From assembly GCA_013003115.1 (NCBI GenBank), contig JABDLF010000073.1, positions 9,025-73,024 on the forward strand: a stretch of DNA of 64,000 nt. Direction: 5' to 3'. A model generated the notes under the pieces. That model searched no databases and was not told where the DNA came from. It saw only the letters and a list, made by a program, of their open reading frames with translations. Of this stretch, positions 1 through 64,000 are shown in pieces (positions within the stretch are counted from its first letter, which is position 1; every line of letters starts with the position of its first letter). The position numbers and the translations under genes were made by a program. The stretch is from Gammaproteobacteria bacterium. GTDB taxonomy: Bacteria; Pseudomonadota; Gammaproteobacteria; Steroidobacterales; JABDLF01.

Positions 1-248
1 AGGGCGCGTGCGATGAGCAGCCAGTTATCTGAATCTCCGCCAAAGCCGTGCACCAGTACAACGGTTGGGCCGGTACCGCCATCCAGGTAATGGAACACCT
101 GCTGATTGACCTCCAGATGCCTCGATTCCACGCCCGCAAACAGTCGGGCGGCGCCCAGGTAGGCCCTTGCCACAACGTTGGGCACAAGCCAGTGCAGCAC
201 CGCAAGCAGCGTCAGAAGCAGCGCAAGCCCAATTGCGAGCTTTTTCAT
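1..248 (-). CDS. alpha/beta-fold hydrolase, N-terminal part (gene runs off the left edge)
   Basis: Absent from the ORF track because it has no stop in the window. Reverse-strand ATG at 248..246 reads MKKLAIGLALLLTLLAVLHW...HYLDGGTGPTVVLVHGFGGDSDNWLLIARA: an anchor/signal helix followed by the HGFGG oxyanion-hole segment of alpha/beta hydrolases. Confidence 0.6.
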   Translation of the reverse strand, partial: MKKLAIGLALLLTLLAVLHWLVPNVVARAYLGAARLFAGVESRHLEVNQQVFHYLDGGTGPTVVLVHGFGGDSDNWLLIARA

Positions 249-368
249 TCAAATCCCCTCTGAGGTTGGCCCCGGCAATGGCCCACTGTAATTAAACTGG
301 CTCGCCGCGAACAGGCGTGTGATTAGGTTACTATTTGTCGCAGCCTACAGAATTAAAGGAGAAGCAGT

Positions 369-800
369 ATGTCACCGGATAATCAGCGCCCCGAGCACCC
401 GCAGGCCAGCGCCATGGGCAGGGCAACAATAGGCCTGATTGGTGTCGTTGCGAGTGTCGGCGGGGGAATAGGCGGGTTTTCCAATCTGCGGCTTCTCGCC
501 CAGGATTTTGCGACCACGGTTGATGGGACCCGCGCATTTCTGACGCCGATGGCCGCCTACCATCTGGCCTGGCTGGTGTTCTTTGCAGGCCTGCTGGTTG
601 TCGGCGTGAGCCTGATTTACGCGACGATAAATGGCCGATCTGAAGACATCGTTCCGGGACCGAGCATTTACGTGATGGGCGCGTCTTTAATCGTCGCCGC
701 GATGTTGCAGCTGATGTTTGGCAGGCCAGGTCTGGCTGCCGCATGCGCTGTCGCGGGCATCGCCCTCATGATCGCGGAGTATCGTTCGGCCTTTATTTGA
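369..800 (+). CDS. hypothetical integral membrane protein (about 4 hydrophobic helices)
   Basis: 143-aa ORF preceded by AAAGGAGAA 6 nt upstream of the ATG. Hydrophobic stretches include IGLIGVVASVGGGIGG, LAWLVFFAGLLVVGVSLIY and AACAVAGIALMIA. No family recognised. Confidence 0.55.
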   Translation: MSPDNQRPEHPQASAMGRATIGLIGVVASVGGGIGGFSNLRLLAQDFATTVDGTRAFLTPMAAYHLAWLVFFAGLLVVGVSLIYATINGRSEDIVPGPSIYVMGASLIVAAMLQLMFGRPGLAAACAVAGIALMIAEYRSAFI

Positions 801-819
801 GAAGGCGCTGTGCGCCGGA

Positions 820-1644
820 TCAGTCCCCGTGGTTCTTTTTGTTGGCGGACGCAAGCTTTTTCAGGTAGTTGATCAGCCCGGACCGTCGGGCGAACGCCAG
901 GGCCGCGCGGGGCGCCAGCGCACGGAGTGCCATCAGCAGGCGAATCGGGCGGCTGCTGACCAGTATTTCCGGGTGGCCAGTTTCGAGGGCAAGAAGCACG
1001 GCATCGGCAACGGCCTGCGGCGAGACCTCGCCGAGGGAGCGCGGCGCCGGTGTGCCCTTGCGGGCGTGCATGCCCTCATCGCTGACAAATCCGGGACAAA
1101 CGGCGGAGACTGAAACGCCGCGACCGAACAGTTCGGCGTGCAGCGAAATGCTCCATTCGGCAAGCGCGCCCTTTGATCCCGAGTAAACAGCACCAAAGGG
1201 CATGCCGGTGCGTCCTGCTAAAGAGGCGACATTGACGATGGCGCCCTCGCCGCGTGCAAGCATCGGAGGAAGTACCTCGTGAGTTAGCAACATCGGTGCA
1301 ATGACGTTCGTGTTGATGATCGAGGGGATCATTTCGCTGCGCTGCTCCTCAAACGGGATAATTTCTTCCAGGCCGGCGTTGTTGATCAGGATATCCACGC
1401 GGCCAAATTCCTGTCGTGTTCTTATGACGAGGTTCTGGCGCTGCGATGCGTCATTCAGATCCGTGGGAACAACCAGGACTTTTACCGTGTCGCCGAGACT
1501 TTCGGCCACGGCCTCGAGTTCTGCACCGGAGCGCGCCGCCAGCGCGAGATTGATGCCCCGGGACGCGAGGGTTCGGGCAATATAAGGTCCGATTCCGTGG
1601 GAAGCGCCGGTCAGGATGGCGCATTTGCTTGTTAAGATATCCAA
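820..1644 (-). CDS. short-chain dehydrogenase/reductase (SDR) family oxidoreductase
   Basis: TGASHGIG cofactor-binding motif, NNAG, and the YSGSKGAL catalytic Y-x3-K. Apparent TTG start with GAGG upstream. Confidence 0.88.
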   Translation of the reverse strand: MDILTSKCAILTGASHGIGPYIARTLASRGINLALAARSGAELEAVAESLGDTVKVLVVPTDLNDASQRQNLVIRTRQEFGRVDILINNAGLEEIIPFEEQRSEMIPSIINTNVIAPMLLTHEVLPPMLARGEGAIVNVASLAGRTGMPFGAVYSGSKGALAEWSISLHAELFGRGVSVSAVCPGFVSDEGMHARKGTPAPRSLGEVSPQAVADAVLLALETGHPEILVSSRPIRLLMALRALAPRAALAFARRSGLINYLKKLASANKKNHGD

Positions 1645-1723
1645 GTTGTTGCCTCGCTCGGGGACTTCTGGGAAATTCAGGCAGGGCGCGGTGAGCCAGA
1701 AACGATTTTACGGGAGAAGTCAG

Positions 1724-2131
1724 ATGAAAGAGAGCGGCGAAAAAAAGAAAGACCTGTCGCATCTCGATGCCCGGCAGTATGCCGTGACCCAGGAAGGGGC
1801 CACCGAACCGCCTTTTTCCGGCGTATACGTCGACAACAAGGCCGAGGGAGTCTATCGATGCGTGGTTTGCGAGGCGCCGCTTTTTTCTTCCGCAGCGAAA
1901 TATGATTCCGGATCGGGCTGGCCCAGTTTCTGGGCCGCCGTTGAGGAAAATCGTGTCACGACGCGGCTCGACACCAGTCACGGCATGCGCCGCGAAGAAG
2001 CGCTCTGTTCGAGCTGCGGTGCCCACCTCGGACATATCTTTCCGGATGGTCCGAAGCCGACCGGGACGCGATTCTGTATTAACTCCGCATCGCTCAGCTT
2101 CGCAGAAGATGATGGTTCGTCAGACGACTGA
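1724..2131 (+). CDS. msrB: peptide-methionine (R)-S-oxide reductase MsrB
   Basis: YRCVVCEAPLF...SGSGWPSFW...CSSCGAHLGHIFPDGP...RFCINS: two CxxC zinc motifs plus the catalytic RxCxN region. Start trimmed from 1616 to the ATG at 1724, which has GGGAGA upstream. Confidence 0.92.
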   Translation: MKESGEKKKDLSHLDARQYAVTQEGATEPPFSGVYVDNKAEGVYRCVVCEAPLFSSAAKYDSGSGWPSFWAAVEENRVTTRLDTSHGMRREEALCSSCGAHLGHIFPDGPKPTGTRFCINSASLSFAEDDGSSDD

Positions 2132-2260
2132 AGCGCTGCGAGTTAGGAAAATACATTACTGTGTGCAATTCGATGACGATCAAGTCCTGTTTTCTTGCGG
2201 CGGCCAGGTAACATTGCAGTTGGGCTAATATGATCATCAAACCCGTAAAAGAGGGACCGT

Positions 2261-3073
2261 ATGAGTAAGACGACAAATACCCCCGGAGGCGCTGCGATGA
2301 CCCCTCTGGACGTCGACGCAAGAAAGATGATCTCTGTTTTATTCTTCTCGCTCGTCGCCTTCGAGGTGTTCTTTGTGCTTGCCGACGCCATTATTAATGT
2401 CGAAAGGCTGACCGATCTCGGCCCCATCCGGCGGTTCTTCAATATCACGCGAGAGGACGGCGTCGCCTCGTGGTTTGCTGTCACCCAGACCTGGATGCTG
2501 GGGCTTACCGCGACTTTTTTATTCGTTGTGATGCGTGCGAACGGCGCTGAGCGCTGGAGACGGGTTGGCTGGGCGATAATCGCGGTCTTTTTGCTTTACA
2601 TGGCAATGGACGACGGGTCCAAGTTTCACGAGCGCGTCGGGTCGGCGGTTAAAGAGCTCATTAAAGGCGATGATGACGATTCGCGGCAGATCGGGTTTTT
2701 CCCCAGCTATACATGGCAGCTCGTATTCCTGCCGATTTTTGGCTCATTTGGCCTGTTCATACTCTGGTTCCTGAATAAAGAACTGCAGGTCGCGCGCGAC
2801 AAGCTGATGGTGGTGGCGGCGGTGGGGCTACTCGTTCTGGCGGTGGTTGCAGATTTCTTCGAGGGCCTTGATATGGATCATCCGATAAATCTGCATGGCT
2901 GGATCAAGCAGACCTGGGATCTCAGCACTTATCAGGTTCGGCATTATTCGAAGTCCATCGAGGAGTTCATGGAAATGCTGTCCATGACATTTCTGTGGAT
3001 TGTCTTTCTCCGGCACCTTACACAGATCTCTCCTTCCATCGATCTCAGGTTCCGCAACGTACCGACTGGGTGA
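2261..3073 (+). CDS. hypothetical polytopic membrane protein
   Basis: 270-aa ORF with at least 6 hydrophobic helices ([91 protein letters not shown]). GAGGGA RBS. No family recognised. Confidence 0.6.
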
Positions 3074-3126
3074 CGGCGAGCTTCGCGCCCATTCAACGCT
3101 GTGTTCAAAAAAAGGAAAAAGAGCAT

Positions 3127-4407
3127 ATGAAACAGATTGCGATCCTGGCGCTGGCCGCCCTGCTGATGGCGCCGGCGGCAGCGGACACCCTGATTCATGC
3201 GGGCAGACTGATTGACGGCAAGTCTCCCCGGGCGCTTGGCGAACATACAGTTCGAATTCGCGACGACCGCATTGTTTCGGTAGAGGCGGGCCATCTGGAG
3301 CCCGGGCAGGGAGATTCGCTGATTGACCTCAGCGATCACACGGTTATGCCGGGACTCATGGACATGCACGTTCACCTTACCGGTGAGTATTCGCCGAGCT
3401 CGCGGTTAGATGGCCTGACCCTTGATGTTGCCGACGTGGCATATCGATCGGTTAATTACGCCCGCGCAACCCTTGAGGCCGGATTTACGACAGTGCGAAA
3501 TCTTGGCGATCGCGATGACATTACGATCTCGCTGCGCAAGGCCATCGACAGCGGCGTTGTCGCAGGGCCGAGAATTTTTTCGGCGGGCAAGACCATTGGC
3601 ACAACGGGTGGGCATGCAGATCCCAGCAACGGCGTAAAGCAGGCGCTTCGTGGTGACCCCGGGCCGCGCGAGGGTGTAATAAATGGCCCCGCTGACGCCG
3701 CCAAAGCGGTGCGGCAGAGGTATAAGGACGGTGCTGATCTCATCAAGATCACTGCGACTGGCGGCGTACTGAGCGTGGCCCGCAACGGGCAGAATCCGCA
3801 GTTCACCGATGAGGAGCTGGAAGCCATCGTGGCCGTCGCCGCCGACTATGGATTTCACGTTGCCGCCCATGCGCACGGTGCAGACGGGATGAAGCGGGCG
3901 ATTCGCGCTGGCGTGCGATCCATTGAGCACGGCACGTTCATGGATAAAGAAGCCATGGCGCTTATGAAGAAAAACAGTACTTACTACGTCCCCACAATCA
4001 TGGCCGGGAAGTGGGTGGCCGCGAAGGCAGAAGAAGAGAACTTCTTTCCGGAGCTGGTGCGGCCCAAAGCGCAGGCAGTGGGACCACAGATTCAGTCAAC
4101 TTTTGCAGTTGCCTATCGGGAAGGGGTCACCATCGCTTTCGGAACCGATAGCGGCGTCTCGCCCCATGGCCAGAACGCCGACGAGTTCGTTTACATGGTT
4201 GAGGCCGGAATGCCCCCGATGCGTGCGATCCAGTCGGCCACGCTGGTGGCCGCGAGATTGCTGGGCGTCGAAGATAAGCTTGGCACGCTCACGGCCGGCA
4301 AGATTGCTGACGTCGTGGCTGTGCGCGGTGATCCCCTTGCGGATATAGCAGCACTTCGCGAAATGTCGTTTGTTATGAAAGAGGGCAGGATTTACCTGAG
4401 TCCCTGA
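3127..4407 (+). CDS. secreted metal-dependent amidohydrolase (imidazolonepropionase / Xaa-Pro dipeptidase-like superfamily)
   Basis: Signal peptide [19 protein letters not shown]. HxH motif MDMHVHL, plus AAHAHG, IEHGTF and FGTDSG, typical of the amidohydrolase TIM-barrel. Start trimmed from 2995 to the ATG at 3127 (AAAGGAAAAAGAG upstream). Confidence 0.85.
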
Positions 4408-4408
4408 A

Positions 4409-4888
4409 ATGAAGTGGACGCCGCAAACGCTGGTACGTTGGCTGGGCTCATTGTTTCTGGGCACGGCAGTGGTTTACGTACTGGCGCTCGGCGGACTCTA
4501 CGCATTTGGGTGGTTTGATGAAAAAACCTCCCTGGAACCTGGTGCGCACCTGGTCGAGCTTTTGAGCGGCGTTGACCGAATTCGGCTGAAAGACGAGCTG
4601 GGCCTTGACCAAAGAAAGGCACGCCCCATTCCGCCGGCGCCAAAACCGGTTTTGTTGCCGCGCCAGGTATCCGGATTCGTGCAGCTGGAAGTAGAAGTCG
4701 GCACCCGCGGTGAAGTTCTGGACGCGCGGGTGGTTGGCGCGGTGCCGGAGGGCTACTACGAAGAAGAGGCGCTGGAGCTGGTCCGGGGGCAGCGCTACGA
4801 GCCCTCACCGCTGGGCAGCTACCGGCAGGCCGAGGTGGTTCCGTTCAATATCACTGTTGAGGCGCGCTCAAGCGGCGCGGAGAACTGA
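4409..4888 (+). CDS. small membrane-anchored protein with a TonB C-terminal-like domain
   Basis: N-terminal TM helix LGSLFLGTAVVYVLALGGLYAF and a Pro-rich spacer PIPPAPKPVLLP. This is followed by VSGFVQLEVEVGTRGEVLDARVVGAVPEGYYEEEALELVRGQRYEP, resembling TonB_C. The ATG lies 1 nt after the amidohydrolase stop. Confidence 0.5.
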   Translation: MKWTPQTLVRWLGSLFLGTAVVYVLALGGLYAFGWFDEKTSLEPGAHLVELLSGVDRIRLKDELGLDQRKARPIPPAPKPVLLPRQVSGFVQLEVEVGTRGEVLDARVVGAVPEGYYEEEALELVRGQRYEPSPLGSYRQAEVVPFNITVEARSSGAEN

Positions 4889-5046
4889 CGGGGCGGCCGA
4901 CCGGTCAGCTCTGGCCTGCCTTCGGGGCCCTCGGGATACAGCGCCCCATGCCACGAAACCAGCGGATGTAGGGGTTTATACCCATGGGCCAGTGGGGGTT
5001 TTCCCGGCTGTGAAAAACTGGCTTCTGGCCACATAATTTGCCTGTC

Positions 5047-5448
5047 ATGAAGATTATTCATAGCGCCCAGGGCAAGGGCGGAAAGGAAGCAGCGCCAGAA
5101 TCTGGTAAAGGCAAGTCGGCGGCGCCGGCACGCCCAGCCGTTCCGCTCAGCAATCCCGAATCCCTCCGAGTCATGCTGAAAAGCATTCGCACCTATCGGG
5201 AGGGCGCCTTGCCCCTGCAGTCACTGGTCAGCGAACTCGAATATCACCTGCAGTCACTGATCATGGATGACCATCGCTGGCAGAGCACCTTCTTTGAACG
5301 CTGGCGCGAACTGGATCGTCACCAGGCTTTGCAGCTCGCGCGCGGCGAAGCTGATATCGATGCAGAAACCTCGCGGCGGATTGAGGCGGCAATCGAAGAA
5401 CTGCGCCAGCTCATAACAAGCGTACTCTCCGGCCTCGAAACGCGCTAG
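5047..5448 (+). CDS. hypothetical protein
   Basis: ORF with balanced, coding-like composition: a Lys/Gly/Ala-rich N-terminus followed by a helical region (LVSELEYHLQSLIMDDHRWQSTFFERWRELD). No family recognised and no clear RBS. An alternative TTG start lies at 5038. Confidence 0.5.
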   Translation: MKIIHSAQGKGGKEAAPESGKGKSAAPARPAVPLSNPESLRVMLKSIRTYREGALPLQSLVSELEYHLQSLIMDDHRWQSTFFERWRELDRHQALQLARGEADIDAETSRRIEAAIEELRQLITSVLSGLETR

Positions 5449-5565
5449 GCATTCGCGCAAGCCGTCGAGCGGCCCCATTGCCTGCTGAGAAGGCGCAGGC
5501 TGCACGTTTCGGGGCTTGCTGCGCCAAAAGCGTGTCCTCTCAGGTTATTATAAGCGGCGTCAGAC

Positions 5566-5943
5566 ATGCTGAGCGCGGTTCAGCCGAAGGAAATTCAAAT
5601 CATGCCCCAGTCAATCGATGATGCCGGCGACGAGCGAATGCTGGTCCTCATCAGTTATATTTTGCACCTGATAGGGACAGTCACAGCTTTGCCCAGCCTG
5701 ATCGCGCTCCTGATAAACTACGTCAAGCGTTCATCTGCGGCGCCATTCGACAGTCACCACCGGTGGATGATTCGTACGTTTTGGTGGACGATCCTTTGGA
5801 TGATCCTGGGCGGTATCCTCGTGTTTCTCGTTTTGACTGCGCCGCTGGGCTGGCTTGTCGGTGGCATCGCATGGTTGTGGTGGATCTATCGCCATGTTCG
5901 TGGCCTGATCGCGCTGCTCAACAACAGCGCCCTGCCGTCCTGA
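5566..5943 (+). CDS. small membrane protein, DUF4870-like
   Basis: LVLISYILHLIGTVTALPSLIALLINYVKR followed by two more helices (FWWTILWMILGGILVFLVL, LGWLVGGIAWLWWIY), the pattern I associate with DUF4870. An alternative ATG at 5602 has GAAGGA upstream. Confidence 0.55.
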   Translation: MLSAVQPKEIQIMPQSIDDAGDERMLVLISYILHLIGTVTALPSLIALLINYVKRSSAAPFDSHHRWMIRTFWWTILWMILGGILVFLVLTAPLGWLVGGIAWLWWIYRHVRGLIALLNNSALPS

Positions 5944-6025
5944 TCAGTCGGGTGACAACAACTGTTTGCGCCCTCGCAGCCGAGGCCTTGTTTCGGCTGC
6001 TGATTTCTCTGCCGGGGGGTGTCCA

Positions 6026-7900
6026 TTGGAACAAGACCTGACCGCCGCGCTGGTGCTGATTGTCAGCCTTGGGGTTGGTGCCCAGTGGCTGGCATGGCGT
6101 ACGCGCCTGCCCGCGATTGTCCTGCTGGCCAGCGCGGGCATACTGATTGGTCCGGTTGCGGCCAGTCTCGGGTTTTTTCATCTTGACCCCACCGCCACTT
6201 TTGGCAGCGCGCTGAAACCCGTTGTCAGTCTCTGCGTCGCTATTATTCTGTTTGAAGGTGGGCTGAATCTGCACTTCTCAGAGCTTAAAGCAGCGGCTAC
6301 CGGGGTGCGCCGGCTGGTTTACCTGGGTGCGCCGATCGCCTGGGCACTGGGCAGTCTCGCCGCCCATTTCATCGGCGGCCTTACCTGGCCCGTGTCGCTG
6401 TTGTTCGGGGCGATCATGGTTGTCACCGGGCCCACCGTGATTATGCCGTTGCTGCGCCAGGCGGCCCTGAACAGGCGCACTGCTTCTTACTTCAAGTGGG
6501 AGGGCATTATTAATGACCCCATCGGTGCCCTGCTTGCCGTGCTTGTTTTTCAGTTCTTTCTCTTTGCCCAGGCTGGCAGCGGCTGGGAGGTCGTGATGGC
6601 CGGCATCGGCAAGGCGCTCGCATCCGCCTTGCTGCTCGGCGTCGGCGGTGGTTATTTCGCGGGCAAGGCTTTTCATGCCGGACTCGTGCCGGAATATCTG
6701 AAGTCGCCGGTAATGCTTGGGCTTGTTCTGCTGGTTTACAGCGTTTCAAATTTCCTTCAACACGAAGCGGGACTGTTGGCGGTGACCTTTATGGGAATCG
6801 TGATTGGCAACATGAACCTTGCCGGTATTCAGGACATGAAACGCTTCAAGGAATACATCACCGTGATGCTGGTTTCGGTGGTGTTCGTGCTGTTGACCGC
6901 TGATCTTGATGTTGAGGTGATTCGAAATATCGACTGGCACGGCGGCGCGCTCGTGGCAGCCGTGTTGTTTCTGGTGCGACCCGCGACCATTATGCTGGCG
7001 ACGATTGGCTCAAAAATGCTGATGGCAGACAGAATATTGCTTTCGTGGATTGCCCCACGCGGTATTGTCGCGGCGGCCACGGCCGGTGTGTTCGGGCCGC
7101 GCCTCGCCGACGAAGGGTTCGCCGGCGCGGATGCACTTCTCGCGCTGGTGTTTGCCGTAATTTTTGCAACCGTACTTTTACACGGCCTGAGCATCGGCTG
7201 GTTAAGCCGCAAGCTGGGACTGGCGGCAAAGAATCGCAATGGCGTCTTGCTGGTTGGTGCTTCGCCATGGACGACGGATCTTGCGCGGACGCTGAAGGAG
7301 CTGAACGTGCCCGTGCTTGTTGTCGATAGCTCCTGGCATAATCTCCGTCAGGCAAGGCTTGCCGGACTGCCGGTCTTCTACGGAGAAATCCTCTCTGATT
7401 TTGCCGACGAGTCCGTGGAGACGGCGCATATCGGGACGCTGTTGGCGGCCACCAGCAACGATGCCTACAACGCGCTCGTATGTACTGCTCTGGCGCCGGA
7501 GCTTGGCAGGCAGAATGTTTACCAGCTGCCAATGGGCGCAGCGAATGAGGATGACCCTCGCGGCGTTGCCCGCTCGCTGAGAGGTAAGATCGCTATCAGC
7601 AATGAAGCGCTTTACGAGCGCCTCTGGCGCAGCCAGGCGCGCGGCTGGGGATTTTACAAAACCCGCCTTACCGAAACCTATTCTTACAGCGACCTGCTCG
7701 GTGATGCGCCGTCAGACGCGCAGCAGATCCTCGTGCTCGACGCGGACGGATCGGTGCGCTTTATATCCCCGCAGGCGCAGTTCGAGCCGCTGGCAGGCGC
7801 GACAGTCGTATACTTTGGTCCGGAGCGTCCGGCCGAGAAGACCGAAACCGACACTGCGGACGACTCGGGCAGTCCCGCCCCTTCGACCGCGCCCGCCTGA
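6026..7900 (+). CDS. cation:proton antiporter (Na+/H+ exchanger family) with a C-terminal RCK/TrkA-N-like domain
   Basis: About 12 TM helices in the first ~400 aa, then a Rossmann-like segment NGVLLVGASPWTTDLARTLKELNVPVLVVD. The ORF opens at TTG 5966. I prefer TTG 6026, which follows a GGGGGG run; the start remains uncertain. Confidence 0.8.
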   Translation: MEQDLTAALVLIVSLGVGAQWLAWRTRLPAIVLLASAGILIGPVAASLGFFHLDPTATFGSALKPVVSLCVAIILFEGGLNLHFSELKAAATGVRRLVYLGAPIAWALGSLAAHFIGGLTWPVSLLFGAIMVVTGPTVIMPLLRQAALNRRTASYFKWEGIINDPIGALLAVLVFQFFLFAQAGSGWEVVMAGIGKALASALLLGVGGGYFAGKAFHAGLVPEYLKSPVMLGLVLLVYSVSNFLQHEAGLLAVTFMGIVIGNMNLAGIQDMKRFKEYITVMLVSVVFVLLTADLDVEVIRNIDWHGGALVAAVLFLVRPATIMLATIGSKMLMADRILLSWIAPRGIVAAATAGVFGPRLADEGFAGADALLALVFAVIFATVLLHGLSIGWLSRKLGLAAKNRNGVLLVGASPWTTDLARTLKELNVPVLVVDSSWHNLRQARLAGLPVFYGEILSDFADESVETAHIGTLLAATSNDAYNALVCTALAPELGRQNVYQLPMGAANEDDPRGVARSLRGKIAISNEALYERLWRSQARGWGFYKTRLTETYSYSDLLGDAPSDAQQILVLDADGSVRFISPQAQFEPLAGATVVYFGPERPAEKTETDTADDSGSPAPSTAPA

Positions 7901-7918
7901 CGCACGCCAGGTGTTCTG

Positions 7919-8608
7919 ATGGCCTTGCGAGCGGGTAAACCGGAGAAGATATTCCTGAACGGCGAAGCTGGCCGGATCGAGTGCGTTTTAGAAGAAGTCG
8001 CCGACCCAAGTGCTAATAAGGGGAGCGTCGCTGTGGTCTGCCATCCGCATCCGCTATTCGGCGGAACCATGGATAACAAAGTAGTGCATACACTCAGCCG
8101 CGCATTCCACCGGCTCGGCGTGAGCACGCTTCGTTTCAACTTTCGCGGCGTCGGCGACAGTGATGGCGAACACGATGAAGGTCGGGGCGAGACCGACGAT
8201 GCGGTCGCCGTTGCCGACTGGGCTATGCAGCGCTTCGGCGGGTCTGTAACACAAGAGGCGACAGCAAAGCGGCTTTGGCTGGCGGGCTTTTCGTTCGGCG
8301 CATGGATTGCAGTGCGAGCGGCAGCCCGCCGGCGCTGCGCGCAGCTCGTTACTATCGCACCACCGGTTCAGCGGTTTGCAATTCGCGATGAAGCGCAGCC
8401 CGATTGTCCGTGGCTGATCGTGCAGGGCTCGGCAGACGAACTGGTCGACAGCGATGCAGTTCTTGAGTGGGTCAACGAGCTTGGCCCCGGGCCGGAATTC
8501 GTTCTGCTCCCCGATGTAGATCATTTTTTCCACGGTGCATTGACGGATCTGCGTGACACGCTGCTGGCAAACCTTGGAAGTGGAGATCCTCTTGCGACGA
8601 ATACTTGA
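7919..8608 (+). CDS. alpha/beta hydrolase
   Basis: VVCHPHPLFGGTMDNKVV, nucleophile elbow GFSFG, acid GSADELV and histidine DHFFHG. Confidence 0.78.
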   Translation: MALRAGKPEKIFLNGEAGRIECVLEEVADPSANKGSVAVVCHPHPLFGGTMDNKVVHTLSRAFHRLGVSTLRFNFRGVGDSDGEHDEGRGETDDAVAVADWAMQRFGGSVTQEATAKRLWLAGFSFGAWIAVRAAARRRCAQLVTIAPPVQRFAIRDEAQPDCPWLIVQGSADELVDSDAVLEWVNELGPGPEFVLLPDVDHFFHGALTDLRDTLLANLGSGDPLATNT

Positions 8609-9041
8609 AAAACTCCGCGCAGCCCCGCGGGAAAATGAGGAAAGTCGCGAAGACAAGATTCAACTTGCTACGGCGGTTCTGCTGGTTGAGATGTCGCGGG
8701 CAGACTTCGAAGAAATAGACGCCGAGGCGCAGGCGATCGAGCAATTGCTGGCGAGACATTTTGATCTCGATGCGGCGGCAAGCGAGTTGCTTGCAGAACT
8801 GGCGCGCGAAGAGGCGGATCGCTCTGTATCGATCCATGATTACACGCGCACTCTTCATGATGGGCTCAGCGAAAGCGAGAAGACCAGGGTGGTGGAGATG
8901 CTGTGGGAGGTTGCGCTGGCTGACAGGGAGCTTGATAAGTATGAGGACTATCTGGTCCGCAAGGTGGCCGAGCTTCTGTATGTGCCACATCACGAGGTTG
9001 TTCGTCTCAGACACACCGTGAGCGACCGGCTGGACAAATAA
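8592..9041 (+). CDS. TerB-family (tellurite-resistance TerB-like) protein
   Basis: Helical repeats with acidic pairs (LLVEMSRADFEEIDAEAQAIEQLL ... VVEMLWEVALADRELDKYEDYLVRKVAELL), typical of the TerB fold. The ORF opens at 8553 inside the upstream gene; TTG 8592 follows GGAGA. Confidence 0.68.
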   Translation: MRRILEKLRAAPRENEESREDKIQLATAVLLVEMSRADFEEIDAEAQAIEQLLARHFDLDAAASELLAELAREEADRSVSIHDYTRTLHDGLSESEKTRVVEMLWEVALADRELDKYEDYLVRKVAELLYVPHHEVVRLRHTVSDRLDK

Positions 9042-9067
9042 AAACGCCCGGCGTGGTGCCGGGCGTT
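9036..9067 (-). terminator. rho-independent terminator of the HU-like gene; the hairpin is shared with the convergent TerB-like gene
   Basis: Perfect 10-bp stem AACGCCCGGC (9043-9052) / GCCGGGCGTT (9058-9067) with a 5-nt loop. On the minus strand it is followed by TTTTTATTT. On the plus strand no U-tract follows. Confidence 0.72.
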
Positions 9068-9093
9068 GCAAAACAGCATTGCAGCTGGCCGAA

Positions 9094-9420
9094 TCAGGCC
9101 ATATCTTTGAGGTTCTTAAGAGCCAAAACCTTGACCACGCGACGGGCGGGCTTGGCCTTGAACATCATCTCTTCGCCAGTGAACGGATTCGTTCCTTTAC
9201 GTGCCTTGGTAGCAGGCTTGTGATTTACCTTGATTTTCATCAGTCCGGGCACTGTAAAGACACCAGGGCCACGACGACCGATGTTTTTCTTGATCATGCC
9301 GCTTAACGAATCGAATACGGCCGCGACGTCTTTCCGGGTGAGGCCGGTATCGTCGGCAATGCCGCTAAGAATCTGGCTTTTGGTAGGCGGCTTGGCAGCG
9401 GCGCTTTTTGATGTTGCCAT
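9094..9420 (-). CDS. HU/IHF-family DNA-binding protein with a Lys/Ala/Pro-rich N-terminal tail
   Basis: FTVPGLMKIKVNHKPATKARKGTNPFTGEEMMFKAKPA is the HU beta-arm region. The tail is MATSKSAAAKPPTKS. Start trimmed from 9459 to the ATG at 9420, which has AAGGAGA upstream. Confidence 0.85.
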   Translation of the reverse strand: MATSKSAAAKPPTKSQILSGIADDTGLTRKDVAAVFDSLSGMIKKNIGRRGPGVFTVPGLMKIKVNHKPATKARKGTNPFTGEEMMFKAKPARRVVKVLALKNLKDMA

Positions 9421-9481
9421 CTGGTTCTCCTTGGGTTTCAGTCTTTGATAGCGGGGCACAGCCCCTTAAAATTTCCGGCGA

Positions 9482-9510
9482 AAAATAGCACAACCAATAT
9501 GCCAATGTAA
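9482..9510 (-). promoter_or_regulatory. candidate sigma70 promoter for the HU-like gene
   Basis: Minus strand reads TTACAT, a 17-nt spacer, then TATTTT, about 55 nt upstream of the ATG. Pattern match only. Confidence 0.3.
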
Positions 9511-9555
9511 GCCCAAAACAGTAAAAAAACAGGGTTTTTCGCAATAATCGCTTGT

Positions 9556-10110
9556 TTAGCCCGTAAAGAACTGTTTCTGGAATCGCAGCCTGTAGCTCGA
9601 TGTTTCGTTTTCCGGTACGACGGCAACGTCAAAGATCAGCGTTTCACCATCGGCTACTGGCAGCTCGCCTATATAGTAAATGGCAGAACTGCTGCCTTCA
9701 CCCTCAACTATTTCGCGCACTTTAATGACTTTCAGCTGGCCCGAAAGGTTCGATGCATTCACCGTTACTTTGCCTTTTACGGGGGTGCCCAAGCCCTCGT
9801 CTTCGCGTCGCATGACGCTGATATTCAGCATGGCGCGGCTCTTGCTGCGAACGATGCCGTAGGCCATGGCAACCTGCGGCGCAAGGCTGTCGGTGCTTAG
9901 CGCGTTGAAGTGAATCCGGTAATCGCCAAAATCGCGGTGCGAATCGAGAGTGGCGGGTGCTTCAGCGGCGAGTTCCGGTTCGACCTGCTGATCGGCGCCC
10001 CCACATGCGCTCAGCAATACCGATAATGCGAGCACTGCGGTGATGCCGCAGCCTCTGGCTGACCTGGTCCGTTGAGCTTGAATCACAGCCGTGCTCCTTA
10101 CTTGCTTCAT
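9556..10110 (-). CDS. DUF4426-family lipoprotein
   Basis: Lipobox LLSAC. DFGDYRIHFNALSTDSLAPQVAMAYGIVRSKSRAMLNISV matches my memory of DUF4426. It occupies the conserved position next to yggT/proC/yggS. Confidence 0.7.
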   Translation of the reverse strand: MKQVRSTAVIQAQRTRSARGCGITAVLALSVLLSACGGADQQVEPELAAEAPATLDSHRDFGDYRIHFNALSTDSLAPQVAMAYGIVRSKSRAMLNISVMRREDEGLGTPVKGKVTVNASNLSGQLKVIKVREIVEGEGSSSAIYYIGELPVADGETLIFDVAVVPENETSSYRLRFQKQFFTG

Positions 10111-10201
10111 CTCTCTACTATAGCCCAGTGCGGGCCGCGGGCAATGCCAGCGGGCTTCGCTGGGATTCGACGTCCCGCCATTTTTTGCGGGGTGAAGCAG
10201 G

Positions 10202-10750
10202 TCACAACAGGCCTGGCGGCAGTGGTATGAGCATGCGCAGGGCCTGCAAACCGATGATCACGAATAGTGGCGAGAGGTCGAGGCCCCCGATATCCGGTAT
10301 GAGCCGGCGCACAGGCGCCATCAGCGGCTCGGTGATGGACCAGATGACCGCGGTGACAGGGTTGTGCGTGCCGGGAGCGATCCAGCTCTGGATCACCCTT
10401 ATGATGATCGCAAAGAAATACAGATTTATGAAGGCGACAATTGTGCGCAGTGCGGCGTAAAGCAGCACCTCGCCCGGCCGCGATGGCAAGGCGCCAGTGA
10501 TCAGCCAATACAGGAACACGACCGCCAGAATCTCAAGCAGGAGAATCGCGACCGCGGTTGCGGTATCTATTCGCCCCACTGCCGGCAGCAGTTTTCGGCC
10601 CGGTAGCACAAGCGGATTAGTAATGCGCATGATGAACTGCGAAAACGGGTTGTAAAAGTCTGCCCGCACCCATTGCAGGACAAGCCGAAGCACGTACGAG
10701 AGAATGTAAAGATCAATCAGCGTTTTGCTGACAAAAATTATTGCGTTCAT
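10202..10750 (-). CDS. yggT: YggT-family membrane protein
   Basis: Duplicated YggT repeat (LIDLYILSYVLRLVLQW...FYNPFSQFIMRITNPLVLPGRKLLP and INLYFFAIIIRVIQSWI...NPVTAVIWSITEPLMAPVRRLIP). Synteny with proC/yggS. Confidence 0.88.
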   Translation of the reverse strand: MNAIIFVSKTLIDLYILSYVLRLVLQWVRADFYNPFSQFIMRITNPLVLPGRKLLPAVGRIDTATAVAILLLEILAVVFLYWLITGALPSRPGEVLLYAALRTIVAFINLYFFAIIIRVIQSWIAPGTHNPVTAVIWSITEPLMAPVRRLIPDIGGLDLSPLFVIIGLQALRMLIPLPPGLL

Positions 10751-10791
10751 AACCGGGTTAGCAATCCTTGGTCCTGTGCACAGTTCGGAGT

Positions 10792-11619
10792 CTATGCCTT
10801 GCCGAATTCATCCGCCAGCTCGGTGGCGCGTCGCCTGGCGGACTCGAGTGCCCGATTCAGCGTGTCTGCAAACGCGGGCTCGGCCAGTACCTTGAGAGCT
10901 GCCTCCGTGGTGCCGCCCGGTGACGTAACCCTGCGGCGCAGCTCGCCCACGGACTCTTCGTTCTCGATGGCCATGCGTGCTGCGCCGAGCGCCGTCTGCA
11001 GCGTCAGGATGCTCGCCGCTTCGGCCGGAAGCCCGAGCTGCACCGCCTGCTTTTCGATAAGCTCCATCAGCAGGAAGAAGTAAGCGGGCCCGCTTCCGGA
11101 TACAGCCGTAACCGCGTCCAGCTCTGATTCATCGTCCAGCCAGACGGTGACCCCCACGGCACGCATGATTGCCTCGGCCGTCTCCCTTTGGCTGCGGCTT
11201 GCCGCTGCATTGCCAAAAAGGCCGGAAGCTCCGCAGCCTAGGAGCGCCGGCGTGTTAGGCATAACCCGCACTATCGCCGGGTCGCCCCCGGTCCACCGCG
11301 CTATGTCCGCACTGCGAATACCGGCGGCCACAGAAATCAGCATTGCTGAGCTACTTGTAACGCGGGGGCTGAGATCGCGTGCCACCGTTGAGACCAGCTG
11401 TGGTTTGACGGCAAGGACGATGACTTGCGCGTCTGCAGCAGCGTCGAGATTTTTGCCAAAGCACTTTACGGACCAGCGCGCTTCGAGGTCACGGCGGCGG
11501 TCTGCATCAGGGTCTGCCGCTCGCAGCCGTGTCGCTGGAAAGCCATCAGCCACAAGACCGCCGATCAGACTGTGCGCCATGTTGCCGGCGCCAATGAAAG
11601 TTATGTTTTGTTCGTGCAT
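10792..11619 (-). CDS. proC: pyrroline-5-carboxylate reductase
   Basis: ITFIGAGNMA Rossmann motif, RVMPNTPA, and SPGGTTEAAL near the C-terminus. Confidence 0.95.
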   Translation of the reverse strand: MHEQNITFIGAGNMAHSLIGGLVADGFPATRLRAADPDADRRRDLEARWSVKCFGKNLDAAADAQVIVLAVKPQLVSTVARDLSPRVTSSSAMLISVAAGIRSADIARWTGGDPAIVRVMPNTPALLGCGASGLFGNAAASRSQRETAEAIMRAVGVTVWLDDESELDAVTAVSGSGPAYFFLLMELIEKQAVQLGLPAEAASILTLQTALGAARMAIENEESVGELRRRVTSPGGTTEAALKVLAEPAFADTLNRALESARRRATELADEFGKA

Positions 11620-11686
11620 TTTTTGTGTTCCCGCTAAGCGAAAAAATGAGTGTGTTGGCTGTTACAGAAATGCCTTCTTCGTGTCA

Positions 11687-12370
11687 TCAACCGCGAGGTC
11701 CGAAAATCGCTGTGCCAATTCGCACGCAGGTTGAGCCTTCCATTACCGCCGACTCGAGATCTGCGCTCATTCCCATAGAGAGGGTGTCGAGGTCATGGCC
11801 TTCGCTGCGCAAATGCTCGAGACAACGCCGGAGCGTTGCAAAGTTAGTCCGCTGGATGGACTCGTCGGTGGTATACGGCGGCAGGCACATGAGCCCGCGG
11901 AGATTCAATCCGGGAAGTTCGGCAACAGCGGCAGCGAGTTCGGGTAGCGCCTGATCGCTGACACCTGCTTTGCTTTCTTCATCGCCAATGCGCACCTGAA
12001 TGCAAACCTGCAGCGGTCGCGTGCCGTGCGGGCGCTGATCGGAGAGGCGGCGGGCAATATCAACGCGCGTCAGTGAGTGCAGCCAGTGAAAGTTCCGGGC
12101 AATCGGGCCTGTCTTGTTTGCCTGAAGGCGCCCGATGAAGTGCCAGCGCAGCTTGCGCCCGTCGAGGCGTTCCATTTTCTCCAGCGCTTCCTTGACGTAG
12201 TTTTCACCGAAATGCTCCTGGCCCGCATCGCTGGCCTCTGCAATTGCGCTGGAGGAGTGGGTTTTGCTGACCGCCAGCAGGCGAATTTCGCCGGGATCAC
12301 GGCCAGCTGCGGCCGCTGCCGCTCTGATCCTCTGCCTCACAAGTTGAAGATTTTCTGTGATTTTTGTCAT
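11687..12370 (-). CDS. yggS: YggS-family pyridoxal-phosphate homeostasis protein
   Basis: LLAVSKT (PLP lysine), HFGENYVKEA, WHFIGRLQANK, SMGMSADLE, VRIGTAIFG. Confidence 0.92.
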   Translation of the reverse strand: MTKITENLQLVRQRIRAAAAAAGRDPGEIRLLAVSKTHSSSAIAEASDAGQEHFGENYVKEALEKMERLDGRKLRWHFIGRLQANKTGPIARNFHWLHSLTRVDIARRLSDQRPHGTRPLQVCIQVRIGDEESKAGVSDQALPELAAAVAELPGLNLRGLMCLPPYTTDESIQRTNFATLRRCLEHLRSEGHDLDTLSMGMSADLESAVMEGSTCVRIGTAIFGPRG

Positions 12371-12475
12371 ATTCGAGCCTGTCTGCCTAAGTTATACTCT
12401 GACCACGCCGTGCGTTGGCCGGCGAGCCCGGGGGATCGCACGCGAAGCTCCGGCACGACCACTAAAGGAAAACAG

Positions 12476-13516
12476 ATGGCCGTCGATATCGCGCAACTCC
12501 TGGCATTCGGTGTCAAAAATAACGCATCCGACCTGCATCTCTCCGCAGGCGTCCCGCCCATGATACGGGTGGACGGCGAAGTCAAAAAGATCAATATGCC
12601 GCCTTTGTCGCATAAAGAAGTGCACAGCATGGTGTACGACATCATGAACGACAAGCAGCGTAAGGACTTTGAAGAGTTTCTTGAAACCGATTTCTCCTTC
12701 GAGATACCGGAACTGGCGCGCTTCCGCGTCAATGCTTTCAACCAGAACCGTGGTGCGGGGGCCGTATTCCGCACCATTCCGTCGAAGATTCTGACCCTGG
12801 ACGATCTCGGCGCGCCGGCAAACTTCAAGGACATATCTTTGCAGCCCAGAGGCCTCGTGCTGGTGACCGGACCGACCGGCTCAGGTAAATCGACGACCCT
12901 CGCCGCAATGATCGATTTCATAAACGATCGTAAGCCGATTCATATTCTCACCATCGAGGATCCGATTGAATTCGTGCACGTCAACAAGAAGGCGCTTATC
13001 AATCAGCGCGAAGTGCATCGCGATACGCTAGGATTTAACGAGGCCTTGCGTTCTGCGCTGCGCGAGGATCCTGATGTTGTGCTGGTGGGTGAAATGCGCG
13101 ACCTTGAAACAATCAGGCTCGCGCTGACAGCTGCCGAAACGGGGCATCTCGTCTTCGGCACGCTGCACACGAGCTCGGCCGCCAAAACCATCGACCGCGT
13201 GGTCGACGTATTTCCGGCAGCTGAAAAAGAGATGGTTCGATCGATGTTGTCGGAATCGCTGCGGGCGGTGATATCCCAGACTCTTTTGCAGAAAATTGGC
13301 GGCGGGCGAGTTGCGGCACACGAGATAATGATGGGAACGCCGGCGATCCGGAACCTGATCAGGGAAGGCAAGATCGCGCAGATGTATTCAGCCATCCAGA
13401 CCGGGCAGGACAGCGGCATGCAGACGCTGGACCAGTGCCTGCAGGACTTGCTGTCAAAACACATAATCACGCGCGACTCCGCGCGCGAAAAGGCGCAGAA
13501 CAAGGATCAGTTCTGA
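12476..13516 (+). CDS. pilT: type IV pilus retraction ATPase PilT
   Basis: Walker A GPTGSGKSTTLAAMI, Asp box ILTIEDPIEF, Walker B VVLVGEMRD, His box FGTLHT, and the PilT-specific AIRNLIREGK. Start trimmed from 12077 to the ATG at 12476 (AAAGGAAAA upstream). Confidence 0.95.
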   Translation: MAVDIAQLLAFGVKNNASDLHLSAGVPPMIRVDGEVKKINMPPLSHKEVHSMVYDIMNDKQRKDFEEFLETDFSFEIPELARFRVNAFNQNRGAGAVFRTIPSKILTLDDLGAPANFKDISLQPRGLVLVTGPTGSGKSTTLAAMIDFINDRKPIHILTIEDPIEFVHVNKKALINQREVHRDTLGFNEALRSALREDPDVVLVGEMRDLETIRLALTAAETGHLVFGTLHTSSAAKTIDRVVDVFPAAEKEMVRSMLSESLRAVISQTLLQKIGGGRVAAHEIMMGTPAIRNLIREGKIAQMYSAIQTGQDSGMQTLDQCLQDLLSKHIITRDSAREKAQNKDQF

Positions 13517-13549
13517 GCGGGCGCAACGCGCGCCGGGGAGTAAGCAATC

Positions 13550-14710
13550 ATGGAACGCGATCAGGCGATAAAATTTATGCAGGATCTTCTGAAGGCCATG
13601 GTGGCCAAGGACGGCTCTGACCTTTTCATCACCGCGGGTTTCCCGCCGGCGATCAAGATAGACGGACAGGTTAAGCCTGCGTCAGACCGGCCGCTGTCAT
13701 CTGCCGAGAGCGGCATGATTATCCGCTCGATCATGAACGACAAGCAGAAAAAGGAATTTGATGCGACCAAGGAATGCAACTTCGCCATTGCCCCGCGCGG
13801 AATAGGGCGCTTTCGAGTAAGCGCTTTTGTGCAGCAGGGCCAGACGGGCGGCGTGCTCAGAACGATTACAACTGAAATTCCTGAATTCGATGCGCTTGGA
13901 TTGCCGCCAATTCTGAAGGACGTCGTGATGTCCAAGCGAGGGCTCGCGATCGTGGTCGGCGGGACGGGTTCCGGTAAGTCAACAACGCTGGCGGCGATGA
14001 TCGGTCATCGCAATGCCAACTCGCGCGGCCACATAATCTCCATCGAAGACCCGGTGGAGTACGTGCACCCGCACAGGGGATGCGTTATCACCCAGCGCGA
14101 GGTGGGGGTAGATACGGACAGCTGGCACGCAGCGCTGAAGAATACGCTGCGCCAGGCCCCGGATGTCATCCTCATCGGTGAGATTCGTGACCGCGAGACC
14201 ATGGAGTATGCGGTGCAGTTCGCCGAGACCGGGCATCTTTGTCTCGCGACGCTGCACGCCAATAGCGCCAACCAGGCGCTGGACCGGATAATTAACTTTT
14301 TCCCGGAAGAAAAGCGTGACCAGCTGCTGATGGACCTGTCGCTGAATATCCGGGCACTGATATCCCAGAGACTCATCCCCCGCGACTCAGGCAAGGGGCG
14401 CATTGCGGCCATGGAGGTCATGCTTGCCTCGCCTCTTATTTCAGACCTGATCCTCAAGGGCGAGGTGGGCCAGGTTAAAGAAATCATGGCAAAGTCGACG
14501 CGCCTCGGTATGCAGACTTTCGACCAGGCGTTATTCAGACTTTACGAGGATGGCGCCATTTCTTACGAAGCCGCGCTCAGAAACGCGGATTCCAAGAACG
14601 AACTGCGTTTGCGCATCAAGCTCGAAAGCAAGCGCGACTTTGAGGCCTCGGACGGTGGCGCGCAGAGCCTGCATATTGTCGACGATAGCGAATCAGGCCA
14701 GGGAATATGA
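13550..14710 (+). CDS. pilU: PilT-family ATPase PilU
   Basis: GGTGSGKSTTLAAMI, IISIEDPVEY, VILIGEIRD and ATLHA. LISDLILKGE replaces the PilT AIRNLIRE helix. There is a C-terminal extension, as in PilU. Confidence 0.9.
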   Translation: MERDQAIKFMQDLLKAMVAKDGSDLFITAGFPPAIKIDGQVKPASDRPLSSAESGMIIRSIMNDKQKKEFDATKECNFAIAPRGIGRFRVSAFVQQGQTGGVLRTITTEIPEFDALGLPPILKDVVMSKRGLAIVVGGTGSGKSTTLAAMIGHRNANSRGHIISIEDPVEYVHPHRGCVITQREVGVDTDSWHAALKNTLRQAPDVILIGEIRDRETMEYAVQFAETGHLCLATLHANSANQALDRIINFFPEEKRDQLLMDLSLNIRALISQRLIPRDSGKGRIAAMEVMLASPLISDLILKGEVGQVKEIMAKSTRLGMQTFDQALFRLYEDGAISYEAALRNADSKNELRLRIKLESKRDFEASDGGAQSLHIVDDSESGQGI

Positions 14711-14772
14711 TCAATAAGTCGGCCGTCAGCGGCCGCCGGGCCGCCCGGTACTAACAAGGACCGTATCGTCAG

Positions 14773-15831
14773 ATGAATATTCGTGCCCTGCTCAAACTCA
14801 TGGCGGACAAGAAAGCGTCCGACCTGTTCATGACTCCGAACGCCCCCGTAAAAATCAAGATCGAGGGTCGACTGGTGCCCGTCAACAAGACCTTGATGGA
14901 CGCCGACGTAATCAAGCGCACGGTACTCGGCCTGATGACTGAAGAGCAGGCGAAGACTTTCCGGGAGGAGCTGGAGGTCGATTTCGCTATTGCGGAAGAC
15001 GGCGTCGGTCGTTTCAGAGTCAACGCATTCCATCAGCGCGGATCAGTGGCGATGGTAATGCGCTACATCACCAGCAACGTGCCCAAGCTGACGGACCTGG
15101 GCATGCCGGATATTTTGCGGACGCTGGTCATGCACAATCGAGGCCTGGTACTGATGGTTGGCGCTACCGGATCAGGCAAGTCGACGAGCCTGGCCGCGAT
15201 GCTCGACTATCGCAACGAGAACACGGGCGGTCATATCCTTACGATAGAAGACCCCATCGAGTTTTTGCACTCCAACAAGAACTGTATCGTGAATCAGCGC
15301 GAGATCGGGGTGGACACCAAGAGCTACCATGCCGCCCTGCGCAGCGCGGTGCGCGAGGCGCCGAACGTAATCCTGATTGGTGAGATCCGCGACCGCATAA
15401 CCATGGAGGCGGCGATCGCGCTGGCTGGCACCGGTCACCTGGCAATTTCAACTTTGCACGCGAACAATGCTGCCGAAACGCTGGATCGTATTATCAACAT
15501 GTTCCCGCAGGATGCGCACGGGCATATTCTCATGGATCTTTCGCAGTACTTGCGGGGAATAATTTCGCAGCGCCTCGTGCAGGGCAAGGGCGGAAAGCGA
15601 GTTGCGGCCGTTGAGGTAATGATCAACACGCCGCATATTTCCGAGCTGATTCGCAAAGGCGATGTCTCTGGCGTCAAAGAGGCGGTAGAAGATGCGAGCG
15701 AAGAGGGCATGCAGGACTTCGATACGGCGCTTTTCAATCTTTACCGCCAGGGCCGAATCGAGCTTGAAGAAGCGCTGCGAGCGGCAGATTCCCGCGCTAA
15801 CCTCGAGACTAAAATCAATTTCGGCATGTAG
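14773..15831 (+). CDS. third PilT/PilU-family hexameric ATPase (PilU-like paralogue)
   Basis: GATGSGKSTSLAAML, ILTIEDPIEF, VILIGEIRD and STLHANNAAETLDRIINMFP. HISELIRKGD replaces the PilT-specific motif. Confidence 0.85.
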   Translation: MNIRALLKLMADKKASDLFMTPNAPVKIKIEGRLVPVNKTLMDADVIKRTVLGLMTEEQAKTFREELEVDFAIAEDGVGRFRVNAFHQRGSVAMVMRYITSNVPKLTDLGMPDILRTLVMHNRGLVLMVGATGSGKSTSLAAMLDYRNENTGGHILTIEDPIEFLHSNKNCIVNQREIGVDTKSYHAALRSAVREAPNVILIGEIRDRITMEAAIALAGTGHLAISTLHANNAAETLDRIINMFPQDAHGHILMDLSQYLRGIISQRLVQGKGGKRVAAVEVMINTPHISELIRKGDVSGVKEAVEDASEEGMQDFDTALFNLYRQGRIELEEALRAADSRANLETKINFGM

Positions 15832-15869
15832 CCGCGCTGCCCGTACCGGCGAACAGTCGTCCTCAGCGA

Positions 15870-16760
15870 TCAGTCAGCCGCAAAGACCGTGCTGGCCTCG
15901 AACACCGGCCCGTCAACGCAAACGCGTTTCATTGCAGGCCCCTCAGCTGTCCTGACAAGGACAGTGCAGCCGGCGCAGCCCCCTACCGCACAGGCCATGT
16001 ATTCCTCCAGGGACACCTGGCAGGGCAGTTCGTACTCTTGCGCGAGTTCTGCCACGGCACGCAGCATCGGAGTGGGGCCGCAGGCGAAGATCTGCACCTG
16101 GCCAAGTTCTCCCTTGCCGAGCGCGTCGAGCCACTTTCTTGCCAAATCTGTAACGTAGCCTTTGAAGCAATGCGGGTATCCCTGCAGGCTGGTGAGCCTG
16201 CTGGCCACCCCCCATTTCTCAAGCAGGGGCATGCAGGCGTTCATGCCCGGGTCGATGCCTGCAACGGCCAGGACGGAACGTGCTTCGGTGAACGGAAACG
16301 GAATTTCAGAGCCCATGATCACAAGGGGCTCGTGCCCGGGTAAGTCCTTCGACAGCGCTTCTGCGAGGAAGACCATGGGCGGGATACCGACGCCGCCTCC
16401 AATAAGCAGCGGCCGGGACCGTGCTTTGTCCGGCGCGAAGGGTTTGCCGATGGGGCCAAGAATATTCAGCGTATCGCCCGGCCGGCGGCTTGCCAGGTGG
16501 CGCAGACCTTCGCCTACGATCTTGTAAAGAAACTCGATCCAGCCGTCTTCCGGATCGGCGCGCATGATGGAGAGAGGTCGTCGCATCGGCACAGCAGGAT
16601 CGCAGGTCACATGAGCAAAACTTCCGGCGCGGGCGCGCTGCGCGCACCGGGGCGCGCGCACTCGCATTATGAACTGGCGCTCGGCAAACGCAGTCTGGCT
16701 TATGACTTCTGCGTCTTCCACAAAAATAGTGCCGCGGTGGCTCCGGGAGATGTTTTTCAA
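15870..16760 (-). CDS. PyrK-like FAD/[2Fe-2S] electron-transfer protein (dihydroorotate dehydrogenase B electron-transfer-subunit family)
   Basis: RPLSIM flavin motif, LLIGGGVGIPP nucleotide-binding motif, and the C-terminal cluster MACAVGGCAGCTV...RVCVDGPVF as in PyrK. Its start overlaps the pyrB stop (16757-16760). Confidence 0.75.
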   Translation of the reverse strand: MKNISRSHRGTIFVEDAEVISQTAFAERQFIMRVRAPRCAQRARAGSFAHVTCDPAVPMRRPLSIMRADPEDGWIEFLYKIVGEGLRHLASRRPGDTLNILGPIGKPFAPDKARSRPLLIGGGVGIPPMVFLAEALSKDLPGHEPLVIMGSEIPFPFTEARSVLAVAGIDPGMNACMPLLEKWGVASRLTSLQGYPHCFKGYVTDLARKWLDALGKGELGQVQIFACGPTPMLRAVAELAQEYELPCQVSLEEYMACAVGGCAGCTVLVRTAEGPAMKRVCVDGPVFEASTVFAAD

Positions 16761-17710
16761 GCTCTGCCTGCCCGGTCTGATTCCGCGAGTGAGTTTGCCA
16801 CCGTGGTAAGCACGGCCATGCGCACGGCGACGCCATTCCTGACCTGCTCACGAATGACAGAGCGCGGACCGTCTGCAACTTCGTCGTCCAGTTCTATCCC
16901 GCGGTTTATTGGCCCGGGATGCATGACTATGGCATCGGGGGCCAGGGCCGCGAGCTTTTTCTCGGTAAGACCAAAGCGCTGAAAATAATCAGCGCTCTCG
17001 GGCATTTCAGCGAGTTTCATTCGCTCCCGCTGGATGCGCAGAGCCATCACCACGTCGGCGCCATCGATGCCGCTCGCAAGATCGTTGCCCTGGAATGTGC
17101 CAGGCATTTCGCCGTCGTCAGGAAGAAAAGACTCGGGGCCAATGAGACGAATGTCACTGATTCCCATCAGTCTGAGACCACGCACGGCGGAGCGCGCCAC
17201 CCGCGAGTGTGCGATGTCTCCCACGATTGCGACTCGCAGTTTGTCGGTGTCTGGTTTGTGTTGCCGGATAGTCAGCATGTCGAGCAGCCCCTGGGTCGGG
17301 TGGGCAAATTCTGCCTCGCCAGCGCTGATCAGGCCACAGTCAGGTGCAAGGTGTCCGGCAAGTTCTGCCGGTAAACCTGCGACACCTGTACGCAGTATAA
17401 AGATCGACGCGCCCATCGCCGCCAGGGTTGAGAGCGTGTCCCTGTCTGCCTCACCCTTTTTTCTCGATGAGCACATAACGTCGAGATTGACCAGGTCGGC
17501 ACCGAGGCGACGGGCCGCAATCTCGAAAGAGACGCGAGTGCGCGTGCTCGGTTCAAAAAATATGCTGGCTACAATTCGTCCTTGAAGCGGGCCGACAAGT
17601 GGTCGCCCCGTCTTCAGAAACTGCTCCGCGCTATCAAGCAGGGCATGAAACTGCGCGGGCTCGAGGTCATCGAGACTCAGCAAGTGGCGAACCTGGCCCG
17701 GCGGCGTCAA
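16757..17710 (-). CDS. pyrB: aspartate carbamoyltransferase catalytic subunit
   Basis: FFEPSTRTR, HPTQ, MHPGP(I)NRG. Apparent TTG start overlapping the ruvX stop. Confidence 0.95.
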   Translation of the reverse strand: MTPPGQVRHLLSLDDLEPAQFHALLDSAEQFLKTGRPLVGPLQGRIVASIFFEPSTRTRVSFEIAARRLGADLVNLDVMCSSRKKGEADRDTLSTLAAMGASIFILRTGVAGLPAELAGHLAPDCGLISAGEAEFAHPTQGLLDMLTIRQHKPDTDKLRVAIVGDIAHSRVARSAVRGLRLMGISDIRLIGPESFLPDDGEMPGTFQGNDLASGIDGADVVMALRIQRERMKLAEMPESADYFQRFGLTEKKLAALAPDAIVMHPGPINRGIELDDEVADGPRSVIREQVRNGVAVRMAVLTTVANSLAESDRAGRA

Positions 17711-18186
17711 GGGTTTTCATCCATTAAGTTGCCGGCTGCCCGCTCATTCAGCCACGTTTCCAGTATGAGTTTTGCGGCAACCGGGTCGATGTCCGCTTTC
17801 CTTACGCGACGGCTCCGCTGGCCCGACCGCCGGGCCGCGCGAAGCTGGTCTCGTGCTGCCGATGAGCTCAGCTGCTCGTCAACAAATTCAACCGGCAGCT
17901 GAAAGCGCTCCCTGAGCGCGTCGGCAAAAGCGCGTGTTGCTTCGCTCATCGGTGTTTCGTCGCCGGCGAGGGTGCGCGGCAGGCCAACCACGAGAAGCGC
18001 GGGCTGCCACTCGCTCACCAGGTTGCCAAGTTTGCGCCAGTCAGGCAGGTGCTCGCTGTTCGCCACGCTCGCAAGAGCCTGCGCATGGCCCGAAATCTCG
18101 CTGCCCACCGCGACGCCAATGCGTCGCAGGCCAAAATCAAAGCCCATTGCCACGGATCCCGCAGATCCAGGCGGGCCGCTGCTCAC
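17707..18186 (-). CDS. ruvX: YqgF/RuvX putative pre-16S rRNA nuclease (Holliday-junction-resolvase-like)
   Basis: MGFDFGLRRIGVAVG N-terminal motif, LVVGLP, VEFVDEQLSS. The start is either GTG 18186 or the ATG 39 nt downstream. Confidence 0.85.
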   Translation of the reverse strand: MSSGPPGSAGSVAMGFDFGLRRIGVAVGSEISGHAQALASVANSEHLPDWRKLGNLVSEWQPALLVVGLPRTLAGDETPMSEATRAFADALRERFQLPVEFVDEQLSSSAARDQLRAARRSGQRSRRVRKADIDPVAAKLILETWLNERAAGNLMDENP

Positions 18187-18202
18187 GGCTGCAACCTGGA
18201 CA

Positions 18203-18766
18203 CTATGCGTGGCCAGCGGGGTGGCTCAGCTGCGAGATATCGACACCAAGAAGCCGCGCCGCCGCAGTCCATCGCTGTTCCAGCGGGGTTGCAAATAAGA
18301 TGTCAGATTCGCGTGGCACTGAAAGCCAGGCGTTCTCGGCGAGTTCCCTGTCGAGCTGACCTGCATCCCAGCCCGCATAACCCAGGGCAACCAGCGCTTT
18401 GCCAGGACCTTTGCCCTCGGCCATTGCGGCTAAAACGTCGCGTGAGGTGGTCAGAGCCAGGTCGTCAGAGATATTCAGGCTGGACTCGAACGCCTCGCTT
18501 CGCTCATGGACGACAAACCCGCACTCCGGCTGCACCGGCCCTCCGGAAAGGACGATCTGGGTGCCCAGCCCGCTGTTTTTTGCCTCGAGAGACATTTGCT
18601 CAAAAACGTCCGCGAGCGTTAGCCCAAGTGGACGATTGACCACGATTCCCAGCGCCCCGTGTTCGTCGTGACGACAAATATAGGTTACTGACTGGTGGAA
18701 ATTAGGGTCCCCGAGTCCCGGCATGGCAATCAGGAAGTGATCGCTGAGATAGCTGCTGTTATCCAT
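18203..18766 (-). CDS. yqgE: YqgE/AlgH-family protein (UPF0301)
   Basis: HFLIAMPGLGDPNFHQSVTYICRHDEHGALGIVVNRP, GGPVQPE, GYAGWDAGQLDREL. Confidence 0.88.
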   Translation of the reverse strand: MDNSSYLSDHFLIAMPGLGDPNFHQSVTYICRHDEHGALGIVVNRPLGLTLADVFEQMSLEAKNSGLGTQIVLSGGPVQPECGFVVHERSEAFESSLNISDDLALTTSRDVLAAMAEGKGPGKALVALGYAGWDAGQLDRELAENAWLSVPRESDILFATPLEQRWTAAARLLGVDISQLSHPAGHA

Positions 18767-18815
18767 TGCCCTCTATTATCGGTGCCATTCACGATGCTCT
18801 CAAGGTGAGGGCAGC

Positions 18816-19727
18816 TCAGGGCCCTTCCGCAGGCAGACTGACCCGACCCCGGGTGCTGGGCACGTCACCGCTCAGGAACTGCCACTCATAGACAAATCGA
18901 AGCACGTCGTAGTCCTTGCGAATTTCTTCAGGAAAAGGGTTGAAAGGCGCAGCGATGCGCAGAATCCGCAGCGCCGCCTGGTCAAGCAGCTTTTCCTGTG
19001 ACGAACGGACAACCCTGATTTCCCGTATGGACCCGTCGGCGTTGATGGCCACTTCGAGGACAGGCGAACCGGACAGTCCCGCTCGCCTGACATCGTCAGG
19101 AAAATTCAGCGTGCCGACCTCCTCGATGTGCGATCGCCAGTACGTCAGGTACGCGGCGAACTGACTGGCCCTTGCGTTCACCGTGATGATGTCCTCATCA
19201 GGGTTCTTACCCTGCGCCTTCAAAGCGCGTCGCACCTCGTCCAGCGCTGCCGCGCTGTCATCGCTGGCGAGCATGAGGCGGGCGGTACTCAGGCGGCGCG
19301 ACGGATCACTGACGGCCCATGGGACGCTTTCAACCCGACTTTCTGATTCGGAGCGCGTCACAAGGCGCTCGGTTGTGCGCGCCATCTGGCCGCCCTGCTG
19401 CGTTTCGAGAGCGTCACCGTCCAGCCGGCCGTCGTTTTGAAGACTGGGGTTATTTGAGGGCGCATTGGCCGGCCGCTCGCGCGCCTCCTCGCTGCCCGCA
19501 CCGATCTGGTTTTGCTGGGCGAGATACTCCGGATCCTCCGGGTCAAGCTCCGAAACGGCGCCCTGGACCATGACGACCTCAAGCGTATTGCTCTGCGGCG
19601 GTGCCGGCGGTGCCAGGAACGAGAAGCTGACACCGAGAATAATCAGGCCATGAAAAAGCGTTGCCACGAACAGCGTCGAAACCAGCCGATCTGCGCTGTC
19701 GTCCGCCGGGCCGGAATAAACACTCAT
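18816..19727 (-). CDS. TonB-family energy transducer (position equivalent to P. aeruginosa tonB3)
   Basis: N-terminal TM helix LVSTLFVATLFHGLIILGVSF, a long linker, and a C-terminal TonB_C-like region GSPVLEVAINADGSIREIRVVRSSQEKLLDQAALRILRIAAPFNPFP. It lies between yqgE and gshB. Confidence 0.72.
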   Translation of the reverse strand: MSVYSGPADDSADRLVSTLFVATLFHGLIILGVSFSFLAPPAPPQSNTLEVVMVQGAVSELDPEDPEYLAQQNQIGAGSEEARERPANAPSNNPSLQNDGRLDGDALETQQGGQMARTTERLVTRSESESRVESVPWAVSDPSRRLSTARLMLASDDSAAALDEVRRALKAQGKNPDEDIITVNARASQFAAYLTYWRSHIEEVGTLNFPDDVRRAGLSGSPVLEVAINADGSIREIRVVRSSQEKLLDQAALRILRIAAPFNPFPEEIRKDYDVLRFVYEWQFLSGDVPSTRGRVSLPAEGP

Positions 19728-19797
19728 GCCGGGTTTCCATCGAATTGAACACAGGAATTATACCGCCACCGGGCCAGGTGGGTGCCGCTCCTCTTTT

Positions 19798-20754
19798 TCA
19801 ACGAGAAGCCGAGATCTGGTCCATGAGTTGCCCGGCGATATCGAGGGAGAACATATTGTCGAGTTCGCGGATGCCGGTCGGGCTCGTGACATTGATTTCT
19901 GTGAGCTTGCCCCCGATGACGTCAAGGCCGGCGAACATGACACCAAGTCTGCTCAGCACCGGCCCGACCCTGGCACAGACAGCCCTGTCCCGGTCATCGA
20001 GTTTCCTGCCCTCGGCTTTGCCGCCTACCGCGAGGTTGCCGCGGTGGTCGCCGCCGGCAGGGATACGCGCCAGCCCGTATGGGATAGCTTCGCCAGCCAC
20101 CAGCAGGATGCGCGTGTCGCCGGTCTCGGTGATTTCGGGCACAAATTCCTGGGCCGTGGCAAAACGCCGTCCGTCGCCGGTGATGGTCTCGAGGATGACG
20201 TTGGCGTTGGCGTCCCCGTGGGTGACAACAAAAATTGATTTGCCGCCCATGCCGTCCATGGGTTTCACCACAATTTTCTGATGCCTGGCGAGAAACGCTT
20301 TCATGACGGCCATGCTGCGCGTGATCACCGTTGCCGGGCAAAGATCGGCAAACCAGGCGACGTATGCTTTCTCGTTAACGTCGCGTAATGCGCCGGGGTC
20401 GTTAATTACCCGAACGCCGGCGTCGACTGCGCGTTCCAGGATGTACGTACTCATCACGTATTCCATGTCGAACGGCGGATCTTTGCGCATCAGAATGACG
20501 TCAAGATCTGCCAGCGGCCGCTCGCGCCGGTCACCGAGGCGAAAAAACGACTCATTTGCATCTTTGACCTTGAGCGGCCGCATACTCGCAAGCGCCTCCC
20601 CGCTGTCGAGCCACAGGTCCTCGAGCTGCATGTATTGCAGCTCCCAGCCGCGCGCCTCGGCCGCCAGCAGCATTGCGAAGGTTGAATCCTTGTATGGCTT
20701 AATTGCGGCTATCGGATCCATCACGACGCCGAGTTTCAGCTTTTTGCCGGTCAT
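19798..20754 (-). CDS. gshB: glutathione synthetase
   Basis: KLGVVMDPIAAIKPYKDSTFAMLLAAEARGWEL matches the GshB N-terminus, followed by an ATP-grasp C-terminal half. Start trimmed from GTG 20769 to ATG 20754. Confidence 0.93.
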   Translation of the reverse strand: MTGKKLKLGVVMDPIAAIKPYKDSTFAMLLAAEARGWELQYMQLEDLWLDSGEALASMRPLKVKDANESFFRLGDRRERPLADLDVILMRKDPPFDMEYVMSTYILERAVDAGVRVINDPGALRDVNEKAYVAWFADLCPATVITRSMAVMKAFLARHQKIVVKPMDGMGGKSIFVVTHGDANANVILETITGDGRRFATAQEFVPEITETGDTRILLVAGEAIPYGLARIPAGGDHRGNLAVGGKAEGRKLDDRDRAVCARVGPVLSRLGVMFAGLDVIGGKLTEINVTSPTGIRELDNMFSLDIAGQLMDQISASR

Positions 20755-21024
20755 TACGTTTCCGTGCACTGATGCCGGCCGGGGGCGGCGGCATACGTTA
20801 AAATATCAGGGCTGGCCTGCGGTCGGCGCTAACTATACTCGATGTGAACCCGATGCTGTTCGGACCGCCAGGGTATTGACCGCAGCTTCTGTGACTGGCC
20901 CCGTGGCAGCGCCATGCCCGATGTGTTAAAAGTCACGGGATCAGCGGGATTTACACGGTTTCCGTGTTTAAGGCGCGCGCGGCGCCATGCGGGAGCCAGA
21001 GCTTTCTTAGTGCGGAGGTGTTTT

Positions 21025-21429
21025 GTGGCAGAGCTGAGCGAGAGGCCGGTGAATAGCCTCGATGGTCTGAAGGTGCTTGTCATTGATGACAGCAAGACAA
21101 TCAGGCGCACCGCCGAAACGTTGCTCAGCAAAGAGGGCTGCGAAGTATTTACCGCGACCGATGGCTTCGATGCCCTGTCCAAGATCGCCGATCATCATCC
21201 CGACATCGTTTTTATCGATATCATGATGCCGCGTCTCGATGGCTATCAGACCTGTTCTCTTATCAAGCACAACCGAACTTTTCGGCAGACCCCCGTCGTT
21301 ATGCTTTCCAGCAAGGACGGCCTGTTCGACCGGGCCCGGGGCAGGATAGTCGGCTCTGAGCAATATCTGACCAAGCCATTCACCAAGGAAGAGCTGCTCG
21401 GCGCGATCGAGAGGCATATTGGCAACTGA
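21025..21429 (+). CDS. pilG: CheY-like response regulator PilG
   Basis: LKVLVIDDSKTIRR...IVFIDIMMPRLDGY...VVMLSSKDG...YLTKPF. GTG start 7 nt after GGAGG; the track ORF (from 20914) is over-extended. Confidence 0.9.
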   Translation: MAELSERPVNSLDGLKVLVIDDSKTIRRTAETLLSKEGCEVFTATDGFDALSKIADHHPDIVFIDIMMPRLDGYQTCSLIKHNRTFRQTPVVMLSSKDGLFDRARGRIVGSEQYLTKPFTKEELLGAIERHIGN

Positions 21430-21459
21430 TCTCTTTGAATACAGCGGAGGGAGGCGCTC

Positions 21460-21825
21460 ATGGCTCTCATACTGATCATTGATGACTCTCCGACCGAAGT
21501 TCACGTTATGAAAACGGCGCTGGAGAAGCATGGATTTGAGACAGCAGTAGCCGAAAACGGCGCCATCGGTATTGCCAAAGCCCGCGACCTTCGGCCCGAC
21601 GTGATCCTCATGGATGTCGTTATGCCGGGCGTCAACGGATTTCAGGCGACGCGAGAGCTGGCGCGCAGCCCCGACACCTCTGACATACCGGTGATTATTG
21701 TTACCACAAAAGGCCTGCAGACGGACCGTATCTGGGGAATGCGCCAGGGCGCGGTCGAGTATCTGGTCAAGCCGGTAACCGAGACCAAGCTGGTTGATTG
21801 CGCCAGGGCAGCGCTGGGACACTGA
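21460..21825 (+). CDS. pilH: CheY-like response regulator PilH
   Basis: ILIIDDSPTE...VILMDVVMPGVNGF...VIIVTTKG...YLVKPV. Confidence 0.9.
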   Translation: MALILIIDDSPTEVHVMKTALEKHGFETAVAENGAIGIAKARDLRPDVILMDVVMPGVNGFQATRELARSPDTSDIPVIIVTTKGLQTDRIWGMRQGAVEYLVKPVTETKLVDCARAALGH

Positions 21826-21829
21826 TTGC

Positions 21830-22384
21830 ATGAATGCCGGCAAAGAACTTCGCAGTCTGCGCGACCGGCCTTTTGAGCTTCTCAAGGAGTTGGACAGGCG
21901 CAGCCGCGCGAGCCAGCACGGTCAGGAGGGGGCCGGTTCCGGCTCCGGTGAGTGGGTTGGCGTCGCAATCCGTTCGGCTGGCCAGCAGTGGCTTGTGCCA
22001 CGCGACGAAGTTCGCGAAATCATGGAGTTCCCGCCTACCACTCGCGTGCCCGGCGCTCGCGACTGGGTGCGGGGAATAACCAACGTCCGCGGCCGCCTCG
22101 TCCCGGTGGTGGATTTGCTCGCGTTCAATTCTGAAGGGCCCACTGACGTTGGCCGGGCAAGCAGACTGATCGTTGTAAACCATGCAGAAATCCCGGCGGC
22201 GATCCTGGTTGACGAGGTGATGGGTTTTCGGCGCTTCGCGGCAAACGAGTTTCTCGCCGCAGCGGAAACGGCAGACGACGGGGGTTTTGTGCTCGGTCGT
22301 TGTCGGCGGGGCAAGGAAGAATGGCCAGTTCTGAGTTTGGCTGGACTGGTCGAGAGTTCGCGATTTTCGGATGTCGCAGCGTAG
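21830..22384 (+). CDS. pilI: CheW-like coupling protein PilI
   Basis: CheW-domain pattern VAIRSAGQQWLVPRDEVREIMEFP...VPGARDWVRGITNVRGRLVPVVDL...LIVVNH. It lies between pilH and pilJ. Confidence 0.8.
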   Translation: MNAGKELRSLRDRPFELLKELDRRSRASQHGQEGAGSGSGEWVGVAIRSAGQQWLVPRDEVREIMEFPPTTRVPGARDWVRGITNVRGRLVPVVDLLAFNSEGPTDVGRASRLIVVNHAEIPAAILVDEVMGFRRFAANEFLAAAETADDGGFVLGRCRRGKEEWPVLSLAGLVESSRFSDVAA

Positions 22385-22432
22385 ACGCGCGATCGCCGAG
22401 TTCATGCAATACCCAATAGGCAGGAAGTTACG

Positions 22433-23734
22433 ATGGCTGACGAAACTAACCGAGGCGGCATGATCCTGACCCTGGCAATTGTGCAGGCAGCGCTTCTGCT
22501 TGTCGCCGTGGCACTCATGCTGATAATCACCGGCTTTGACCTGACCGCCGGCGGCATGGTTAAACCTTACATGCCCGTGGTCCTCGTGGCGCTGAGCCTG
22601 GGGGTTCTGGCTTTCCTGGTGGCGCGGCATCGTGCGGCAGTTCAGCGGCGCCTCGCAGAGCAGACGGACGCAGAAAAAAGCCAGCAGGCCATTCTGCGCC
22701 TGCTGGACGAACTCGGATCACTCGCGGATGGCGACCTGACAGTCCAGGCTACGGTCACGGAGGACATTACGGGGGCAATTGCCGACTCAATTAACTACGC
22801 AATCGAGGCCCTGAGGGAGCTGGTGACAACCATTGACAGCACCGCGAGCCAGGTCGAGGCAGCGGCGCGCCAGACCGAGGCAACATCAAGGCACCTGGCC
22901 AAGGCCAGCGATGATCAGTCAAACCAGATATTCGCTGCAACGGAGGCAATCACCAGCATCGCGGTGTCCATCGAGGAAGTGTCGGGCAATGCCGACAGGT
23001 CTGCCGATGTGGCGAGACACTCAGTTGACGTAGCGCACAAAGGCGCGGACGCCGTGCGACGCACGATCGACGGCATGAATACCATCCGCGAAACGATCCA
23101 GGACACCTCGAAACGCATCAAGCGACTGGGAGAAAGCTCACAGGAGATTGGCAATATTGTCGAGCTGATTAACGATATCGCCGAGCAAACCAACATCCTC
23201 GCGCTCAACGCTTCGATCCAGGCTTCCATGGCCGGCGAGGCCGGACGAGGGTTCGCGGTAGTCGCCGATGAGGTGCAGAGGCTGGCGGAACGCGCGGGTA
23301 ATGCCACGAGGCAAATCGAGGTTCTGGTGAAGACCATTCAAACCGACACCAACGAGGCGGTGGTGTCGATGGAGCGCAGCACGACGGATGTTGTCAGCGG
23401 CGCCATGCTCGCGGAAAACGCCGGAGCATCGCTGGGTGAAATTGAGCAGGTTTCGAATCAGATTGCGATCCTCGTGCAGAATATTTCCGGTGCGGCGCGA
23501 CAGCAGTCCACCGCGGCATCTGACGTAACGCGCACCATGGGGGTTCTGCGCGAGATCTCTGCGCAGACTGCCGAAGCCACCAGCGCGGCCTCCAGCTCCA
23601 TTGGCCGACTCGCTGTTCTGGCTGCCGACCTGCGCACTTCCGTTTCCGGTTTTACACTTCCAGGCATCGACGCTCCCGACGAAGGCGCCGAGGAGCCTTC
23701 AATACCTGAAACCCCGCAGGCGCGCATAGCCTGA
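22433..23734 (+). CDS. pilJ: PilJ-type methyl-accepting chemotaxis protein lacking a periplasmic ligand-binding domain
   Basis: Two TM helices separated by about 12 aa, a PilJ-like HAMP region (AILRLLDELGSLADGDLTVQATVTEDITGAIADSINYAIEALRELV), and the MCP signalling hairpin IAEQTNILALNASIQASMAGEAGRGFAVVADEVQRLAERA. Confidence 0.87.
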   Translation: MADETNRGGMILTLAIVQAALLLVAVALMLIITGFDLTAGGMVKPYMPVVLVALSLGVLAFLVARHRAAVQRRLAEQTDAEKSQQAILRLLDELGSLADGDLTVQATVTEDITGAIADSINYAIEALRELVTTIDSTASQVEAAARQTEATSRHLAKASDDQSNQIFAATEAITSIAVSIEEVSGNADRSADVARHSVDVAHKGADAVRRTIDGMNTIRETIQDTSKRIKRLGESSQEIGNIVELINDIAEQTNILALNASIQASMAGEAGRGFAVVADEVQRLAERAGNATRQIEVLVKTIQTDTNEAVVSMERSTTDVVSGAMLAENAGASLGEIEQVSNQIAILVQNISGAARQQSTAASDVTRTMGVLREISAQTAEATSAASSSIGRLAVLAADLRTSVSGFTLPGIDAPDEGAEEPSIPETPQARIA

Positions 23735-23747
23735 GCATGGACCGCAG

Positions 23748-26700
23748 ATGAACCCGGCTCAGGCAGTGCACAGCGACATGCAAAAGGTCGCGCTTGAATC
23801 CATGAGTGACGTGGGTCATGAACTCGCTCGCGCCATTGACGAGGCGCGGGTCAAGCTCGAAACATATCTTGAGCGCCGGGACAATCCCGATGCGCTGACC
23901 GACTGCGCCACAATTCTGCACCAGGCGCGCGGCGTTTTGACGGTCGTGGAAATGTATGGCGCAGCGCAGCTGGCGGAAGAAATGGAGCGCGTTTGCCGAT
24001 GCGTACTGGAAACGCCTGCCCGGCCTGAAACGGACGCCCTCGAAGTACTCAGCAGGTCGCTGGTTCAGCTGCCGGCCTATGTTGAGCGTTTGCTCGCGGG
24101 CGCTCGCGATATTCCCATGGTGCTTCTGCCGCTTCTGAACGATCTGCGAACCGTGCGCGGTGCGCCGCTCCTCAATGAAAACACGCTTTTTCTCCAAAGC
24201 CTGAGTCGCAGCAGCCGTCCGCCCGAAGTGCTCACGCGCAAAGCCGATGCGCGACCGCTCATCGAGCGCTGCAAAGATCTGCGCCCGCGCTTTCAGTCTG
24301 CGCTGCTGGGCTGGATCACGGGCAACTCGGCGCAGGACCAGGTCAAGCTCATGCTGGCAATCTGCATGGAGTTCGAAGAGGCGGCAAGCAACCCTGCCGT
24401 GCATCGGCTGTGGCGAGTTGTGGGCGCGCTTTTAGAGGCACTGCGTGAAAACGGCATTGAGGTTGGCGCCGCCGTCAAGCGACTTCTTGGACAGGTTGAT
24501 CGTCAGATCAAACGCATCATTGACGAAGGCGAAGAAAAATACGCAGAGTCTGCGCCAGACGACCTGGTCAATAACATGCTTTATTACATTGGTCGTTCGA
24601 GGGCCGGTGGCCGAAGAGTGGCAGACGTTAAGCGGGCTTTCGACCTTGAGAAACTGTTGCCGGCCGCCGACGAGGTCAATCGCGAGCGCCACAGCCTTGC
24701 GGGGCCGAGCCCCGACCTGATGCGCACCGTCGGCTCTGCTATCAAGGACGACCTGGCCCAGGTCAAAGACGGCCTCGATATTTTTCTGCGCCTCGGCAAA
24801 CAGGATTCGGCTGAGCTGGAGTCGCAGCGTGATCTTTTAAGAAAAATCGGCGACACCCTTGGCATGCTGGGTCTTGAACATTTGCGCCACGGCGTTGAGG
24901 CGCAGCGCGCGCGAATGGGGCAGCTTATAACGGGCGATAGCGACTCGCTGGAGCCCGTGCTCATGGAGATCGCCGGAAACCTGCTGCGCCTTGAAGATCG
25001 GCTGGACACAGAGCTTTTCGAACTGGTTGATCCGACGCAGGAGGACGCGCTGGAAGACGAGGGCAAAGAGCCGGACGCCGAGTTTCGTTCTGTAATGGTC
25101 GCCGTCACGGTGGAGTGCCTGGTTAATCTCGCGAAGGTAAAGGAAGCCATCGTCAATTATGTTGCGCACCCTGGTGACCGAAACATGCTGGAGCCTGTGT
25201 CGGCTCAGATGCGCGGCATTCGGGCGGCCATGCTCATTCTGGAAAAGGAGCGGGTCAGTGATCTGGTGGAGAGGATCGGTGACTATGTACAGCACCACAT
25301 ACGCTTCGCAGGAAGGCCTGCGACGAGTGCGCAGGTCGATCGCATCGCGGATGCGATAGTCAGTCTCGAGTATTACCTGGAGACAGTCAGGGCCGGCCGC
25401 GCTGATCCCTGGTACATGCTGGACAACGCGGAAGCCTGCATGAAGGCGCTGCGGCGTGCCGATGACCTGCCGGAGTTCGCTTCCTCTGAACAGGAAACCG
25501 TCAGCGTTACCCAGCTGTACGAGGCGGACAGCGAGATTGCGCATATGAGCACGACCAACGTGGCGTTTTCGCCGACGCGCGTGGTCAGCCCTGAGCGCAA
25601 AAAGTTTGAAGTTTTCGTGGCGAACGAGCGATCTGATCCTGAAATTCTCGAGATCTTTATCGAGGAGGCGAAGGAAGAGAGCGCGAGCATAGCCGCGAAC
25701 ATGGCAAAGTGGCAGGAGCAGCCCGCCGACAAGCAGGCAATACAGGACCTGAGGCGCTCATTTCATACGATCAAAGGCAGCGGCCGCATGGTGGGCGCAC
25801 AGCTGCTGGGCGAGTTCGCCTGGTCGCAGGAAAACCTGCTCAACAGGTTGATAGACGGCACCGTTCCGTTAAGTGATGAGGTTTTGCATACGCTGAAGGC
25901 GGCAGGCAGCGCGATTCCGGAGCTTATAGAGCAGCTGGAGGTGGGCACCGACCCTGACTACGACGTCGATAGCCTGATGGAAACAGCATGGTCACTCGCC
26001 GATGCGCCCGCAAGTGATTCCACGGAAACAATCGTCAGACCTGACGAGGCCCAACTCGGCGTCGCGGGCGGCATGGCCCGGACCGGGGAACAAGCTCCCG
26101 CGGCAGAAGCACCGACAAGCAACGCTATCGAGATGGATGTTGCCTTGCTGGAAATTTTTTCAAAGGAAACATCGAGCCATCTTGAGACACTGTGGGAATT
26201 CATTAAACGGTGTGAGGACAGAGACCCGCCGTTCGCATTGACCGAGGAAGTCCGGCGGGCAGTGCATACATTGCATGGCAGCGCGAATATGGCGTCAGTG
26301 GAGCCGGTGGTTGCCATCGCCGAGCCCCTCGATCATTTCATCAGCGAGGCCTACAACACTGGTCAGCGAATTCCGGCGAGTGCCTTGGGCGTGCTGGAGG
26401 ATGCCGCCGAGGCGATCCGTGCGCTCCTTGCGATGATTAATCAACCCGGCGAACTCCCGGACAACGCACAGCTGCTGGCGAGAGTTCGGGCGCTGCAGAG
26501 TGACGCGCTTGAGGTGGCAGTTCCAACCTCGGGTCTCGAAGTGGGCGAGTTCGAGATCCAATCGAGCGAAGAAGAGGGCGACACCATCGTAACCGAGCTG
26601 GTGGTTGCAGATGACGCAGAGCTGTTCCCGGATGTGGACGGGCATGAAACCGGTACTGAAGCCGAAACCCCGACAGAAGCGACTGACTCGGGCGACTTCA

Positions 26701-29441
26701 CGGAGGGCGAGCCACCGCCGCCGGCGCCAGCTTACCAGGCCCCCGGGTACGCAGGCACCGGAGAACCGCCTTCGGTTGACGAGAGTGATTCGTCAGCAGA
26801 CGTGGGCGAGCCTGACGAGCCGACACGGGTCTTCTCAACGTCGCTTGTTGATGAAAGCTTGTTTGCAGCAAAGACAGCCGGGACTCCCGCCGGTGCTGAG
26901 TTCACGGAGTCAGGCTACGACGCCGAAATCGCTGGCATATTTGCAGATGAAGCTTCAGAGCTGCTCGAGAGTGCGCAGTCGGATCTGCATGAGATCGAAG
27001 CCGGATCCGGCACCGAAGCAGCCCTGAGCGACCTGAAGCGGCAGCTGCATACGTTAAAAGGCGGTGCGCGCATGGCTGGCCTCGTGGCCATGGGTGATCT
27101 GAGTCATGAGCTTGAGTCCCTGCTGGATCGCGAAACAGGGGGCCACGCCGGGCCAGAAACGGCCCTGCTAAGCCTCGTGCAAAGCGGCCTCGACCGCTTG
27201 CACAAGATGCGCGAATGCATAAGCGACGGCGGCGTCGTAGAGGCTGATTTGCCTTTGCTCGAGAACATTCGACAATGGCGAGCGGCACCGGCTGAGGCGC
27301 CCGGCACTTCGGAATTGTATGAAAAAGACGACGTCGCGGAGCATGAGGCTTCTGCTGATTCCGTCGCTGTCGAAAACGACCCGGCAAGCGCTACGCAGGG
27401 ACAAACACAGGAAGAATCACAAGAAGAGTCACAGGAAGAATTACAGGAAGAAATTCAGGACAAAACTCAGGAGGAAAGCCAGGAGATCGGCCAGGATGGC
27501 AGCGCAGGGGTTCCGGCAGAGGGTCCGGCAGAGGCCGAACACCGGTTTTCCGAGCCTGTTATTGAACCCGTGCGCGCCGGATTTGCGGCGCCGGATGTCA
27601 TTGTGCCACCGGAGGTCAGCGTCGACAGACGCGAGCGCGCAAGAGTCGATGCGGATCTATTGCAAAGCCTGCTGGACAATGCAGGCGAAATTTCTATTTT
27701 CAGATCGCGGCTCGAACAACAGATCAATTCGGCTGGCTTCAACCTGACCGAGCTGTCTCAGACCGTGACGCGACTGCGTGACCAGCTGCGCAAGCTCGAA
27801 ATCGAAACCGAGGCCCAGATACGACACGGTCACGAGGCCGATACAGGCAGCACGCGCGATGAGTTTGACCCACTGGAACTCGATCGCTACTCGACCATCC
27901 AGCAGCTGTCACGAAGCCTCGCGGAAACCACGGGCGACCTGATGAGCATCCAGGAGCTGCTGGACAGCCTGGTCAAAGAATCCGACAACCTGCTGGTACA
28001 GCAGGGGCGCGTGACCACCGAATTGCAGCACGGTTTAATGCGCACGCGCATGGTGCCGTTCCAGAGCAGCGCCCAACGCCTGGGAAGGATCGTGCGCCAG
28101 ACCGCCAGCGGCGCGCATAAGCAGGCAGAGCTGCACATCGAGGGTGGCCAGGGCGAGATGGACCGGCAAATGCTGGACCGGCTGATGCCTGCGCTGGAGC
28201 ATATGCTGCGAAACGCTGTCATTCATGGAATCGAAAATGAAGACCTGCGTGCGCGGCGCGGCAAGCCGGATATTGGCCAGATAAGTATCAAGGTGCGGCG
28301 AGAGGGCGCCGAGACCATTGTTGAGTTGCGCGACGACGGTGGCGGACTCGATTTGCCGCGCCTGCGCCAGCTCGGCATTGCGGATGGGCTGATCAGCGAC
28401 GAAGCGGAATACAGCGATGAAGAGATCATGCAGCTTGTTTTCAGGCCGGGACTCTCTACCGCCGAGATTGTTACGCAGACGGCCGGACGTGGTGTCGGCA
28501 TGGATGTCGTCGCCAACGAAGTGCGCAAACTCGGGGGGTCCATCCACATTGAATCCGAAGCGGAGGTCGGTACCCGTTTTGTTATTCGTTTGCCGTTCAC
28601 CCTGGCAGTTAGCCAGGCGCTGCTTGTTACGACGGGAGACGAAACTTACGCGCTGCCGCTGACCACGGTCGAAGGCGTGACGCGCATTCCCCGCGCAGAC
28701 ATCGAGAAGCGAATGGCCGGCAAATCACCGACACTCGAATACGGCGGCCGCGAGTATCCCATGCAGTTCCTGGGCGCGCTGCTTGGCAATTCCGCAGTAC
28801 GAATAGTAGAAGATCATGTCTCCGTGCCGGTAGTGCTGGTGCGCGCGGGAGAGCAATCGGCGGCCCTGATTACCGACGACATGCTTGGCGGCCGGGAGAT
28901 CGTGGTGAAGTCAGTTGGTCCGCAGCTGTCGACGATCCGCGGCATCTCGGGAGCCACCATTCTCGGGGACGGTCGCACAATTCTTATCCTCGATCTGGGC
29001 GCATTGATCCGCGAAGGTGCAGCGGTCCCGGGAGTCAGCGTCGTCGAAGAGAGCGATCAGCGCACTTTTGTGCTGGTTGTCGACGATTCCATTACGGTCC
29101 GCCGCGTTACGCAGCGTCTGCTGGAACGCAATGGCATGCGTGTTCTTACCGCCAAAGACGGCGTGGATGCGGTTACGCTTTTGCAGGAACACAGGCCAGA
29201 TGTGATTTTGCTCGATATTGAAATGCCGCGCATGGACGGCTACGAGGTGGCCGCACAGGTGCGAGGTGACCCAAGGCTCCGCGACGTGCCGATAATCATG
29301 ATCACATCGCGAGTCGGGCTGAAACACCGCGCGCGGGCCATTGAATTAGGCGTTAATGATTATCTTGGTAAACCCTATCAGGAGAGCCAGCTTTTGGATG
29401 CGATAGAGCCCCTGGTATCGAAAAAGGCGGAAACCCGATGA
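23748..29441 (+). CDS. chpA: ChpA-type multi-Hpt CheA hybrid histidine kinase with a C-terminal receiver
   Basis: FimL/ChpA-like N-terminus (ILHQARGVLTVVEMYGAAQLAEEME). Hpt motifs FHTIKGSGRMVGA, VHTLHGSANMA and LHTLKGGARMAG. Kinase N-box HMLRNAVIHGIE, G1 DDGGGLD, G2 GRGVGMDVV. Then a CheW-like domain and a REC domain (VLVVDDS...ILLDIEMPRMDGY...LGKPY). Confidence 0.92.
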   Translation: MNPAQAVHSDMQKVALESMSDVGHELARAIDEARVKLETYLERRDNPDALTDCATILHQARGVLTVVEMYGAAQLAEEMERVCRCVLETPARPETDALEVLSRSLVQLPAYVERLLAGARDIPMVLLPLLNDLRTVRGAPLLNENTLFLQSLSRSSRPPEVLTRKADARPLIERCKDLRPRFQSALLGWITGNSAQDQVKLMLAICMEFEEAASNPAVHRLWRVVGALLEALRENGIEVGAAVKRLLGQVDRQIKRIIDEGEEKYAESAPDDLVNNMLYYIGRSRAGGRRVADVKRAFDLEKLLPAADEVNRERHSLAGPSPDLMRTVGSAIKDDLAQVKDGLDIFLRLGKQDSAELESQRDLLRKIGDTLGMLGLEHLRHGVEAQRARMGQLITGDSDSLEPVLMEIAGNLLRLEDRLDTELFELVDPTQEDALEDEGKEPDAEFRSVMVAVTVECLVNLAKVKEAIVNYVAHPGDRNMLEPVSAQMRGIRAAMLILEKERVSDLVERIGDYVQHHIRFAGRPATSAQVDRIADAIVSLEYYLETVRAGRADPWYMLDNAEACMKALRRADDLPEFASSEQETVSVTQLYEADSEIAHMSTTNVAFSPTRVVSPERKKFEVFVANERSDPEILEIFIEEAKEESASIAANMAKWQEQPADKQAIQDLRRSFHTIKGSGRMVGAQLLGEFAWSQENLLNRLIDGTVPLSDEVLHTLKAAGSAIPELIEQLEVGTDPDYDVDSLMETAWSLADAPASDSTETIVRPDEAQLGVAGGMARTGEQAPAAEAPTSNAIEMDVALLEIFSKETSSHLETLWEFIKRCEDRDPPFALTEEVRRAVHTLHGSANMASVEPVVAIAEPLDHFISEAYNTGQRIPASALGVLEDAAEAIRALLAMINQPGELPDNAQLLARVRALQSDALEVAVPTSGLEVGEFEIQSSEEEGDTIVTELVVADDAELFPDVDGHETGTEAETPTEATDSGDFTEGEPPPPAPAYQAPGYAGTGEPPSVDESDSSADVGEPDEPTRVFSTSLVDESLFAAKTAGTPAGAEFTESGYDAEIAGIFADEASELLESAQSDLHEIEAGSGTEAALSDLKRQLHTLKGGARMAGLVAMGDLSHELESLLDRETGGHAGPETALLSLVQSGLDRLHKMRECISDGGVVEADLPLLENIRQWRAAPAEAPGTSELYEKDDVAEHEASADSVAVENDPASATQGQTQEESQEESQEELQEEIQDKTQEESQEIGQDGSAGVPAEGPAEAEHRFSEPVIEPVRAGFAAPDVIVPPEVSVDRRERARVDADLLQSLLDNAGEISIFRSRLEQQINSAGFNLTELSQTVTRLRDQLRKLEIETEAQIRHGHEADTGSTRDEFDPLELDRYSTIQQLSRSLAETTGDLMSIQELLDSLVKESDNLLVQQGRVTTELQHGLMRTRMVPFQSSAQRLGRIVRQTASGAHKQAELHIEGGQGEMDRQMLDRLMPALEHMLRNAVIHGIENEDLRARRGKPDIGQISIKVRREGAETIVELRDDGGGLDLPRLRQLGIADGLISDEAEYSDEEIMQLVFRPGLSTAEIVTQTAGRGVGMDVVANEVRKLGGSIHIESEAEVGTRFVIRLPFTLAVSQALLVTTGDETYALPLTTVEGVTRIPRADIEKRMAGKSPTLEYGGREYPMQFLGALLGNSAVRIVEDHVSVPVVLVRAGEQSAALITDDMLGGREIVVKSVGPQLSTIRGISGATILGDGRTILILDLGALIREGAAVPGVSVVEESDQRTFVLVVDDSITVRRVTQRLLERNGMRVLTAKDGVDAVTLLQEHRPDVILLDIEMPRMDGYEVAAQVRGDPRLRDVPIIMITSRVGLKHRARAIELGVNDYLGKPYQESQLLDAIEPLVSKKAETR
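27405..27485 (+). repeat. in-frame 12-nt tandem repeat (about 6.75 units) inside chpA encoding x-Q-E-E
   Basis: acacaggaagaa/tcacaagaagag/tcacaggaagaa/ttacaggaagaa/attcaggacaaa/actcaggaggaa/agccaggag translates to TQEE SQEE SQEE LQEE IQDK TQEE SQE. Visibly A-rich against GC-rich flanks. Confidence 0.85.
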
Positions 29442-29923
29442 GCCAGGATGAGGCTGAAGATCTTTACAGCCTGCTGGCGCCCCTGGCTAACGGGCGGATG
29501 ATCGTCCCGCGCAGCTGTGTGGCAGAAATTATTGGCAGCAGCGGTATACATGAAGTTGCCGGCGCACCGGCGTGGCTGCTGGGCGTTGTGCGGTGGAAGG
29601 ATCGTGATTTGCCGGTGATTTCTCTGGAAGGTGCCTGTCATCGTGAGGTGCCGGAGGCGAGCCGTCGCAGTCGTATCGCTGTTTTCGCGGCGCTCACTGA
29701 TAAGGTTCCCGGTGGCTATCTCGGTATCCTGACGCAGGGTTTTCCGCAGCTGGTGCGCGTCAACCCGGACGTACTCCAGGTCGACAATGCGCCGCAGTAC
29801 TCCGAAGACGAGCCGGTGCTGTGCCAACTGCGCATGATGAATGAACGACCGGTAATTCCCGACCTCGAGCGTCTCGAAGAGATGACATCGGAGTATTTCG
29901 ACGCCCGGGCGACGCAATACTGA
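29438..29923 (+). CDS. chpC: CheW-like protein (ChpC-like)
   Basis: CheW-domain pattern LLAPLANGRMIVPRSCVAEII...APAWLLGVVRWKDRDLPVISLE...RIAVF. Its ATG overlaps the chpA stop (ATGA at 29438-29441). Confidence 0.72.
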   Translation: MSQDEAEDLYSLLAPLANGRMIVPRSCVAEIIGSSGIHEVAGAPAWLLGVVRWKDRDLPVISLEGACHREVPEASRRSRIAVFAALTDKVPGGYLGILTQGFPQLVRVNPDVLQVDNAPQYSEDEPVLCQLRMMNERPVIPDLERLEEMTSEYFDARATQY

Positions 29924-29945
29924 TCGCCGCGCGGCCTTTCGAGTT

Positions 29946-30695
29946 TCAACTGCTGCGCAGATCCCCCATCTGCCACTGCATCACGGACAACATGCTGATG
30001 GCGGCAGTTTCTGCCCGCAGCGTTCGCGGGCCGAGCAGCACCGGCCGGAAGTCGTTTTCTGTTGCCAACGCAATCTCCGCTTCTGTGAACCCGCCCTCCG
30101 GCCCGATAAGCAGCTGAATCCGCGTGACGGCTGTTTCGCGGTGTTCGAACGCGCGGCCGATGCCCGGATCCGCCAGCAATCTGAGCTCACCGGGTTCAGC
30201 TTTCACAATCCTGCGGAGCCAGTCCGCATAGGTGGTGACGGGGTGGATTACGGGCAGGCGATTGCGCCCGCACTGCTCGCATGCGCTGATTATTATTCGC
30301 CGCCAATGCTGCTGGCGTTTGGCTGCCCTCTCTCTGCCGAGCTGAACGATGCTACGCGTACTTTGAATCGGGACGATTTCGCTAACTCCCAATTCCGTCG
30401 CCTTCTGCACAATCAGATCCATGCGCTCCCCGCGCACCAGCGACATTGCAAGGGTGATCTTAAGCGTGCTCTCACGATCAATCATAGTGCCGCTGCCCAG
30501 GCGCAGATCGACCGTGTCTCCCGCGACGCGCTCTATGGTGGCCGGGTAAGCATTGCCCGTGCCATCAAATACGGTCAGCGTCTGCCCTGCTTTCATGCGC
30601 AGGACACGACATACGTGCTTTGCCTGCTGCCCGGCGAGTGTCACCAGGCCGGGGCCGGGCTGCGGCTGGTCGACGAAAATCCTGGTTTCACGCAT
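29946..30695 (-). CDS. rsmE: 16S rRNA (uracil1498-N3)-methyltransferase RsmE
   Basis: MRETRIFVDQPL...HVCRVLRMKAGQTLTVFDGTG, and C-terminal LLIGPEGGFTEAEI...LGPRTLRAETA. Start trimmed to the ATG at 30695, overlapping the argE stop by 8 nt. Confidence 0.88.
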   Translation of the reverse strand: MRETRIFVDQPQPGPGLVTLAGQQAKHVCRVLRMKAGQTLTVFDGTGNAYPATIERVAGDTVDLRLGSGTMIDRESTLKITLAMSLVRGERMDLIVQKATELGVSEIVPIQSTRSIVQLGRERAAKRQQHWRRIIISACEQCGRNRLPVIHPVTTYADWLRRIVKAEPGELRLLADPGIGRAFEHRETAVTRIQLLIGPEGGFTEAEIALATENDFRPVLLGPRTLRAETAAISMLSVMQWQMGDLRSS

Positions 30696-31857
30696 CGCTG
30701 TCACCCTCGACACACAGTCTCTGATACAAACCCCTGATATGGGACTGCATCGGTGTGATCGCCGCGAGCTCGAGATACTCGTTCGGCTGATGAGCGACCG
30801 CGATATCGCCAGGGCCCAGCACCACCGCTGTCATGCCCAGCTCGGCGAACAGGGGCGCCTCGGTTGCAAATGAGACAACCTCGGAATGACAGCCGGTCTG
30901 TGCCTCACAAGCCAGCAGAAAAGGGTCGTCTGCAGGCGTATCCATAGGTCCGACGCCGTCAAAAAGCGAAATGTATTCGACATCCAGTTCGCGGCCGGCG
31001 ATCGCGCCGTCGACGGCCCTGATGATTTCGCTGCGCGCTGCTTCAAGGTGCATGCCGGGGGTGAGCCGCATGTCGATATCCAGCTCGCAACGCGCGCAAA
31101 TTCGATTGGGATTGTCGCCACCGCTTATGCGCCCGAAATTCAAAGTCGGGGCGGGCACGGCAAAACGCGCATCGCTGTAGCGCCGGGCGAGGTCCTCGCG
31201 GAGGTCGCAAAGCGCATTGAGAACTGCCTGCATGCCATCAAGGGCGCTGCGTCCGAGGGCGGGATTGCTGGAGTGACCAGCACGACCATGCACGACGATG
31301 CGCAGCATAAAAATGCCCTTGTGAGCGCGAACGGGCACCAGTTTTGTTGGCTCGCCAATCAGGACATGCCGACCGGGTTGCTCTCCCTGTGCGACAAGTT
31401 CACGGGCGCCGGCCATACCGCTTTCCTCATCAGCCGTTGCGATTACGACAACGGGTTTTTTTTGCCGTGCCGGGCTGGTGTCGCGCAGCGCTTCGAGGAC
31501 GATGGCGAAAAAACCCTTCATGTCACAGCTTCCGAGGCCGTACAGCCTGCCGTCGTTTCGGCGTGCCCGGAAGGGATCTGCCGTCCAGCCGTCGATATCA
31601 TAAGGAACGGTATCCGTATGACCTGCGAGAACCAGCGCATCCGGGCCGGCACCGCGAGTAGCGATCACGTTGCACTTTTCAGCGTGTCCCGGTACCGCCT
31701 GCACATGCACATTGAAGTTCATGGCTTCCAGCCAGCCCGCCAGGTGATCGCTGACTGCCGCATTGCCTGTGTCGAGGTCAGGACGGACGCTGCTCACCGA
31801 AGGCGTCGCGATCAGGGTGTCGAGCATATGTTCCAGGTCTGGCAGCGCTTTGCTCAT
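30688..31857 (-). CDS. argE: acetylornithine deacetylase (M20 family)
   Basis: Collinear with E. coli ArgE as I recall it: LIATPSVSS, LAGHTDTVPYD, YGLGSCDMKGFFA, ATADEESGMAGAR, GEPT...VRAHKG, GHSS, LNFGRISGGDNPNRICARCELDIDMR, HQPNEYLE. Confidence 0.9.
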   Translation of the reverse strand: MSKALPDLEHMLDTLIATPSVSSVRPDLDTGNAAVSDHLAGWLEAMNFNVHVQAVPGHAEKCNVIATRGAGPDALVLAGHTDTVPYDIDGWTADPFRARRNDGRLYGLGSCDMKGFFAIVLEALRDTSPARQKKPVVVIATADEESGMAGARELVAQGEQPGRHVLIGEPTKLVPVRAHKGIFMLRIVVHGRAGHSSNPALGRSALDGMQAVLNALCDLREDLARRYSDARFAVPAPTLNFGRISGGDNPNRICARCELDIDMRLTPGMHLEAARSEIIRAVDGAIAGRELDVEYISLFDGVGPMDTPADDPFLLACEAQTGCHSEVVSFATEAPLFAELGMTAVVLGPGDIAVAHQPNEYLELAAITPMQSHIRGLYQRLCVEGDSDA

Positions 31858-31957
31858 GCCCGGATTCTCAAGGCCGCAGCCGTCTGGCGCAACAATGGCG
31901 CCAGCAGGCCAGCTGAGGATGGCTTAAACTAGTGCGGTAATTCGGACGGGATCGCAG

Positions 31958-32884
31958 ATGAATCTGATTGCCTTGTTCCTTGGGCTGGTGCTGGAGAAGC
32001 TGCTGACGCGCTGGCTGCATTTGCGCCAGCCGCACTGGTTTGATGGTTACTTTGACTGGTGCATGGGTCATTTCAATCGTCTCGACGGGGCGGTAGCAAT
32101 TATCGGCGCTGCGCTGGTTGCACTGTTGCCGGTATTGCCCGTGCTGGCAATCGCCTGGTCTTTCGACGAAGTACTGCTGGGCGTGCCCTACCTGGTTTTT
32201 GCCGCGCTGGTGCTGCTTTTTTCTCTGGGACCGCGGGATCTCGGTGATGACGTGGACGAGTATGCCAGCGCGCAGGACGCAGGAGACAGTGCGGCGGCGG
32301 ACGCGGCGGCCATTGAGCTTCTCGAACGACCGGTTCCCGATTCTCATCCGGACAGGATACATGCGCTGCGGCAATCAATTTTTGTGCAGGCAAACAACAG
32401 GCTGTTCGGCGTAATTTTCTGGTTTCTGCTGCTGGGTCCCGTTGGTGCCTGGCTTTTTCGGGTCACCGATCTGATGCGTAAACGCGCAGTGACCAGCAAT
32501 ATGCAGACGGCACCGGAAGTGCAGGTCGTTCAGCCATCTTTTGCGCGCGCGATACTGCGATGTCACGGCATACTCGCATGGCCGAGCGCCAGGCTTCTCG
32601 CACTGGGCTACGCCCTTGCCGGCAGCTTCGAAGACGCGGTTTCTGACTGGCGTGCCTACTACCAGGATACCGCCGAGCATTTCTTTGAGGTCAGCAACGA
32701 CGTCCTGGCCGCGGCCGGCTGCGGGGCCCAGGGCGTCACCCCGGCCGGTGAAGACCTCAGCGCTGACGGCGTCTGTGAGCTTGAGGCGGATGCCGCGCGT
32801 TCGGCCATGGGGCTCGTTGTGCGAACACTGCTTGTCTGGATTACCTTCATCGCCCTCGCGACGTTGCTCGGCTGGACCGTCTGA
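31958..32884 (+). CDS. AmpE-like inner-membrane protein
   Basis: N-terminus MNLIALFLGLVLEKLL..W...HWFDGYF and overall TM layout resemble E. coli AmpE, with FWFLLLGPVGAWLFR in the middle. No ampD is adjacent. Confidence 0.5.
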   Translation: MNLIALFLGLVLEKLLTRWLHLRQPHWFDGYFDWCMGHFNRLDGAVAIIGAALVALLPVLPVLAIAWSFDEVLLGVPYLVFAALVLLFSLGPRDLGDDVDEYASAQDAGDSAAADAAAIELLERPVPDSHPDRIHALRQSIFVQANNRLFGVIFWFLLLGPVGAWLFRVTDLMRKRAVTSNMQTAPEVQVVQPSFARAILRCHGILAWPSARLLALGYALAGSFEDAVSDWRAYYQDTAEHFFEVSNDVLAAAGCGAQGVTPAGEDLSADGVCELEADAARSAMGLVVRTLLVWITFIALATLLGWTV

Positions 32885-32895
32885 TCCGATTGCAG

Positions 32896-33879
32896 ATGTC
32901 GCTTTCGCCGACATTCATGCTGAGCGTTCTGGTCTGGGCGGCGCTGTCGACCGCATGTGGTCCCGCTCCCGCCCCTGACACTGAAGCGGATGCCAGTTCG
33001 CGGAGGGCCGGATCGCCACGCCTTGTCAGCCTTGCGCCGCACCTTACGGAGCTGGCCTTCGACGCCGGCGCGGGCGGGCAGTTGATTGGCGTTGTGGCAT
33101 ACAGCGATTATCCCCCGGCAGCACGAGACATCGCACGTATCGGTGATGCTTTTAATCTGGACTACGAGCGTATCGCCGAACTCAGTCCTGACGTCGTCCT
33201 GACGTGGGAAGGCGGGACGCCCCCGACAGCCCTTGAACGGCTTAAAAAAATGGGCTTTGAGGTTGTTCCCTTGAGCACGCTGCGACTGGACGACGTGGCA
33301 GAGGCCGTAATCCGGATCGGGCAGATTGCCGGTGACCCTGAGGCGGCGCTGGAGGCGGCTGCCGCATATCGCGCCGCGCTTGGAGAAGTGCGTCGCGTCT
33401 ACGGTGACAGGGAGCGAATCCGCGTCTTCTACCAGGTCTCGCTTGAACCGCTCTATACGCCGGGTGGCCCGCACTTCATTTCCGAGCTGATCGCGCTTTG
33501 CGGTGGCCTGAATATTTTCAGCGATCTCGATTTGCAGGCGGCCGCAGTCAGTCACGAGGCGGTACTGGCTCGCAATCCTCAGCTGATAATTGTTGGACAA
33601 CAGTGGCTATCGGAGACTATCGAACACTGGCGACGTTTTTCGTCCGCAAGCCCACGGGTAACCGGGATTGATGCCGACGTGGTGACGCGGCCGGGGTTAC
33701 GGCTCGCAAGGGGCGCGTCGGCGATCTGTGCAGAAATCGATTCGGTGCGCGCCGCGCGCGCCAAAAACGCCGAAGTGGCTAGCCCGTATTACGGCCGCGC
33801 TTCCACTGCACTTCCTGGCCGTGGCCCGCACGCGCCAGCACGCGTGCTGCCACGAAAAGCAGATCTGACAAGCGGTTGA
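32896..33879 (+). CDS. btuF: periplasmic cobalamin/siderophore-type substrate-binding protein (BtuF-like)
   Basis: PRLVSLAPHLTELAFDAGAGGQLIGV..YSDYP...DAFNLDYERIAELSPDVVL matches the BtuF/FhuD class III SBP pattern. Cobalamin genes are nearby. The 3' end overlaps the convergent adenosyltransferase gene by 101 nt. Confidence 0.68.
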   Translation: MSLSPTFMLSVLVWAALSTACGPAPAPDTEADASSRRAGSPRLVSLAPHLTELAFDAGAGGQLIGVVAYSDYPPAARDIARIGDAFNLDYERIAELSPDVVLTWEGGTPPTALERLKKMGFEVVPLSTLRLDDVAEAVIRIGQIAGDPEAALEAAAAYRAALGEVRRVYGDRERIRVFYQVSLEPLYTPGGPHFISELIALCGGLNIFSDLDLQAAAVSHEAVLARNPQLIIVGQQWLSETIEHWRRFSSASPRVTGIDADVVTRPGLRLARGASAICAEIDSVRAARAKNAEVASPYYGRASTALPGRGPHAPARVLPRKADLTSG

Positions 33880-34333
33880 GGTAACGTACTCCGACGGGGT
33901 TAACTTCTTCCTGTCGGGCAAGTGTCCACAGGCGACGTTCAGCGCGCCGGCAGATCGCACGTGCAAGGTGGCATTGCGCTGCGCTGCTGCTGCCGCCTGG
34001 CAAAATAAATTCCCTGAGCGGCGGCAACGCCTCATTGAGTTCGTCCAGCAGGGTTTCCAGGCGCGTTACGAAAGCCTCTTCAATGGCTTTGTGTCCAGGC
34101 AGGCATAGTTCTCCGCCGAGATCGAAAAGGTCATGCTGCACTTCGAGGAGCCCCGCCCTGATGTTGCCTGGCAGGTCGCTGCTGAGCAGTACGCCCACCG
34201 CGCTGTTGAGTTCGTCAACGGTGCCATAAGCCTCGACCCGCGCATGGTCCTTGGGAACCCGGGTACCGTCGCCCAGTCCGGTGCTGCCATCGTCACCGGT
34301 GCGCGTGTAAATCTTGCTAAGCCGATTGCCCAT
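33779..34333 (-). CDS. ATP:cob(I)alamin adenosyltransferase, PduO type
   Basis: IYTRTGDDGSTGL.....RVPKDHARVEAYGTVDELNSAVG ... ILPGGS ... HLARAICRRAER ... YLNRLSDLLFV. Confidence 0.92.
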   Translation of the reverse strand: MGNRLSKIYTRTGDDGSTGLGDGTRVPKDHARVEAYGTVDELNSAVGVLLSSDLPGNIRAGLLEVQHDLFDLGGELCLPGHKAIEEAFVTRLETLLDELNEALPPLREFILPGGSSSAAQCHLARAICRRAERRLWTLARQEEVNPVGVRYLNRLSDLLFVAARVLARAGHGQEVQWKRGRNTG

Positions 34334-34382
34334 GAATTCTCCCCTTTGAATCAGTCTGCCATACGGCCAGCGTTAGCAACAC

Positions 34383-36200
34383 TCAGGGGCTCGTGTAGCT
34401 CAGGGAGAGCATGAGGCCACGGCCTGGCGAATTGAATCCTGCGGCCGTCTCGTAGCGGCTGTTGAGCAGGTTCTCGAGGCGCATTCTCAGTGCCATCCGG
34501 CGGCTGAGATCGACACGCGCGGTCACGTTAGCGAGCACGTAGCCGGCATTAACAATATCGGAGAAGGGCGAATCTCTGCGAGATTCCGACGCCAGTACGT
34601 CAAGACCAAGCTCCCCCCAGGACAGGGTGCGCGAAAAAGAGGTGCTGAGACTCCTTTTCGATCTGCGGGCGAGGGTGGTGCCGTCGGTCAGGTTTTCCGG
34701 GTTTTGCACAATCGCGCCAGCACGCCAGCGCCAGTCCTGTGCAACCAGCTCGTAGCTGACTTCGATGCCACTAATGCGGGCCCGTCCGACGTTAATATTC
34801 CCGCCTTCGAAGGTCACAGGGTCGAAAACGAACTCGATCAGGTCGTCGATTTTGTTTTGAAAAACACTGGTGGCAAGTCGCGCTCTGCCCAACTCGAAGT
34901 GCAGGCCTATCTCTGTGTTGCGAGCGCGCTCCGGGCGCAAGTCGGGGTTGCCACCGAAGCCGAACCGGTCTGTGCCGTCGGGTGCGCGGTAGGCGGTGCC
35001 AATGCCGAGGCTCAGGCTCAGGCGGTCGTCGATCTGCAGAGTGGGCTCAACGTTCCAGGTAAATGCCGAACCGAAACCGTCGTGATGACTGTGCCTGGCC
35101 GAAACGAGCAGCCGATGTTCAGCGAACTCGACAAAGTCGCTGAGATAGACGTCGCGGGTGCGTGTCTTGTCGGCGAAAAACGAACCAAATGACAGCGACT
35201 GGGTTCTTTCTTCGCCGACCGAAACGCCAGCGAGCAAGGTGTGCCCGGACCCCGGAGATACGGTGTTTTGCCAGTTGGCAACGATTCGATCAGTGCTGAC
35301 GTAGTCGTCACTGTCCAGCTGAACAATCTCGTCGCGTGTCTGGCTGAGAATAAGTTCCGATAGCCAGTTGTCGCGAAAACTGAGCCCGACTTCGGCGGCT
35401 GCAACGCTGTTCACAAAGTCCTGCTGAACGGGTGCAAGGAAGAAGTCGAGATATTCTGTTTCTCCGCGCGCCTCCCAGTAGCGTGCAGCCAGCGTTGTGC
35501 CACCGAAGGCGGTGTCGGCCTTGAAACTGAGCGTCGTGTTGCGGTGAGCGCGATCTGTCTCGGAATCACTGCGGGTTGGGAAACCATCAGTGTCGACGTT
35601 TGCGAGTCCGAAAACGATGCCGCCGCGCGACCCGCGCAGGCGGGATTCCACGGAGGCGCTGCGCGTATCGTATTTGCCGTGGCCGGCGCTTGCCGACCAG
35701 GCGAGCCCGTCTTCCGCGTTTCGGGTGATGATGTTGAGAACGCCGCCGATGGCCTCAGACCCCCACAGCGCTGATCGCGGCCCCTTTACAATTTCGATGC
35801 GTTCTATGACCTCGGGTCGAATATTCTGGATGGCAGCGCCACCCAGGGTTCCGGGATTGATCTCTACGCCATCCACGAGTACGAGGGTGTGATTGCTCTC
35901 TGTTCCGCGCAGAAAAAGGCCGGCATTTTGTCCGGGTCCACCGTTGCGGCCCAGTTCTATGCCTGCGTAAAAGCGCAACAATTCTGCGAGGTCGCCGGCC
36001 TGGCTGCGTTCAATCTCTGCCCGGCTTATTACGAGCACCGGCGCCGTCGCTTTCGTGAGATTCTGGGGAACGCGCGCAGCCGTCGAAATTACCGTGCTGA
36101 GTTCAGCCGGCACCTCAACATCGCGTGCCTCGCTGATACCGGAAGCAAGCAGCAATGTGGCTGCCGCAAACCAAGTCGTACGTAAATGAAAGCTTTGCAC
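34383..36200 (-). CDS. btuB: TonB-dependent outer-membrane receptor, cobalamin (BtuB-like)
   Basis: Signal peptide, plug domain (VLVISRAEIERSQAGDLAELLRFYAGIELGRNGGPGQNAGLFLRGTESNHTLVLVDGVEINP), then a beta-barrel. It sits directly behind a cobalamin riboswitch. Start trimmed from 36428 to GTG 36200 (AGGTAAAACG upstream). Confidence 0.87.
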   Translation of the reverse strand: MQSFHLRTTWFAAATLLLASGISEARDVEVPAELSTVISTAARVPQNLTKATAPVLVISRAEIERSQAGDLAELLRFYAGIELGRNGGPGQNAGLFLRGTESNHTLVLVDGVEINPGTLGGAAIQNIRPEVIERIEIVKGPRSALWGSEAIGGVLNIITRNAEDGLAWSASAGHGKYDTRSASVESRLRGSRGGIVFGLANVDTDGFPTRSDSETDRAHRNTTLSFKADTAFGGTTLAARYWEARGETEYLDFFLAPVQQDFVNSVAAAEVGLSFRDNWLSELILSQTRDEIVQLDSDDYVSTDRIVANWQNTVSPGSGHTLLAGVSVGEERTQSLSFGSFFADKTRTRDVYLSDFVEFAEHRLLVSARHSHHDGFGSAFTWNVEPTLQIDDRLSLSLGIGTAYRAPDGTDRFGFGGNPDLRPERARNTEIGLHFELGRARLATSVFQNKIDDLIEFVFDPVTFEGGNINVGRARISGIEVSYELVAQDWRWRAGAIVQNPENLTDGTTLARRSKRSLSTSFSRTLSWGELGLDVLASESRRDSPFSDIVNAGYVLANVTARVDLSRRMALRMRLENLLNSRYETAAGFNSPGRGLMLSLSYTSP

Positions 36201-36324
36201 CGTTTTACCTCGCCTGGTCGGACCCGGGAGCCTCTTCACCGGGTGATTCTTTCGACGGGCTGGTAAACAGACACAGACATGGCGCAGTGCTGCCCGACCT
36301 TCGCCCGCCGCAAAGTCGAAACAA

Positions 36325-36540
36325 TTGCTCGGGGCCGGTCTCCGGACTTGCGAGGGGCTGGCGCCCGTCAACATCACCTTCCCGCGTTTCCGCAGTGGTT
36401 GCAGGCCAGCCTGGCCTGCCAATGTCAACTTGCTCGCTTACCGTTGCGGGGGCAGTGTCGGAATTGTCCTCAAAAGGACGCACCGACTTCCCGTCGGACC
36501 GGTCAATGCCGGTCTCACCCTGAGCGGCGCCTACCATAGG
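36325..36540 (-). promoter_or_regulatory. cobalamin (B12) riboswitch in the btuB leader
   Basis: Minus strand carries GGGAAGUCGGUGCG (36481-36492), CACUGCCCCCGCAACGGUAAG (36437-36457), CCACUGCGGAAACGCGGGAAGG, and the B12 box AAGUCCGGAGACCGGCC (36333-36349). Boundaries are approximate. Confidence 0.88.
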
Positions 36541-36652
36541 TCTTGGTCTGATGCGCTGTCAACATAATCCGGCCGCGTGTTGGTGCTGGTTGCCCGGACA
36601 GCCAAAGCAAGGCGGGTTAGAATGCCGGTTCTTTGACGGGAGGCCGCCCCAG

Positions 36653-37438
36653 GTGGACTACAGTACGCATCTGAATGTAGCGCGGCGCGCGGCGGAACAG
36701 GCAGCAGCGCGAATTCGCTATCGCTTCGAAGGCCATCTTGAGGGCCAAGACAGCGCAGCGATAGGCCTTGAGATCAAGGATGACAGAACGCCCGTGACAA
36801 TTGCGGACAAGGAAGCTGAGGAGCTGATTCGGGCGGCGATTCTGGACGCGTTTCCCGAGCATGATTTTTACGGCGAAGAAACCGGTCGCAGCGGCAGCGA
36901 AAGCGAGTTTCTCTGGCTGGTCGACCCGCTGGATGGCACCCGCAGTTTTGTACGGCGTTATCCTTTCTTCTCAACCCAGATAGCTCTTATGCACAACGGC
37001 AAGATCGTTGTCGGCGTATCTTCCGCCCCCATTTTTGAGGAAACCGCCTGGGCAGTGCTCGGTGGCGGAGCCTGGCTCAATGGGAAAGAGCTGGCAGTCA
37101 GCAAAGTCGACACGCTGGAAGAGGCCACAATTTCGACCGGCAACCTGGCGACGCTGGCCGGCAGCGATGCCTGGCAGGGGTTGGGTGAAATCGTTCGACG
37201 GGTGCAGCGAAATCGCGGCTACGGCGATTTCTATCACTATCATCTGCTGGCCGCCGGCAAAATCGATGTTGTCATTGAGTCAGACGTGAATATTCTCGAC
37301 ATTGCCGCGCTCTCGCTGGTAACAACCGAGGCGGGTGGCCGCTTCACTGACCTGGCGGGCCAGCACATAGGCATAGAGACGCGCTCGGTGCTGGCTGCAA
37401 CCCCCTCACTTTGGGGTGTCGTCAGGGAGATGCTGTGA
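36653..37438 (+). CDS. inositol monophosphatase-family phosphatase (SuhB/HisN-like)
   Basis: FYGEETG, WLVDPLDGTRSF, and the later ESDVNILDIAA (WDxAA-like). GTG start 36653 sits 9 nt after GGGAGG. The track ORF from 36551 would run into the riboswitch region. Confidence 0.82.
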   Translation: MDYSTHLNVARRAAEQAAARIRYRFEGHLEGQDSAAIGLEIKDDRTPVTIADKEAEELIRAAILDAFPEHDFYGEETGRSGSESEFLWLVDPLDGTRSFVRRYPFFSTQIALMHNGKIVVGVSSAPIFEETAWAVLGGGAWLNGKELAVSKVDTLEEATISTGNLATLAGSDAWQGLGEIVRRVQRNRGYGDFYHYHLLAAGKIDVVIESDVNILDIAALSLVTTEAGGRFTDLAGQHIGIETRSVLAATPSLWGVVREML

Positions 37439-38223
37439 GGCTGCCTGTATTCAGGGTTAGCGCGTTTACACGCGACGTCTTCGCGGGAAACCCGGCAGCG
37501 GTATGCCCGCTGGACGAATGGCTCACCGACGAGACCCTGCAGGCGATCGCAAGCGAAAACAACCTGTCGGAAACGGCGTTTATCGTGCGCTGTAATGAGG
37601 GCTGGCGCCTGCGCTGGTTTACTCCCGTCATGGAGGTAGACCTGTGCGGCCACGCGACGCTCGCAGCAGCCTGGGTGGTTACCCGCAGACTGGATCGCGA
37701 TGCGAGACAGGTAACATTCCTGACGCGCAGCGGGCCGCTCATCGTGCGAGTGGACGGCGACCTTTTGCGCATGGATTTTCCGTCGCAGCCGGCGACTGCT
37801 CTCGAGCACCCACCTGCGGCGCTGCTTCAGGGGCTGGGTGGGACCCCGCGTTTTGTCGGCAAAGCCCAATATTATTTCGCTGTTCTCGACAGCGCTTCGG
37901 ATGTGCGCAACCTGCAGCCTGACCTGAGCGAGCTGGCCAAGCTGGATACGATCGGCGTTATCGTTACGGCGCCCGGATGGGATGTGGATTTTGTCTCGCG
38001 CTTCTTTGCGCCCAGCCAGGGAATTGCAGAGGATCCGGTTACGGGATCCGCGCACTGCACCCTGATACCTTACTGGTCGGAAAGGCTCAAAAAACAGTCG
38101 CTGGTTGCGCGGCAGATCTCGCCTCGCTCCGGAGATCTGCTTTGCCAGAATCGCGGCGACCGGGTGGAAATTGCCGGTCACGCAGTACCCTACATGGAGG
38201 GGGAGATATTCCTGCCTTCCTGA
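37435..38223 (+). CDS. PhzF-family isomerase
   Basis: FRVSAFTRDVFAGNPAAVCPL...NLSETAFIV...LRWFTPVMEVDLCGHATLAAA...DPVTGSAHC. The GTG start overlaps the upstream stop (GTGA). Confidence 0.86.
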   Translation: MRLPVFRVSAFTRDVFAGNPAAVCPLDEWLTDETLQAIASENNLSETAFIVRCNEGWRLRWFTPVMEVDLCGHATLAAAWVVTRRLDRDARQVTFLTRSGPLIVRVDGDLLRMDFPSQPATALEHPPAALLQGLGGTPRFVGKAQYYFAVLDSASDVRNLQPDLSELAKLDTIGVIVTAPGWDVDFVSRFFAPSQGIAEDPVTGSAHCTLIPYWSERLKKQSLVARQISPRSGDLLCQNRGDRVEIAGHAVPYMEGEIFLPS

Positions 38224-38660
38224 AGCGACGCTATGGATATTGACATGCCCGGCCGGTTTCCCGGACGTCGCTCAAAACCAAACCGACTGTAAAAGCCTTC
38301 GGTTCCGTCAGCGGCCATCAGCCCGACGAATGCGTTGCTGCCGGCGTTTTTCGCAAGCCATTCGAGCAAGGCCTGCAGCATTCTTGTGCCGATGTTTTTG
38401 CCACGATAGTCCTCATCCACGATTAAGTCCTGAACGTAGAAGTACAGGCCGCCGTCGCCGACTATGCGGGCGCAGCCCACAATTCTGTTCTGGTGAACAG
38501 CGAGCAAACTGAAAAGCGAGTTTGCCATCGCCGTTTCGACTTCGGCGGTGCTCACAGGCCGCCAGTGGTTCTGAGCTCGCAGGTGTAAGTACTGATCTGC
38601 GGTCGGCAGATTCTCGATCAAGGTAACCTCATCGCCTGCAGCCGCATTGTGTTTGCGCAT
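38190..38660 (-). CDS. GNAT-family N-acetyltransferase
   Basis: IVGCARIVGDGGLYFYVQDLIVDEDYRGKNIGTRMLQALLEWL...FYSRFGF (acetyl-CoA-binding R/Q-x-x-G-x-G/A motif). Start trimmed to the ATG at 38660, 7 nt after the ATPase stop. Confidence 0.78.
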   Translation of the reverse strand: MRKHNAAAGDEVTLIENLPTADQYLHLRAQNHWRPVSTAEVETAMANSLFSLLAVHQNRIVGCARIVGDGGLYFYVQDLIVDEDYRGKNIGTRMLQALLEWLAKNAGSNAFVGLMAADGTEGFYSRFGFERRPGNRPGMSISIASLQEGRNISPSM

Positions 38661-38667
38661 GATCGTC

Positions 38668-39450
38668 TCAGGCCGCGTAAAAAAACGGGGTGCCGTTCGC
38701 GCGGATTTCGGCAAACTCCGTGGCGTACAGCTGCAAGAGGTTGGCGGGGTTGATCATCTGCTCGGTTTTGCCCGACTGCCAGCTACCGTCTTCATTCACC
38801 AGCAGAGCATAATCGCAGTGAGCACGAGCAAGATTTACATCATGCAGGCTCACTACTACCGTGCGACCTGCATCTGCAAGCTTGCGCAGCAGTCTCATGA
38901 CAAGAACCTGGTAGCGTGGGTCGAGATTGCTGACCGGTTCATCGAGCAGAATCACATCCGTTTGCTGCGCAAGCACCGTGGCAATTGCGAGGCGGCGCTG
39001 TTCTCCTCCGGACAGCCTGGCAACATCTCGTTCCTCCAGACCCTCGAGGCCAACGCTCGATAGTGCGCCGCGTGCTATCGCGATGTCCCTCTCGCTTTCC
39101 CAGCCAAGCAGGTCGATGTGCGGGTGGCGACCTGTAAGCACTGCCGTGAGCACGGTTGACGGGAATGCGAGTTCAAAGCCCTGCATGAGCAAGCCAAGCT
39201 TCCTCGCGAGTCGGCGCCGTGACCAATCTGCCAGCGGCGTGCCGGCAAAAGTTATTGTCCCGCTGCCCGCGGGATGGATGCCCGCAAGCGTATGCAGCAT
39301 GGTTGTCTTGCCGACGCCGTTCTGGCCAAGCACCGCGGTGATCGCGCCGGAGGCGAAGTCCTGCTGCAACCCACGCAACAGGGTCCGGCCGGCGATCGCG
39401 ACGTTCAGGTTTTGGCAGCTGAGAATATTGCTCTTGGCGGCACTGCTCAT
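38668..39450 (-). CDS. ABC-transporter ATP-binding protein, FepC/BtuD (iron-complex/cobalamin) type
   Basis: Walker A GQNGVGKTT, Q-loop LLMQ, signature LSGGEQRR, Walker B ILLDEP, H-loop SLHD. No cognate permease gene is present anywhere in the window. Confidence 0.87.
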   Translation of the reverse strand: MSSAAKSNILSCQNLNVAIAGRTLLRGLQQDFASGAITAVLGQNGVGKTTMLHTLAGIHPAGSGTITFAGTPLADWSRRRLARKLGLLMQGFELAFPSTVLTAVLTGRHPHIDLLGWESERDIAIARGALSSVGLEGLEERDVARLSGGEQRRLAIATVLAQQTDVILLDEPVSNLDPRYQVLVMRLLRKLADAGRTVVVSLHDVNLARAHCDYALLVNEDGSWQSGKTEQMINPANLLQLYATEFAEIRANGTPFFYAA

Positions 39451-39478
39451 GATGCGAGTCTAGCAAAGGCTGCTGGCG

Positions 39479-40264
39479 CTATGGTTGCCAGGCAATTTCA
39501 CTGGCAGTTTTTTCGCCAACCAGCGTGGCGCGCAGGTTGGCGGGCATTTCCGCGCTTGATTCGGAAATGGCGATCCTGCCGCCCATGATTTCGGCGGCAC
39601 GCTGCGGGTACAGGGGTTTACGCCCGGGCTCGGCATAGCCGTGGGGATAAATGGGCAGGTTTGATTGTTCATCGTACTTGTCGCTGGCACCCAGCGTATG
39701 CATGAGTTCGTGGGCGATCACGATGTTGTTTAAGGACTGCTGTTGGCGGCTGGCGAAGAGATGGCTGACGCCTGCGAGGAGTTCACGCAGCCCCAGCGAG
39801 TGAGGAAGCTCGGGCTGCGTGGCCGGATCGTGGTAAACCAGGAACAGGCGAATTCGCGTGTCAGGGCCCGGGTCATCCCGGGTCACCCGCCATGCCCAGT
39901 AGCGCAGCCGGAGGCTCCACCACGCGGTGGCAACGAAGCCAGCGTCGACCGGTGGTTCAGGCGGCAGCTCATGAATCTCGTTACGCAACTTCAAATCTAT
40001 GGGCAGCGGGTTTTCGATGCCGTACCGGCCGGCCTGTGCGGCAAAGTAGGTCTCGATTTCTTTGAACGCTTTCTCATCGAGATTTTGGACGTAGCGAGCT
40101 GCAACGGGAGAGTGGCCGGTGGCTATGGGATACAGCGCCACACGCTCGCTTGCACTCCAGTCGTGAGTGCGCAGCCTCTGCAGTCCCACGTCCAGGGCGA
40201 CGGCGGCCAGCAGCAGCAGAAGAATGCCGATACGCAGCTGCCGAAAGAAACTGCCTTTTGCCAT
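39479..40264 (-). CDS. membrane-anchored hypothetical protein with an HExxHxxGxxD zinc-protease-like motif
   Basis: N-terminal helix LRIGILLLLLAAVALDVGL. HELMHTLGASD sits near the C-terminal third. No family recognised. It lies 28 nt upstream of the ATPase on the same strand. Confidence 0.5.
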   Translation of the reverse strand: MAKGSFFRQLRIGILLLLLAAVALDVGLQRLRTHDWSASERVALYPIATGHSPVAARYVQNLDEKAFKEIETYFAAQAGRYGIENPLPIDLKLRNEIHELPPEPPVDAGFVATAWWSLRLRYWAWRVTRDDPGPDTRIRLFLVYHDPATQPELPHSLGLRELLAGVSHLFASRQQQSLNNIVIAHELMHTLGASDKYDEQSNLPIYPHGYAEPGRKPLYPQRAAEIMGGRIAISESSAEMPANLRATLVGEKTASEIAWQP

Positions 40265-40299
40265 TTTCGCTGTCCGATGAAAAGGATCTGAGCGCGATC

Positions 40300-41838
40300 T
40301 CAGGCGCTGGTAATTACGGTGCCGCCGGTGCGCCGCGGGTCGGCTGCGGCCTCAAGCGTGCCATCGCGATGCAGGAGAGTAGCGCCGACGCCGCCAAAGT
40401 ACATTGAAAGCGCATCGAAACCGCGGACTGGAAGCGCTATCCCCTCTACGCTCAGCCCCGGCTCATGCGCGACGCGCCAGCCGTTGTCACCGTACTCGAC
40501 GTGCAGGCGGGGCGCCTCGATAGCGGCGGGCAGAGAAACGCCGTGATGCACGAAGTTCAGCAGCGTCACCAGTATTGCGCTCGTGATGCGATCCGCGCCG
40601 GGCGATCCGATGGCGAGAGAGCGTCCGTTGTCGCTGCGCGCGACACAGGGCGCCATGTTTGACGGCAGGCGCCTGCCTGGCGGATCTGCCGCGAGCCCGC
40701 TGGCATTGAGTTCAAGTTCCCCGAGGCAGTTGTTGAGCCAAATGCCCGTGCCCGGCGGCATCACGCCGGAGCCATAGCCTGCCGACATTGTGATTGCACA
40801 CGCGAGACCGGTACTGTCGACAGCAGAGACATGGACAGTCGACGGCGCAGTCATGCCATCGAGACGCCCGCTTCCCGCGAGACTAAGCAACTCCTCTATT
40901 TCAGGACCGGGGTTGTCCACGTTGGTAAGATGATCTCGACGAAAACCGAGAACCGCCAGCTGTACCGCCGCGAGCCTGGCCACCTCTGCCGCGTTCCAGT
41001 CGTCTGCCATATCGGCATCCATCAGTGCGAGCATGGCGGCGAGCGTCGCGCCGCCGATGGCCGGTGCCGGATTCGTTGCAAGTTCCCACTGCTGGATGCG
41101 CGTTCGCAGACAGGGCCTCGGCAGCGCTTCATATTCCGCAAGGTCGGCAATGGTTAGCGCGCCACCGTTCTCCTCGATGTCCGCCACCATCAGTTTTGCG
41201 ATATCACCGCGGTAAAAGCAGGAGACCCCCTGTGCTGCGATCTGCTCCAGAGAATCCGCAAGGCCCTCTACGTGCACCAGCCGGGGCGGCCTGATCACCT
41301 TTCCATTTTCGTCGTGCAGCGCGGCGTAGCTCTGTTGATTCCAGCCGAAAACGAGCTCATGCGAGTACTTCAGATAGTTGTATGAGGCCTGCGAAAGCGG
41401 AAAGCCCTGCCGTGCCCAGTTGATCGCCGGCTCCAGCAGCGGCGACCATGGCAGTGCGCCGTAGCGCTTCGAGGCGAGGTCGCAACCCGCGAGCGCGCCG
41501 GGCGTTGCAACCGAGCCGTGACCCACAATGGTCCTGATACCGCCGCCGTATTCCATAAATACGTCTCGACCGGAGTGCAGCTGCATCTCCCTGAGCTGCT
41601 CTTTCTCAAGACCAATGCCCGGCACGGCAACGTTGGCATCGATGGTTACGGGATCGCCCGAAACCGGCCAGATAGTGAGGTAGGCGCCCGCGCCGAGCGC
41701 ACACACCCCGGGCTCGCTTATTGCGCTGACCATCGCCGCTGCGATTGCTGCATCCACAGCGTTGCCGCCGGCCCGGGCGATTTCAGCGCCGGCGTCGGCC
41801 GAAATCTGCGAGCTTGATGCCAGCGCGACTCTGGTCAC
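40300..41838 (-). CDS. gamma-glutamyltranspeptidase-family protein (no obvious signal peptide)
   Basis: GGNAVDAAIAAA near the N-terminus. The autoprocessing/nucleophile region reads APSTVHVSAVDSTGLACAITMSAGYGSGVMPPGTGIWLNN. Also GSPGADRI. Confidence 0.85.
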   Translation of the reverse strand: MTRVALASSSQISADAGAEIARAGGNAVDAAIAAAMVSAISEPGVCALGAGAYLTIWPVSGDPVTIDANVAVPGIGLEKEQLREMQLHSGRDVFMEYGGGIRTIVGHGSVATPGALAGCDLASKRYGALPWSPLLEPAINWARQGFPLSQASYNYLKYSHELVFGWNQQSYAALHDENGKVIRPPRLVHVEGLADSLEQIAAQGVSCFYRGDIAKLMVADIEENGGALTIADLAEYEALPRPCLRTRIQQWELATNPAPAIGGATLAAMLALMDADMADDWNAAEVARLAAVQLAVLGFRRDHLTNVDNPGPEIEELLSLAGSGRLDGMTAPSTVHVSAVDSTGLACAITMSAGYGSGVMPPGTGIWLNNCLGELELNASGLAADPPGRRLPSNMAPCVARSDNGRSLAIGSPGADRITSAILVTLLNFVHHGVSLPAAIEAPRLHVEYGDNGWRVAHEPGLSVEGIALPVRGFDALSMYFGGVGATLLHRDGTLEAAADPRRTGGTVITSA

Positions 41839-41892
41839 AACTTGAGAATTCCCTTGGTCTTCATAGCGGCAAGGCTGGCGGTCGGCGGGAGA

Positions 41893-43077
41893 TCAGTCAA
41901 CCGGCTCAAGCGCAATTTCGTCCGTCCCGGCGCGTTCCTGGCGCTCGGGCAGTGATGCGCGGAGGCGACGCACTACCTTGGCTGCCGTGGCGCGCCAGGT
42001 TGTTAGTTTGCCGCCATAGATGCTCGCCAGCCTCGGTTTATTCTTGCGGTCCACGTCAATAATGACCTCGCGGGATCGGTGGAACGCGTGGCCCTCGCCG
42101 GCGGGAAGCACGCGCAGGCCTGCAAATGCCTGCGCCCGGCCATCGGCAACCGCTTCCCGGTAGCGGGGGAAATGGTGGGTAAGGATGGCTGTGAGATAGT
42201 TTTTTTCCGCGCGCAGAGCATGGGTCTTGTCAGGATGTCCGCGGTAACGCGTTTCGGTGGTGCCCACCAGCGTCGCGCCTTTCCAGGGCATAACGAAGAT
42301 GGCGCGACCGTCGCGGCGACTTTCCGTGTAGTAGCAGCCTCTCTCGATTTCACCGGGAACGACGAGATGCGCGCCCTGAACCAGCTCCACCTTGCGCGGC
42401 TTGCAGGCTGGCCGGACGCCCGCGAGCACGTGATTGACCCAGGGACCGCCGGCATTAACGATGACGCTGGCTGTGCAGCTGTGCTCTCGGCCGTCAGACT
42501 CGAAATTGATTTCGCAGCCATTTTCGCCAAGATTTGCTGAATGAAACCGCGCGTTCTCCTGGTACTGCGCGCCCAGTTTGACGGCAGACGCCATCACTGC
42601 GCGCGTCAGCGCCTGATCGTCGGTCTGTGCGTCATGGTAGAAGAAGACCTTTTGTAGCCGCTTGGTTCTGAGGCCGTCCAGACTGTCCCATTGTGTCTTC
42701 GGGAGACTGCCAAACTCGGTTCCGTGATCAAAACCGGCGAGCACCGCGTACAGACTCAATCCAGTTCGAATTTGCCATGGGCGACGGCGAGTTGTTTCGT
42801 AAATGGGGATAAAAAAACGACGCAGCTTGACGAGTTCCGGAGCCAGGCGCAGCATCAGCGAGCGCTCATAGAGGCTCTCTCGTACCAAAGACAGCTCCAT
42901 AGTCTCGAGATATCGCAGGCCGCCGTGGATCAACTTGCTGGAGCGACTCGATGTGCCGCTGCCGATCAGGCTCTTTTCAAGCACAAGCACGCTGTAACCA
43001 GCCGCCGCTGCGGCCTGCGCTACGCCTGTCCCATTGATGCCGCCGCCAATCACCAGCATGTCGTAGCGGTCGGTCAT
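41893..43077 (-). CDS. FAD-dependent glycerol-3-phosphate dehydrogenase/oxidase-like protein (short form)
   Basis: YDMLVIGGGINGTGVAQAAAAAGYSVLVLEK dinucleotide motif, GTSSRSSKLIHGGLRYLE. At about 394 aa it lacks the GlpD C-terminal domain. Its ATG overlaps the upstream stop (TAATG). Confidence 0.8.
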   Translation of the reverse strand: MTDRYDMLVIGGGINGTGVAQAAAAAGYSVLVLEKSLIGSGTSSRSSKLIHGGLRYLETMELSLVRESLYERSLMLRLAPELVKLRRFFIPIYETTRRRPWQIRTGLSLYAVLAGFDHGTEFGSLPKTQWDSLDGLRTKRLQKVFFYHDAQTDDQALTRAVMASAVKLGAQYQENARFHSANLGENGCEINFESDGREHSCTASVIVNAGGPWVNHVLAGVRPACKPRKVELVQGAHLVVPGEIERGCYYTESRRDGRAIFVMPWKGATLVGTTETRYRGHPDKTHALRAEKNYLTAILTHHFPRYREAVADGRAQAFAGLRVLPAGEGHAFHRSREVIIDVDRKNKPRLASIYGGKLTTWRATAAKVVRRLRASLPERQERAGTDEIALEPVD

Positions 43078-43856
43078 TAGCGCGGTGCCAGTTGCGGGTG
43101 CCTGATCAGTTCGCCGATGTCGAAAGTTTCAATGAGATCCGCGCCGAGGGCGGCAAGCTGAATTGCCAGTTCAGCCGTTCCTACTTCGTAAACGGCCCAG
43201 CGCCACGGTCCTTCCCAGAGCGGTTGCGGGTTTTTGCGGCTTGCCGCTGGAATGATTTCGTGATCGCAGAAAATGAACTCCGGATTGAGCAGCTCGGCTT
43301 CTTTGCGCACGATGTTGCTGAACTGCCGTATGGCCCAGCCAACGCGCGGTGCGCCAAGTTCGCGCGCCTGTGCGATGGCTTCCGCTACGAAACTGATGAC
43401 CACACACTGGTTTATACAGGGCTCCAGCGCCTCCAGAACGCGGGCCACCGTGTAGCGTGACCCAAAGCGATCAATGCTCTCTTTCTTGATTTCGGCGAAG
43501 ACGGTTACTTCGGGCCAGTTGGCGAGCTGGTTCATCAGGTCGCCGACAGTGGCAAGCCGGACGTGGCCGTAGCGCTCTCCGAAGCGCTGCGGTTCAGATG
43601 GCGTAAAAGCGCGAAGCTCTTCCATCGACAGGTCCATAACCGTGCCCGGCCGGCCGGTAGTGCGCTGCAATGTTGCGTCATGCATCAGCACGGGCACGCC
43701 ATCTGCGCTGACCTGGATATCAAACTCGATCCATCGCGCGCCGGTTTCAGCTGCGGCAGCGATCCCGGCTATCGTGTTTTCAGGGTAACGGGCCGCAAAA
43801 CCGCGGTGAGCGATCAGCTCCACCAGGGGCGATTTGTCGACAGGATTGTCCGCCAT
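43077..43856 (-). CDS. glycerophosphodiester phosphodiesterase
   Basis: LIAHRGFAARYPENTIAG...WIEFDIQVSADGVPVLMHD (GDPD catalytic motifs). Confidence 0.86.
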   Translation of the reverse strand: MADNPVDKSPLVELIAHRGFAARYPENTIAGIAAAAETGARWIEFDIQVSADGVPVLMHDATLQRTTGRPGTVMDLSMEELRAFTPSEPQRFGERYGHVRLATVGDLMNQLANWPEVTVFAEIKKESIDRFGSRYTVARVLEALEPCINQCVVISFVAEAIAQARELGAPRVGWAIRQFSNIVRKEAELLNPEFIFCDHEIIPAASRKNPQPLWEGPWRWAVYEVGTAELAIQLAALGADLIETFDIGELIRHPQLAPR

Positions 43857-44166
43857 GATTCTCTTTGTAGCTAAGGCTGGTCAGGCAAGCTGCAAACATA
43901 TCAGATAAAGACACAAGAGTTTTAGATTCCGGGGCAAAGCAGGCTGCAAAAATTGCCAGCTACCGGTTGCGCCAGTGCATTCAGCACGGGCGTTTCGGCG
44001 AGCGCTGACTATTGAGGCGCGATCGGAAGGGGCGACAGCCACGCCTGAAATGGCCGGCGCAAAGCGGCAAAAGTTATGTAAAATGGCCCGCATCTTATCG
44101 AGGCTGCTGGCATTTGCGGATGCGGGCGGCAGAATTCAACAAGGAGTGTCTTCGGATTCAGCGCCC

Positions 44167-46827
44167 ATGGCCAGGCACGTTGCACCCAGTCCCACCCACC
44201 TCGCTGACTACACGCCACCTGTCTATCTGGTGGAGCGTGTTGAGCTGCGTTTTCGATTGTTCGAAGACGCGACCCGGGTTGTGTCGCGAATGGCGCTGCG
44301 ACGAAATCCCGGGCAAACCGGCCGTAATCTTGTGCTCGACGGTCGCTCGCTTGAGCTTGTGCGCATTCTTAAGGACGGTCGCAAGCTTGCTGCCGCAGAT
44401 TATGAGCTTGGCGAAGAGTCGCTGTCCCTCATCGATCCCGGTGAAGTTTTCGAACTTGAAATTGAAACTCTCATACACCCGGAAAAAAACACCAGTCTCG
44501 AAGGGCTCTACAAATCCGGCGGGAATTTTTGTACTCAGTGTGAGGCAGAGGGCTTCCGCAAGATCACCTTTTACCCGGACCGCCCGGACGTACTGGCGCG
44601 CTTTAGCACCTACGTCGAAGCAGACCGGGGTCGATATCCGGTGTTGCTCTCGAACGGTAACCCTGTCGAATCGGGCGACCTGGAGAATGGCCGGCACTTT
44701 GCTCTCTGGGAGGACCCGTTTCCGAAACCCTCGTACCTCTTTGCGCTGGTAGCAGGTCGCCTTGCGCGCGTAGAGGGAGAGTTCACCACCTGCACAGGAC
44801 GCAAGGTGGCCCTGCATGTCTACGTCGAAGAGCACAACGCTGACAAGTGTGAGCACGCCCTCAGGTCACTGCAGGAGGCAATGCGCTGGGACGAAGAGCG
44901 CTTCGGCCGGGAGTACGACCTCGACATCTACATGATTGTAGCGGTGGACGATTTCAATATGGGGGCCATGGAAAATAAAGGCCTTAATATTTTTAATTCC
45001 AAATTTGTGCTTGCGAAACCGGAGTCGGCGACCGACCACGACTTTTATGACATCCAGAGCGTTGTTGCGCACGAGTACTTTCACAATTGGACCGGCAACC
45101 GGATAACCTGCCGCGACTGGTTTCAGTTGACGCTGAAAGAAGGTCTCACCGTATACCGCGACCAGGAGTTCAGCTCCGATCTCAATAGCAGGGCGCTCAA
45201 AAGAATCGAAGACGTTCGGTTTCTTCGCAATCGGCAGTTTGCCGAGGATGCCGGGCCCATGTCGCATCCTATTCAGCCGCACTCGTACATGGAGATTAAT
45301 AACTTCTATACGGCCACTGTTTACAACAAAGGCGCTGAAGTCATTCGCATGATCGAAACCATGCTCGGAAGGCGCGGCTTCAGGCGCGGTATGGATCTGT
45401 ATTTTGCCAGTCACGATGGCGAGGCAGCGACGACCGGTGACTTTTTGCGCGCAATGGAAGATGCCACTGGTTTCCAGTTGGCCCAGTTCCGCCGCTGGTA
45501 CAGCCAGGCGGGGACGCCGCGCCTCGGAGTGAGCTGCCGATTCGCGGAGGATGAGCAGTGTCTGCACCTGACTCTGCGGCAGCGACCTCCCGCGAATGTC
45601 GAGACAGACAGCTGGGAAGAATTACACATCCCTGTGCGCGTAGCCCTTCTCGATGAATCTGGCGCTGAACTGCCTCTCAGGCTGGAAGGAGAACAGGAGG
45701 CGGTATCTGGCAGCCGGGTGCTGGAATTGAAAGAAGAGCAGCGGACATTTCGTTTTGCCGGCATTGCGCGGCAGCCCGTGCTGTCGGTACTGCGCAATTT
45801 CTCTGCGCCCGTATTGCTCGATTTCGAGCAGGCACCGGCTGAGCTCGCCTTCTTAATGGCGCATGACACTGACCCGTTTAACCGCTGGGACGCAGGACAG
45901 AGGCTGGCAGCATGCGCGCTGCTTGCGAGGCTGGAAGGAGATGCTGCCCTGGCTGAGGAGAGCGAGTGTCTTTACATGGAGGGTTTGCGAAAAACGCTGG
46001 TCGACGACAGGCTGGATGCCGCGCTGGTGGCGCAGGCGCTCAGTCTGCCCATGGAAAGCGAGCTGGCAGGAAAAATGCCGGTGGTGGATGTGGATGGTAT
46101 TCACCGGGTTCGCGGGGAGCTCATGCTGCGCATTGCCGAAACGCTGCAGGAGGCGCTGCAGCAGGCCGCCGAGAGGCATTCAGGATGGGAAGCCGGTGAC
46201 AACGGCGCCCTTGCCGCCGCAGGGCGAGGCCTGTTCAACAGTTGCCTCAGCTTCCTTGTTCTGAATACGGACAGCGGTCGTGCGCTGGCTTTCTCCAGGG
46301 TCGAGAAAGGTCGCAACCTGACGGAACAGCTTGGCGCACTGCGCGCCCTTGTGCATTCTGACTGCGAAACCGCAGCACGGGCGCTGGAGATTTTCGAACA
46401 GCGTTGGCTTGTAAATCCGCTGGTTATGGACAAATGGCTGTCAGTGCAGGCGACTGCGCCGGTTGAAGGAGCGGCAAATCGCGTAGTCGCGCTCATGGAA
46501 CACCCCTGCTTTGATTTGCGCAATCCCAACCGCGCCCGTTCGCTACTCGGCTCCTTTGGTGAGGCCAACCCTTACGGATTTCATGCCCGCGACGGCAGCG
46601 GTTATCGTGTTATCAGCAACACCGTTATTGATCTCGATGGTTTTAACCCAAGCACCGCCGCCAGGCTGGTCGCCCCGCTGACGCGCTGGCAGCGCTATGA
46701 TGAGGGGCGCCAGGCACTTATGCAGGCAGAGCTCGAGCGAATTGCCGAACGCGACGAGCTCTCAAAAAATGTCTATGAACTCGTGAGCAATAGCCTCGAA
46801 GGTTCGGCACAACGGAGTCCGGAGTGA
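44167..46827 (+). CDS. pepN: aminopeptidase N
   Basis: GAMENKGLNIF exopeptidase motif, the HEYFHNWTGNRITCRDWFQLTLKEGLTVY zinc site, and a long ERAP-like C-terminal domain. Start trimmed from 43975 to the ATG at 44167. Confidence 0.95.
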   Translation: MARHVAPSPTHLADYTPPVYLVERVELRFRLFEDATRVVSRMALRRNPGQTGRNLVLDGRSLELVRILKDGRKLAAADYELGEESLSLIDPGEVFELEIETLIHPEKNTSLEGLYKSGGNFCTQCEAEGFRKITFYPDRPDVLARFSTYVEADRGRYPVLLSNGNPVESGDLENGRHFALWEDPFPKPSYLFALVAGRLARVEGEFTTCTGRKVALHVYVEEHNADKCEHALRSLQEAMRWDEERFGREYDLDIYMIVAVDDFNMGAMENKGLNIFNSKFVLAKPESATDHDFYDIQSVVAHEYFHNWTGNRITCRDWFQLTLKEGLTVYRDQEFSSDLNSRALKRIEDVRFLRNRQFAEDAGPMSHPIQPHSYMEINNFYTATVYNKGAEVIRMIETMLGRRGFRRGMDLYFASHDGEAATTGDFLRAMEDATGFQLAQFRRWYSQAGTPRLGVSCRFAEDEQCLHLTLRQRPPANVETDSWEELHIPVRVALLDESGAELPLRLEGEQEAVSGSRVLELKEEQRTFRFAGIARQPVLSVLRNFSAPVLLDFEQAPAELAFLMAHDTDPFNRWDAGQRLAACALLARLEGDAALAEESECLYMEGLRKTLVDDRLDAALVAQALSLPMESELAGKMPVVDVDGIHRVRGELMLRIAETLQEALQQAAERHSGWEAGDNGALAAAGRGLFNSCLSFLVLNTDSGRALAFSRVEKGRNLTEQLGALRALVHSDCETAARALEIFEQRWLVNPLVMDKWLSVQATAPVEGAANRVVALMEHPCFDLRNPNRARSLLGSFGEANPYGFHARDGSGYRVISNTVIDLDGFNPSTAARLVAPLTRWQRYDEGRQALMQAELERIAERDELSKNVYELVSNSLEGSAQRSPE

Positions 46828-48221
46828 TGGCAATTAAGCGAGCGCTGGTTGTAGATGATTCCAGGTCAGCAAGACTGATCCTGCGTCGCTTGCTGGAAAA
46901 GCATGGCCTCGATGTCGAGACGGCCGAGTCCGCCGAGCAGGCCCTGGAATACCTGCAAAATAAGCGACCCGACGCGATTTTCATGGATCACACGATGCCG
47001 GGCATGGACGGCCTGCAGGCCGTCAAAGCGATCAAGAACGACCCCAAGACCGCCATGATTCCGGTCATGATGTACACCGCAAAGGAAGGTGAGCTGTATG
47101 TGGGTCAGGCACGTGCCCTGGGCGCCGTAGGCGTACTGCCAAAACAGGTAGAACCTGCCGAGCTTTTCAAGGTCCTGCAGCGCCTTGGCCTCGTGACCGA
47201 CAAGCGCGGCGAAGAAGAGATGGAAAAGGCGCCGCCGGTGCTGAAACGGGGCGAGGAGCGCCGCCGCCGCGATGGGGAACCGCCCGGCATCCAGCTCAAG
47301 GGCCTCGTCGAGCGCATGCTGTCGGAGCAGCGCCATGAACTGCGCACGGACATCCTCGCAAGTCACCGTGCATTCGCCCGCCAGGTTGCTCGCGAGATTC
47401 TGGCAGAACAGAGGGCGGAGTTCGCGCGCCAGGATGCGGCTGCTGAAACTGACGATCAGGAAAAGGAAGCCAGGACTGAGGCCGGGCGCCAGGACGTGTC
47501 TGCGAGCTGGATGTGGTTTACGCTGATATTGCTGCTCACCAGCGCCTGGCTACTCTGGAACGGCTACCGGGCAGCCGAAGAAGTGGAGCGGCTGCAGCAG
47601 AGCGTTACGGGCCAGCGGACACTGCAGCGGGCCATGGTGGGTGGCAGCAGTGCGATAAGTCAGGATCAGGTTGGAAGCCTGCGGGCCCGGCTCGCGACTT
47701 CTGGCGATCAGCTTTACCGCATGCTGTCTGCCCTTGAGTGGGCAATCAACCAGGGCAATACGATCGCTTTCGGCGAGGTGGCCCTGAATGAGAGGCGAAT
47801 TGGTCTGGTGCGAGGCCTCCTCGAGCGCCTGGAGAGCCTGGGTTTTCAGGGCGTCGTGCGGCTCGAAACGCATCTCGGAAGATTTTGCCTGCGCGGCGAT
47901 GACAACGATACGTATGCACTCGCCGCAGCGGATCTGCAGGTGGATCAATGCACACTGATCGGGCACCCACTCGACGATTCCATGTCCGTTGGCGACAGGC
48001 AGTCCATCGAGTTTACAAATTTTCTTGACAGCTCGAAGCTGCTCGAAAGCGGCACAATCGAGATCCAGGTTGTTCACCACGGTCGCGCCGACTCAAGGGA
48101 GCTTTATCCTTATCCAAGAAGTGCGGCCACGGCGGGCGAGTGGAATGCAGTCGCCGCGCGCAACAACCGGCTTGAGGTCGCGTTGCTGCCGGATCCTGAC
48201 TGGCCGTTCCCGGCACCCTGA
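46827..48221 (+). CDS. receiver (REC) domain protein with a single TM helix and a C-terminal periplasmic domain of unknown family
   Basis: REC motifs VVDDS, AIFMDHTMPGMDG, MMYTA and LPKQ. A charged linker is followed by the TM helix WMWFTLILLLTSAWLLWNGY (about 47505-47564) and a roughly 215-aa C-terminal domain with two Cys. The start overlaps the pepN stop. Confidence 0.78.
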   Translation: MAIKRALVVDDSRSARLILRRLLEKHGLDVETAESAEQALEYLQNKRPDAIFMDHTMPGMDGLQAVKAIKNDPKTAMIPVMMYTAKEGELYVGQARALGAVGVLPKQVEPAELFKVLQRLGLVTDKRGEEEMEKAPPVLKRGEERRRRDGEPPGIQLKGLVERMLSEQRHELRTDILASHRAFARQVAREILAEQRAEFARQDAAAETDDQEKEARTEAGRQDVSASWMWFTLILLLTSAWLLWNGYRAAEEVERLQQSVTGQRTLQRAMVGGSSAISQDQVGSLRARLATSGDQLYRMLSALEWAINQGNTIAFGEVALNERRIGLVRGLLERLESLGFQGVVRLETHLGRFCLRGDDNDTYALAAADLQVDQCTLIGHPLDDSMSVGDRQSIEFTNFLDSSKLLESGTIEIQVVHHGRADSRELYPYPRSAATAGEWNAVAARNNRLEVALLPDPDWPFPAP

Positions 48222-48295
48222 ACTTTTGCTGGCGACTGAAGTCCCTCTGAATTCGTAAGCTTATTATTTCAGCCACTTTATTTGCAGGTAACGGT

Positions 48296-49159
48296 ATGCC
48301 CCGTTTAATCCAGAGTATTTTGCTGCTTGCCGCGTTAGCGGCGCTTTCGGCCTGTGGACGAGACGGCGGTTTAACCGATGGTAGCTCGGTTTCACCTGAC
48401 GGCGCGGTGATCGCACTGGTCGACGCTTTGCGGGCGGACGATTTACAGAAGGTCCTGCGTCGATCAATGAGTGACGACGATTACGCGCGAGCGCGCAGCG
48501 AGTGGGACGCAGCACGTGCCGGGGCCGTCGACCCGAACGATCGCGAGCAAATCAACGCTGCGCTTGCCGCGCTGGATGATGACGCCTTCGTGGATGTGGT
48601 GATGGCCGAGATCGGCCCTGCGCTCGAAGCTGCGAGGCCCAATCTGCCGCTGATGCTTATGGCTGCGCAAACCATGGGGCATGCGAGTATTTCAGCCAAC
48701 GAATCGCTGACTGAGAGCCAGAGAAATGCTGCCAACGAGCTCCTCGCCGCCTTGGGTAAATGGGCAGGAGGTAAAGATCTCGCCAATCCGGAGCTGGCCC
48801 GTGCCGCGCTTGAGAGCTGGGTCAAGGATGCGCGCAAGATAAATCTCAAGAATCTTGAAGAGCTACAGGCGCTCGAATTTGAGGAGATGGTGGATCGCGC
48901 CGGCATTCTCCTCGCCGCGACGAGAGAAATGCTAACGTCATACGGCTTCAATCTGAATGACGTCTACGATTCAGCCAGGGCGGAGGTCCTGCGTCAGCAA
49001 GGCGATACGGCCCTTGTGAGGGTCAGCTTCTCGGTGCTCGACACGAATCAGCAGTTCGATATCGTTTTGCTGCGCGAAAACGGCCGCTGGTTACCCGAGA
49101 GCCAGATTTTCGAGTATGAAAATCCCGAGCTTTCGCGTGCGCCGGAGTCGGAAATCTGA
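48296..49159 (+). CDS. hypothetical lipoprotein
   Basis: Lipobox LAALSAC. A helical Ala/Asp-rich body ends in a small beta-rich C-terminus (TALVRVSFSVLDTNQQFDIVLLRENGRWLP). No family recognised. Confidence 0.6.
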   Translation: MPRLIQSILLLAALAALSACGRDGGLTDGSSVSPDGAVIALVDALRADDLQKVLRRSMSDDDYARARSEWDAARAGAVDPNDREQINAALAALDDDAFVDVVMAEIGPALEAARPNLPLMLMAAQTMGHASISANESLTESQRNAANELLAALGKWAGGKDLANPELARAALESWVKDARKINLKNLEELQALEFEEMVDRAGILLAATREMLTSYGFNLNDVYDSARAEVLRQQGDTALVRVSFSVLDTNQQFDIVLLRENGRWLPESQIFEYENPELSRAPESEI

Positions 49160-49184
49160 GCTGTGCAGCGCTATCGCGCTGCGA

Positions 49185-49793
49185 TCAGAAGGGCAGCCAG
49201 GACTTTTTCGGCGTCATGTGCAGGTAGCCAACGTTCGCGCCCTGGCGCCAGCCAACCCCAAAACGTATCGGCGCAAGCACAGTGTTGCCACTCTGGTTGT
49301 AATTTACGCTGACTCCGCCGACGAAATACAGGCTGCCCTCGACGCCCGGAAATCTCTGAAAGAGGGCATCCATATCCGAGAGGTTGTAGACCAGGATAAA
49401 GGCCTTGGAGGCATTTCCCCCGATGTCGAAGCCTACGGACGGGCCCTGCCAGTAGACCTCCCTGGTTTCTCCATTCGCCAGCACAATCGTGCCCGCGCCA
49501 TAGCGCACACCAACCGCAATGGCGCCGCCGACTTCTTCACCCTTGATGTACGCATTCGGTCGACCCCGGTCGCGAAAAGCTACGCGCACAACGTCGGCCA
49601 GTCCTGCCGCACCGTCTCCGAAAAACTCGCGCGCTTCGCTCAGGACTGTTTCCTCACTGTGGGTCCCGGTTACAGGAGGGGCCACCGCCGCAACTTCCGG
49701 GTTTTCCTCCTGCGGTGATTTCGATGCGCAACCCGCCGCGAAAAGCAGTGCAAGCGCCAGCAGCGAAGTTTGCAGTCTGAGGGGCTTTAACAT
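49185..49793 (-). CDS. DUF1134-like lipoprotein
   Basis: Lipobox LFAAGC. AYIKGEEVGGAIAVGVRYGAGTIVL...WQGPSVGFDIGGNASKAFILVYNL...GSLYFVGGVSVNY matches my recollection of DUF1134. Confidence 0.62.
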   Translation of the reverse strand: MLKPLRLQTSLLALALLFAAGCASKSPQEENPEVAAVAPPVTGTHSEETVLSEAREFFGDGAAGLADVVRVAFRDRGRPNAYIKGEEVGGAIAVGVRYGAGTIVLANGETREVYWQGPSVGFDIGGNASKAFILVYNLSDMDALFQRFPGVEGSLYFVGGVSVNYNQSGNTVLAPIRFGVGWRQGANVGYLHMTPKKSWLPF

Positions 49794-49895
49794 TTGAGTC
49801 TCCGAATTAACCTGATTTGAGTTTCAATACTGCGCCGGTTTCGCGATTAGCGGCGCTAGCCCGTTATTCTAGCGGAAGCGCGAGGCGCTGGCGCC

Positions 49896-50861
49896 CTATT
49901 GTGATGCATGCATCGACAGTTGCTCGAAAAGCATCCTGAGATCACGACCCATGGTTGCGAGCAGCGCCGGGGCATCCACCCGTGTCGCTATGTTGCACTC
50001 GACGGCATGCGGGCCGTCTGTCTCTTGCAGCTGACCCCTTGCGTCGCCTTTCCCGGTGTCAACACTGACCCGAAGCTTCTGCATTTCAAATAGTTCGGGG
50101 TAGGCCAGCCATGCGACAGTGGCTGCGTCATGGACGGGAAAGCCTGTCACGGTGGACCGACCGGAAAAAACTGCCTCGCGCGTGGCCATAAAGGCGCACA
50201 GTTCTCTGAAAAACCGCGCCGCTGGCAACGCGTCGAATCCCGATGTGATTTGCATCGCAAGGTCCCGGTCAAGCATCAGGCCCGAGCTGGTTTCGAGCGT
50301 GACCAGCTTGATACGGTCGCTGGCGGCGAGCACTGCGGCCGCCGCCGACGGGTCGAAGAAAAAGTTAAACTCGGCGGCAGGCGTTACATTGCCACCGGAA
50401 AGTGCGCCGCCCATGATGATGATCTGGCTCGCCGTGTGCAGAATTCCCGGTGCCGAAGTTTCTGCCCCGGCAAGATTGGAAAGGGGCGCAACGGCGAGCA
50501 ATGAGGGCGCTTTCGATGTATCACCAAGCTCGGTCGTGAGGAGGTCAACGGAGCCCGGCTTCAGAGTATGGGTCGGCGGCTCGGGCAAGGCGCCCGACAG
50601 CCCGCCCAGGCCATCTTCGCCGTGAATCTCCGCCGCGTCCCGTGTGGCCGCGACGGCTTCGCCGATGCCTACGGGTACCTGCCTGATGTCGCACAGACCC
50701 AGCAAGCCGCAGGCATTGCGCCAGGTTATTTCTGCGCCTACGTTGCCAGCGGCCGTCGTTACCGAACTCAGCTGCAGGCGTCCCTGGTGACACAGGCTCG
50801 CCAGCCACATCAGTGCGATAGCATCATCGCCGCCCGGGTCCGTATCGATCACAACTTTCAT
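49896..50861 (-). CDS. nucleoside hydrolase (IU-NH family)
   Basis: N-terminal VVIDTDPGGDDAIAL aspartate cluster, with family-typical length and layout. Confidence 0.86.
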   Translation of the reverse strand: MKVVIDTDPGGDDAIALMWLASLCHQGRLQLSSVTTAAGNVGAEITWRNACGLLGLCDIRQVPVGIGEAVAATRDAAEIHGEDGLGGLSGALPEPPTHTLKPGSVDLLTTELGDTSKAPSLLAVAPLSNLAGAETSAPGILHTASQIIIMGGALSGGNVTPAAEFNFFFDPSAAAAVLAASDRIKLVTLETSSGLMLDRDLAMQITSGFDALPAARFFRELCAFMATREAVFSGRSTVTGFPVHDAATVAWLAYPELFEMQKLRVSVDTGKGDARGQLQETDGPHAVECNIATRVDAPALLATMGRDLRMLFEQLSMHASQ

Positions 50862-50979
50862 ATGGGCAGATTATCCCGTCACGCGCCGCTTATTGCACCC
50901 CGGGGGCCCGGGCGCTGCTATGCTAACCGGGCACGTTTCCGCGCCTGCCTTCTGAGCAGGTGATCAGGGTCAGACACCT

Positions 50980-52422
50980 TTGGGGGTTACCGTGGCTGAG
51001 ATGACGGGGCTCTTTGCCATCGCCCTTCATGTGTTCGTTGCACCGCTTACGGCGGTGCATGCGCTGCTGTACAAGCGCGATCCCCGTTCGGCACTGGGCT
51101 GGATCACGGTTTGCCTGCTGTTTCCGATATTTGGCCCATTCACCTACTACCTGTTTGGCATTAATCGCGTCAGGACCCGCGCGAGAAAGCTGAGGGGTCG
51201 CCCCAGGCGCAGATTGCTGGTGCCGTTCGAGCGGGGCGAGCGGCGCCCCGAGGCGCTTGAGTGTGCGCACAGGATGCCGGAACATTTCAGGGAAGTTGCG
51301 CGCGTGTCGGATTCGGTGGCAGACCGGCCAATCGTCGAAGGCAATGCCGTGGCGATTTTGCACAACGGAGAACAGGCATATCCGCCGATGCTGGAGGCGA
51401 TTGCAGGGGCCCGCGAGCGCGTTTACCTGTGCAGCTATATTTTTGAAACGAACGCGACAGGAAAAGAATTTGCAGCGGCTCTGTCCGAGGCAACCCGCCG
51501 CGGTGTCGAGGTCAAAGTTATCGTAGACGCTTTGGGCGAGCTCTATTCGTTTCCCCGAGCGGCGAGCGTGCTCAAAAAACAAGGCATTGACGTCGCCCGC
51601 TTCCTGCCGTTCCGCTTGCTGCCGCCATCGATCCATATCAACCTCAGAAACCACCGAAAGGTGCTGGTTGTCGATGGAGAGGTTGCCTTTACAGGGGGCA
51701 TGAACATAGGGGACCGACATCTGCTGAACGGGCCGGGTCCGGGCATTCGCGATGTGCATTTTATGCTGCGCGGGCCCGTCGTCTCGCAGCTTGAAGACGT
51801 TTTTCTTGAGAGCTGGGAATTCTGCCGAAAATGCCAGGTACCGCGGCACGACAGGCAACAGCAGCAGCCCGGCAACACCCCCTGTCGCACGGTGACGGAC
51901 GGGCCTGACGAAGACCTCGACAAGCTGGCAACAATACTGCTGGGCGCGATTTCCGTCGCACGATCGAGGATACTGATCGTTACGCCGTATTTCCTGCCCT
52001 CGCGCGAGATGATAGGTGCATTACAGGCAGCTGCTGCGCGCGGGATAGACGTCACGATTCTGTTGCCGGGCAAAAGCAACATTCCGTTTGTTCACTGGGC
52101 GACACGTAACATCCTCTGGGAGTTGCTGATGCGCGGTGTGCGCGTCTATTATCAGGACGATCCGTTTCCCCATACCAAGTTATTTATTATTGATGGCCAG
52201 TATGCGCATATCGGCACCGCAAATTTTGACCCACGAAGCCTGCGGCTCAACTTTGAGCTTATCGTCGAGCTGTTCGATGGCGAGGTTGCGGGGCAATTGG
52301 AAGAACACGTCGATGAAGAAATCGCGCGATCTCGTGAGGTTCCGCTCGATGAGGTTGATCAGCGCTCGCTGCCGGTGCGACTCCGGGACGCATTTTTCTG
52401 GCTTTTCTCGCCGTATCTCTGA
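50980..52422 (+). CDS. cls: cardiolipin synthase (phospholipase D family)
   Basis: Two N-terminal TM helices and two HKD motifs (NHRKVLVVDGEVAFTGGMNIGD and HTKLFIIDGQYAHIGTANFDPRS). The start is ambiguous (TTG 50980, GTG 50992 or ATG 51001). Confidence 0.9.
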   Translation: MGVTVAEMTGLFAIALHVFVAPLTAVHALLYKRDPRSALGWITVCLLFPIFGPFTYYLFGINRVRTRARKLRGRPRRRLLVPFERGERRPEALECAHRMPEHFREVARVSDSVADRPIVEGNAVAILHNGEQAYPPMLEAIAGARERVYLCSYIFETNATGKEFAAALSEATRRGVEVKVIVDALGELYSFPRAASVLKKQGIDVARFLPFRLLPPSIHINLRNHRKVLVVDGEVAFTGGMNIGDRHLLNGPGPGIRDVHFMLRGPVVSQLEDVFLESWEFCRKCQVPRHDRQQQQPGNTPCRTVTDGPDEDLDKLATILLGAISVARSRILIVTPYFLPSREMIGALQAAAARGIDVTILLPGKSNIPFVHWATRNILWELLMRGVRVYYQDDPFPHTKLFIIDGQYAHIGTANFDPRSLRLNFELIVELFDGEVAGQLEEHVDEEIARSREVPLDEVDQRSLPVRLRDAFFWLFSPYL

Positions 52423-52445
52423 ACGTTCTCACAGCGGCTGAATCG

Positions 52446-52772
52446 ATGGCGATAGTTATCTGCGCGCACTGCAGTAAGCGTACATCGAGCGTTGGCGGTG
52501 CGTGCCAGGCTTGCGGCGCAGCGCTGGAGAAAGGCAATTCTGAAATTATCGAGCGGCAGGCCCGTCGGGAGCGGAGAGCGCGGGCACGCAGTATGTCCAG
52601 GCAGGCGGCACTCGCGACAATGCTGGCGCTGGGCGCCGCGCTATGGCTCATGTTCGGAGATGCGCCGCGGGCAGGGGGCGTTGCGCGCTGGGCGGCGGCA
52701 TCACTCTTCGTGGCAGGCTTTGGGTGGTATGTTTACATTCGCATTGCGCTTTGGCTGCATCGCAATCGCTGA
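52446..52772 (+). CDS. small zinc-ribbon membrane protein, hypothetical
   Basis: CAHCSKRTSSVGGACQACG (CxxC-x9-CxxC), an Arg-rich linker, and two hydrophobic helices. It begins 23 nt after the cls stop. No clear RBS. Confidence 0.5.
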   Translation: MAIVICAHCSKRTSSVGGACQACGAALEKGNSEIIERQARRERRARARSMSRQAALATMLALGAALWLMFGDAPRAGGVARWAAASLFVAGFGWYVYIRIALWLHRNR

Positions 52773-52997
52773 TCCGCACACGTCGCGGAGACCTTAAAGG
52801 AGCAGGAAGTCGCCCGCCGCCGCCGGCTCACTGCTTTACATAATCTGACGTATCGATATGCTTACGCTACAAAGACAGCACGGGCCGGTACTGAGGGAGC
52901 GATTTTGGTCGGGACTTCTCGTGCGATAACAACAATTCGGACCGGGACATAATGATCAAACAGTCCCGGTAAGCGGCTGGTCAAAAAGGGGCGGAGC

Positions 52998-53981
52998 TTG
53001 GAGGAGATCCTGGTCGAGCAGTTGATGAGCACCGACGTGCCCATCATGGACGCGAGTCAGCCACTTGCCCTTGCCGTTCGCGAGATGTCGGCGCGTTCGC
53101 TCTCTTGCATGATTCTGCTAAATGAAAGCGCTACGCCTGTCGGCATCATCACCGAGCGCGACATGATTTCGATCGCTGCCCTTGCGCTCGACGGCAAAAT
53201 CGACTGGCATGAACCCGCTGCCGATCACATGAGCGCACGGCTCATATATTTGCGGCCTGAGCAGTCGTTGTTCGAGGCGTTGGTTGTGGCGCGGGCACGT
53301 GAGGTTCGGCACTTGCCCGTGCTGGGCAAGGACAACAAGCTGGCTGGCATCGTGACAGCGACCGAGATGGTGCGTGCCCACTTCAGCGTGTTCGAGTCGC
53401 TGAGCGAAGCGGCTGAAAAGACGGTCGCCGTTCGCCGCGACGACTTTGCCTCAGTAACGGCCCGACTACGGACGTTGTCGCTGGAAGACCCGCTGCTGGG
53501 CATCGGCAACCGCCGAGCCCTCGATCGAGACATGGAACACATTGAGGGCGCGTCGCGCCGTTATCAGCACGTATATTCGGTTGCAATGTTCGATGTGGAT
53601 CGTTTCAAGGCCTACAACGACCGTTACGGGCACCCCGCGGGAGATCGGGTTCTGAGAGAAATCGTCACCATTTTTTCAGCAGCACTGCGCAGCGCCGATC
53701 GTCTTTTTCGTTATGGTGGTGAAGAGATTCTCCTGCTGATGCCCGAAACCGACCTTCCCGGTGCAATGATCGTCGCAGATCGTTTGCGCGAAAGCCTGGA
53801 AGTCCGGGCGCTGCCGCACGAAAAATCGAAGCGCGGCGTGGTAACCGTAAGCGGTGGAGTTGCTGAGGGTGGTTTCAGGCATGAGCCCCCTGGCTGGGAG
53901 GCCGTCGTGCATGCTGCCGACAGGGCGCTTTACAAGGCCAAAAAGAGCGGCCGCAACCGAGTGATAAGCAGCACAGATTGA
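52998..53981 (+). CDS. diguanylate cyclase with a tandem CBS sensor pair
   Basis: Two CBS repeats (VEQLMSTDVPIM...VGIITERDM; ADHMSARLIYLRPE...LAGIVTATEM). GGDEF domain with DPLLGIGNRRAL, FDVDRFKAYNDRYGHPAGD, I-site RSAD and active site RYGGEEI. TTG start, or ATG at 53025. Confidence 0.86.
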   Translation: MEEILVEQLMSTDVPIMDASQPLALAVREMSARSLSCMILLNESATPVGIITERDMISIAALALDGKIDWHEPAADHMSARLIYLRPEQSLFEALVVARAREVRHLPVLGKDNKLAGIVTATEMVRAHFSVFESLSEAAEKTVAVRRDDFASVTARLRTLSLEDPLLGIGNRRALDRDMEHIEGASRRYQHVYSVAMFDVDRFKAYNDRYGHPAGDRVLREIVTIFSAALRSADRLFRYGGEEILLLMPETDLPGAMIVADRLRESLEVRALPHEKSKRGVVTVSGGVAEGGFRHEPPGWEAVVHAADRALYKAKKSGRNRVISSTD

Positions 53982-54033
53982 CTGCGGCTGCCTTGGCCCA
54001 GGTTTTGGCGGCCGGGCGTTATTCGCCGCCGAG

Positions 54034-54918
54034 CTATTGAGTCGGGCCGCGGAGCGCGGCAATCCGTTCCTGAATGGGTGGGTGACTCATAAAGAGGCGC
54101 CGCCAGCCGTGCGTTCGTGTTCCCGAAATGCCAAATGCCTGTAGCTGCTCCGGCAGCGCAGCCTGTGTGTTGCTCTCAAGCCTCTGCAGCGCGCTGATCA
54201 TGCCGGGCGCGCCGACCAGGCTGGCCGCACCGGCGTCAGCGCGAAATTCGCGATGTCGCGAGACCCACATGACGATCATCGATGCGAGGAAACCCAGCAC
54301 AACCTGGGCAGCCAGAACGCTGACAAAGTACCCTATGCCGTGACCCCGGTCGTTCTTGAGGATCACGCGATCGATCACGTGACCGACGATTCGCGACAAG
54401 AATATGACGAACGTATTGACCACGCCCTGCACCAGCGCGAGCGTGACCATATCCCCGTTCGCGACATGGCTGATCTCATGGCCGAGCACCGCCTCCACCT
54501 GCTGACGATCCATGCCCCGCAGCAGCCCGGTGCTGACCGCGACCAGCGCGGCGTTGCGTCGGGCGCCCGTTGCGAACGCGTTCATGTCGGGGGCGTCATA
54601 TATGGCTACTTCGGGCATCTCAATCCCGGCGTCACGAGAAAGACGCTGCACGGTGCTGAGCAGCCATGACTCCGTTTCATTGGCCGGCTGGACGATCACG
54701 CGTGCCCCGGTGCCGCGCTTTGCCATCCACTTGGAAATCGCCAGGGAAATGAAGGCGCCGCCAAAACCGATGACGGCGGACAGGATCAGCAGGTTCTGAT
54801 AATTGAGGCCGGTGCCGCTTTCATCCAGAATCCGGTCGACGCCAAGAAGCCTCAACACAACGCTGAGCACAACCAGCACGGCAATGTTGGTCATCAGAAA
54901 GAGAAAAATTCGTTTCAT
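54034..54918 (-). CDS. htpX: protease HtpX (M48 zinc metalloprotease)
   Basis: [29 protein letters not shown] zinc motif, REFRADAG. Start trimmed from 54969 to the ATG at 54918. Confidence 0.95.
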
Positions 54919-55060
54919 AGGGGCTTGGTCCTTTTTTCTGGCCTGCCAGTTCCATTTAATGGGTACCAACCGGAAAATTTCAAGGCGACGAGTTGCGATA
55001 GGTTAGACCCGACGCCAGCATATACACTATCCTAGGGCAGGTAGCTATGGAGGCTTGCGT

Positions 55061-55306
55061 ATGAACCCCGAAGACAATGAGCCGAAGCAACCAGCAGGCG
55101 CAGCCGCCGATGCTGGCGGCCTGCAGATAGTAAAAACTATAAACGTGCCGGGTTACTCCGGGCCGGACCGGCGCCAGGGGCAGCGTAGAATCGGGGCGCT
55201 GGATCGCCGCGAGCTGCTGCGCTTTGAACCCGACAAGGCACCCCGGCGCGGCGGCCACGACAGGCGAGGCCCGAAAAGTATCTGGGATGGCCGCAACGAG
55301 GCCTGA
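55061..55306 (+). CDS. small arginine-rich hypothetical protein (81 aa) with three DRR motifs
   Basis: The ATG lies 7 nt after ATGGAGG and third-position GC looks coding-like. Motifs are PDRRQGQRR, LDRRELLRF and HDRRGPKS. No family recognised. Confidence 0.38.
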   Translation: MNPEDNEPKQPAGAAADAGGLQIVKTINVPGYSGPDRRQGQRRIGALDRRELLRFEPDKAPRRGGHDRRGPKSIWDGRNEA

Positions 55307-55346
55307 AGTCGGATCGACCGGAGCAGGACAGCACAGAGGAACCTTC

Positions 55347-56045
55347 ATGACGAAGACAGTAGTTATCACCGGTGCCAATCGCGGTATCGGCCTGGAATTT
55401 GTGCGCCAGTATCTCGCCGACGGCTGCAAGGTCGTTGCAGGCTGCCGCGATCCTGAGCGGGCTACCACGCTCACGGGGCTGGCAAACGAATCGGACGGAC
55501 GGCTTCAGGTAATAAAACTCGATGTCACCGATTCCGCTTCTATTGCCGGGCTTGTTGATTCGCTGGACGGCCAGTCCGTTGACTTGCTGATTAACAACGC
55601 CGGTGTATACGGGCCGAAGGGCGCCGGGATTGGTGCGCTTGCCACGGAGGCCTGGCTGGACGTATTCGCAACAAACAGCATTGCGCCAGTGCAGCTGACC
55701 GGTGCGCTGCTGCCGAATCTGAAGGCGTCCGGCGGTGCTCGCGTTGTAGGCATCAGCAGCCGCATGGGCTCCATTGCAGACAACACGTCTGGTGGCGCAT
55801 ACGTCTATCGTTCGTCTAAGGCTGCGCTGAATGCAGCGTTTGCATCGGCTGCCATCGATCTCCGTGAACACGGCGTTTGCATCGGAATCCTGCACCCGGG
55901 CTGGGTCGAGACGGACATGGGTGGCGCAAATGCGCTGATTGACACGTCCACCAGCGTCACTGGAATGCGCCGCGTGATTGCCAATCTGGATATGGCAAAA
56001 ACCGGGGGTTTTTTCAGTTACGACGGCAGCGTGATCCCCTGGTAA
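55347..56045 (+). CDS. short-chain dehydrogenase/reductase (SDR)
   Basis: VVITGANRGIGLE, NNAG, YRSSKAALN. Start trimmed from 55224 to the ATG at 55347 (AGAGGA upstream). Confidence 0.87.
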   Translation: MTKTVVITGANRGIGLEFVRQYLADGCKVVAGCRDPERATTLTGLANESDGRLQVIKLDVTDSASIAGLVDSLDGQSVDLLINNAGVYGPKGAGIGALATEAWLDVFATNSIAPVQLTGALLPNLKASGGARVVGISSRMGSIADNTSGGAYVYRSSKAALNAAFASAAIDLREHGVCIGILHPGWVETDMGGANALIDTSTSVTGMRRVIANLDMAKTGGFFSYDGSVIPW

Positions 56046-56103
56046 ACAGGCTGCCGACCGTGCATCGGCCAACTTGTAAAGGCTGTGTTGGGGGCAGGTC
56101 CGC

Positions 56104-56787
56104 GTGATTCCGCTGCGCGATGACAACCCGGTCGCTAATACACCGTACATAACCTACGCGCTGATTTTGAGCTGCGTCATCGTGTTTCTTTATCAGCTGA
56201 CGCTTGACGCCAGGGGCTCGCAGGTTTTCATCTACTCCTTCGGCGTTATTCCTGCTGTGCTTTTCGACTACGTAGAGTTGCGCGGGGGCGCTGTGGCGGT
56301 TCCTGCTTTTGCGACGATCTTCACTTCGATGTTTTTGCACGGCGGTGTCATGCATCTGCTCGGCAACATGCTTTACATGTGGATTTTTGCTGACAATGTC
56401 GAAGACGATCTTGGCCCCCGGCGCTTCATAGTCTTTTATCTGGTTTGCGGAATCGCGGCAGCCCTGGCGCAGGCGCTTTTCGAACCGCGCTCACAGGTGC
56501 CGATGATCGGTGCAAGCGGGGCCGTGTCAGGCGTGCTGGGTGCTTACCTGGTGATGCATCCCAGGGCCCATGTCGAGGGGGTGGTGCCGCCTTTTTTGCA
56601 TCTGATCCGGCTTCCGGCAGTGGTTGTGCTGGGCTTATGGTTCGGTCTGCAGTTGCTTAGTTCGCTGTCGGCAAAACCGGGTGAGCCCGGCATCGCGTTC
56701 GCCGCCCACCTCGGGGGCTTCGTGGCCGGGGCCGCCCTGATCTTGCTGTTTCGGCCCGGCGCGTCGCGTCGCATTCGACGGCGCTGA
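56104..56787 (+). CDS. rhomboid-family intramembrane serine protease
   Basis: FLHGGVMHLLGNMLYMWIF and the catalytic GASGAVSGVLGAY, with AHLGGFVAG (His) later on. Confidence 0.87.
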   Translation: MIPLRDDNPVANTPYITYALILSCVIVFLYQLTLDARGSQVFIYSFGVIPAVLFDYVELRGGAVAVPAFATIFTSMFLHGGVMHLLGNMLYMWIFADNVEDDLGPRRFIVFYLVCGIAAALAQALFEPRSQVPMIGASGAVSGVLGAYLVMHPRAHVEGVVPPFLHLIRLPAVVVLGLWFGLQLLSSLSAKPGEPGIAFAAHLGGFVAGAALILLFRPGASRRIRRR

Positions 56788-56794
56788 CTGCGGC

Positions 56795-58039
56795 ATGAGC
56801 TTTGTAAAACAACTTAGCTGCGTGGGTTGCGGTCGCCATTTCGAGGCCGCTGCGCTGATGAATCTTTGCCCGGATGACCAGCGGCCCCTGGCGATGGAGC
56901 TGGACATTCCGGCCCTGAAAGCCGCCTATCCACGAAACGAATGGTATGAGCGCGAGCGTCGCGACATGTGGAAGTTCACGAGTCTGCTGGGTCTGGATAT
57001 TAATGACGCGGAAGATGCCCGCCACCTTGTGAGCCTGGGTGAAGGCGCAACCCCGCTGCGCAACTATCCGGAGCATCCTCAGGCAAAGCTGCTTGAGCTC
57101 GACCTTTACTTCAAAGACGAAGGCAGGGCAGAGCCCGGTTATGGTGCCAATCCCACCCAGAGTTTTAAGGATCGCGGCATGGCGATGGCGGTTTCCATGG
57201 CTCGCCGTCACGGACTTACGAAACTCGTGGTCCCCACCCAGGGAAACGCAGGCGATTCACTTGCTGAGTATGCGCTGGCCGCGGGTATCGAAGCCGCCAT
57301 CATCATGCCCGGCGATACGCCGATGCCGATCCTCGGTCGTGTGGCTGCGCTTGCGCGTCAGCACGAGAGCATCATCCTGGAAACATGCGAGGGCACGATT
57401 CGCGAAGCCGGCGACATCATGCGCAGCAAATACCTGCCTGCCGGCTATTTCAATGTCGCCACTTTTCAGGAACCGGGCTGGCGTATAGAGGGAAAGAAAA
57501 CGCTGGGGCTGGAAATAGCTGAACCGCGCAGCGGCGACACTTGGCAGTTGCCGGACGTGATTGTCTACCCCACCGGCGGCGGTACAGGTATTCTGGGCAT
57601 GTGGAAAGCCTTTGCCGAACTGGAGGCGCTTGAGCTCATAGGGTCACAGCGCCCGCGCATCGTTTCGGTGCAGAGCGAGGGAACAGCGCCCATTGTCCGC
57701 GCCTTCGAAAATGGTGACGATGACACGGCAGCGGCCACCGCCGGGCATACCCTGGCGACCGGTCTTAACGTCCCGGGTGGGGTAGGGCACGCGAAAGTTC
57801 TGCAAATTCTCCGCGAGAGCAGGGGACATGCCCTCACGGTGAGCGAGCGCGCTATGGAAGAGGAGCTTGCGCGCTGCTGGAAACAGACCGGCTGGTGGAT
57901 AAGCCCGGAAGGCGCCGCCACCCTGGCGGCGCTTGCGCCCCTCGCCGAGATTGGGTTCCTGCGCGGGGGCGAACGAGTGGTCGTCGTCAACACCGGTTCT
58001 TTCGAGAAGTATCTGCCCTCTCTGCGCCATCTCCTGTAA
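56795..58039 (+). CDS. threonine synthase (PLP-dependent, with an N-terminal Cys-rich zinc-ribbon-like segment)
   Basis: CVGCGRHF...LCPDD, PLP lysine motif TQSFKDRGMA, and the GNAG and TGGGTG loops. Confidence 0.83.
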   Translation: MSFVKQLSCVGCGRHFEAAALMNLCPDDQRPLAMELDIPALKAAYPRNEWYERERRDMWKFTSLLGLDINDAEDARHLVSLGEGATPLRNYPEHPQAKLLELDLYFKDEGRAEPGYGANPTQSFKDRGMAMAVSMARRHGLTKLVVPTQGNAGDSLAEYALAAGIEAAIIMPGDTPMPILGRVAALARQHESIILETCEGTIREAGDIMRSKYLPAGYFNVATFQEPGWRIEGKKTLGLEIAEPRSGDTWQLPDVIVYPTGGGTGILGMWKAFAELEALELIGSQRPRIVSVQSEGTAPIVRAFENGDDDTAAATAGHTLATGLNVPGGVGHAKVLQILRESRGHALTVSERAMEEELARCWKQTGWWISPEGAATLAALAPLAEIGFLRGGERVVVVNTGSFEKYLPSLRHLL

Positions 58040-58061
58040 CGAGGTGAGAGTACGTTAAGCC

Positions 58062-58811
58062 ATGGTCAGCGATTTCTTTTTCGGATTCTCCCACGCGTGG
58101 TCTGGCCTGACTGCCCTGAGGACCCCCGGACTCGGTCGATTTGTCGCCTGGCCGATTGTGATCAGCGTGGCCGTTTTTGCGATTGTCATCGCGGCTGCGG
58201 TGGCGGGGTTCGATGCCCTGATTGACTGGCTGCTGGCGTGGCTTCCGGGCTGGCTGGACTGGCTGCGCTGGTTGCTGTGGCCGGTCTTTGCGCTCACGGC
58301 AATGCTGTTTGCAATTTACCTGTTTACATTACTGGCAAACCTGATCGGCGCCCCATTCAACGGCTTGCTGGCTGCGAAGTATGAAAGCTATCTTGCTGGC
58401 GCGGCACCTCCTGCGGACAACCGGTCTTTACTGGCATCGAGCCTGTCGTCGCTTGCGACCGAAGTGCGCAAGCTGGCCTATCTTGCGCGCTGGTTATTAT
58501 TGGCGGCGGTTCTTTTTTTGATTCCAGTCATAAACCTGATCGCGCCGATCATCTGGCTGATCATGGGCGCATGGCTGCTGGCACTCGAGTATGGCGGATA
58601 CGCGATGGACAACCACGGCATTGATCCGAAGCGGCAGCGCCAGATTCTCGCCGGACGCCGCGGCCTGGCCCTCGGATTCGGCGCGGGAGTGATGTTCCTA
58701 AGCAGCGTGCCCCTGCTCAACCTTCTGGCGATGCCGGCTGCGGTGCTCGGCGCGACACGCATGTGGTGTTCGCTGGGCGAAGAAGTTCGCCCTTCGCCGG
58801 GCGACTCTTAA
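58062..58811 (+). CDS. cysZ: sulfate transporter CysZ
   Basis: Collinear with E. coli CysZ as I recall it: PGLGRFVAWPIVISV, LIGAPFNGLLA, WLLALEYGGYAMDNHG, PLLNLLAMPAAVLGATRMW. Confidence 0.88.
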   Translation: MVSDFFFGFSHAWSGLTALRTPGLGRFVAWPIVISVAVFAIVIAAAVAGFDALIDWLLAWLPGWLDWLRWLLWPVFALTAMLFAIYLFTLLANLIGAPFNGLLAAKYESYLAGAAPPADNRSLLASSLSSLATEVRKLAYLARWLLLAAVLFLIPVINLIAPIIWLIMGAWLLALEYGGYAMDNHGIDPKRQRQILAGRRGLALGFGAGVMFLSSVPLLNLLAMPAAVLGATRMWCSLGEEVRPSPGDS

Positions 58812-59221
58812 TTGCCTGTTCGGCTGGCTCGCTTTTCTTCGAAAGTACGCAGACCCTCTGAGCCAGTGACGTGCATTTCACCGTCCACCACCGCGCCCTT
58901 CGCAACTGCGATCATAGGCGCTGAGACGTCACCTTCTATTCTCGCCGTTGCGGCTACCTCAAGCTGCTTTTCGGCATGTGCGCTGCCGTGCAGTTCACCG
59001 GCAATAAGTATTCTTTCTGCCTCGATCTGTCCTTGCCAGCGCCCGGTATCGGACACGGTAATTGTCCCAGCAAGTTTGCAGTCACCCTTTATTCTGCCAG
59101 CCACAATCAGGTGGCCTATGCCTTTGATATAGCCATCAATAACGACACCCTCTGCGATCAGGTTGGTTGCTTCACCCGAAACGGCTTTGTCGAGGAATCT
59201 CCGCAGTGGACTTCGAGACAT
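58808..59221 (-). CDS. bactofilin-family cytoskeletal protein
   Basis: Beta-helix repeat pattern VIDGYIKGIGHLIVAGRIKGDCKLAGTITVSDTGRWQGQIEAERILIAGELHGSAHAEKQLEVAATARIEGDVSAPMIAVAKGAVVDGEMHV. Confidence 0.82.
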   Translation of the reverse strand: MSRSPLRRFLDKAVSGEATNLIAEGVVIDGYIKGIGHLIVAGRIKGDCKLAGTITVSDTGRWQGQIEAERILIAGELHGSAHAEKQLEVAATARIEGDVSAPMIAVAKGAVVDGEMHVTGSEGLRTFEEKRASRTGN

Positions 59222-59233
59222 AGTTATCCTTAA

Positions 59234-60154
59234 TCAGACTGCTGCGGGCTTGTCGCTGGGTTTGCGGTAGCGCTCGACCTTATTCCCACCCTCGTCTGAG
59301 GCAATTTTTACGGCGGTCTCAGCCGCCGTCAGAATATCTGCGGGGTCATGTACGCGGTTGGGCAGAATAGTGGCGACCCCGACGCTGAACGTAACGCGAT
59401 CTGCGGTTTCCGAGGCGTCGTGCGGTATCGGGATATTCCAAACTGCTTTGCAAAGTCTCTCGGCGAAGCGTACCGCGACATCTCCGTCGGAAGTGAAGAT
59501 GATGGCAAAGCTATCATCGTCGTAGCGTGCCGGCAGGTCGCCTGCCCTTCTGAAAATTGTTCGCACCTCGTCCGCAATTTTTTGCATCGCCTCGTCGAAG
59601 CGACTGTCACCGTAGGATTGCCGGAAGGCTTCGGCCCAGTCGAATCTGCCGAGGATGATCGAAAAGGCCTTTTCTTCGCGCAGAGCCCGCTTGATTTCGT
59701 GGGGTATGACCTGGTCGAAATGCTGGCGATTTGAGAGCTGCGTGAGCTCGTCCACTACGATAAGTTTTCTCAGGCGGGCTGTCGCAGCGCTCAGTTCTTC
59801 ATTTTTTTCTTCCAGCTCGCTGATCTGCCCGCTCAGGCTTTCCTCGATCTCGCGCTTCTTTTCGCTCAGTTCAGCAAGGGCCTCATCGCGCTCGCCGATT
59901 ACGTGTTCGATGGTTTCGCTCTGCTCTATGATCTCGGCCTGCTGGCGGCGGCCCTTCAGATAAAAAAAGACGGCCAGCGCAGACACAAGCAGCAAGGCGC
60001 CTGCAACAACTATGAATACGATGCCGCTGCCGGCGCCTGTAATTTGTGCGAGAGCCAACTGCGGTGCCGCTGCAAAGACAGCAACCAAAATCCAGCGCAC
60101 GATAAAGTTTTTTCTGCGCTGCAACCTACGCGTCGATGCATTCAAACTCATCAT
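59234..60154 (-). CDS. membrane-anchored coiled-coil protein with a degenerate GGDEF domain (active site lost, RxxD I-site retained)
   Basis: Two hydrophobic helices, a heptad-rich segment (EALAELSEKKREIEESLSGQISELEEKNEELSAATARLRKL), and a GGDEF fold (DELTQLSNRQHF). The active site reads RAGD-LPARY-DDDSF instead of RxxD-x5-GG[DE]EF. Its ATG overlaps the upstream stop (ATGA). Confidence 0.8.
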   Translation of the reverse strand: MMSLNASTRRLQRRKNFIVRWILVAVFAAAPQLALAQITGAGSGIVFIVVAGALLLVSALAVFFYLKGRRQQAEIIEQSETIEHVIGERDEALAELSEKKREIEESLSGQISELEEKNEELSAATARLRKLIVVDELTQLSNRQHFDQVIPHEIKRALREEKAFSIILGRFDWAEAFRQSYGDSRFDEAMQKIADEVRTIFRRAGDLPARYDDDSFAIIFTSDGDVAVRFAERLCKAVWNIPIPHDASETADRVTFSVGVATILPNRVHDPADILTAAETAVKIASDEGGNKVERYRKPSDKPAAV

Positions 60155-61377
60155 CCTCGTGTCCCATCTCCGAGTGTAGCCTGCCAGCGATCCAGCCAGT
60201 CGGGCATATCCTTGCCCGGCATGGGCCGCGCTATAAAAAATCCCTGGCCTTCGTCGCATCCGAGCCGACTAACCAGATCCCAGTCCGTCTGCGTGGCAAT
60301 GCCCTCGGCCACGACGCGCAGCTTGAGTTCGTGTCCGAGGCGGATCGAAGACTCTACTATAGCGCGAGAGTCGGGATTGCGGTGTGCGTCAGAGACAAAG
60401 GTACGATCAAGTTTGAGCTCGCAGAACGGGAATTCCTGCAGCTGCTGCATCGTGGAGTAGCCCGTGCCGTAGTCGTCAATCGACAGATCGAAACCCTTGA
60501 TGCGCAGTCGGGTCAGGATATCAAGCGCGGCGACGTGATCGTTGCGCAACCAGCTCTCGGTAATCTCTAAAACCACCTGCTCCGGTCGAATATTGTGCCG
60601 CCTGGCCAAAGCGGAGATCTTGTCCGGCAATTCGAGATCAGTAAGGGAGCGGGTGGAAACATTGATGGATACCTTGAGATCAAGACCGCCTGTCAGCCAG
60701 TCAGAACATTGTGCGAATGACTTTTCCATAACGGCGCTGGTTACGGCGTTGATCAGGCCTCCCTCTTCGGACATTTCGATGAAGCGATCGGGTGACAGCA
60801 GGCCGAGGCTCGGATGCTGCCAGCGCACCAGCGCTTCAACGGAATTAATTCTTAACTCATGCAGATGAATTTTCGGCTGAAAATAAACGCGCAGCTCGTC
60901 GCGCTCGATGCCGGCCCGAAGGTCTTCCAGCTTTGGAAAGGCTTTGAACTTGAGCGTCCTCTCGACCGCGGTTTGTTCGACGTTGGCTAGCATGTTTTCG
61001 AGCACCGAGTCGGAAAACGGCTTGGTCAGCGTGCCGATCACCCAAAGCTTCTGTGCCCGGGCGAGGCGCTCTGCGGCTCCCAGGACGCGCGGATCGAAGC
61101 GGCTGGTCAGTATCACGCCTGCAGGGCTTCGGTGACCGGAGAGTGCCCGTATTATTTCGACACCGTCAGGCTCGGTCAGCATCAGATCGATGACGACAAC
61201 GGAGGTCTCGGCGTCGTAGCGCCGACTGAAATCTTCGTAATCGGTGCAGGCGTGCGCATCGTAGCCGGCACGACGGGCGACGCGTGCAATCTCGTGCGCC
61301 ATCTCGATACTGCTGTCGATCACCAGTAGCCTGGGTGTCAAAGTGCCTGCAGCGCCTGAATTTCTTGGAGTCGACAT
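60151..61377 (-). CDS. response regulator with an EAL c-di-GMP phosphodiesterase output domain
   Basis: REC motifs LLVIDSS, VVVIDLML, ILTS and TKPF. EAL motifs YFQPK, EALVRW, EITES, SIDDYGTGYS, ELKLDRTF, AEGI and GQGFFIARP. Start trimmed from 61446 to the ATG at 61377. Confidence 0.87.
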   Translation of the reverse strand: MSTPRNSGAAGTLTPRLLVIDSSIEMAHEIARVARRAGYDAHACTDYEDFSRRYDAETSVVVIDLMLTEPDGVEIIRALSGHRSPAGVILTSRFDPRVLGAAERLARAQKLWVIGTLTKPFSDSVLENMLANVEQTAVERTLKFKAFPKLEDLRAGIERDELRVYFQPKIHLHELRINSVEALVRWQHPSLGLLSPDRFIEMSEEGGLINAVTSAVMEKSFAQCSDWLTGGLDLKVSINVSTRSLTDLELPDKISALARRHNIRPEQVVLEITESWLRNDHVAALDILTRLRIKGFDLSIDDYGTGYSTMQQLQEFPFCELKLDRTFVSDAHRNPDSRAIVESSIRLGHELKLRVVAEGIATQTDWDLVSRLGCDEGQGFFIARPMPGKDMPDWLDRWQATLGDGTRG

Positions 61378-61633
61378 GAATGCCCGATAGATTTTGCCAG
61401 CCCAAGTCTGGGCCAACGCAGTGCGACAGGCAAGCACGGGCGTCACAGATGTACGAGCCTGAAGCTGCCAAAATGCTGACTGGATCCAGCGCCTGCGGGG
61501 AAGTCATCGAGGTGAGCGGCTCAGCATCAAGCCTCAATGCTAATGCGCGCGGCGCAGACTATGCTGCGTTCCACGCAGGCGCTTGCGCCGAATGTCTCAG
61601 CGGAGGTGGTTTATCGGCCCGGCCGGAAATCCT

Positions 61634-61906
61634 TCAGTTGCGCCTGCCAGAGGGTGAGCGCTGGGAGCCTTTGTGGGCCTTGTTGATTCGCAGCGGGCGG
61701 CCTTCTACTTCGCTGCCATTCAGCGCTTCGCTGGCGGCGGCCGCGTCGGTCTCGTTCATTTCAACAAAGCCAAACCCCCTCGGCTGGCCCGTCTCCCGGT
61801 CATAGACGAGTTTTATTTCATGCACTGTTCCATAGTCCGCAAACAGTTCCCGGAGCTGATCTTCCGTCGTCGAAAAGGGGAGATTGCCTACGTAAAGTGA
61901 AGCCAT
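61634..61906 (-). CDS. RRM-type RNA-binding protein
   Basis: RNP2 LYVGNL and RNP1 RGFGFVEM, with a short basic Gly/Ser/Arg tail. GAGGT RBS. It begins 17 nt after the ydbL-like stop. Confidence 0.87.
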   Translation of the reverse strand: MASLYVGNLPFSTTEDQLRELFADYGTVHEIKLVYDRETGQPRGFGFVEMNETDAAAASEALNGSEVEGRPLRINKAHKGSQRSPSGRRN

Positions 61907-61923
61907 CGCTTACCTCGCCTGAC

Positions 61924-62532
61924 TTACTTTCGGACCCAGGTGCCGCCGTCGTTTTGGTAGTACCACCCGGGCTTTGCATTGGCGACCCAGCGGCGCGCGA
62001 AGGTCGCGCGAATCTCATCTTCCCACTCCGGATGTTCATTTGCGATGGCGATTTCACGGTACAGGGCATCGCGATCGCGATTCTCGTCCGCAACGAGCTG
62101 CCTGACGGTGTTGCGATCCTTCAACGCTACGGCGGTGAGGTCGCGCACAGCAACCATTGCATCGGAAGTGAAGCCTACCGCGCCACTGTCATAGAAAGCC
62201 TCCAGCTGCGGATTGCGCGCCTTCATCGCCGCCTGGATTCTGCGCACGCCGGGCGAAGAGATGTCGAGATTGGCCTGCTGTGCATGGGCCGAAGGTACAA
62301 GCAATTCCAGCAGCCCGCGGGACGCGCGCAAGAGCATTGTTGCACCCGGTGTTCCTGATGCGGCGCTTTCGTTATCGAGCGATCTGCTGCTGTTGCCCTC
62401 GGTGCCAAGGACATCGTTGATGATTTTGTCAGCGGCTTGTTCGGCCGCGGCCGCGGGGAAGTAGACATTGATCGTGACGCATGCGGCCAGCAACAGGCCA
62501 ACCAGCAGTGCCGCGTATTTCGTGGTTCTCAT
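61924..62532 (-). CDS. ydbL: YdbL (DUF1318)-family protein with an N-terminal YnbE-like lipoprotein module (apparent fusion)
   Basis: Lipobox LLLAAC followed by VTINVYFP. An internal signal-peptide-like segment (MLLRASRGLLELLVPSAHAQ) follows, then the DUF1318 body ending KPGWYYQNDGGTWVRK. Start trimmed to the ATG at 62532 (GGAG upstream). Confidence 0.7.
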   Translation of the reverse strand: MRTTKYAALLVGLLLAACVTINVYFPAAAAEQAADKIINDVLGTEGNSSRSLDNESAASGTPGATMLLRASRGLLELLVPSAHAQQANLDISSPGVRRIQAAMKARNPQLEAFYDSGAVGFTSDAMVAVRDLTAVALKDRNTVRQLVADENRDRDALYREIAIANEHPEWEDEIRATFARRWVANAKPGWYYQNDGGTWVRK

Positions 62533-62614
62533 AAAGGGGTACTCCTCTGGGCAACCAGGCATTCAGACTGCCAGTGTTGCTACATGTTCACAATGATTAT
62601 ACGACCAATGGGTA

Positions 62615-64000
62615 TCAGGGGCGGACTGAGGCGCTACTCGCGTTGATGTTACGCAGCTTGGCAACCAGTGTGGGCCAGCTGACACGACTGCGGTAGCCAA
62701 TCACATTTATGCGCGGCAGGCCTTTGCCTTTGACAATGTAGTAGCCGCCGTTGGGTGCCGGAGCGACACCGCTCATACTGCAGATTTCGTCCTCGAGCAC
62801 GCAACTCCAGCCAATTTTATCGTAAGCGAAGTCTTCGAAGAAACGCAGCAGGCCGCGCGACAGAACAGCGGTGGCACCGGCACCCCCGAGGTCCGAGATA
62901 TTTTCAATCGCCTGCTGGCTTATGCGGTGGCGTGAACGGTCATTTGGTGTCGTATAGAGTTTTGCGCCAAAGCTGACTGGCGAGAAACCGAGCATTCGCA
63001 GCTGTTTGAGCTCACCGTCGAGTCGACCTTCCATGTGGCCGAAGCTGAAAGTCGAAGACAATGCGGCGAGGTCAACGGTCCTGATCGTCACATCCGCCGT
63101 AGCCTGCGGGAGCACCCCGAAAGGCTCTGAGATATAGAGGTTATCAATGGTGATGCTGCCGTCGAAAACCTCCGCACTCATCGCACCAGCCACCGTGATT
63201 GCATTGTTCGCAAGGCGCATTCTCGGAATCCGGCCAGACAGGGTGCCCGAAAACGGAGGCCAGCCAAGCGCCCGTGTGAGCGCCCTGAGTCCAATCTGCT
63301 CGATGTCAGCCTCAAACTCGAGGTCCGGCAGGTCAGACTCGCTTGTGGCGAGTTCGAAGCGCGACAATCGAAGTCGGCCGTCAAGCACGGGGATCACGGC
63401 GGGCTCGACCAGCAAAACATTGCCACGACCGGTGTCCAGCGTTAACTTCGCCGCGCCAACGCCAATTTTGTAGACATAGCCGCCTTGCCAGGACAGCAGC
63501 GATCTGCCGATGGCATCGCCTTGCCAGTTGACGTTGCCTTCCAGCCCGTAGAGTGCAAACCGGCCTCGCCTGTCATCCAGGTAAATCTCCGTAAGCCCCA
63601 GCTCCAATGCACGGAGGGTAGGCCCGGAGAAATCGGCCTTAACCTCGATTGCACCGGCTGTTTCGAGGCTGTCAGCGCTCGTCCCGACGAGAAATGGCTG
63701 CAGGTAAACATCGTAGGCGCCTGGCAGCACTGCGCGCCCTGAAGTGACCGCAGCCTGACGAAGTTCGCCATTGCGCCCATCGATAGCGAGCTCGCCTGTA
63801 AACGCGCCGATGCCCGCCTGCTCGGTCTTGAAGTCCACCAGCCAGTCGCCGTCTGCGGGGATGACAACACTGGCGCTGAGTACAAGCGGATTCAGTGCAA
63901 AGTCAATGAACACGGGGAGGAAATATGCCTGGCCCCGGGACTCGCTCAACGTGAGGTCAGCCAGCCAATCCGTGTCATCGCGACGAGCATCGAAGTCAAT
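62615..64000 (-). CDS. ydbH: YdbH-like large AsmA-family envelope protein, C-terminal part (gene runs off the right edge)
   Basis: The reading frame stays open from 64000 with no stop upstream of the track's TTG at 63949. It is a long beta-rich sequence sitting immediately upstream of a ydbL homologue, as in E. coli ydbH-ynbE-ydbL. The family call rests mostly on synteny. Confidence 0.55.
   Translation of the reverse strand: MDFDARRDDTDWLADLTLSESRGQAYFLPVFIDFALNPLVLSASVVIPADGDWLVDFKTEQAGIGAFTGELAIDGRNGELRQAAVTSGRAVLPGAYDVYLQPFLVGTSADSLETAGAIEVKADFSGPTLRALELGLTEIYLDDRRGRFALYGLEGNVNWQGDAIGRSLLSWQGGYVYKIGVGAAKLTLDTGRGNVLLVEPAVIPVLDGRLRLSRFELATSESDLPDLEFEADIEQIGLRALTRALGWPPFSGTLSGRIPRMRLANNAITVAGAMSAEVFDGSITIDNLYISEPFGVLPQATADVTIRTVDLAALSSTFSFGHMEGRLDGELKQLRMLGFSPVSFGAKLYTTPNDRSRHRISQQAIENISDLGGAGATAVLSRGLLRFFEDFAYDKIGWSCVLEDEICSMSGVAPAPNGGYYIVKGKGLPRINVIGYRSRVSWPTLVAKLRNINASSASVRP

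Follow-up and report, generated by a model that had tools for sequence, protein, structure and literature searches.

Degenerate GGDEF-domain proteins that retain the RxxD motif are established c-di-GMP receptors (PelD, PopA, Bdellovibrio CdgA, SgmT), in which the domain acts as a c-di-GMP sensor controlling localisation or an associated machine. To our knowledge, none of these four proteins is encoded with a bactofilin. Bactofilin scaffolds are known to work with clients encoded by adjacent genes, as in the Caulobacter BacA-PbpC, Myxococcus BacNOP-PadC and Helicobacter CcmA-Csd systems, and the clients described so far are cell-wall enzymes or chromosome-segregation adaptors. Canonical bactofilins carry a membrane-targeting MFSKKKK N-terminus and, in Caulobacter, a membrane client can replace the bactofilin's own membrane peptide; in client systems a membrane-bound client can contribute to the membrane attachment of the polymer (PMC12448750). 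In the locus reported here, part of a 64,000-nucleotide stretch of gammaproteobacterial DNA (the window), the neighbours of the bactofilin are instead a predicted second-messenger enzyme and a degenerate relative of such enzymes.

Three tightly packed, head-to-tail genes on the minus strand encode a phosphodiesterase (gene 1), a pseudo-diguanylate cyclase (gene 2) and a bactofilin (gene 3), as an earlier note made from the sequence alone had described them (Table 1). The ATGA overlap of genes 1 and 2 reported in that note is read in the sequence, as is the 12-nt gap between gene 2 and the bactofilin, which contains an AAGGA Shine-Dalgarno sequence ahead of the bactofilin ATG at 59221. The Pfam profiles proposed there as a check support the EAL, GGDEF and Bactofilin assignments, the Response_reg match being marginal. 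A scan of the operon for promoter and terminator signals revealed none above background that marks its limits. A gene coding for a CBS-GGDEF protein, a possible local source of c-di-GMP, lies elsewhere in the window; it is syntenic in relatives, the same gene following HtpX in loci L026 and L028.

Table 1. Predicted features of the bactofilin locus and its context in the window.
Feature	Position	Strand	Evidence
Gene 1, REC-like receiver + EAL, 408 aa	60151..61377	-	Pfam; PDB relatives
REC-like domain, residues 18-130	60988..61326	-	Alignment with E. coli CheY and homologs
EAL domain, residues 151-385	60223..60927	-	Pfam, PDB alignment, homolog alignment
Stop/start overlap of genes 1 and 2 (ATGA)	60151..60154	-	Sequence
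Gene 2, membrane-anchored coiled-coil pseudo-diguanylate cyclase, 306 aa	59234..60154	-	Pfam GGDEF 8.5e-29
First hydrophobic segment, residues 17-36, ends ALA-Q	60047..60106	-	Hydropathy scan
Transmembrane helix, residues 43-66	59957..60028	-	Hydropathy up to 2.99
Helical stalk/coiled coil, residues 67-133	59756..59956	-	AlphaFold, heptads, GCN4 alignment
GGDEF-fold domain, residues 134-292	59279..59755	-	Pfam, PDB alignments
Primary inhibitory-site motif R203-A-G-D206 (RxxD)	59537..59548	-	Aligned to WspR R242xxD245
Degenerate GG[DE]EF position, DDDSF	59507..59521	-	Family alignment
Gene 3, bactofilin, 137 aa	58808..59221	-	Pfam Bactofilin 5.2e-22
N-terminal tail motif R7-R8-x-x-D11 (RRxxD)	59189..59203	-	Alignments A2, A3, A4
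C-terminal motif F127-x-E129-K130-R131 (FxEKR)	58829..58843	-	Alignments A2-A4
CBS-GGDEF protein (context only)	52998..53981	+	Pfam GGDEF 1.4e-36 + CBS

The trio is not confined to this genome, a point on which the earlier note had suggested a neighbourhood survey. It is found again, among differing flanking genes, in two clades of uncultured Gammaproteobacteria that have diverged from each other, and by these gene neighbourhoods it is a conserved unit. In clade A (L001-L003, L026-L029), identity to the window reaches 76-84% for the EAL protein, 57-75% for the pseudo-cyclase and 68-81% for the bactofilin; the corresponding values in clade B (L004, L019-L021) are 49%, 31-44% and 43-46%. Synteny among the clade A loci extends beyond 10 kb, and those with called genes (L026-L029) share the 4-bp overlap of genes 1 and 2 with the window, whereas the clade B trio has a different upstream flank and a gap of 100-130 bp at that junction. 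Near the trio there is no gene for a downstream bactofilin client, for example a peptidoglycan enzyme or ParA.

Gene 1 has the two-domain architecture of RocR and PvrR, the REC-EAL response-regulator phosphodiesterases of P. aeruginosa. Among solved structures it is closest to MucR-EAL (5e-54) and RocR (3SY8; 2e-50), the latter aligning over residues 59-394, across both REC and EAL, with the phospho-acceptor Asp (D64 opposite RocR D56) and every catalytic motif of EAL matched. The NCBIfam PvrR model is its top match, at 251 bits; this falls below the equivalog cut-off of 580 bits, and gene 1 is therefore not a PvrR ortholog. It further differs from RocR and PvrR in lacking a cognate kinase and a Roc-type context, in the D-S acidic pair of its receiver, and in the bactofilin and pseudo-cyclase neighbours that are unique to this locus type. 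An aligned Met in homologs supports its start at 61377. The EAL motifs listed in the earlier note are all present (EALVRW, EITES, DDYGTGYS, KLDR(TF), AEGI and QGF, together with the N of SINVS) and conserved in clades A and B and, with a Pfam EAL match of 1.7e-67, the domain is an intact-looking c-di-GMP phosphodiesterase. The receiver was aligned with gene 1 homologs and with E. coli CheY. Asp64 is kept along with a Thr and a Lys; the second Mg-binding acidic position holds Ser in the window's clade while clade B retains DD. As a receiver the domain is marginal in Pfam, its Response_reg match scoring 30.1 bits where the cut-off is 30.2, and D-S stands in place of the usual two acidic residues. 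No histidine kinase was detected near the trio in the clade A and B loci. Hence, of the phosphorylation control proposed in the earlier note, the acceptor Asp, Thr and Lys are in place, but because one acidic residue is lost such control is doubtful in the window's clade.

Gene 2, whose product is 100% identical to NCBI MAG protein P0001, finds its best PDB relatives in WspR, a P. aeruginosa cyclase that is also its closest fold match, and in GCN4-WspR. In both gene 2 and WspR the stalk runs straight into the GGDEF domain, but WspR is soluble, catalytically active and under REC control whereas gene 2 is predicted to be membrane-anchored and has no receiver. Both hydrophobic helices recognised in the earlier note were found, although the first, with its positively charged N-region and a family consensus of P..AAAQ at its end, looks like a signal peptide that would be cleaved; the mature protein may thus cross the membrane only once, through residues 43-66, which KGRRQQ follows on the cytoplasmic side. 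The AlphaFold model (mean pLDDT 81) draws residues 43-133 as a single unbroken helix (pLDDT about 90). Within it, the heptad-rich segment previously noted has a/d positions that are 63% hydrophobic in one register, aligns with the GCN4 zipper of 3i5c and keeps its length without indels across clades A and B.

The residues of the GGDEF-fold domain read exactly as earlier stated (DDDSF, LGRFDW, RAGD-LPARY-DDDSF). Relative to WspR, DxDxFK becomes RFDWAE, with the DxD metal motif losing its first Asp and keeping its second, the guanine-binding Asn becomes Arg, and GGEEF becomes DDDSF; by this alignment the active site is destroyed. The GG[DE]EF position drifts through the family (DKDSF, GNDTF, NHDTF, DDSAL and others, with GGEEF only in the outlier P0023) whereas the residues of the inhibitory site (I-site) vary little or not at all. 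RxxD is invariant in all 23 family members (23/23) and in a sister clade (L005-L011) that stands alone near a GGDEF-EAL gene, with no bactofilin. The WspR/PleD-type set R159, R203xxD206 and R233 is complete; R159 and R203xxD206 correspond to WspR R198 and R242xxD245, and the aligned WspR residues have been shown experimentally to bind c-di-GMP and bridge domains. Gene 2 thus follows the logic of PelD, PopA, CdgA and SgmT, catalytic motif gone and RxxD kept, in a different architecture: PelD is a TM-GAF-GGDEF protein of the pel operon, PopA is REC-REC-GGDEF and SgmT is a histidine kinase. The earlier note's interpretation is thereby partly supported, as the linkage of the genes and the receptor-like sequence features of gene 2 both hold.

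Gene 3 is homologous in its core to BacA (2N3D, E 1.3e-10) and also matches the Thermus bactofilin 6RIA, in agreement with the bactofilin first called there. AlphaFold predicts residues 21-120 with confidence (10-residue block mean pLDDT 92-98), the blocks into which the two ends of the beta core fall (residues 19-20 and 121-127) having lower means of 54 and 74. Unlike canonical bactofilins with MFSKKKK-type N-termini, its subfamily lacks that motif and has RRxxD there instead, in a tail that is modelled with low confidence or as flexible. No exception to R8 or D11 occurs in alignments A2, A3 and A4, where R7 too is fixed or almost fixed, and RRxxD was found across 80 metagenome loci. At the other end, A2-A4 show no variation at K130 or R131; F127 and E129 are likewise fixed in A2 and A4 and almost fixed in A3 (at least 90%), and F127 falls in the last predicted strand. 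By these motifs, gene 3 belongs to a large bactofilin subfamily marked by RRxxD and FxEKR.

Surveying the subfamily showed what accompanies it. An EAL gene adjoins the bactofilin in 36 of the 39 informative loci among the 80, in three arrangements and at least four genomic contexts; these are not 36 independent events, since one marine-sediment clade supplies 58 of the 80 loci, and EAL adjacency is seen in four of the five assessable bactofilin clades. The commonest partner, that of the largest clade, is a HAMP-PAS-GGDEF-EAL membrane sensor without RxxD. A relative found in this survey, likewise undescribed, lies at another chromosomal locus, between gshA and pspFABC: DUF2845, a bactofilin of the same subfamily (40-48% identity) and, downstream of it, one large 2TM-HAMP-PAS-(A)GDEF-EAL sensor enzyme with an intact-looking EAL domain, without RxxD and without a separate pseudo-cyclase. 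In L104 a complete REC-like + EAL gene, and in L030 an EAL gene of which the last 65 codons are on the contig, directly precede the bactofilin with no pseudo-cyclase between. Because L104, L030 and the largest clade all pair the bactofilin with EAL, the constant partner is the EAL enzyme and not an I-site receptor. On this evidence of adjacency, the conserved core is the putative phosphodiesterase plus bactofilin and the pseudo-cyclase is a lineage-specific insert. These loci do not support a self-contained module in the sense of the earlier note, nor does the sister clade L005-L011 without a bactofilin.

We tentatively favour the explanation that this bactofilin subfamily and EAL-type phosphodiesterases form a wider, undescribed pairing, of which the trio is a lineage-specific elaboration acting as a spatially confined c-di-GMP sink. 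In its favour are the firm domain identities, the conservation of the trio in clades A and B despite different flanks, the 4-bp overlap of genes 1 and 2, the I-site residues held while the GGDEF position drifts, the missing MFSKKKK motif, the EAL adjacency of the surveyed loci and the Caulobacter precedent of a client standing in for the membrane peptide. The bactofilin would polymerise into a scaffold, as is usual for its family and as its modelled beta-helix core suggests; as it lacks MFSKKKK, it would probably need a partner for its placement. Given adjacency in 4/5 assessable clades and the recruitment by bactofilins of clients encoded by neighbouring genes (PbpC), the EAL enzyme would be the client, concentrating c-di-GMP degradation at the location of the polymer. 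The enzyme here would be a soluble REC-EAL protein to which the inserted gene 2 adds a tether to the membrane, a stalk for dimerisation and a sensor of c-di-GMP. As in WspR, c-di-GMP dimers at the I-site would link two GGDEF-like domains; the geometry of the stalk or the oligomeric state would shift, and with it the membrane association of the bactofilin and/or the phosphodiesterase. The net effect would be a confined, feedback-tuned sink with a cytoskeletal polymer as its organiser. A further input may come through the receiver, though in the window's clade its phosphorylation may have been lost. The RRxxD tail could alternatively be an unconventional membrane peptide, and no tethering partner would then be needed. 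Further points against the favoured explanation are the weight of one clade among the surveyed loci, the pseudo-cyclase sister clade without a bactofilin, the lack of a promoter or terminator signal that defines the operon, and a soil clade of this bactofilin subfamily: its two loci with sufficient flanking sequence show neither an EAL nor a GGDEF gene beside the bactofilin, although the RRxxD tail is kept.

Somewhat unlikely is the linear chain of the earlier note, in which the REC-EAL protein sets c-di-GMP, the pseudo-cyclase I-site reads it and the bactofilin is the regulated output, assembled, released or repositioned so as to control envelope growth, polarity or motility, for example. An I-site kept invariant while the catalytic site decayed would suit it, as would gene order, tight spacing and a good Shine-Dalgarno sequence before the bactofilin (a co-expressed unit), a membrane-anchored receptor beside a bactofilin without a canonical membrane peptide, and the precedent of PelD and PopA. 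Yet a bactofilin that is plainly a c-di-GMP output should have the reader as its constant neighbour, and that neighbour is the EAL domain: L104 and L030 do without the reader, the main clade's enzyme has no RxxD, and no client was found in the neighbourhoods examined. The chain stands as one possible reading that the evidence does not favour.

It is less probable again that the pseudo-cyclase serves the phosphodiesterase alone, as a split regulatory subunit that anchors it to the membrane, like degenerate GGDEF domains controlling adjacent EAL domains, the bactofilin being an unrelated conserved neighbour. Translational coupling by 4 bp joins genes 1 and 2 and not gene 3, the main clade's partner is a GGDEF-EAL tandem, and the sister clade, which has no bactofilin, lies near a GGDEF-EAL gene; however, bactofilin-EAL adjacency in three architectures and several contexts would scarcely be expected if there were no functional link, and the active-site nucleotide-binding residues required for GTP sensing are lost and variable. 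Improbable too is a bactofilin that itself responds to c-di-GMP, its RRxxD tail binding the messenger alone or with the gene 2 I-site and EAL enzymes resetting it. RRxxD is invariant at about 40% overall identity in a flexible modelled tail, the GGDEF I-site is built around RxxD, and dimers of c-di-GMP are known to link arginines of different chains, but five residues in a disordered tail make a weak case, arginine-rich N-termini can bind anionic lipids, and the soil clade keeps the motif without a nearby c-di-GMP gene. Inherited synteny without functional coupling is very improbable even though every example comes from uncultured Gammaproteobacteria and clade A is syntenic over its long flank, since clade B retains the trio despite its different upstream flank and the bactofilin-EAL pair persists, with differing partner architectures, at gshA-psp, RRM-CysZ, ADH-rhomboid and L104.

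The earlier note knew of no described c-di-GMP-to-bactofilin module, and our search of the literature for bactofilins with c-di-GMP likewise returned none. What the locus adds is a link that this search did not turn up: a bactofilin subfamily that adjoins c-di-GMP enzymes in many uncultured bacteria.

Gene 1 (REC-like and EAL domains), gene 2 (a membrane-anchored protein with a degenerate GGDEF domain, here called the pseudo-cyclase) and gene 3 (a bactofilin) lie head to tail on the minus strand with exactly the boundaries claimed for them in the earlier note. The sequence also bears out the ATGA overlap of the gene 1 stop and gene 2 start codons at 60151-60154 and the 12-nt spacer ahead of the bactofilin ATG, which contains an AAGGA. 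All motifs quoted earlier were recovered from the translations: EALVRW, EITES, DDYGTGYS, KLDRTF, AEGI and QGF in gene 1, LGRFDW and RAGD-LPARY-DDDSF in gene 2. Pfam profiles upheld three of the proposed domain assignments, EAL (PF00563) with 227.7 bits over a cut-off of 31.3, bactofilin (PF04519) with 78.4 bits over a cut-off of 27.9, and GGDEF (see table). A scan of 58000-62700 for promoter and terminator signals gave counts at or below shuffle expectation and is therefore uninformative on operon boundaries, and an Rfam scan of the whole window found no c-di-GMP riboswitch near the trio, its sole match being a cobalamin riboswitch.

Positions of the trio, of neighbouring features in the window and of related genes in other loci
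Feature	Sequence	Position	Strand	Support or remark
Gene 1, REC-like + EAL	window	60151..61377	-	Pfam EAL 1.7e-67
Gene 2, GGDEF	window	59234..60154	-	Pfam GGDEF 8.5e-29
Gene 3, bactofilin	window	58808..59221	-	Pfam Bactofilin 5.2e-22
Antisense ORF	window	58812-59132	+	
Antisense ORF	window	59348-59734	+	
Antisense ORF	window	59655-59963	+	
Response regulator	window	46824-48221	+	
Response regulator	L061	5441-6793	-	
Response regulator	L091	5433-6758	-	
Response regulator	L089	1458-2774	-	
DUF484-GAF-GGDEF	L019	2985-4076	-	
DUF484-GAF-GGDEF	L020	2994-4082	-	
DUF484-GAF-GGDEF	L026	1081-2175	-	
DUF484-GAF-GGDEF	L028	3110-4201	-	
DUF484-GAF-GGDEF	L104	495-1685	-	
CBS-CBS-GGDEF	window	52998-53981	+	
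DUF2845	L075	4584-4979		
DUF2845	L110	7573-7959		
DUF2845	L091	4326-4715		
DUF2845	L024	1841-2170		follows P0023
Sister-clade gene	L007	5998-6855		
Gap at YbaK/tRNA_edit position	window	61378-61633		256 bp
DUF1318 gene and preceding ORF	window	61924-63949	-	
Type IV pilus ATPase genes and Pil-Chp-like chemosensory cluster	window	12077-15831, 21460-29441	+	
Cobalamin riboswitch	window	36316-36537	-	Rfam, 89 bits; 5' end of TonB-dependent receptor gene
TonB-dependent receptor ORF	window	34383-36428		

The trio, treated in the earlier note as a self-contained module, recurs outside this genome. Scanning genomes with the gene 2 alignment, looking up the context of exact proteins and mapping by tblastn defined two groups of loci that carry it, clade A (the window, L001-L003 and L026-L029) and clade B (L004 and L019-L021); the hosts of the trio and its relatives are all uncultured. 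Identity to the window is 76-84% in clade A and 49% in clade B for the EAL protein, 57-75% and 31-44% for the pseudo-cyclase, and 68-81% and 43-46% for the bactofilin. Flanks are syntenic with the window in clade A, and the upstream flank is different in clade B. Genes 1 and 2 overlap by 4 bp in the window and in L026-L029 of clade A, and a gap of 100-130 bp lies between them in clade B. A sister clade of gene 2 (L005-L011) keeps RAGD with a decayed GGDEF motif and is a stand-alone gene with no bactofilin beside it. P0022, a gene 2 relative on a short contig, has no EAL or bactofilin neighbour, and P0023, the only GGEEF-intact and hence active-looking homolog of gene 2, is accompanied by no EAL gene and no bactofilin gene on its contigs of ~2 kb. 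As judged from these comparisons, the trio is a real, conserved feature built from known kinds of parts, within a larger undescribed association.

Gene 1 is predicted to encode a catalytically competent EAL c-di-GMP phosphodiesterase with an intact-looking active site. EALVRW, SINVS, EITES, DDYGTGYS, KLDR, AEGI and EGQGF are shared by the window and all clade A and B homologs examined, and the catalytic and metal residues (E with R, N, ExxE, loop 6 DD, K, E, Q) align with those of RocR and MucR. The protein matches RocR (3SY8) over both domains (E 2e-50) and the EAL domain of MucR (5e-54); orthology to PvrR/RocR was rejected, the NCBIfam equivalog scoring 251 bits with a cut-off of 580. The receiver profile falls just under threshold (30.1 bits, Pfam cut-off 30.2), and receivers are annotated as Response_reg in clade B homologs and are weak or faint in clade A homologs. 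The phosphorylation control proposed in the earlier note is uncertain. The phospho-acceptor Asp (D64, opposite RocR D56 and CheY D57) is kept together with the receiver Thr (of ILTS) and Lys (of TKPF), but the acidic Mg-binding pair at the CheY D12/D13 position is D-S in the window and all of clade A, Ser replacing the second acidic residue, and D-D in clade B. No histidine kinase lies within 6-10 kb of the trio in any relative examined. Because of the D-S pair and the lack of a neighbouring kinase, phosphorylation control of gene 1 in the clade of the window is possible but doubtful.

The 306-aa gene 2 product is identical to NCBI protein P0001, from a 'Gammaproteobacteria bacterium' MAG. Its hydrophobic N-terminal segment ends in ALA-Q (family consensus AAAQ), which looks like a signal-peptidase site, and is followed ~8 residues later by a strong transmembrane helix and then KGRRQQ. 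In the AlphaFold model (mean pLDDT 81), a continuous helix spanning residues 43-133 comprises the transmembrane helix and a 67-residue stalk, with 63% hydrophobic residues at a/d positions in one heptad register, while residues 135-295 adopt a GGDEF fold whose top Foldseek matches are WspR, GcbC and DgcB (probability 1.00). Relative to WspR, DxDxFK (DVDYFK) reads RFDWAE, the guanine-binding Asn is replaced by Arg and GGEEF reads DDDSF; an active diguanylate cyclase was rejected on the loss of GG[DE]EF, the first Asp of DxD and the guanine-binding Asn. An alignment of 23 family members shows a GGDEF position that is free to vary (DKDSF, GNDTF, NHDTF, DDSAL and others), and invariant FRRAGD and R159. 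R203-A-G-D206, five residues upstream of the GGDEF position, is unchanged in 23 of 23 members and in the sister clade. At least 90% conserved in the family, R233 aligns with the AER position of PleD R390, a match made by hand and so less certain. With R159 it supplies the secondary arginines that complete the inhibitory site (I-site), which gene 2 has kept while losing its active site. By alignment, R159, R203 and D206 correspond to WspR R198, R242 and D245. In WspR, intercalated c-di-GMP dimers held by R242 and R198 connect one GGDEF domain to the next, R242xxD245 being the RxxD core (PMC2270323). Conservation of this kind is the pattern that selection leaves when a pseudo-enzyme is retained as a putative c-di-GMP binder. 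A GTP-sensing regulatory GGDEF was rejected because the nucleotide-binding residues are lost and variable. Gene 2 is not PelD, having no GAF domain and no pel genes in its flanks, and membership of PelD, PopA, CsrD and LapD is ruled out by architecture.

Gene 3 matches Caulobacter BacA (2N3D) at 1.3e-10. Its AlphaFold model, built with alignment A4, has a beta-helix core (residues 19-127), and mean pLDDT in 10-residue blocks is 92-98 from residue 21 to 120. F127 was dismissed as the counterpart of the BacA polymerisation residue F130, which the BacA alignment sets opposite V112. The canonical membrane-targeting consensus of bactofilins, MFSKKKK, is established for 14,337 of these proteins (PMC12448750), and no such sequence is found at the gene 3 N-terminus (MSRSPLRRFLD) or in the subfamily consensus (M-x4-[LK]RRxxD). 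Because a single-sequence protein search reached close relatives only, the subfamily was explored by scanning metagenomes with an alignment and by searching with a profile. The scan detected 265 relatives, of which the best 80, all full-length at 40-48% identity, were kept; all of these best 80 share M-x4-[LK]-R-R-x-x-D and F-x-E-K-R. Profile matches at E <= 1e-10 comprised at least 1,904 cluster representatives, a count defined by E-value only with no subfamily-specific criterion, and wherever an organism name is attached it is simply that of a Gammaproteobacteria MAG. Third-position GC is 0.51 in the bactofilin gene, compared with 0.65-0.74 in its neighbours and 0.645 and 0.667 in the other trio genes. 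Across the window, AT skew is strongest (-0.21) in the 58-60 kb bin, which holds the bactofilin gene. Long antisense ORFs over the bactofilin and pseudo-cyclase genes are probably composition artefacts; similar ORFs in relatives mislead longest-ORF gene calling.

Beyond the trio, neighbours were traced in 39 scorable loci out of the best 80 of the 265 bactofilin relatives. Greedy longest-ORF calling chose antisense ORFs over the bactofilin in GC-rich loci, and frames were traced from tblastn matches instead. An EAL protein of ~700-850 aa lies downstream on the same strand in 34 of 39 loci (immediately adjacent in 30, with one inserted gene in 4). Two loci have an EAL gene immediately upstream, complete with a REC-like domain in L104 and reduced to a 65-codon EAL 3' end in L030, and three have no EAL neighbour. 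The usual downstream partner is a 2TM-HAMP-PAS-(A)GDEF-EAL protein with an intact-looking EAL domain and no RxxD; one circular-looking assembly of 3.49 Mb reads gshA, DUF2845, bactofilin, HAMP-PAS-GGDEF-EAL, pspFABC. L104 has the order DUF484-GAF-GGDEF (divergent), REC-like-EAL, bactofilin, with no pseudo-cyclase. Clustering separated a marine clade (58 loci, 33 with EAL downstream and L061 the single informative locus without), a soil clade (14 loci, with no EAL neighbour in either of the two that were informative), the L030/L104 pair and three singletons. As the large marine clade dominates these loci, EAL adjacency in 36 of 39 does not amount to independent events. Even so, that adjacency is seen in four of the five clades that could be assessed, the partner having three different architectures and the pair occupying no fewer than four chromosomal contexts. 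On gene order, the constant partner of this bactofilin subfamily is an EAL enzyme, and an older pair of REC-EAL and bactofilin genes seems to have gained the pseudo-cyclase by insertion.

Several other genes recur in these neighbourhoods. A response regulator of ~440-465 aa, with a strong REC domain and, by eye only, an apparent hydrophobic (membrane) segment, is found beside the bactofilin subfamily; its ~200-aa C-terminal region has no Pfam or PDB match, and its C-terminal NNRxEV is reminiscent of OmpA-like domains. In L061 and the soil clade it converges on the bactofilin gene; the L091 copy sits between the bactofilin and GGDEF-EAL genes, where L045, L050 and L100 have the same ~1.7-kb gap. 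Within the window, 10.6 kb separate its copy from the trio, and full-length identity of this copy to that of L061 is 39%. A conserved upstream neighbour of REC-EAL in relatives is a DUF484-GAF-GGDEF gene, presumably encoding an active cyclase, which could be a local c-di-GMP source and in this organism would lie just past the window end at 64000. A CBS-CBS-GGDEF protein is encoded ~5 kb from the trio, after HtpX, syntenically in L026 and L028. DUF2845 stands directly upstream of the bactofilin in three of three marine loci checked and also follows P0023, which hints at a further shared component. Sister-clade genes (L007, for example) adjoin gshA, a single-domain REC gene and a 760-aa protein presumed to be GGDEF-EAL, only its EAL domain being detected, near pspFABC; this is the chromosomal site that holds DUF2845, bactofilin and GGDEF-EAL in the marine clade. 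A YbaK/tRNA_edit gene on the opposite strand separates an RRM-protein gene from REC-EAL in L026, L028 and L029, and L001-L003 have a gap of ~800 bp at its position; the much shorter gap of the window shows that it is absent there.

Farther away in the window, the type IV pilus ATPase genes comprise one of the T2SSE family by Pfam and two PilT/PilU-like ORFs recognised by eye only. Pfam identifies in the chemosensory cluster an MCP and a CheA-like protein of 1,897 aa that contains several Hpt domains; a single-domain REC and a CheW-like gene were seen there by eye only. The TonB-dependent receptor ORF overlaps the cobalamin riboswitch by ~110 nt, so its true start codon is probably further downstream. 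Ahead of the DUF1318 (YdbL-like) gene is a large ORF with no Pfam match, 444 aa long here and 697 aa in L026, an arrangement that may resemble the ydbH-ynbE-ydbL envelope operon of E. coli.

Bactofilins recruit clients that are often encoded next door. A membrane client can stand in for the membrane peptide of the bactofilin itself (PMC12448750). We tentatively favour a bactofilin-scaffolded phosphodiesterase, in which the polymer would scaffold the enzyme and, in this genome, the pseudo-cyclase would tether the assembly to the membrane and confer c-di-GMP responsiveness, the outcome being a spatially confined, feedback-tuned c-di-GMP sink. The linear model of the earlier note, with the bactofilin as output, seems somewhat unlikely. 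That the pseudo-cyclase serves as a subunit of the phosphodiesterase only is quite unlikely. Direct binding of c-di-GMP by the RRxxD tail of the bactofilin is highly unlikely. Plain inherited synteny is very hard to credit.

RocR/PvrR, WspR, PelD/PopA-type receptors and BacA-type scaffolds each resemble one part of the trio, but its parts fall outside PvrR by score, active cyclases by motifs and PelD/PopA by architecture, and outside the bactofilins with a canonical membrane-targeting sequence. No module of a bactofilin and a c-di-GMP enzyme is described in the full-text literature consulted, which covers few subscription journals and was judged mostly by title or abstract.

Dozens of bacterial cyclases and phosphodiesterases may act on a single diffusible messenger, and it has long been asked how c-di-GMP signalling nevertheless stays local and specific. 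The conserved pairing of a predicted phosphodiesterase with a bactofilin, presumably a cytoskeletal polymer that assembles without nucleotides, bridged in this genome by a membrane-anchored putative c-di-GMP sensor, offers a concrete, testable physical mechanism. It would add second-messenger enzymes to the cell-wall and chromosome-segregation factors known as bactofilin clients, and it defines a subfamily with an N-terminus that does not follow the membrane-targeting rule established recently. The components are all small, making reconstitution in E. coli feasible though the source organisms are uncultured. A bolder reading, which we regard as unlikely, is that this widespread subfamily is a dedicated organiser of c-di-GMP signalling whose polymer recruits EAL phosphodiesterases to a defined site on the membrane and, being c-di-GMP-responsive either directly through the invariant RRxxD tail or through the I-site of the pseudo-cyclase, forms a cytoskeleton-templated, self-limiting c-di-GMP microdomain. 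If true, it would represent a new class of bactofilin client and would give local c-di-GMP signalling a physical basis of a new kind in abundant sediment and soil Gammaproteobacteria.
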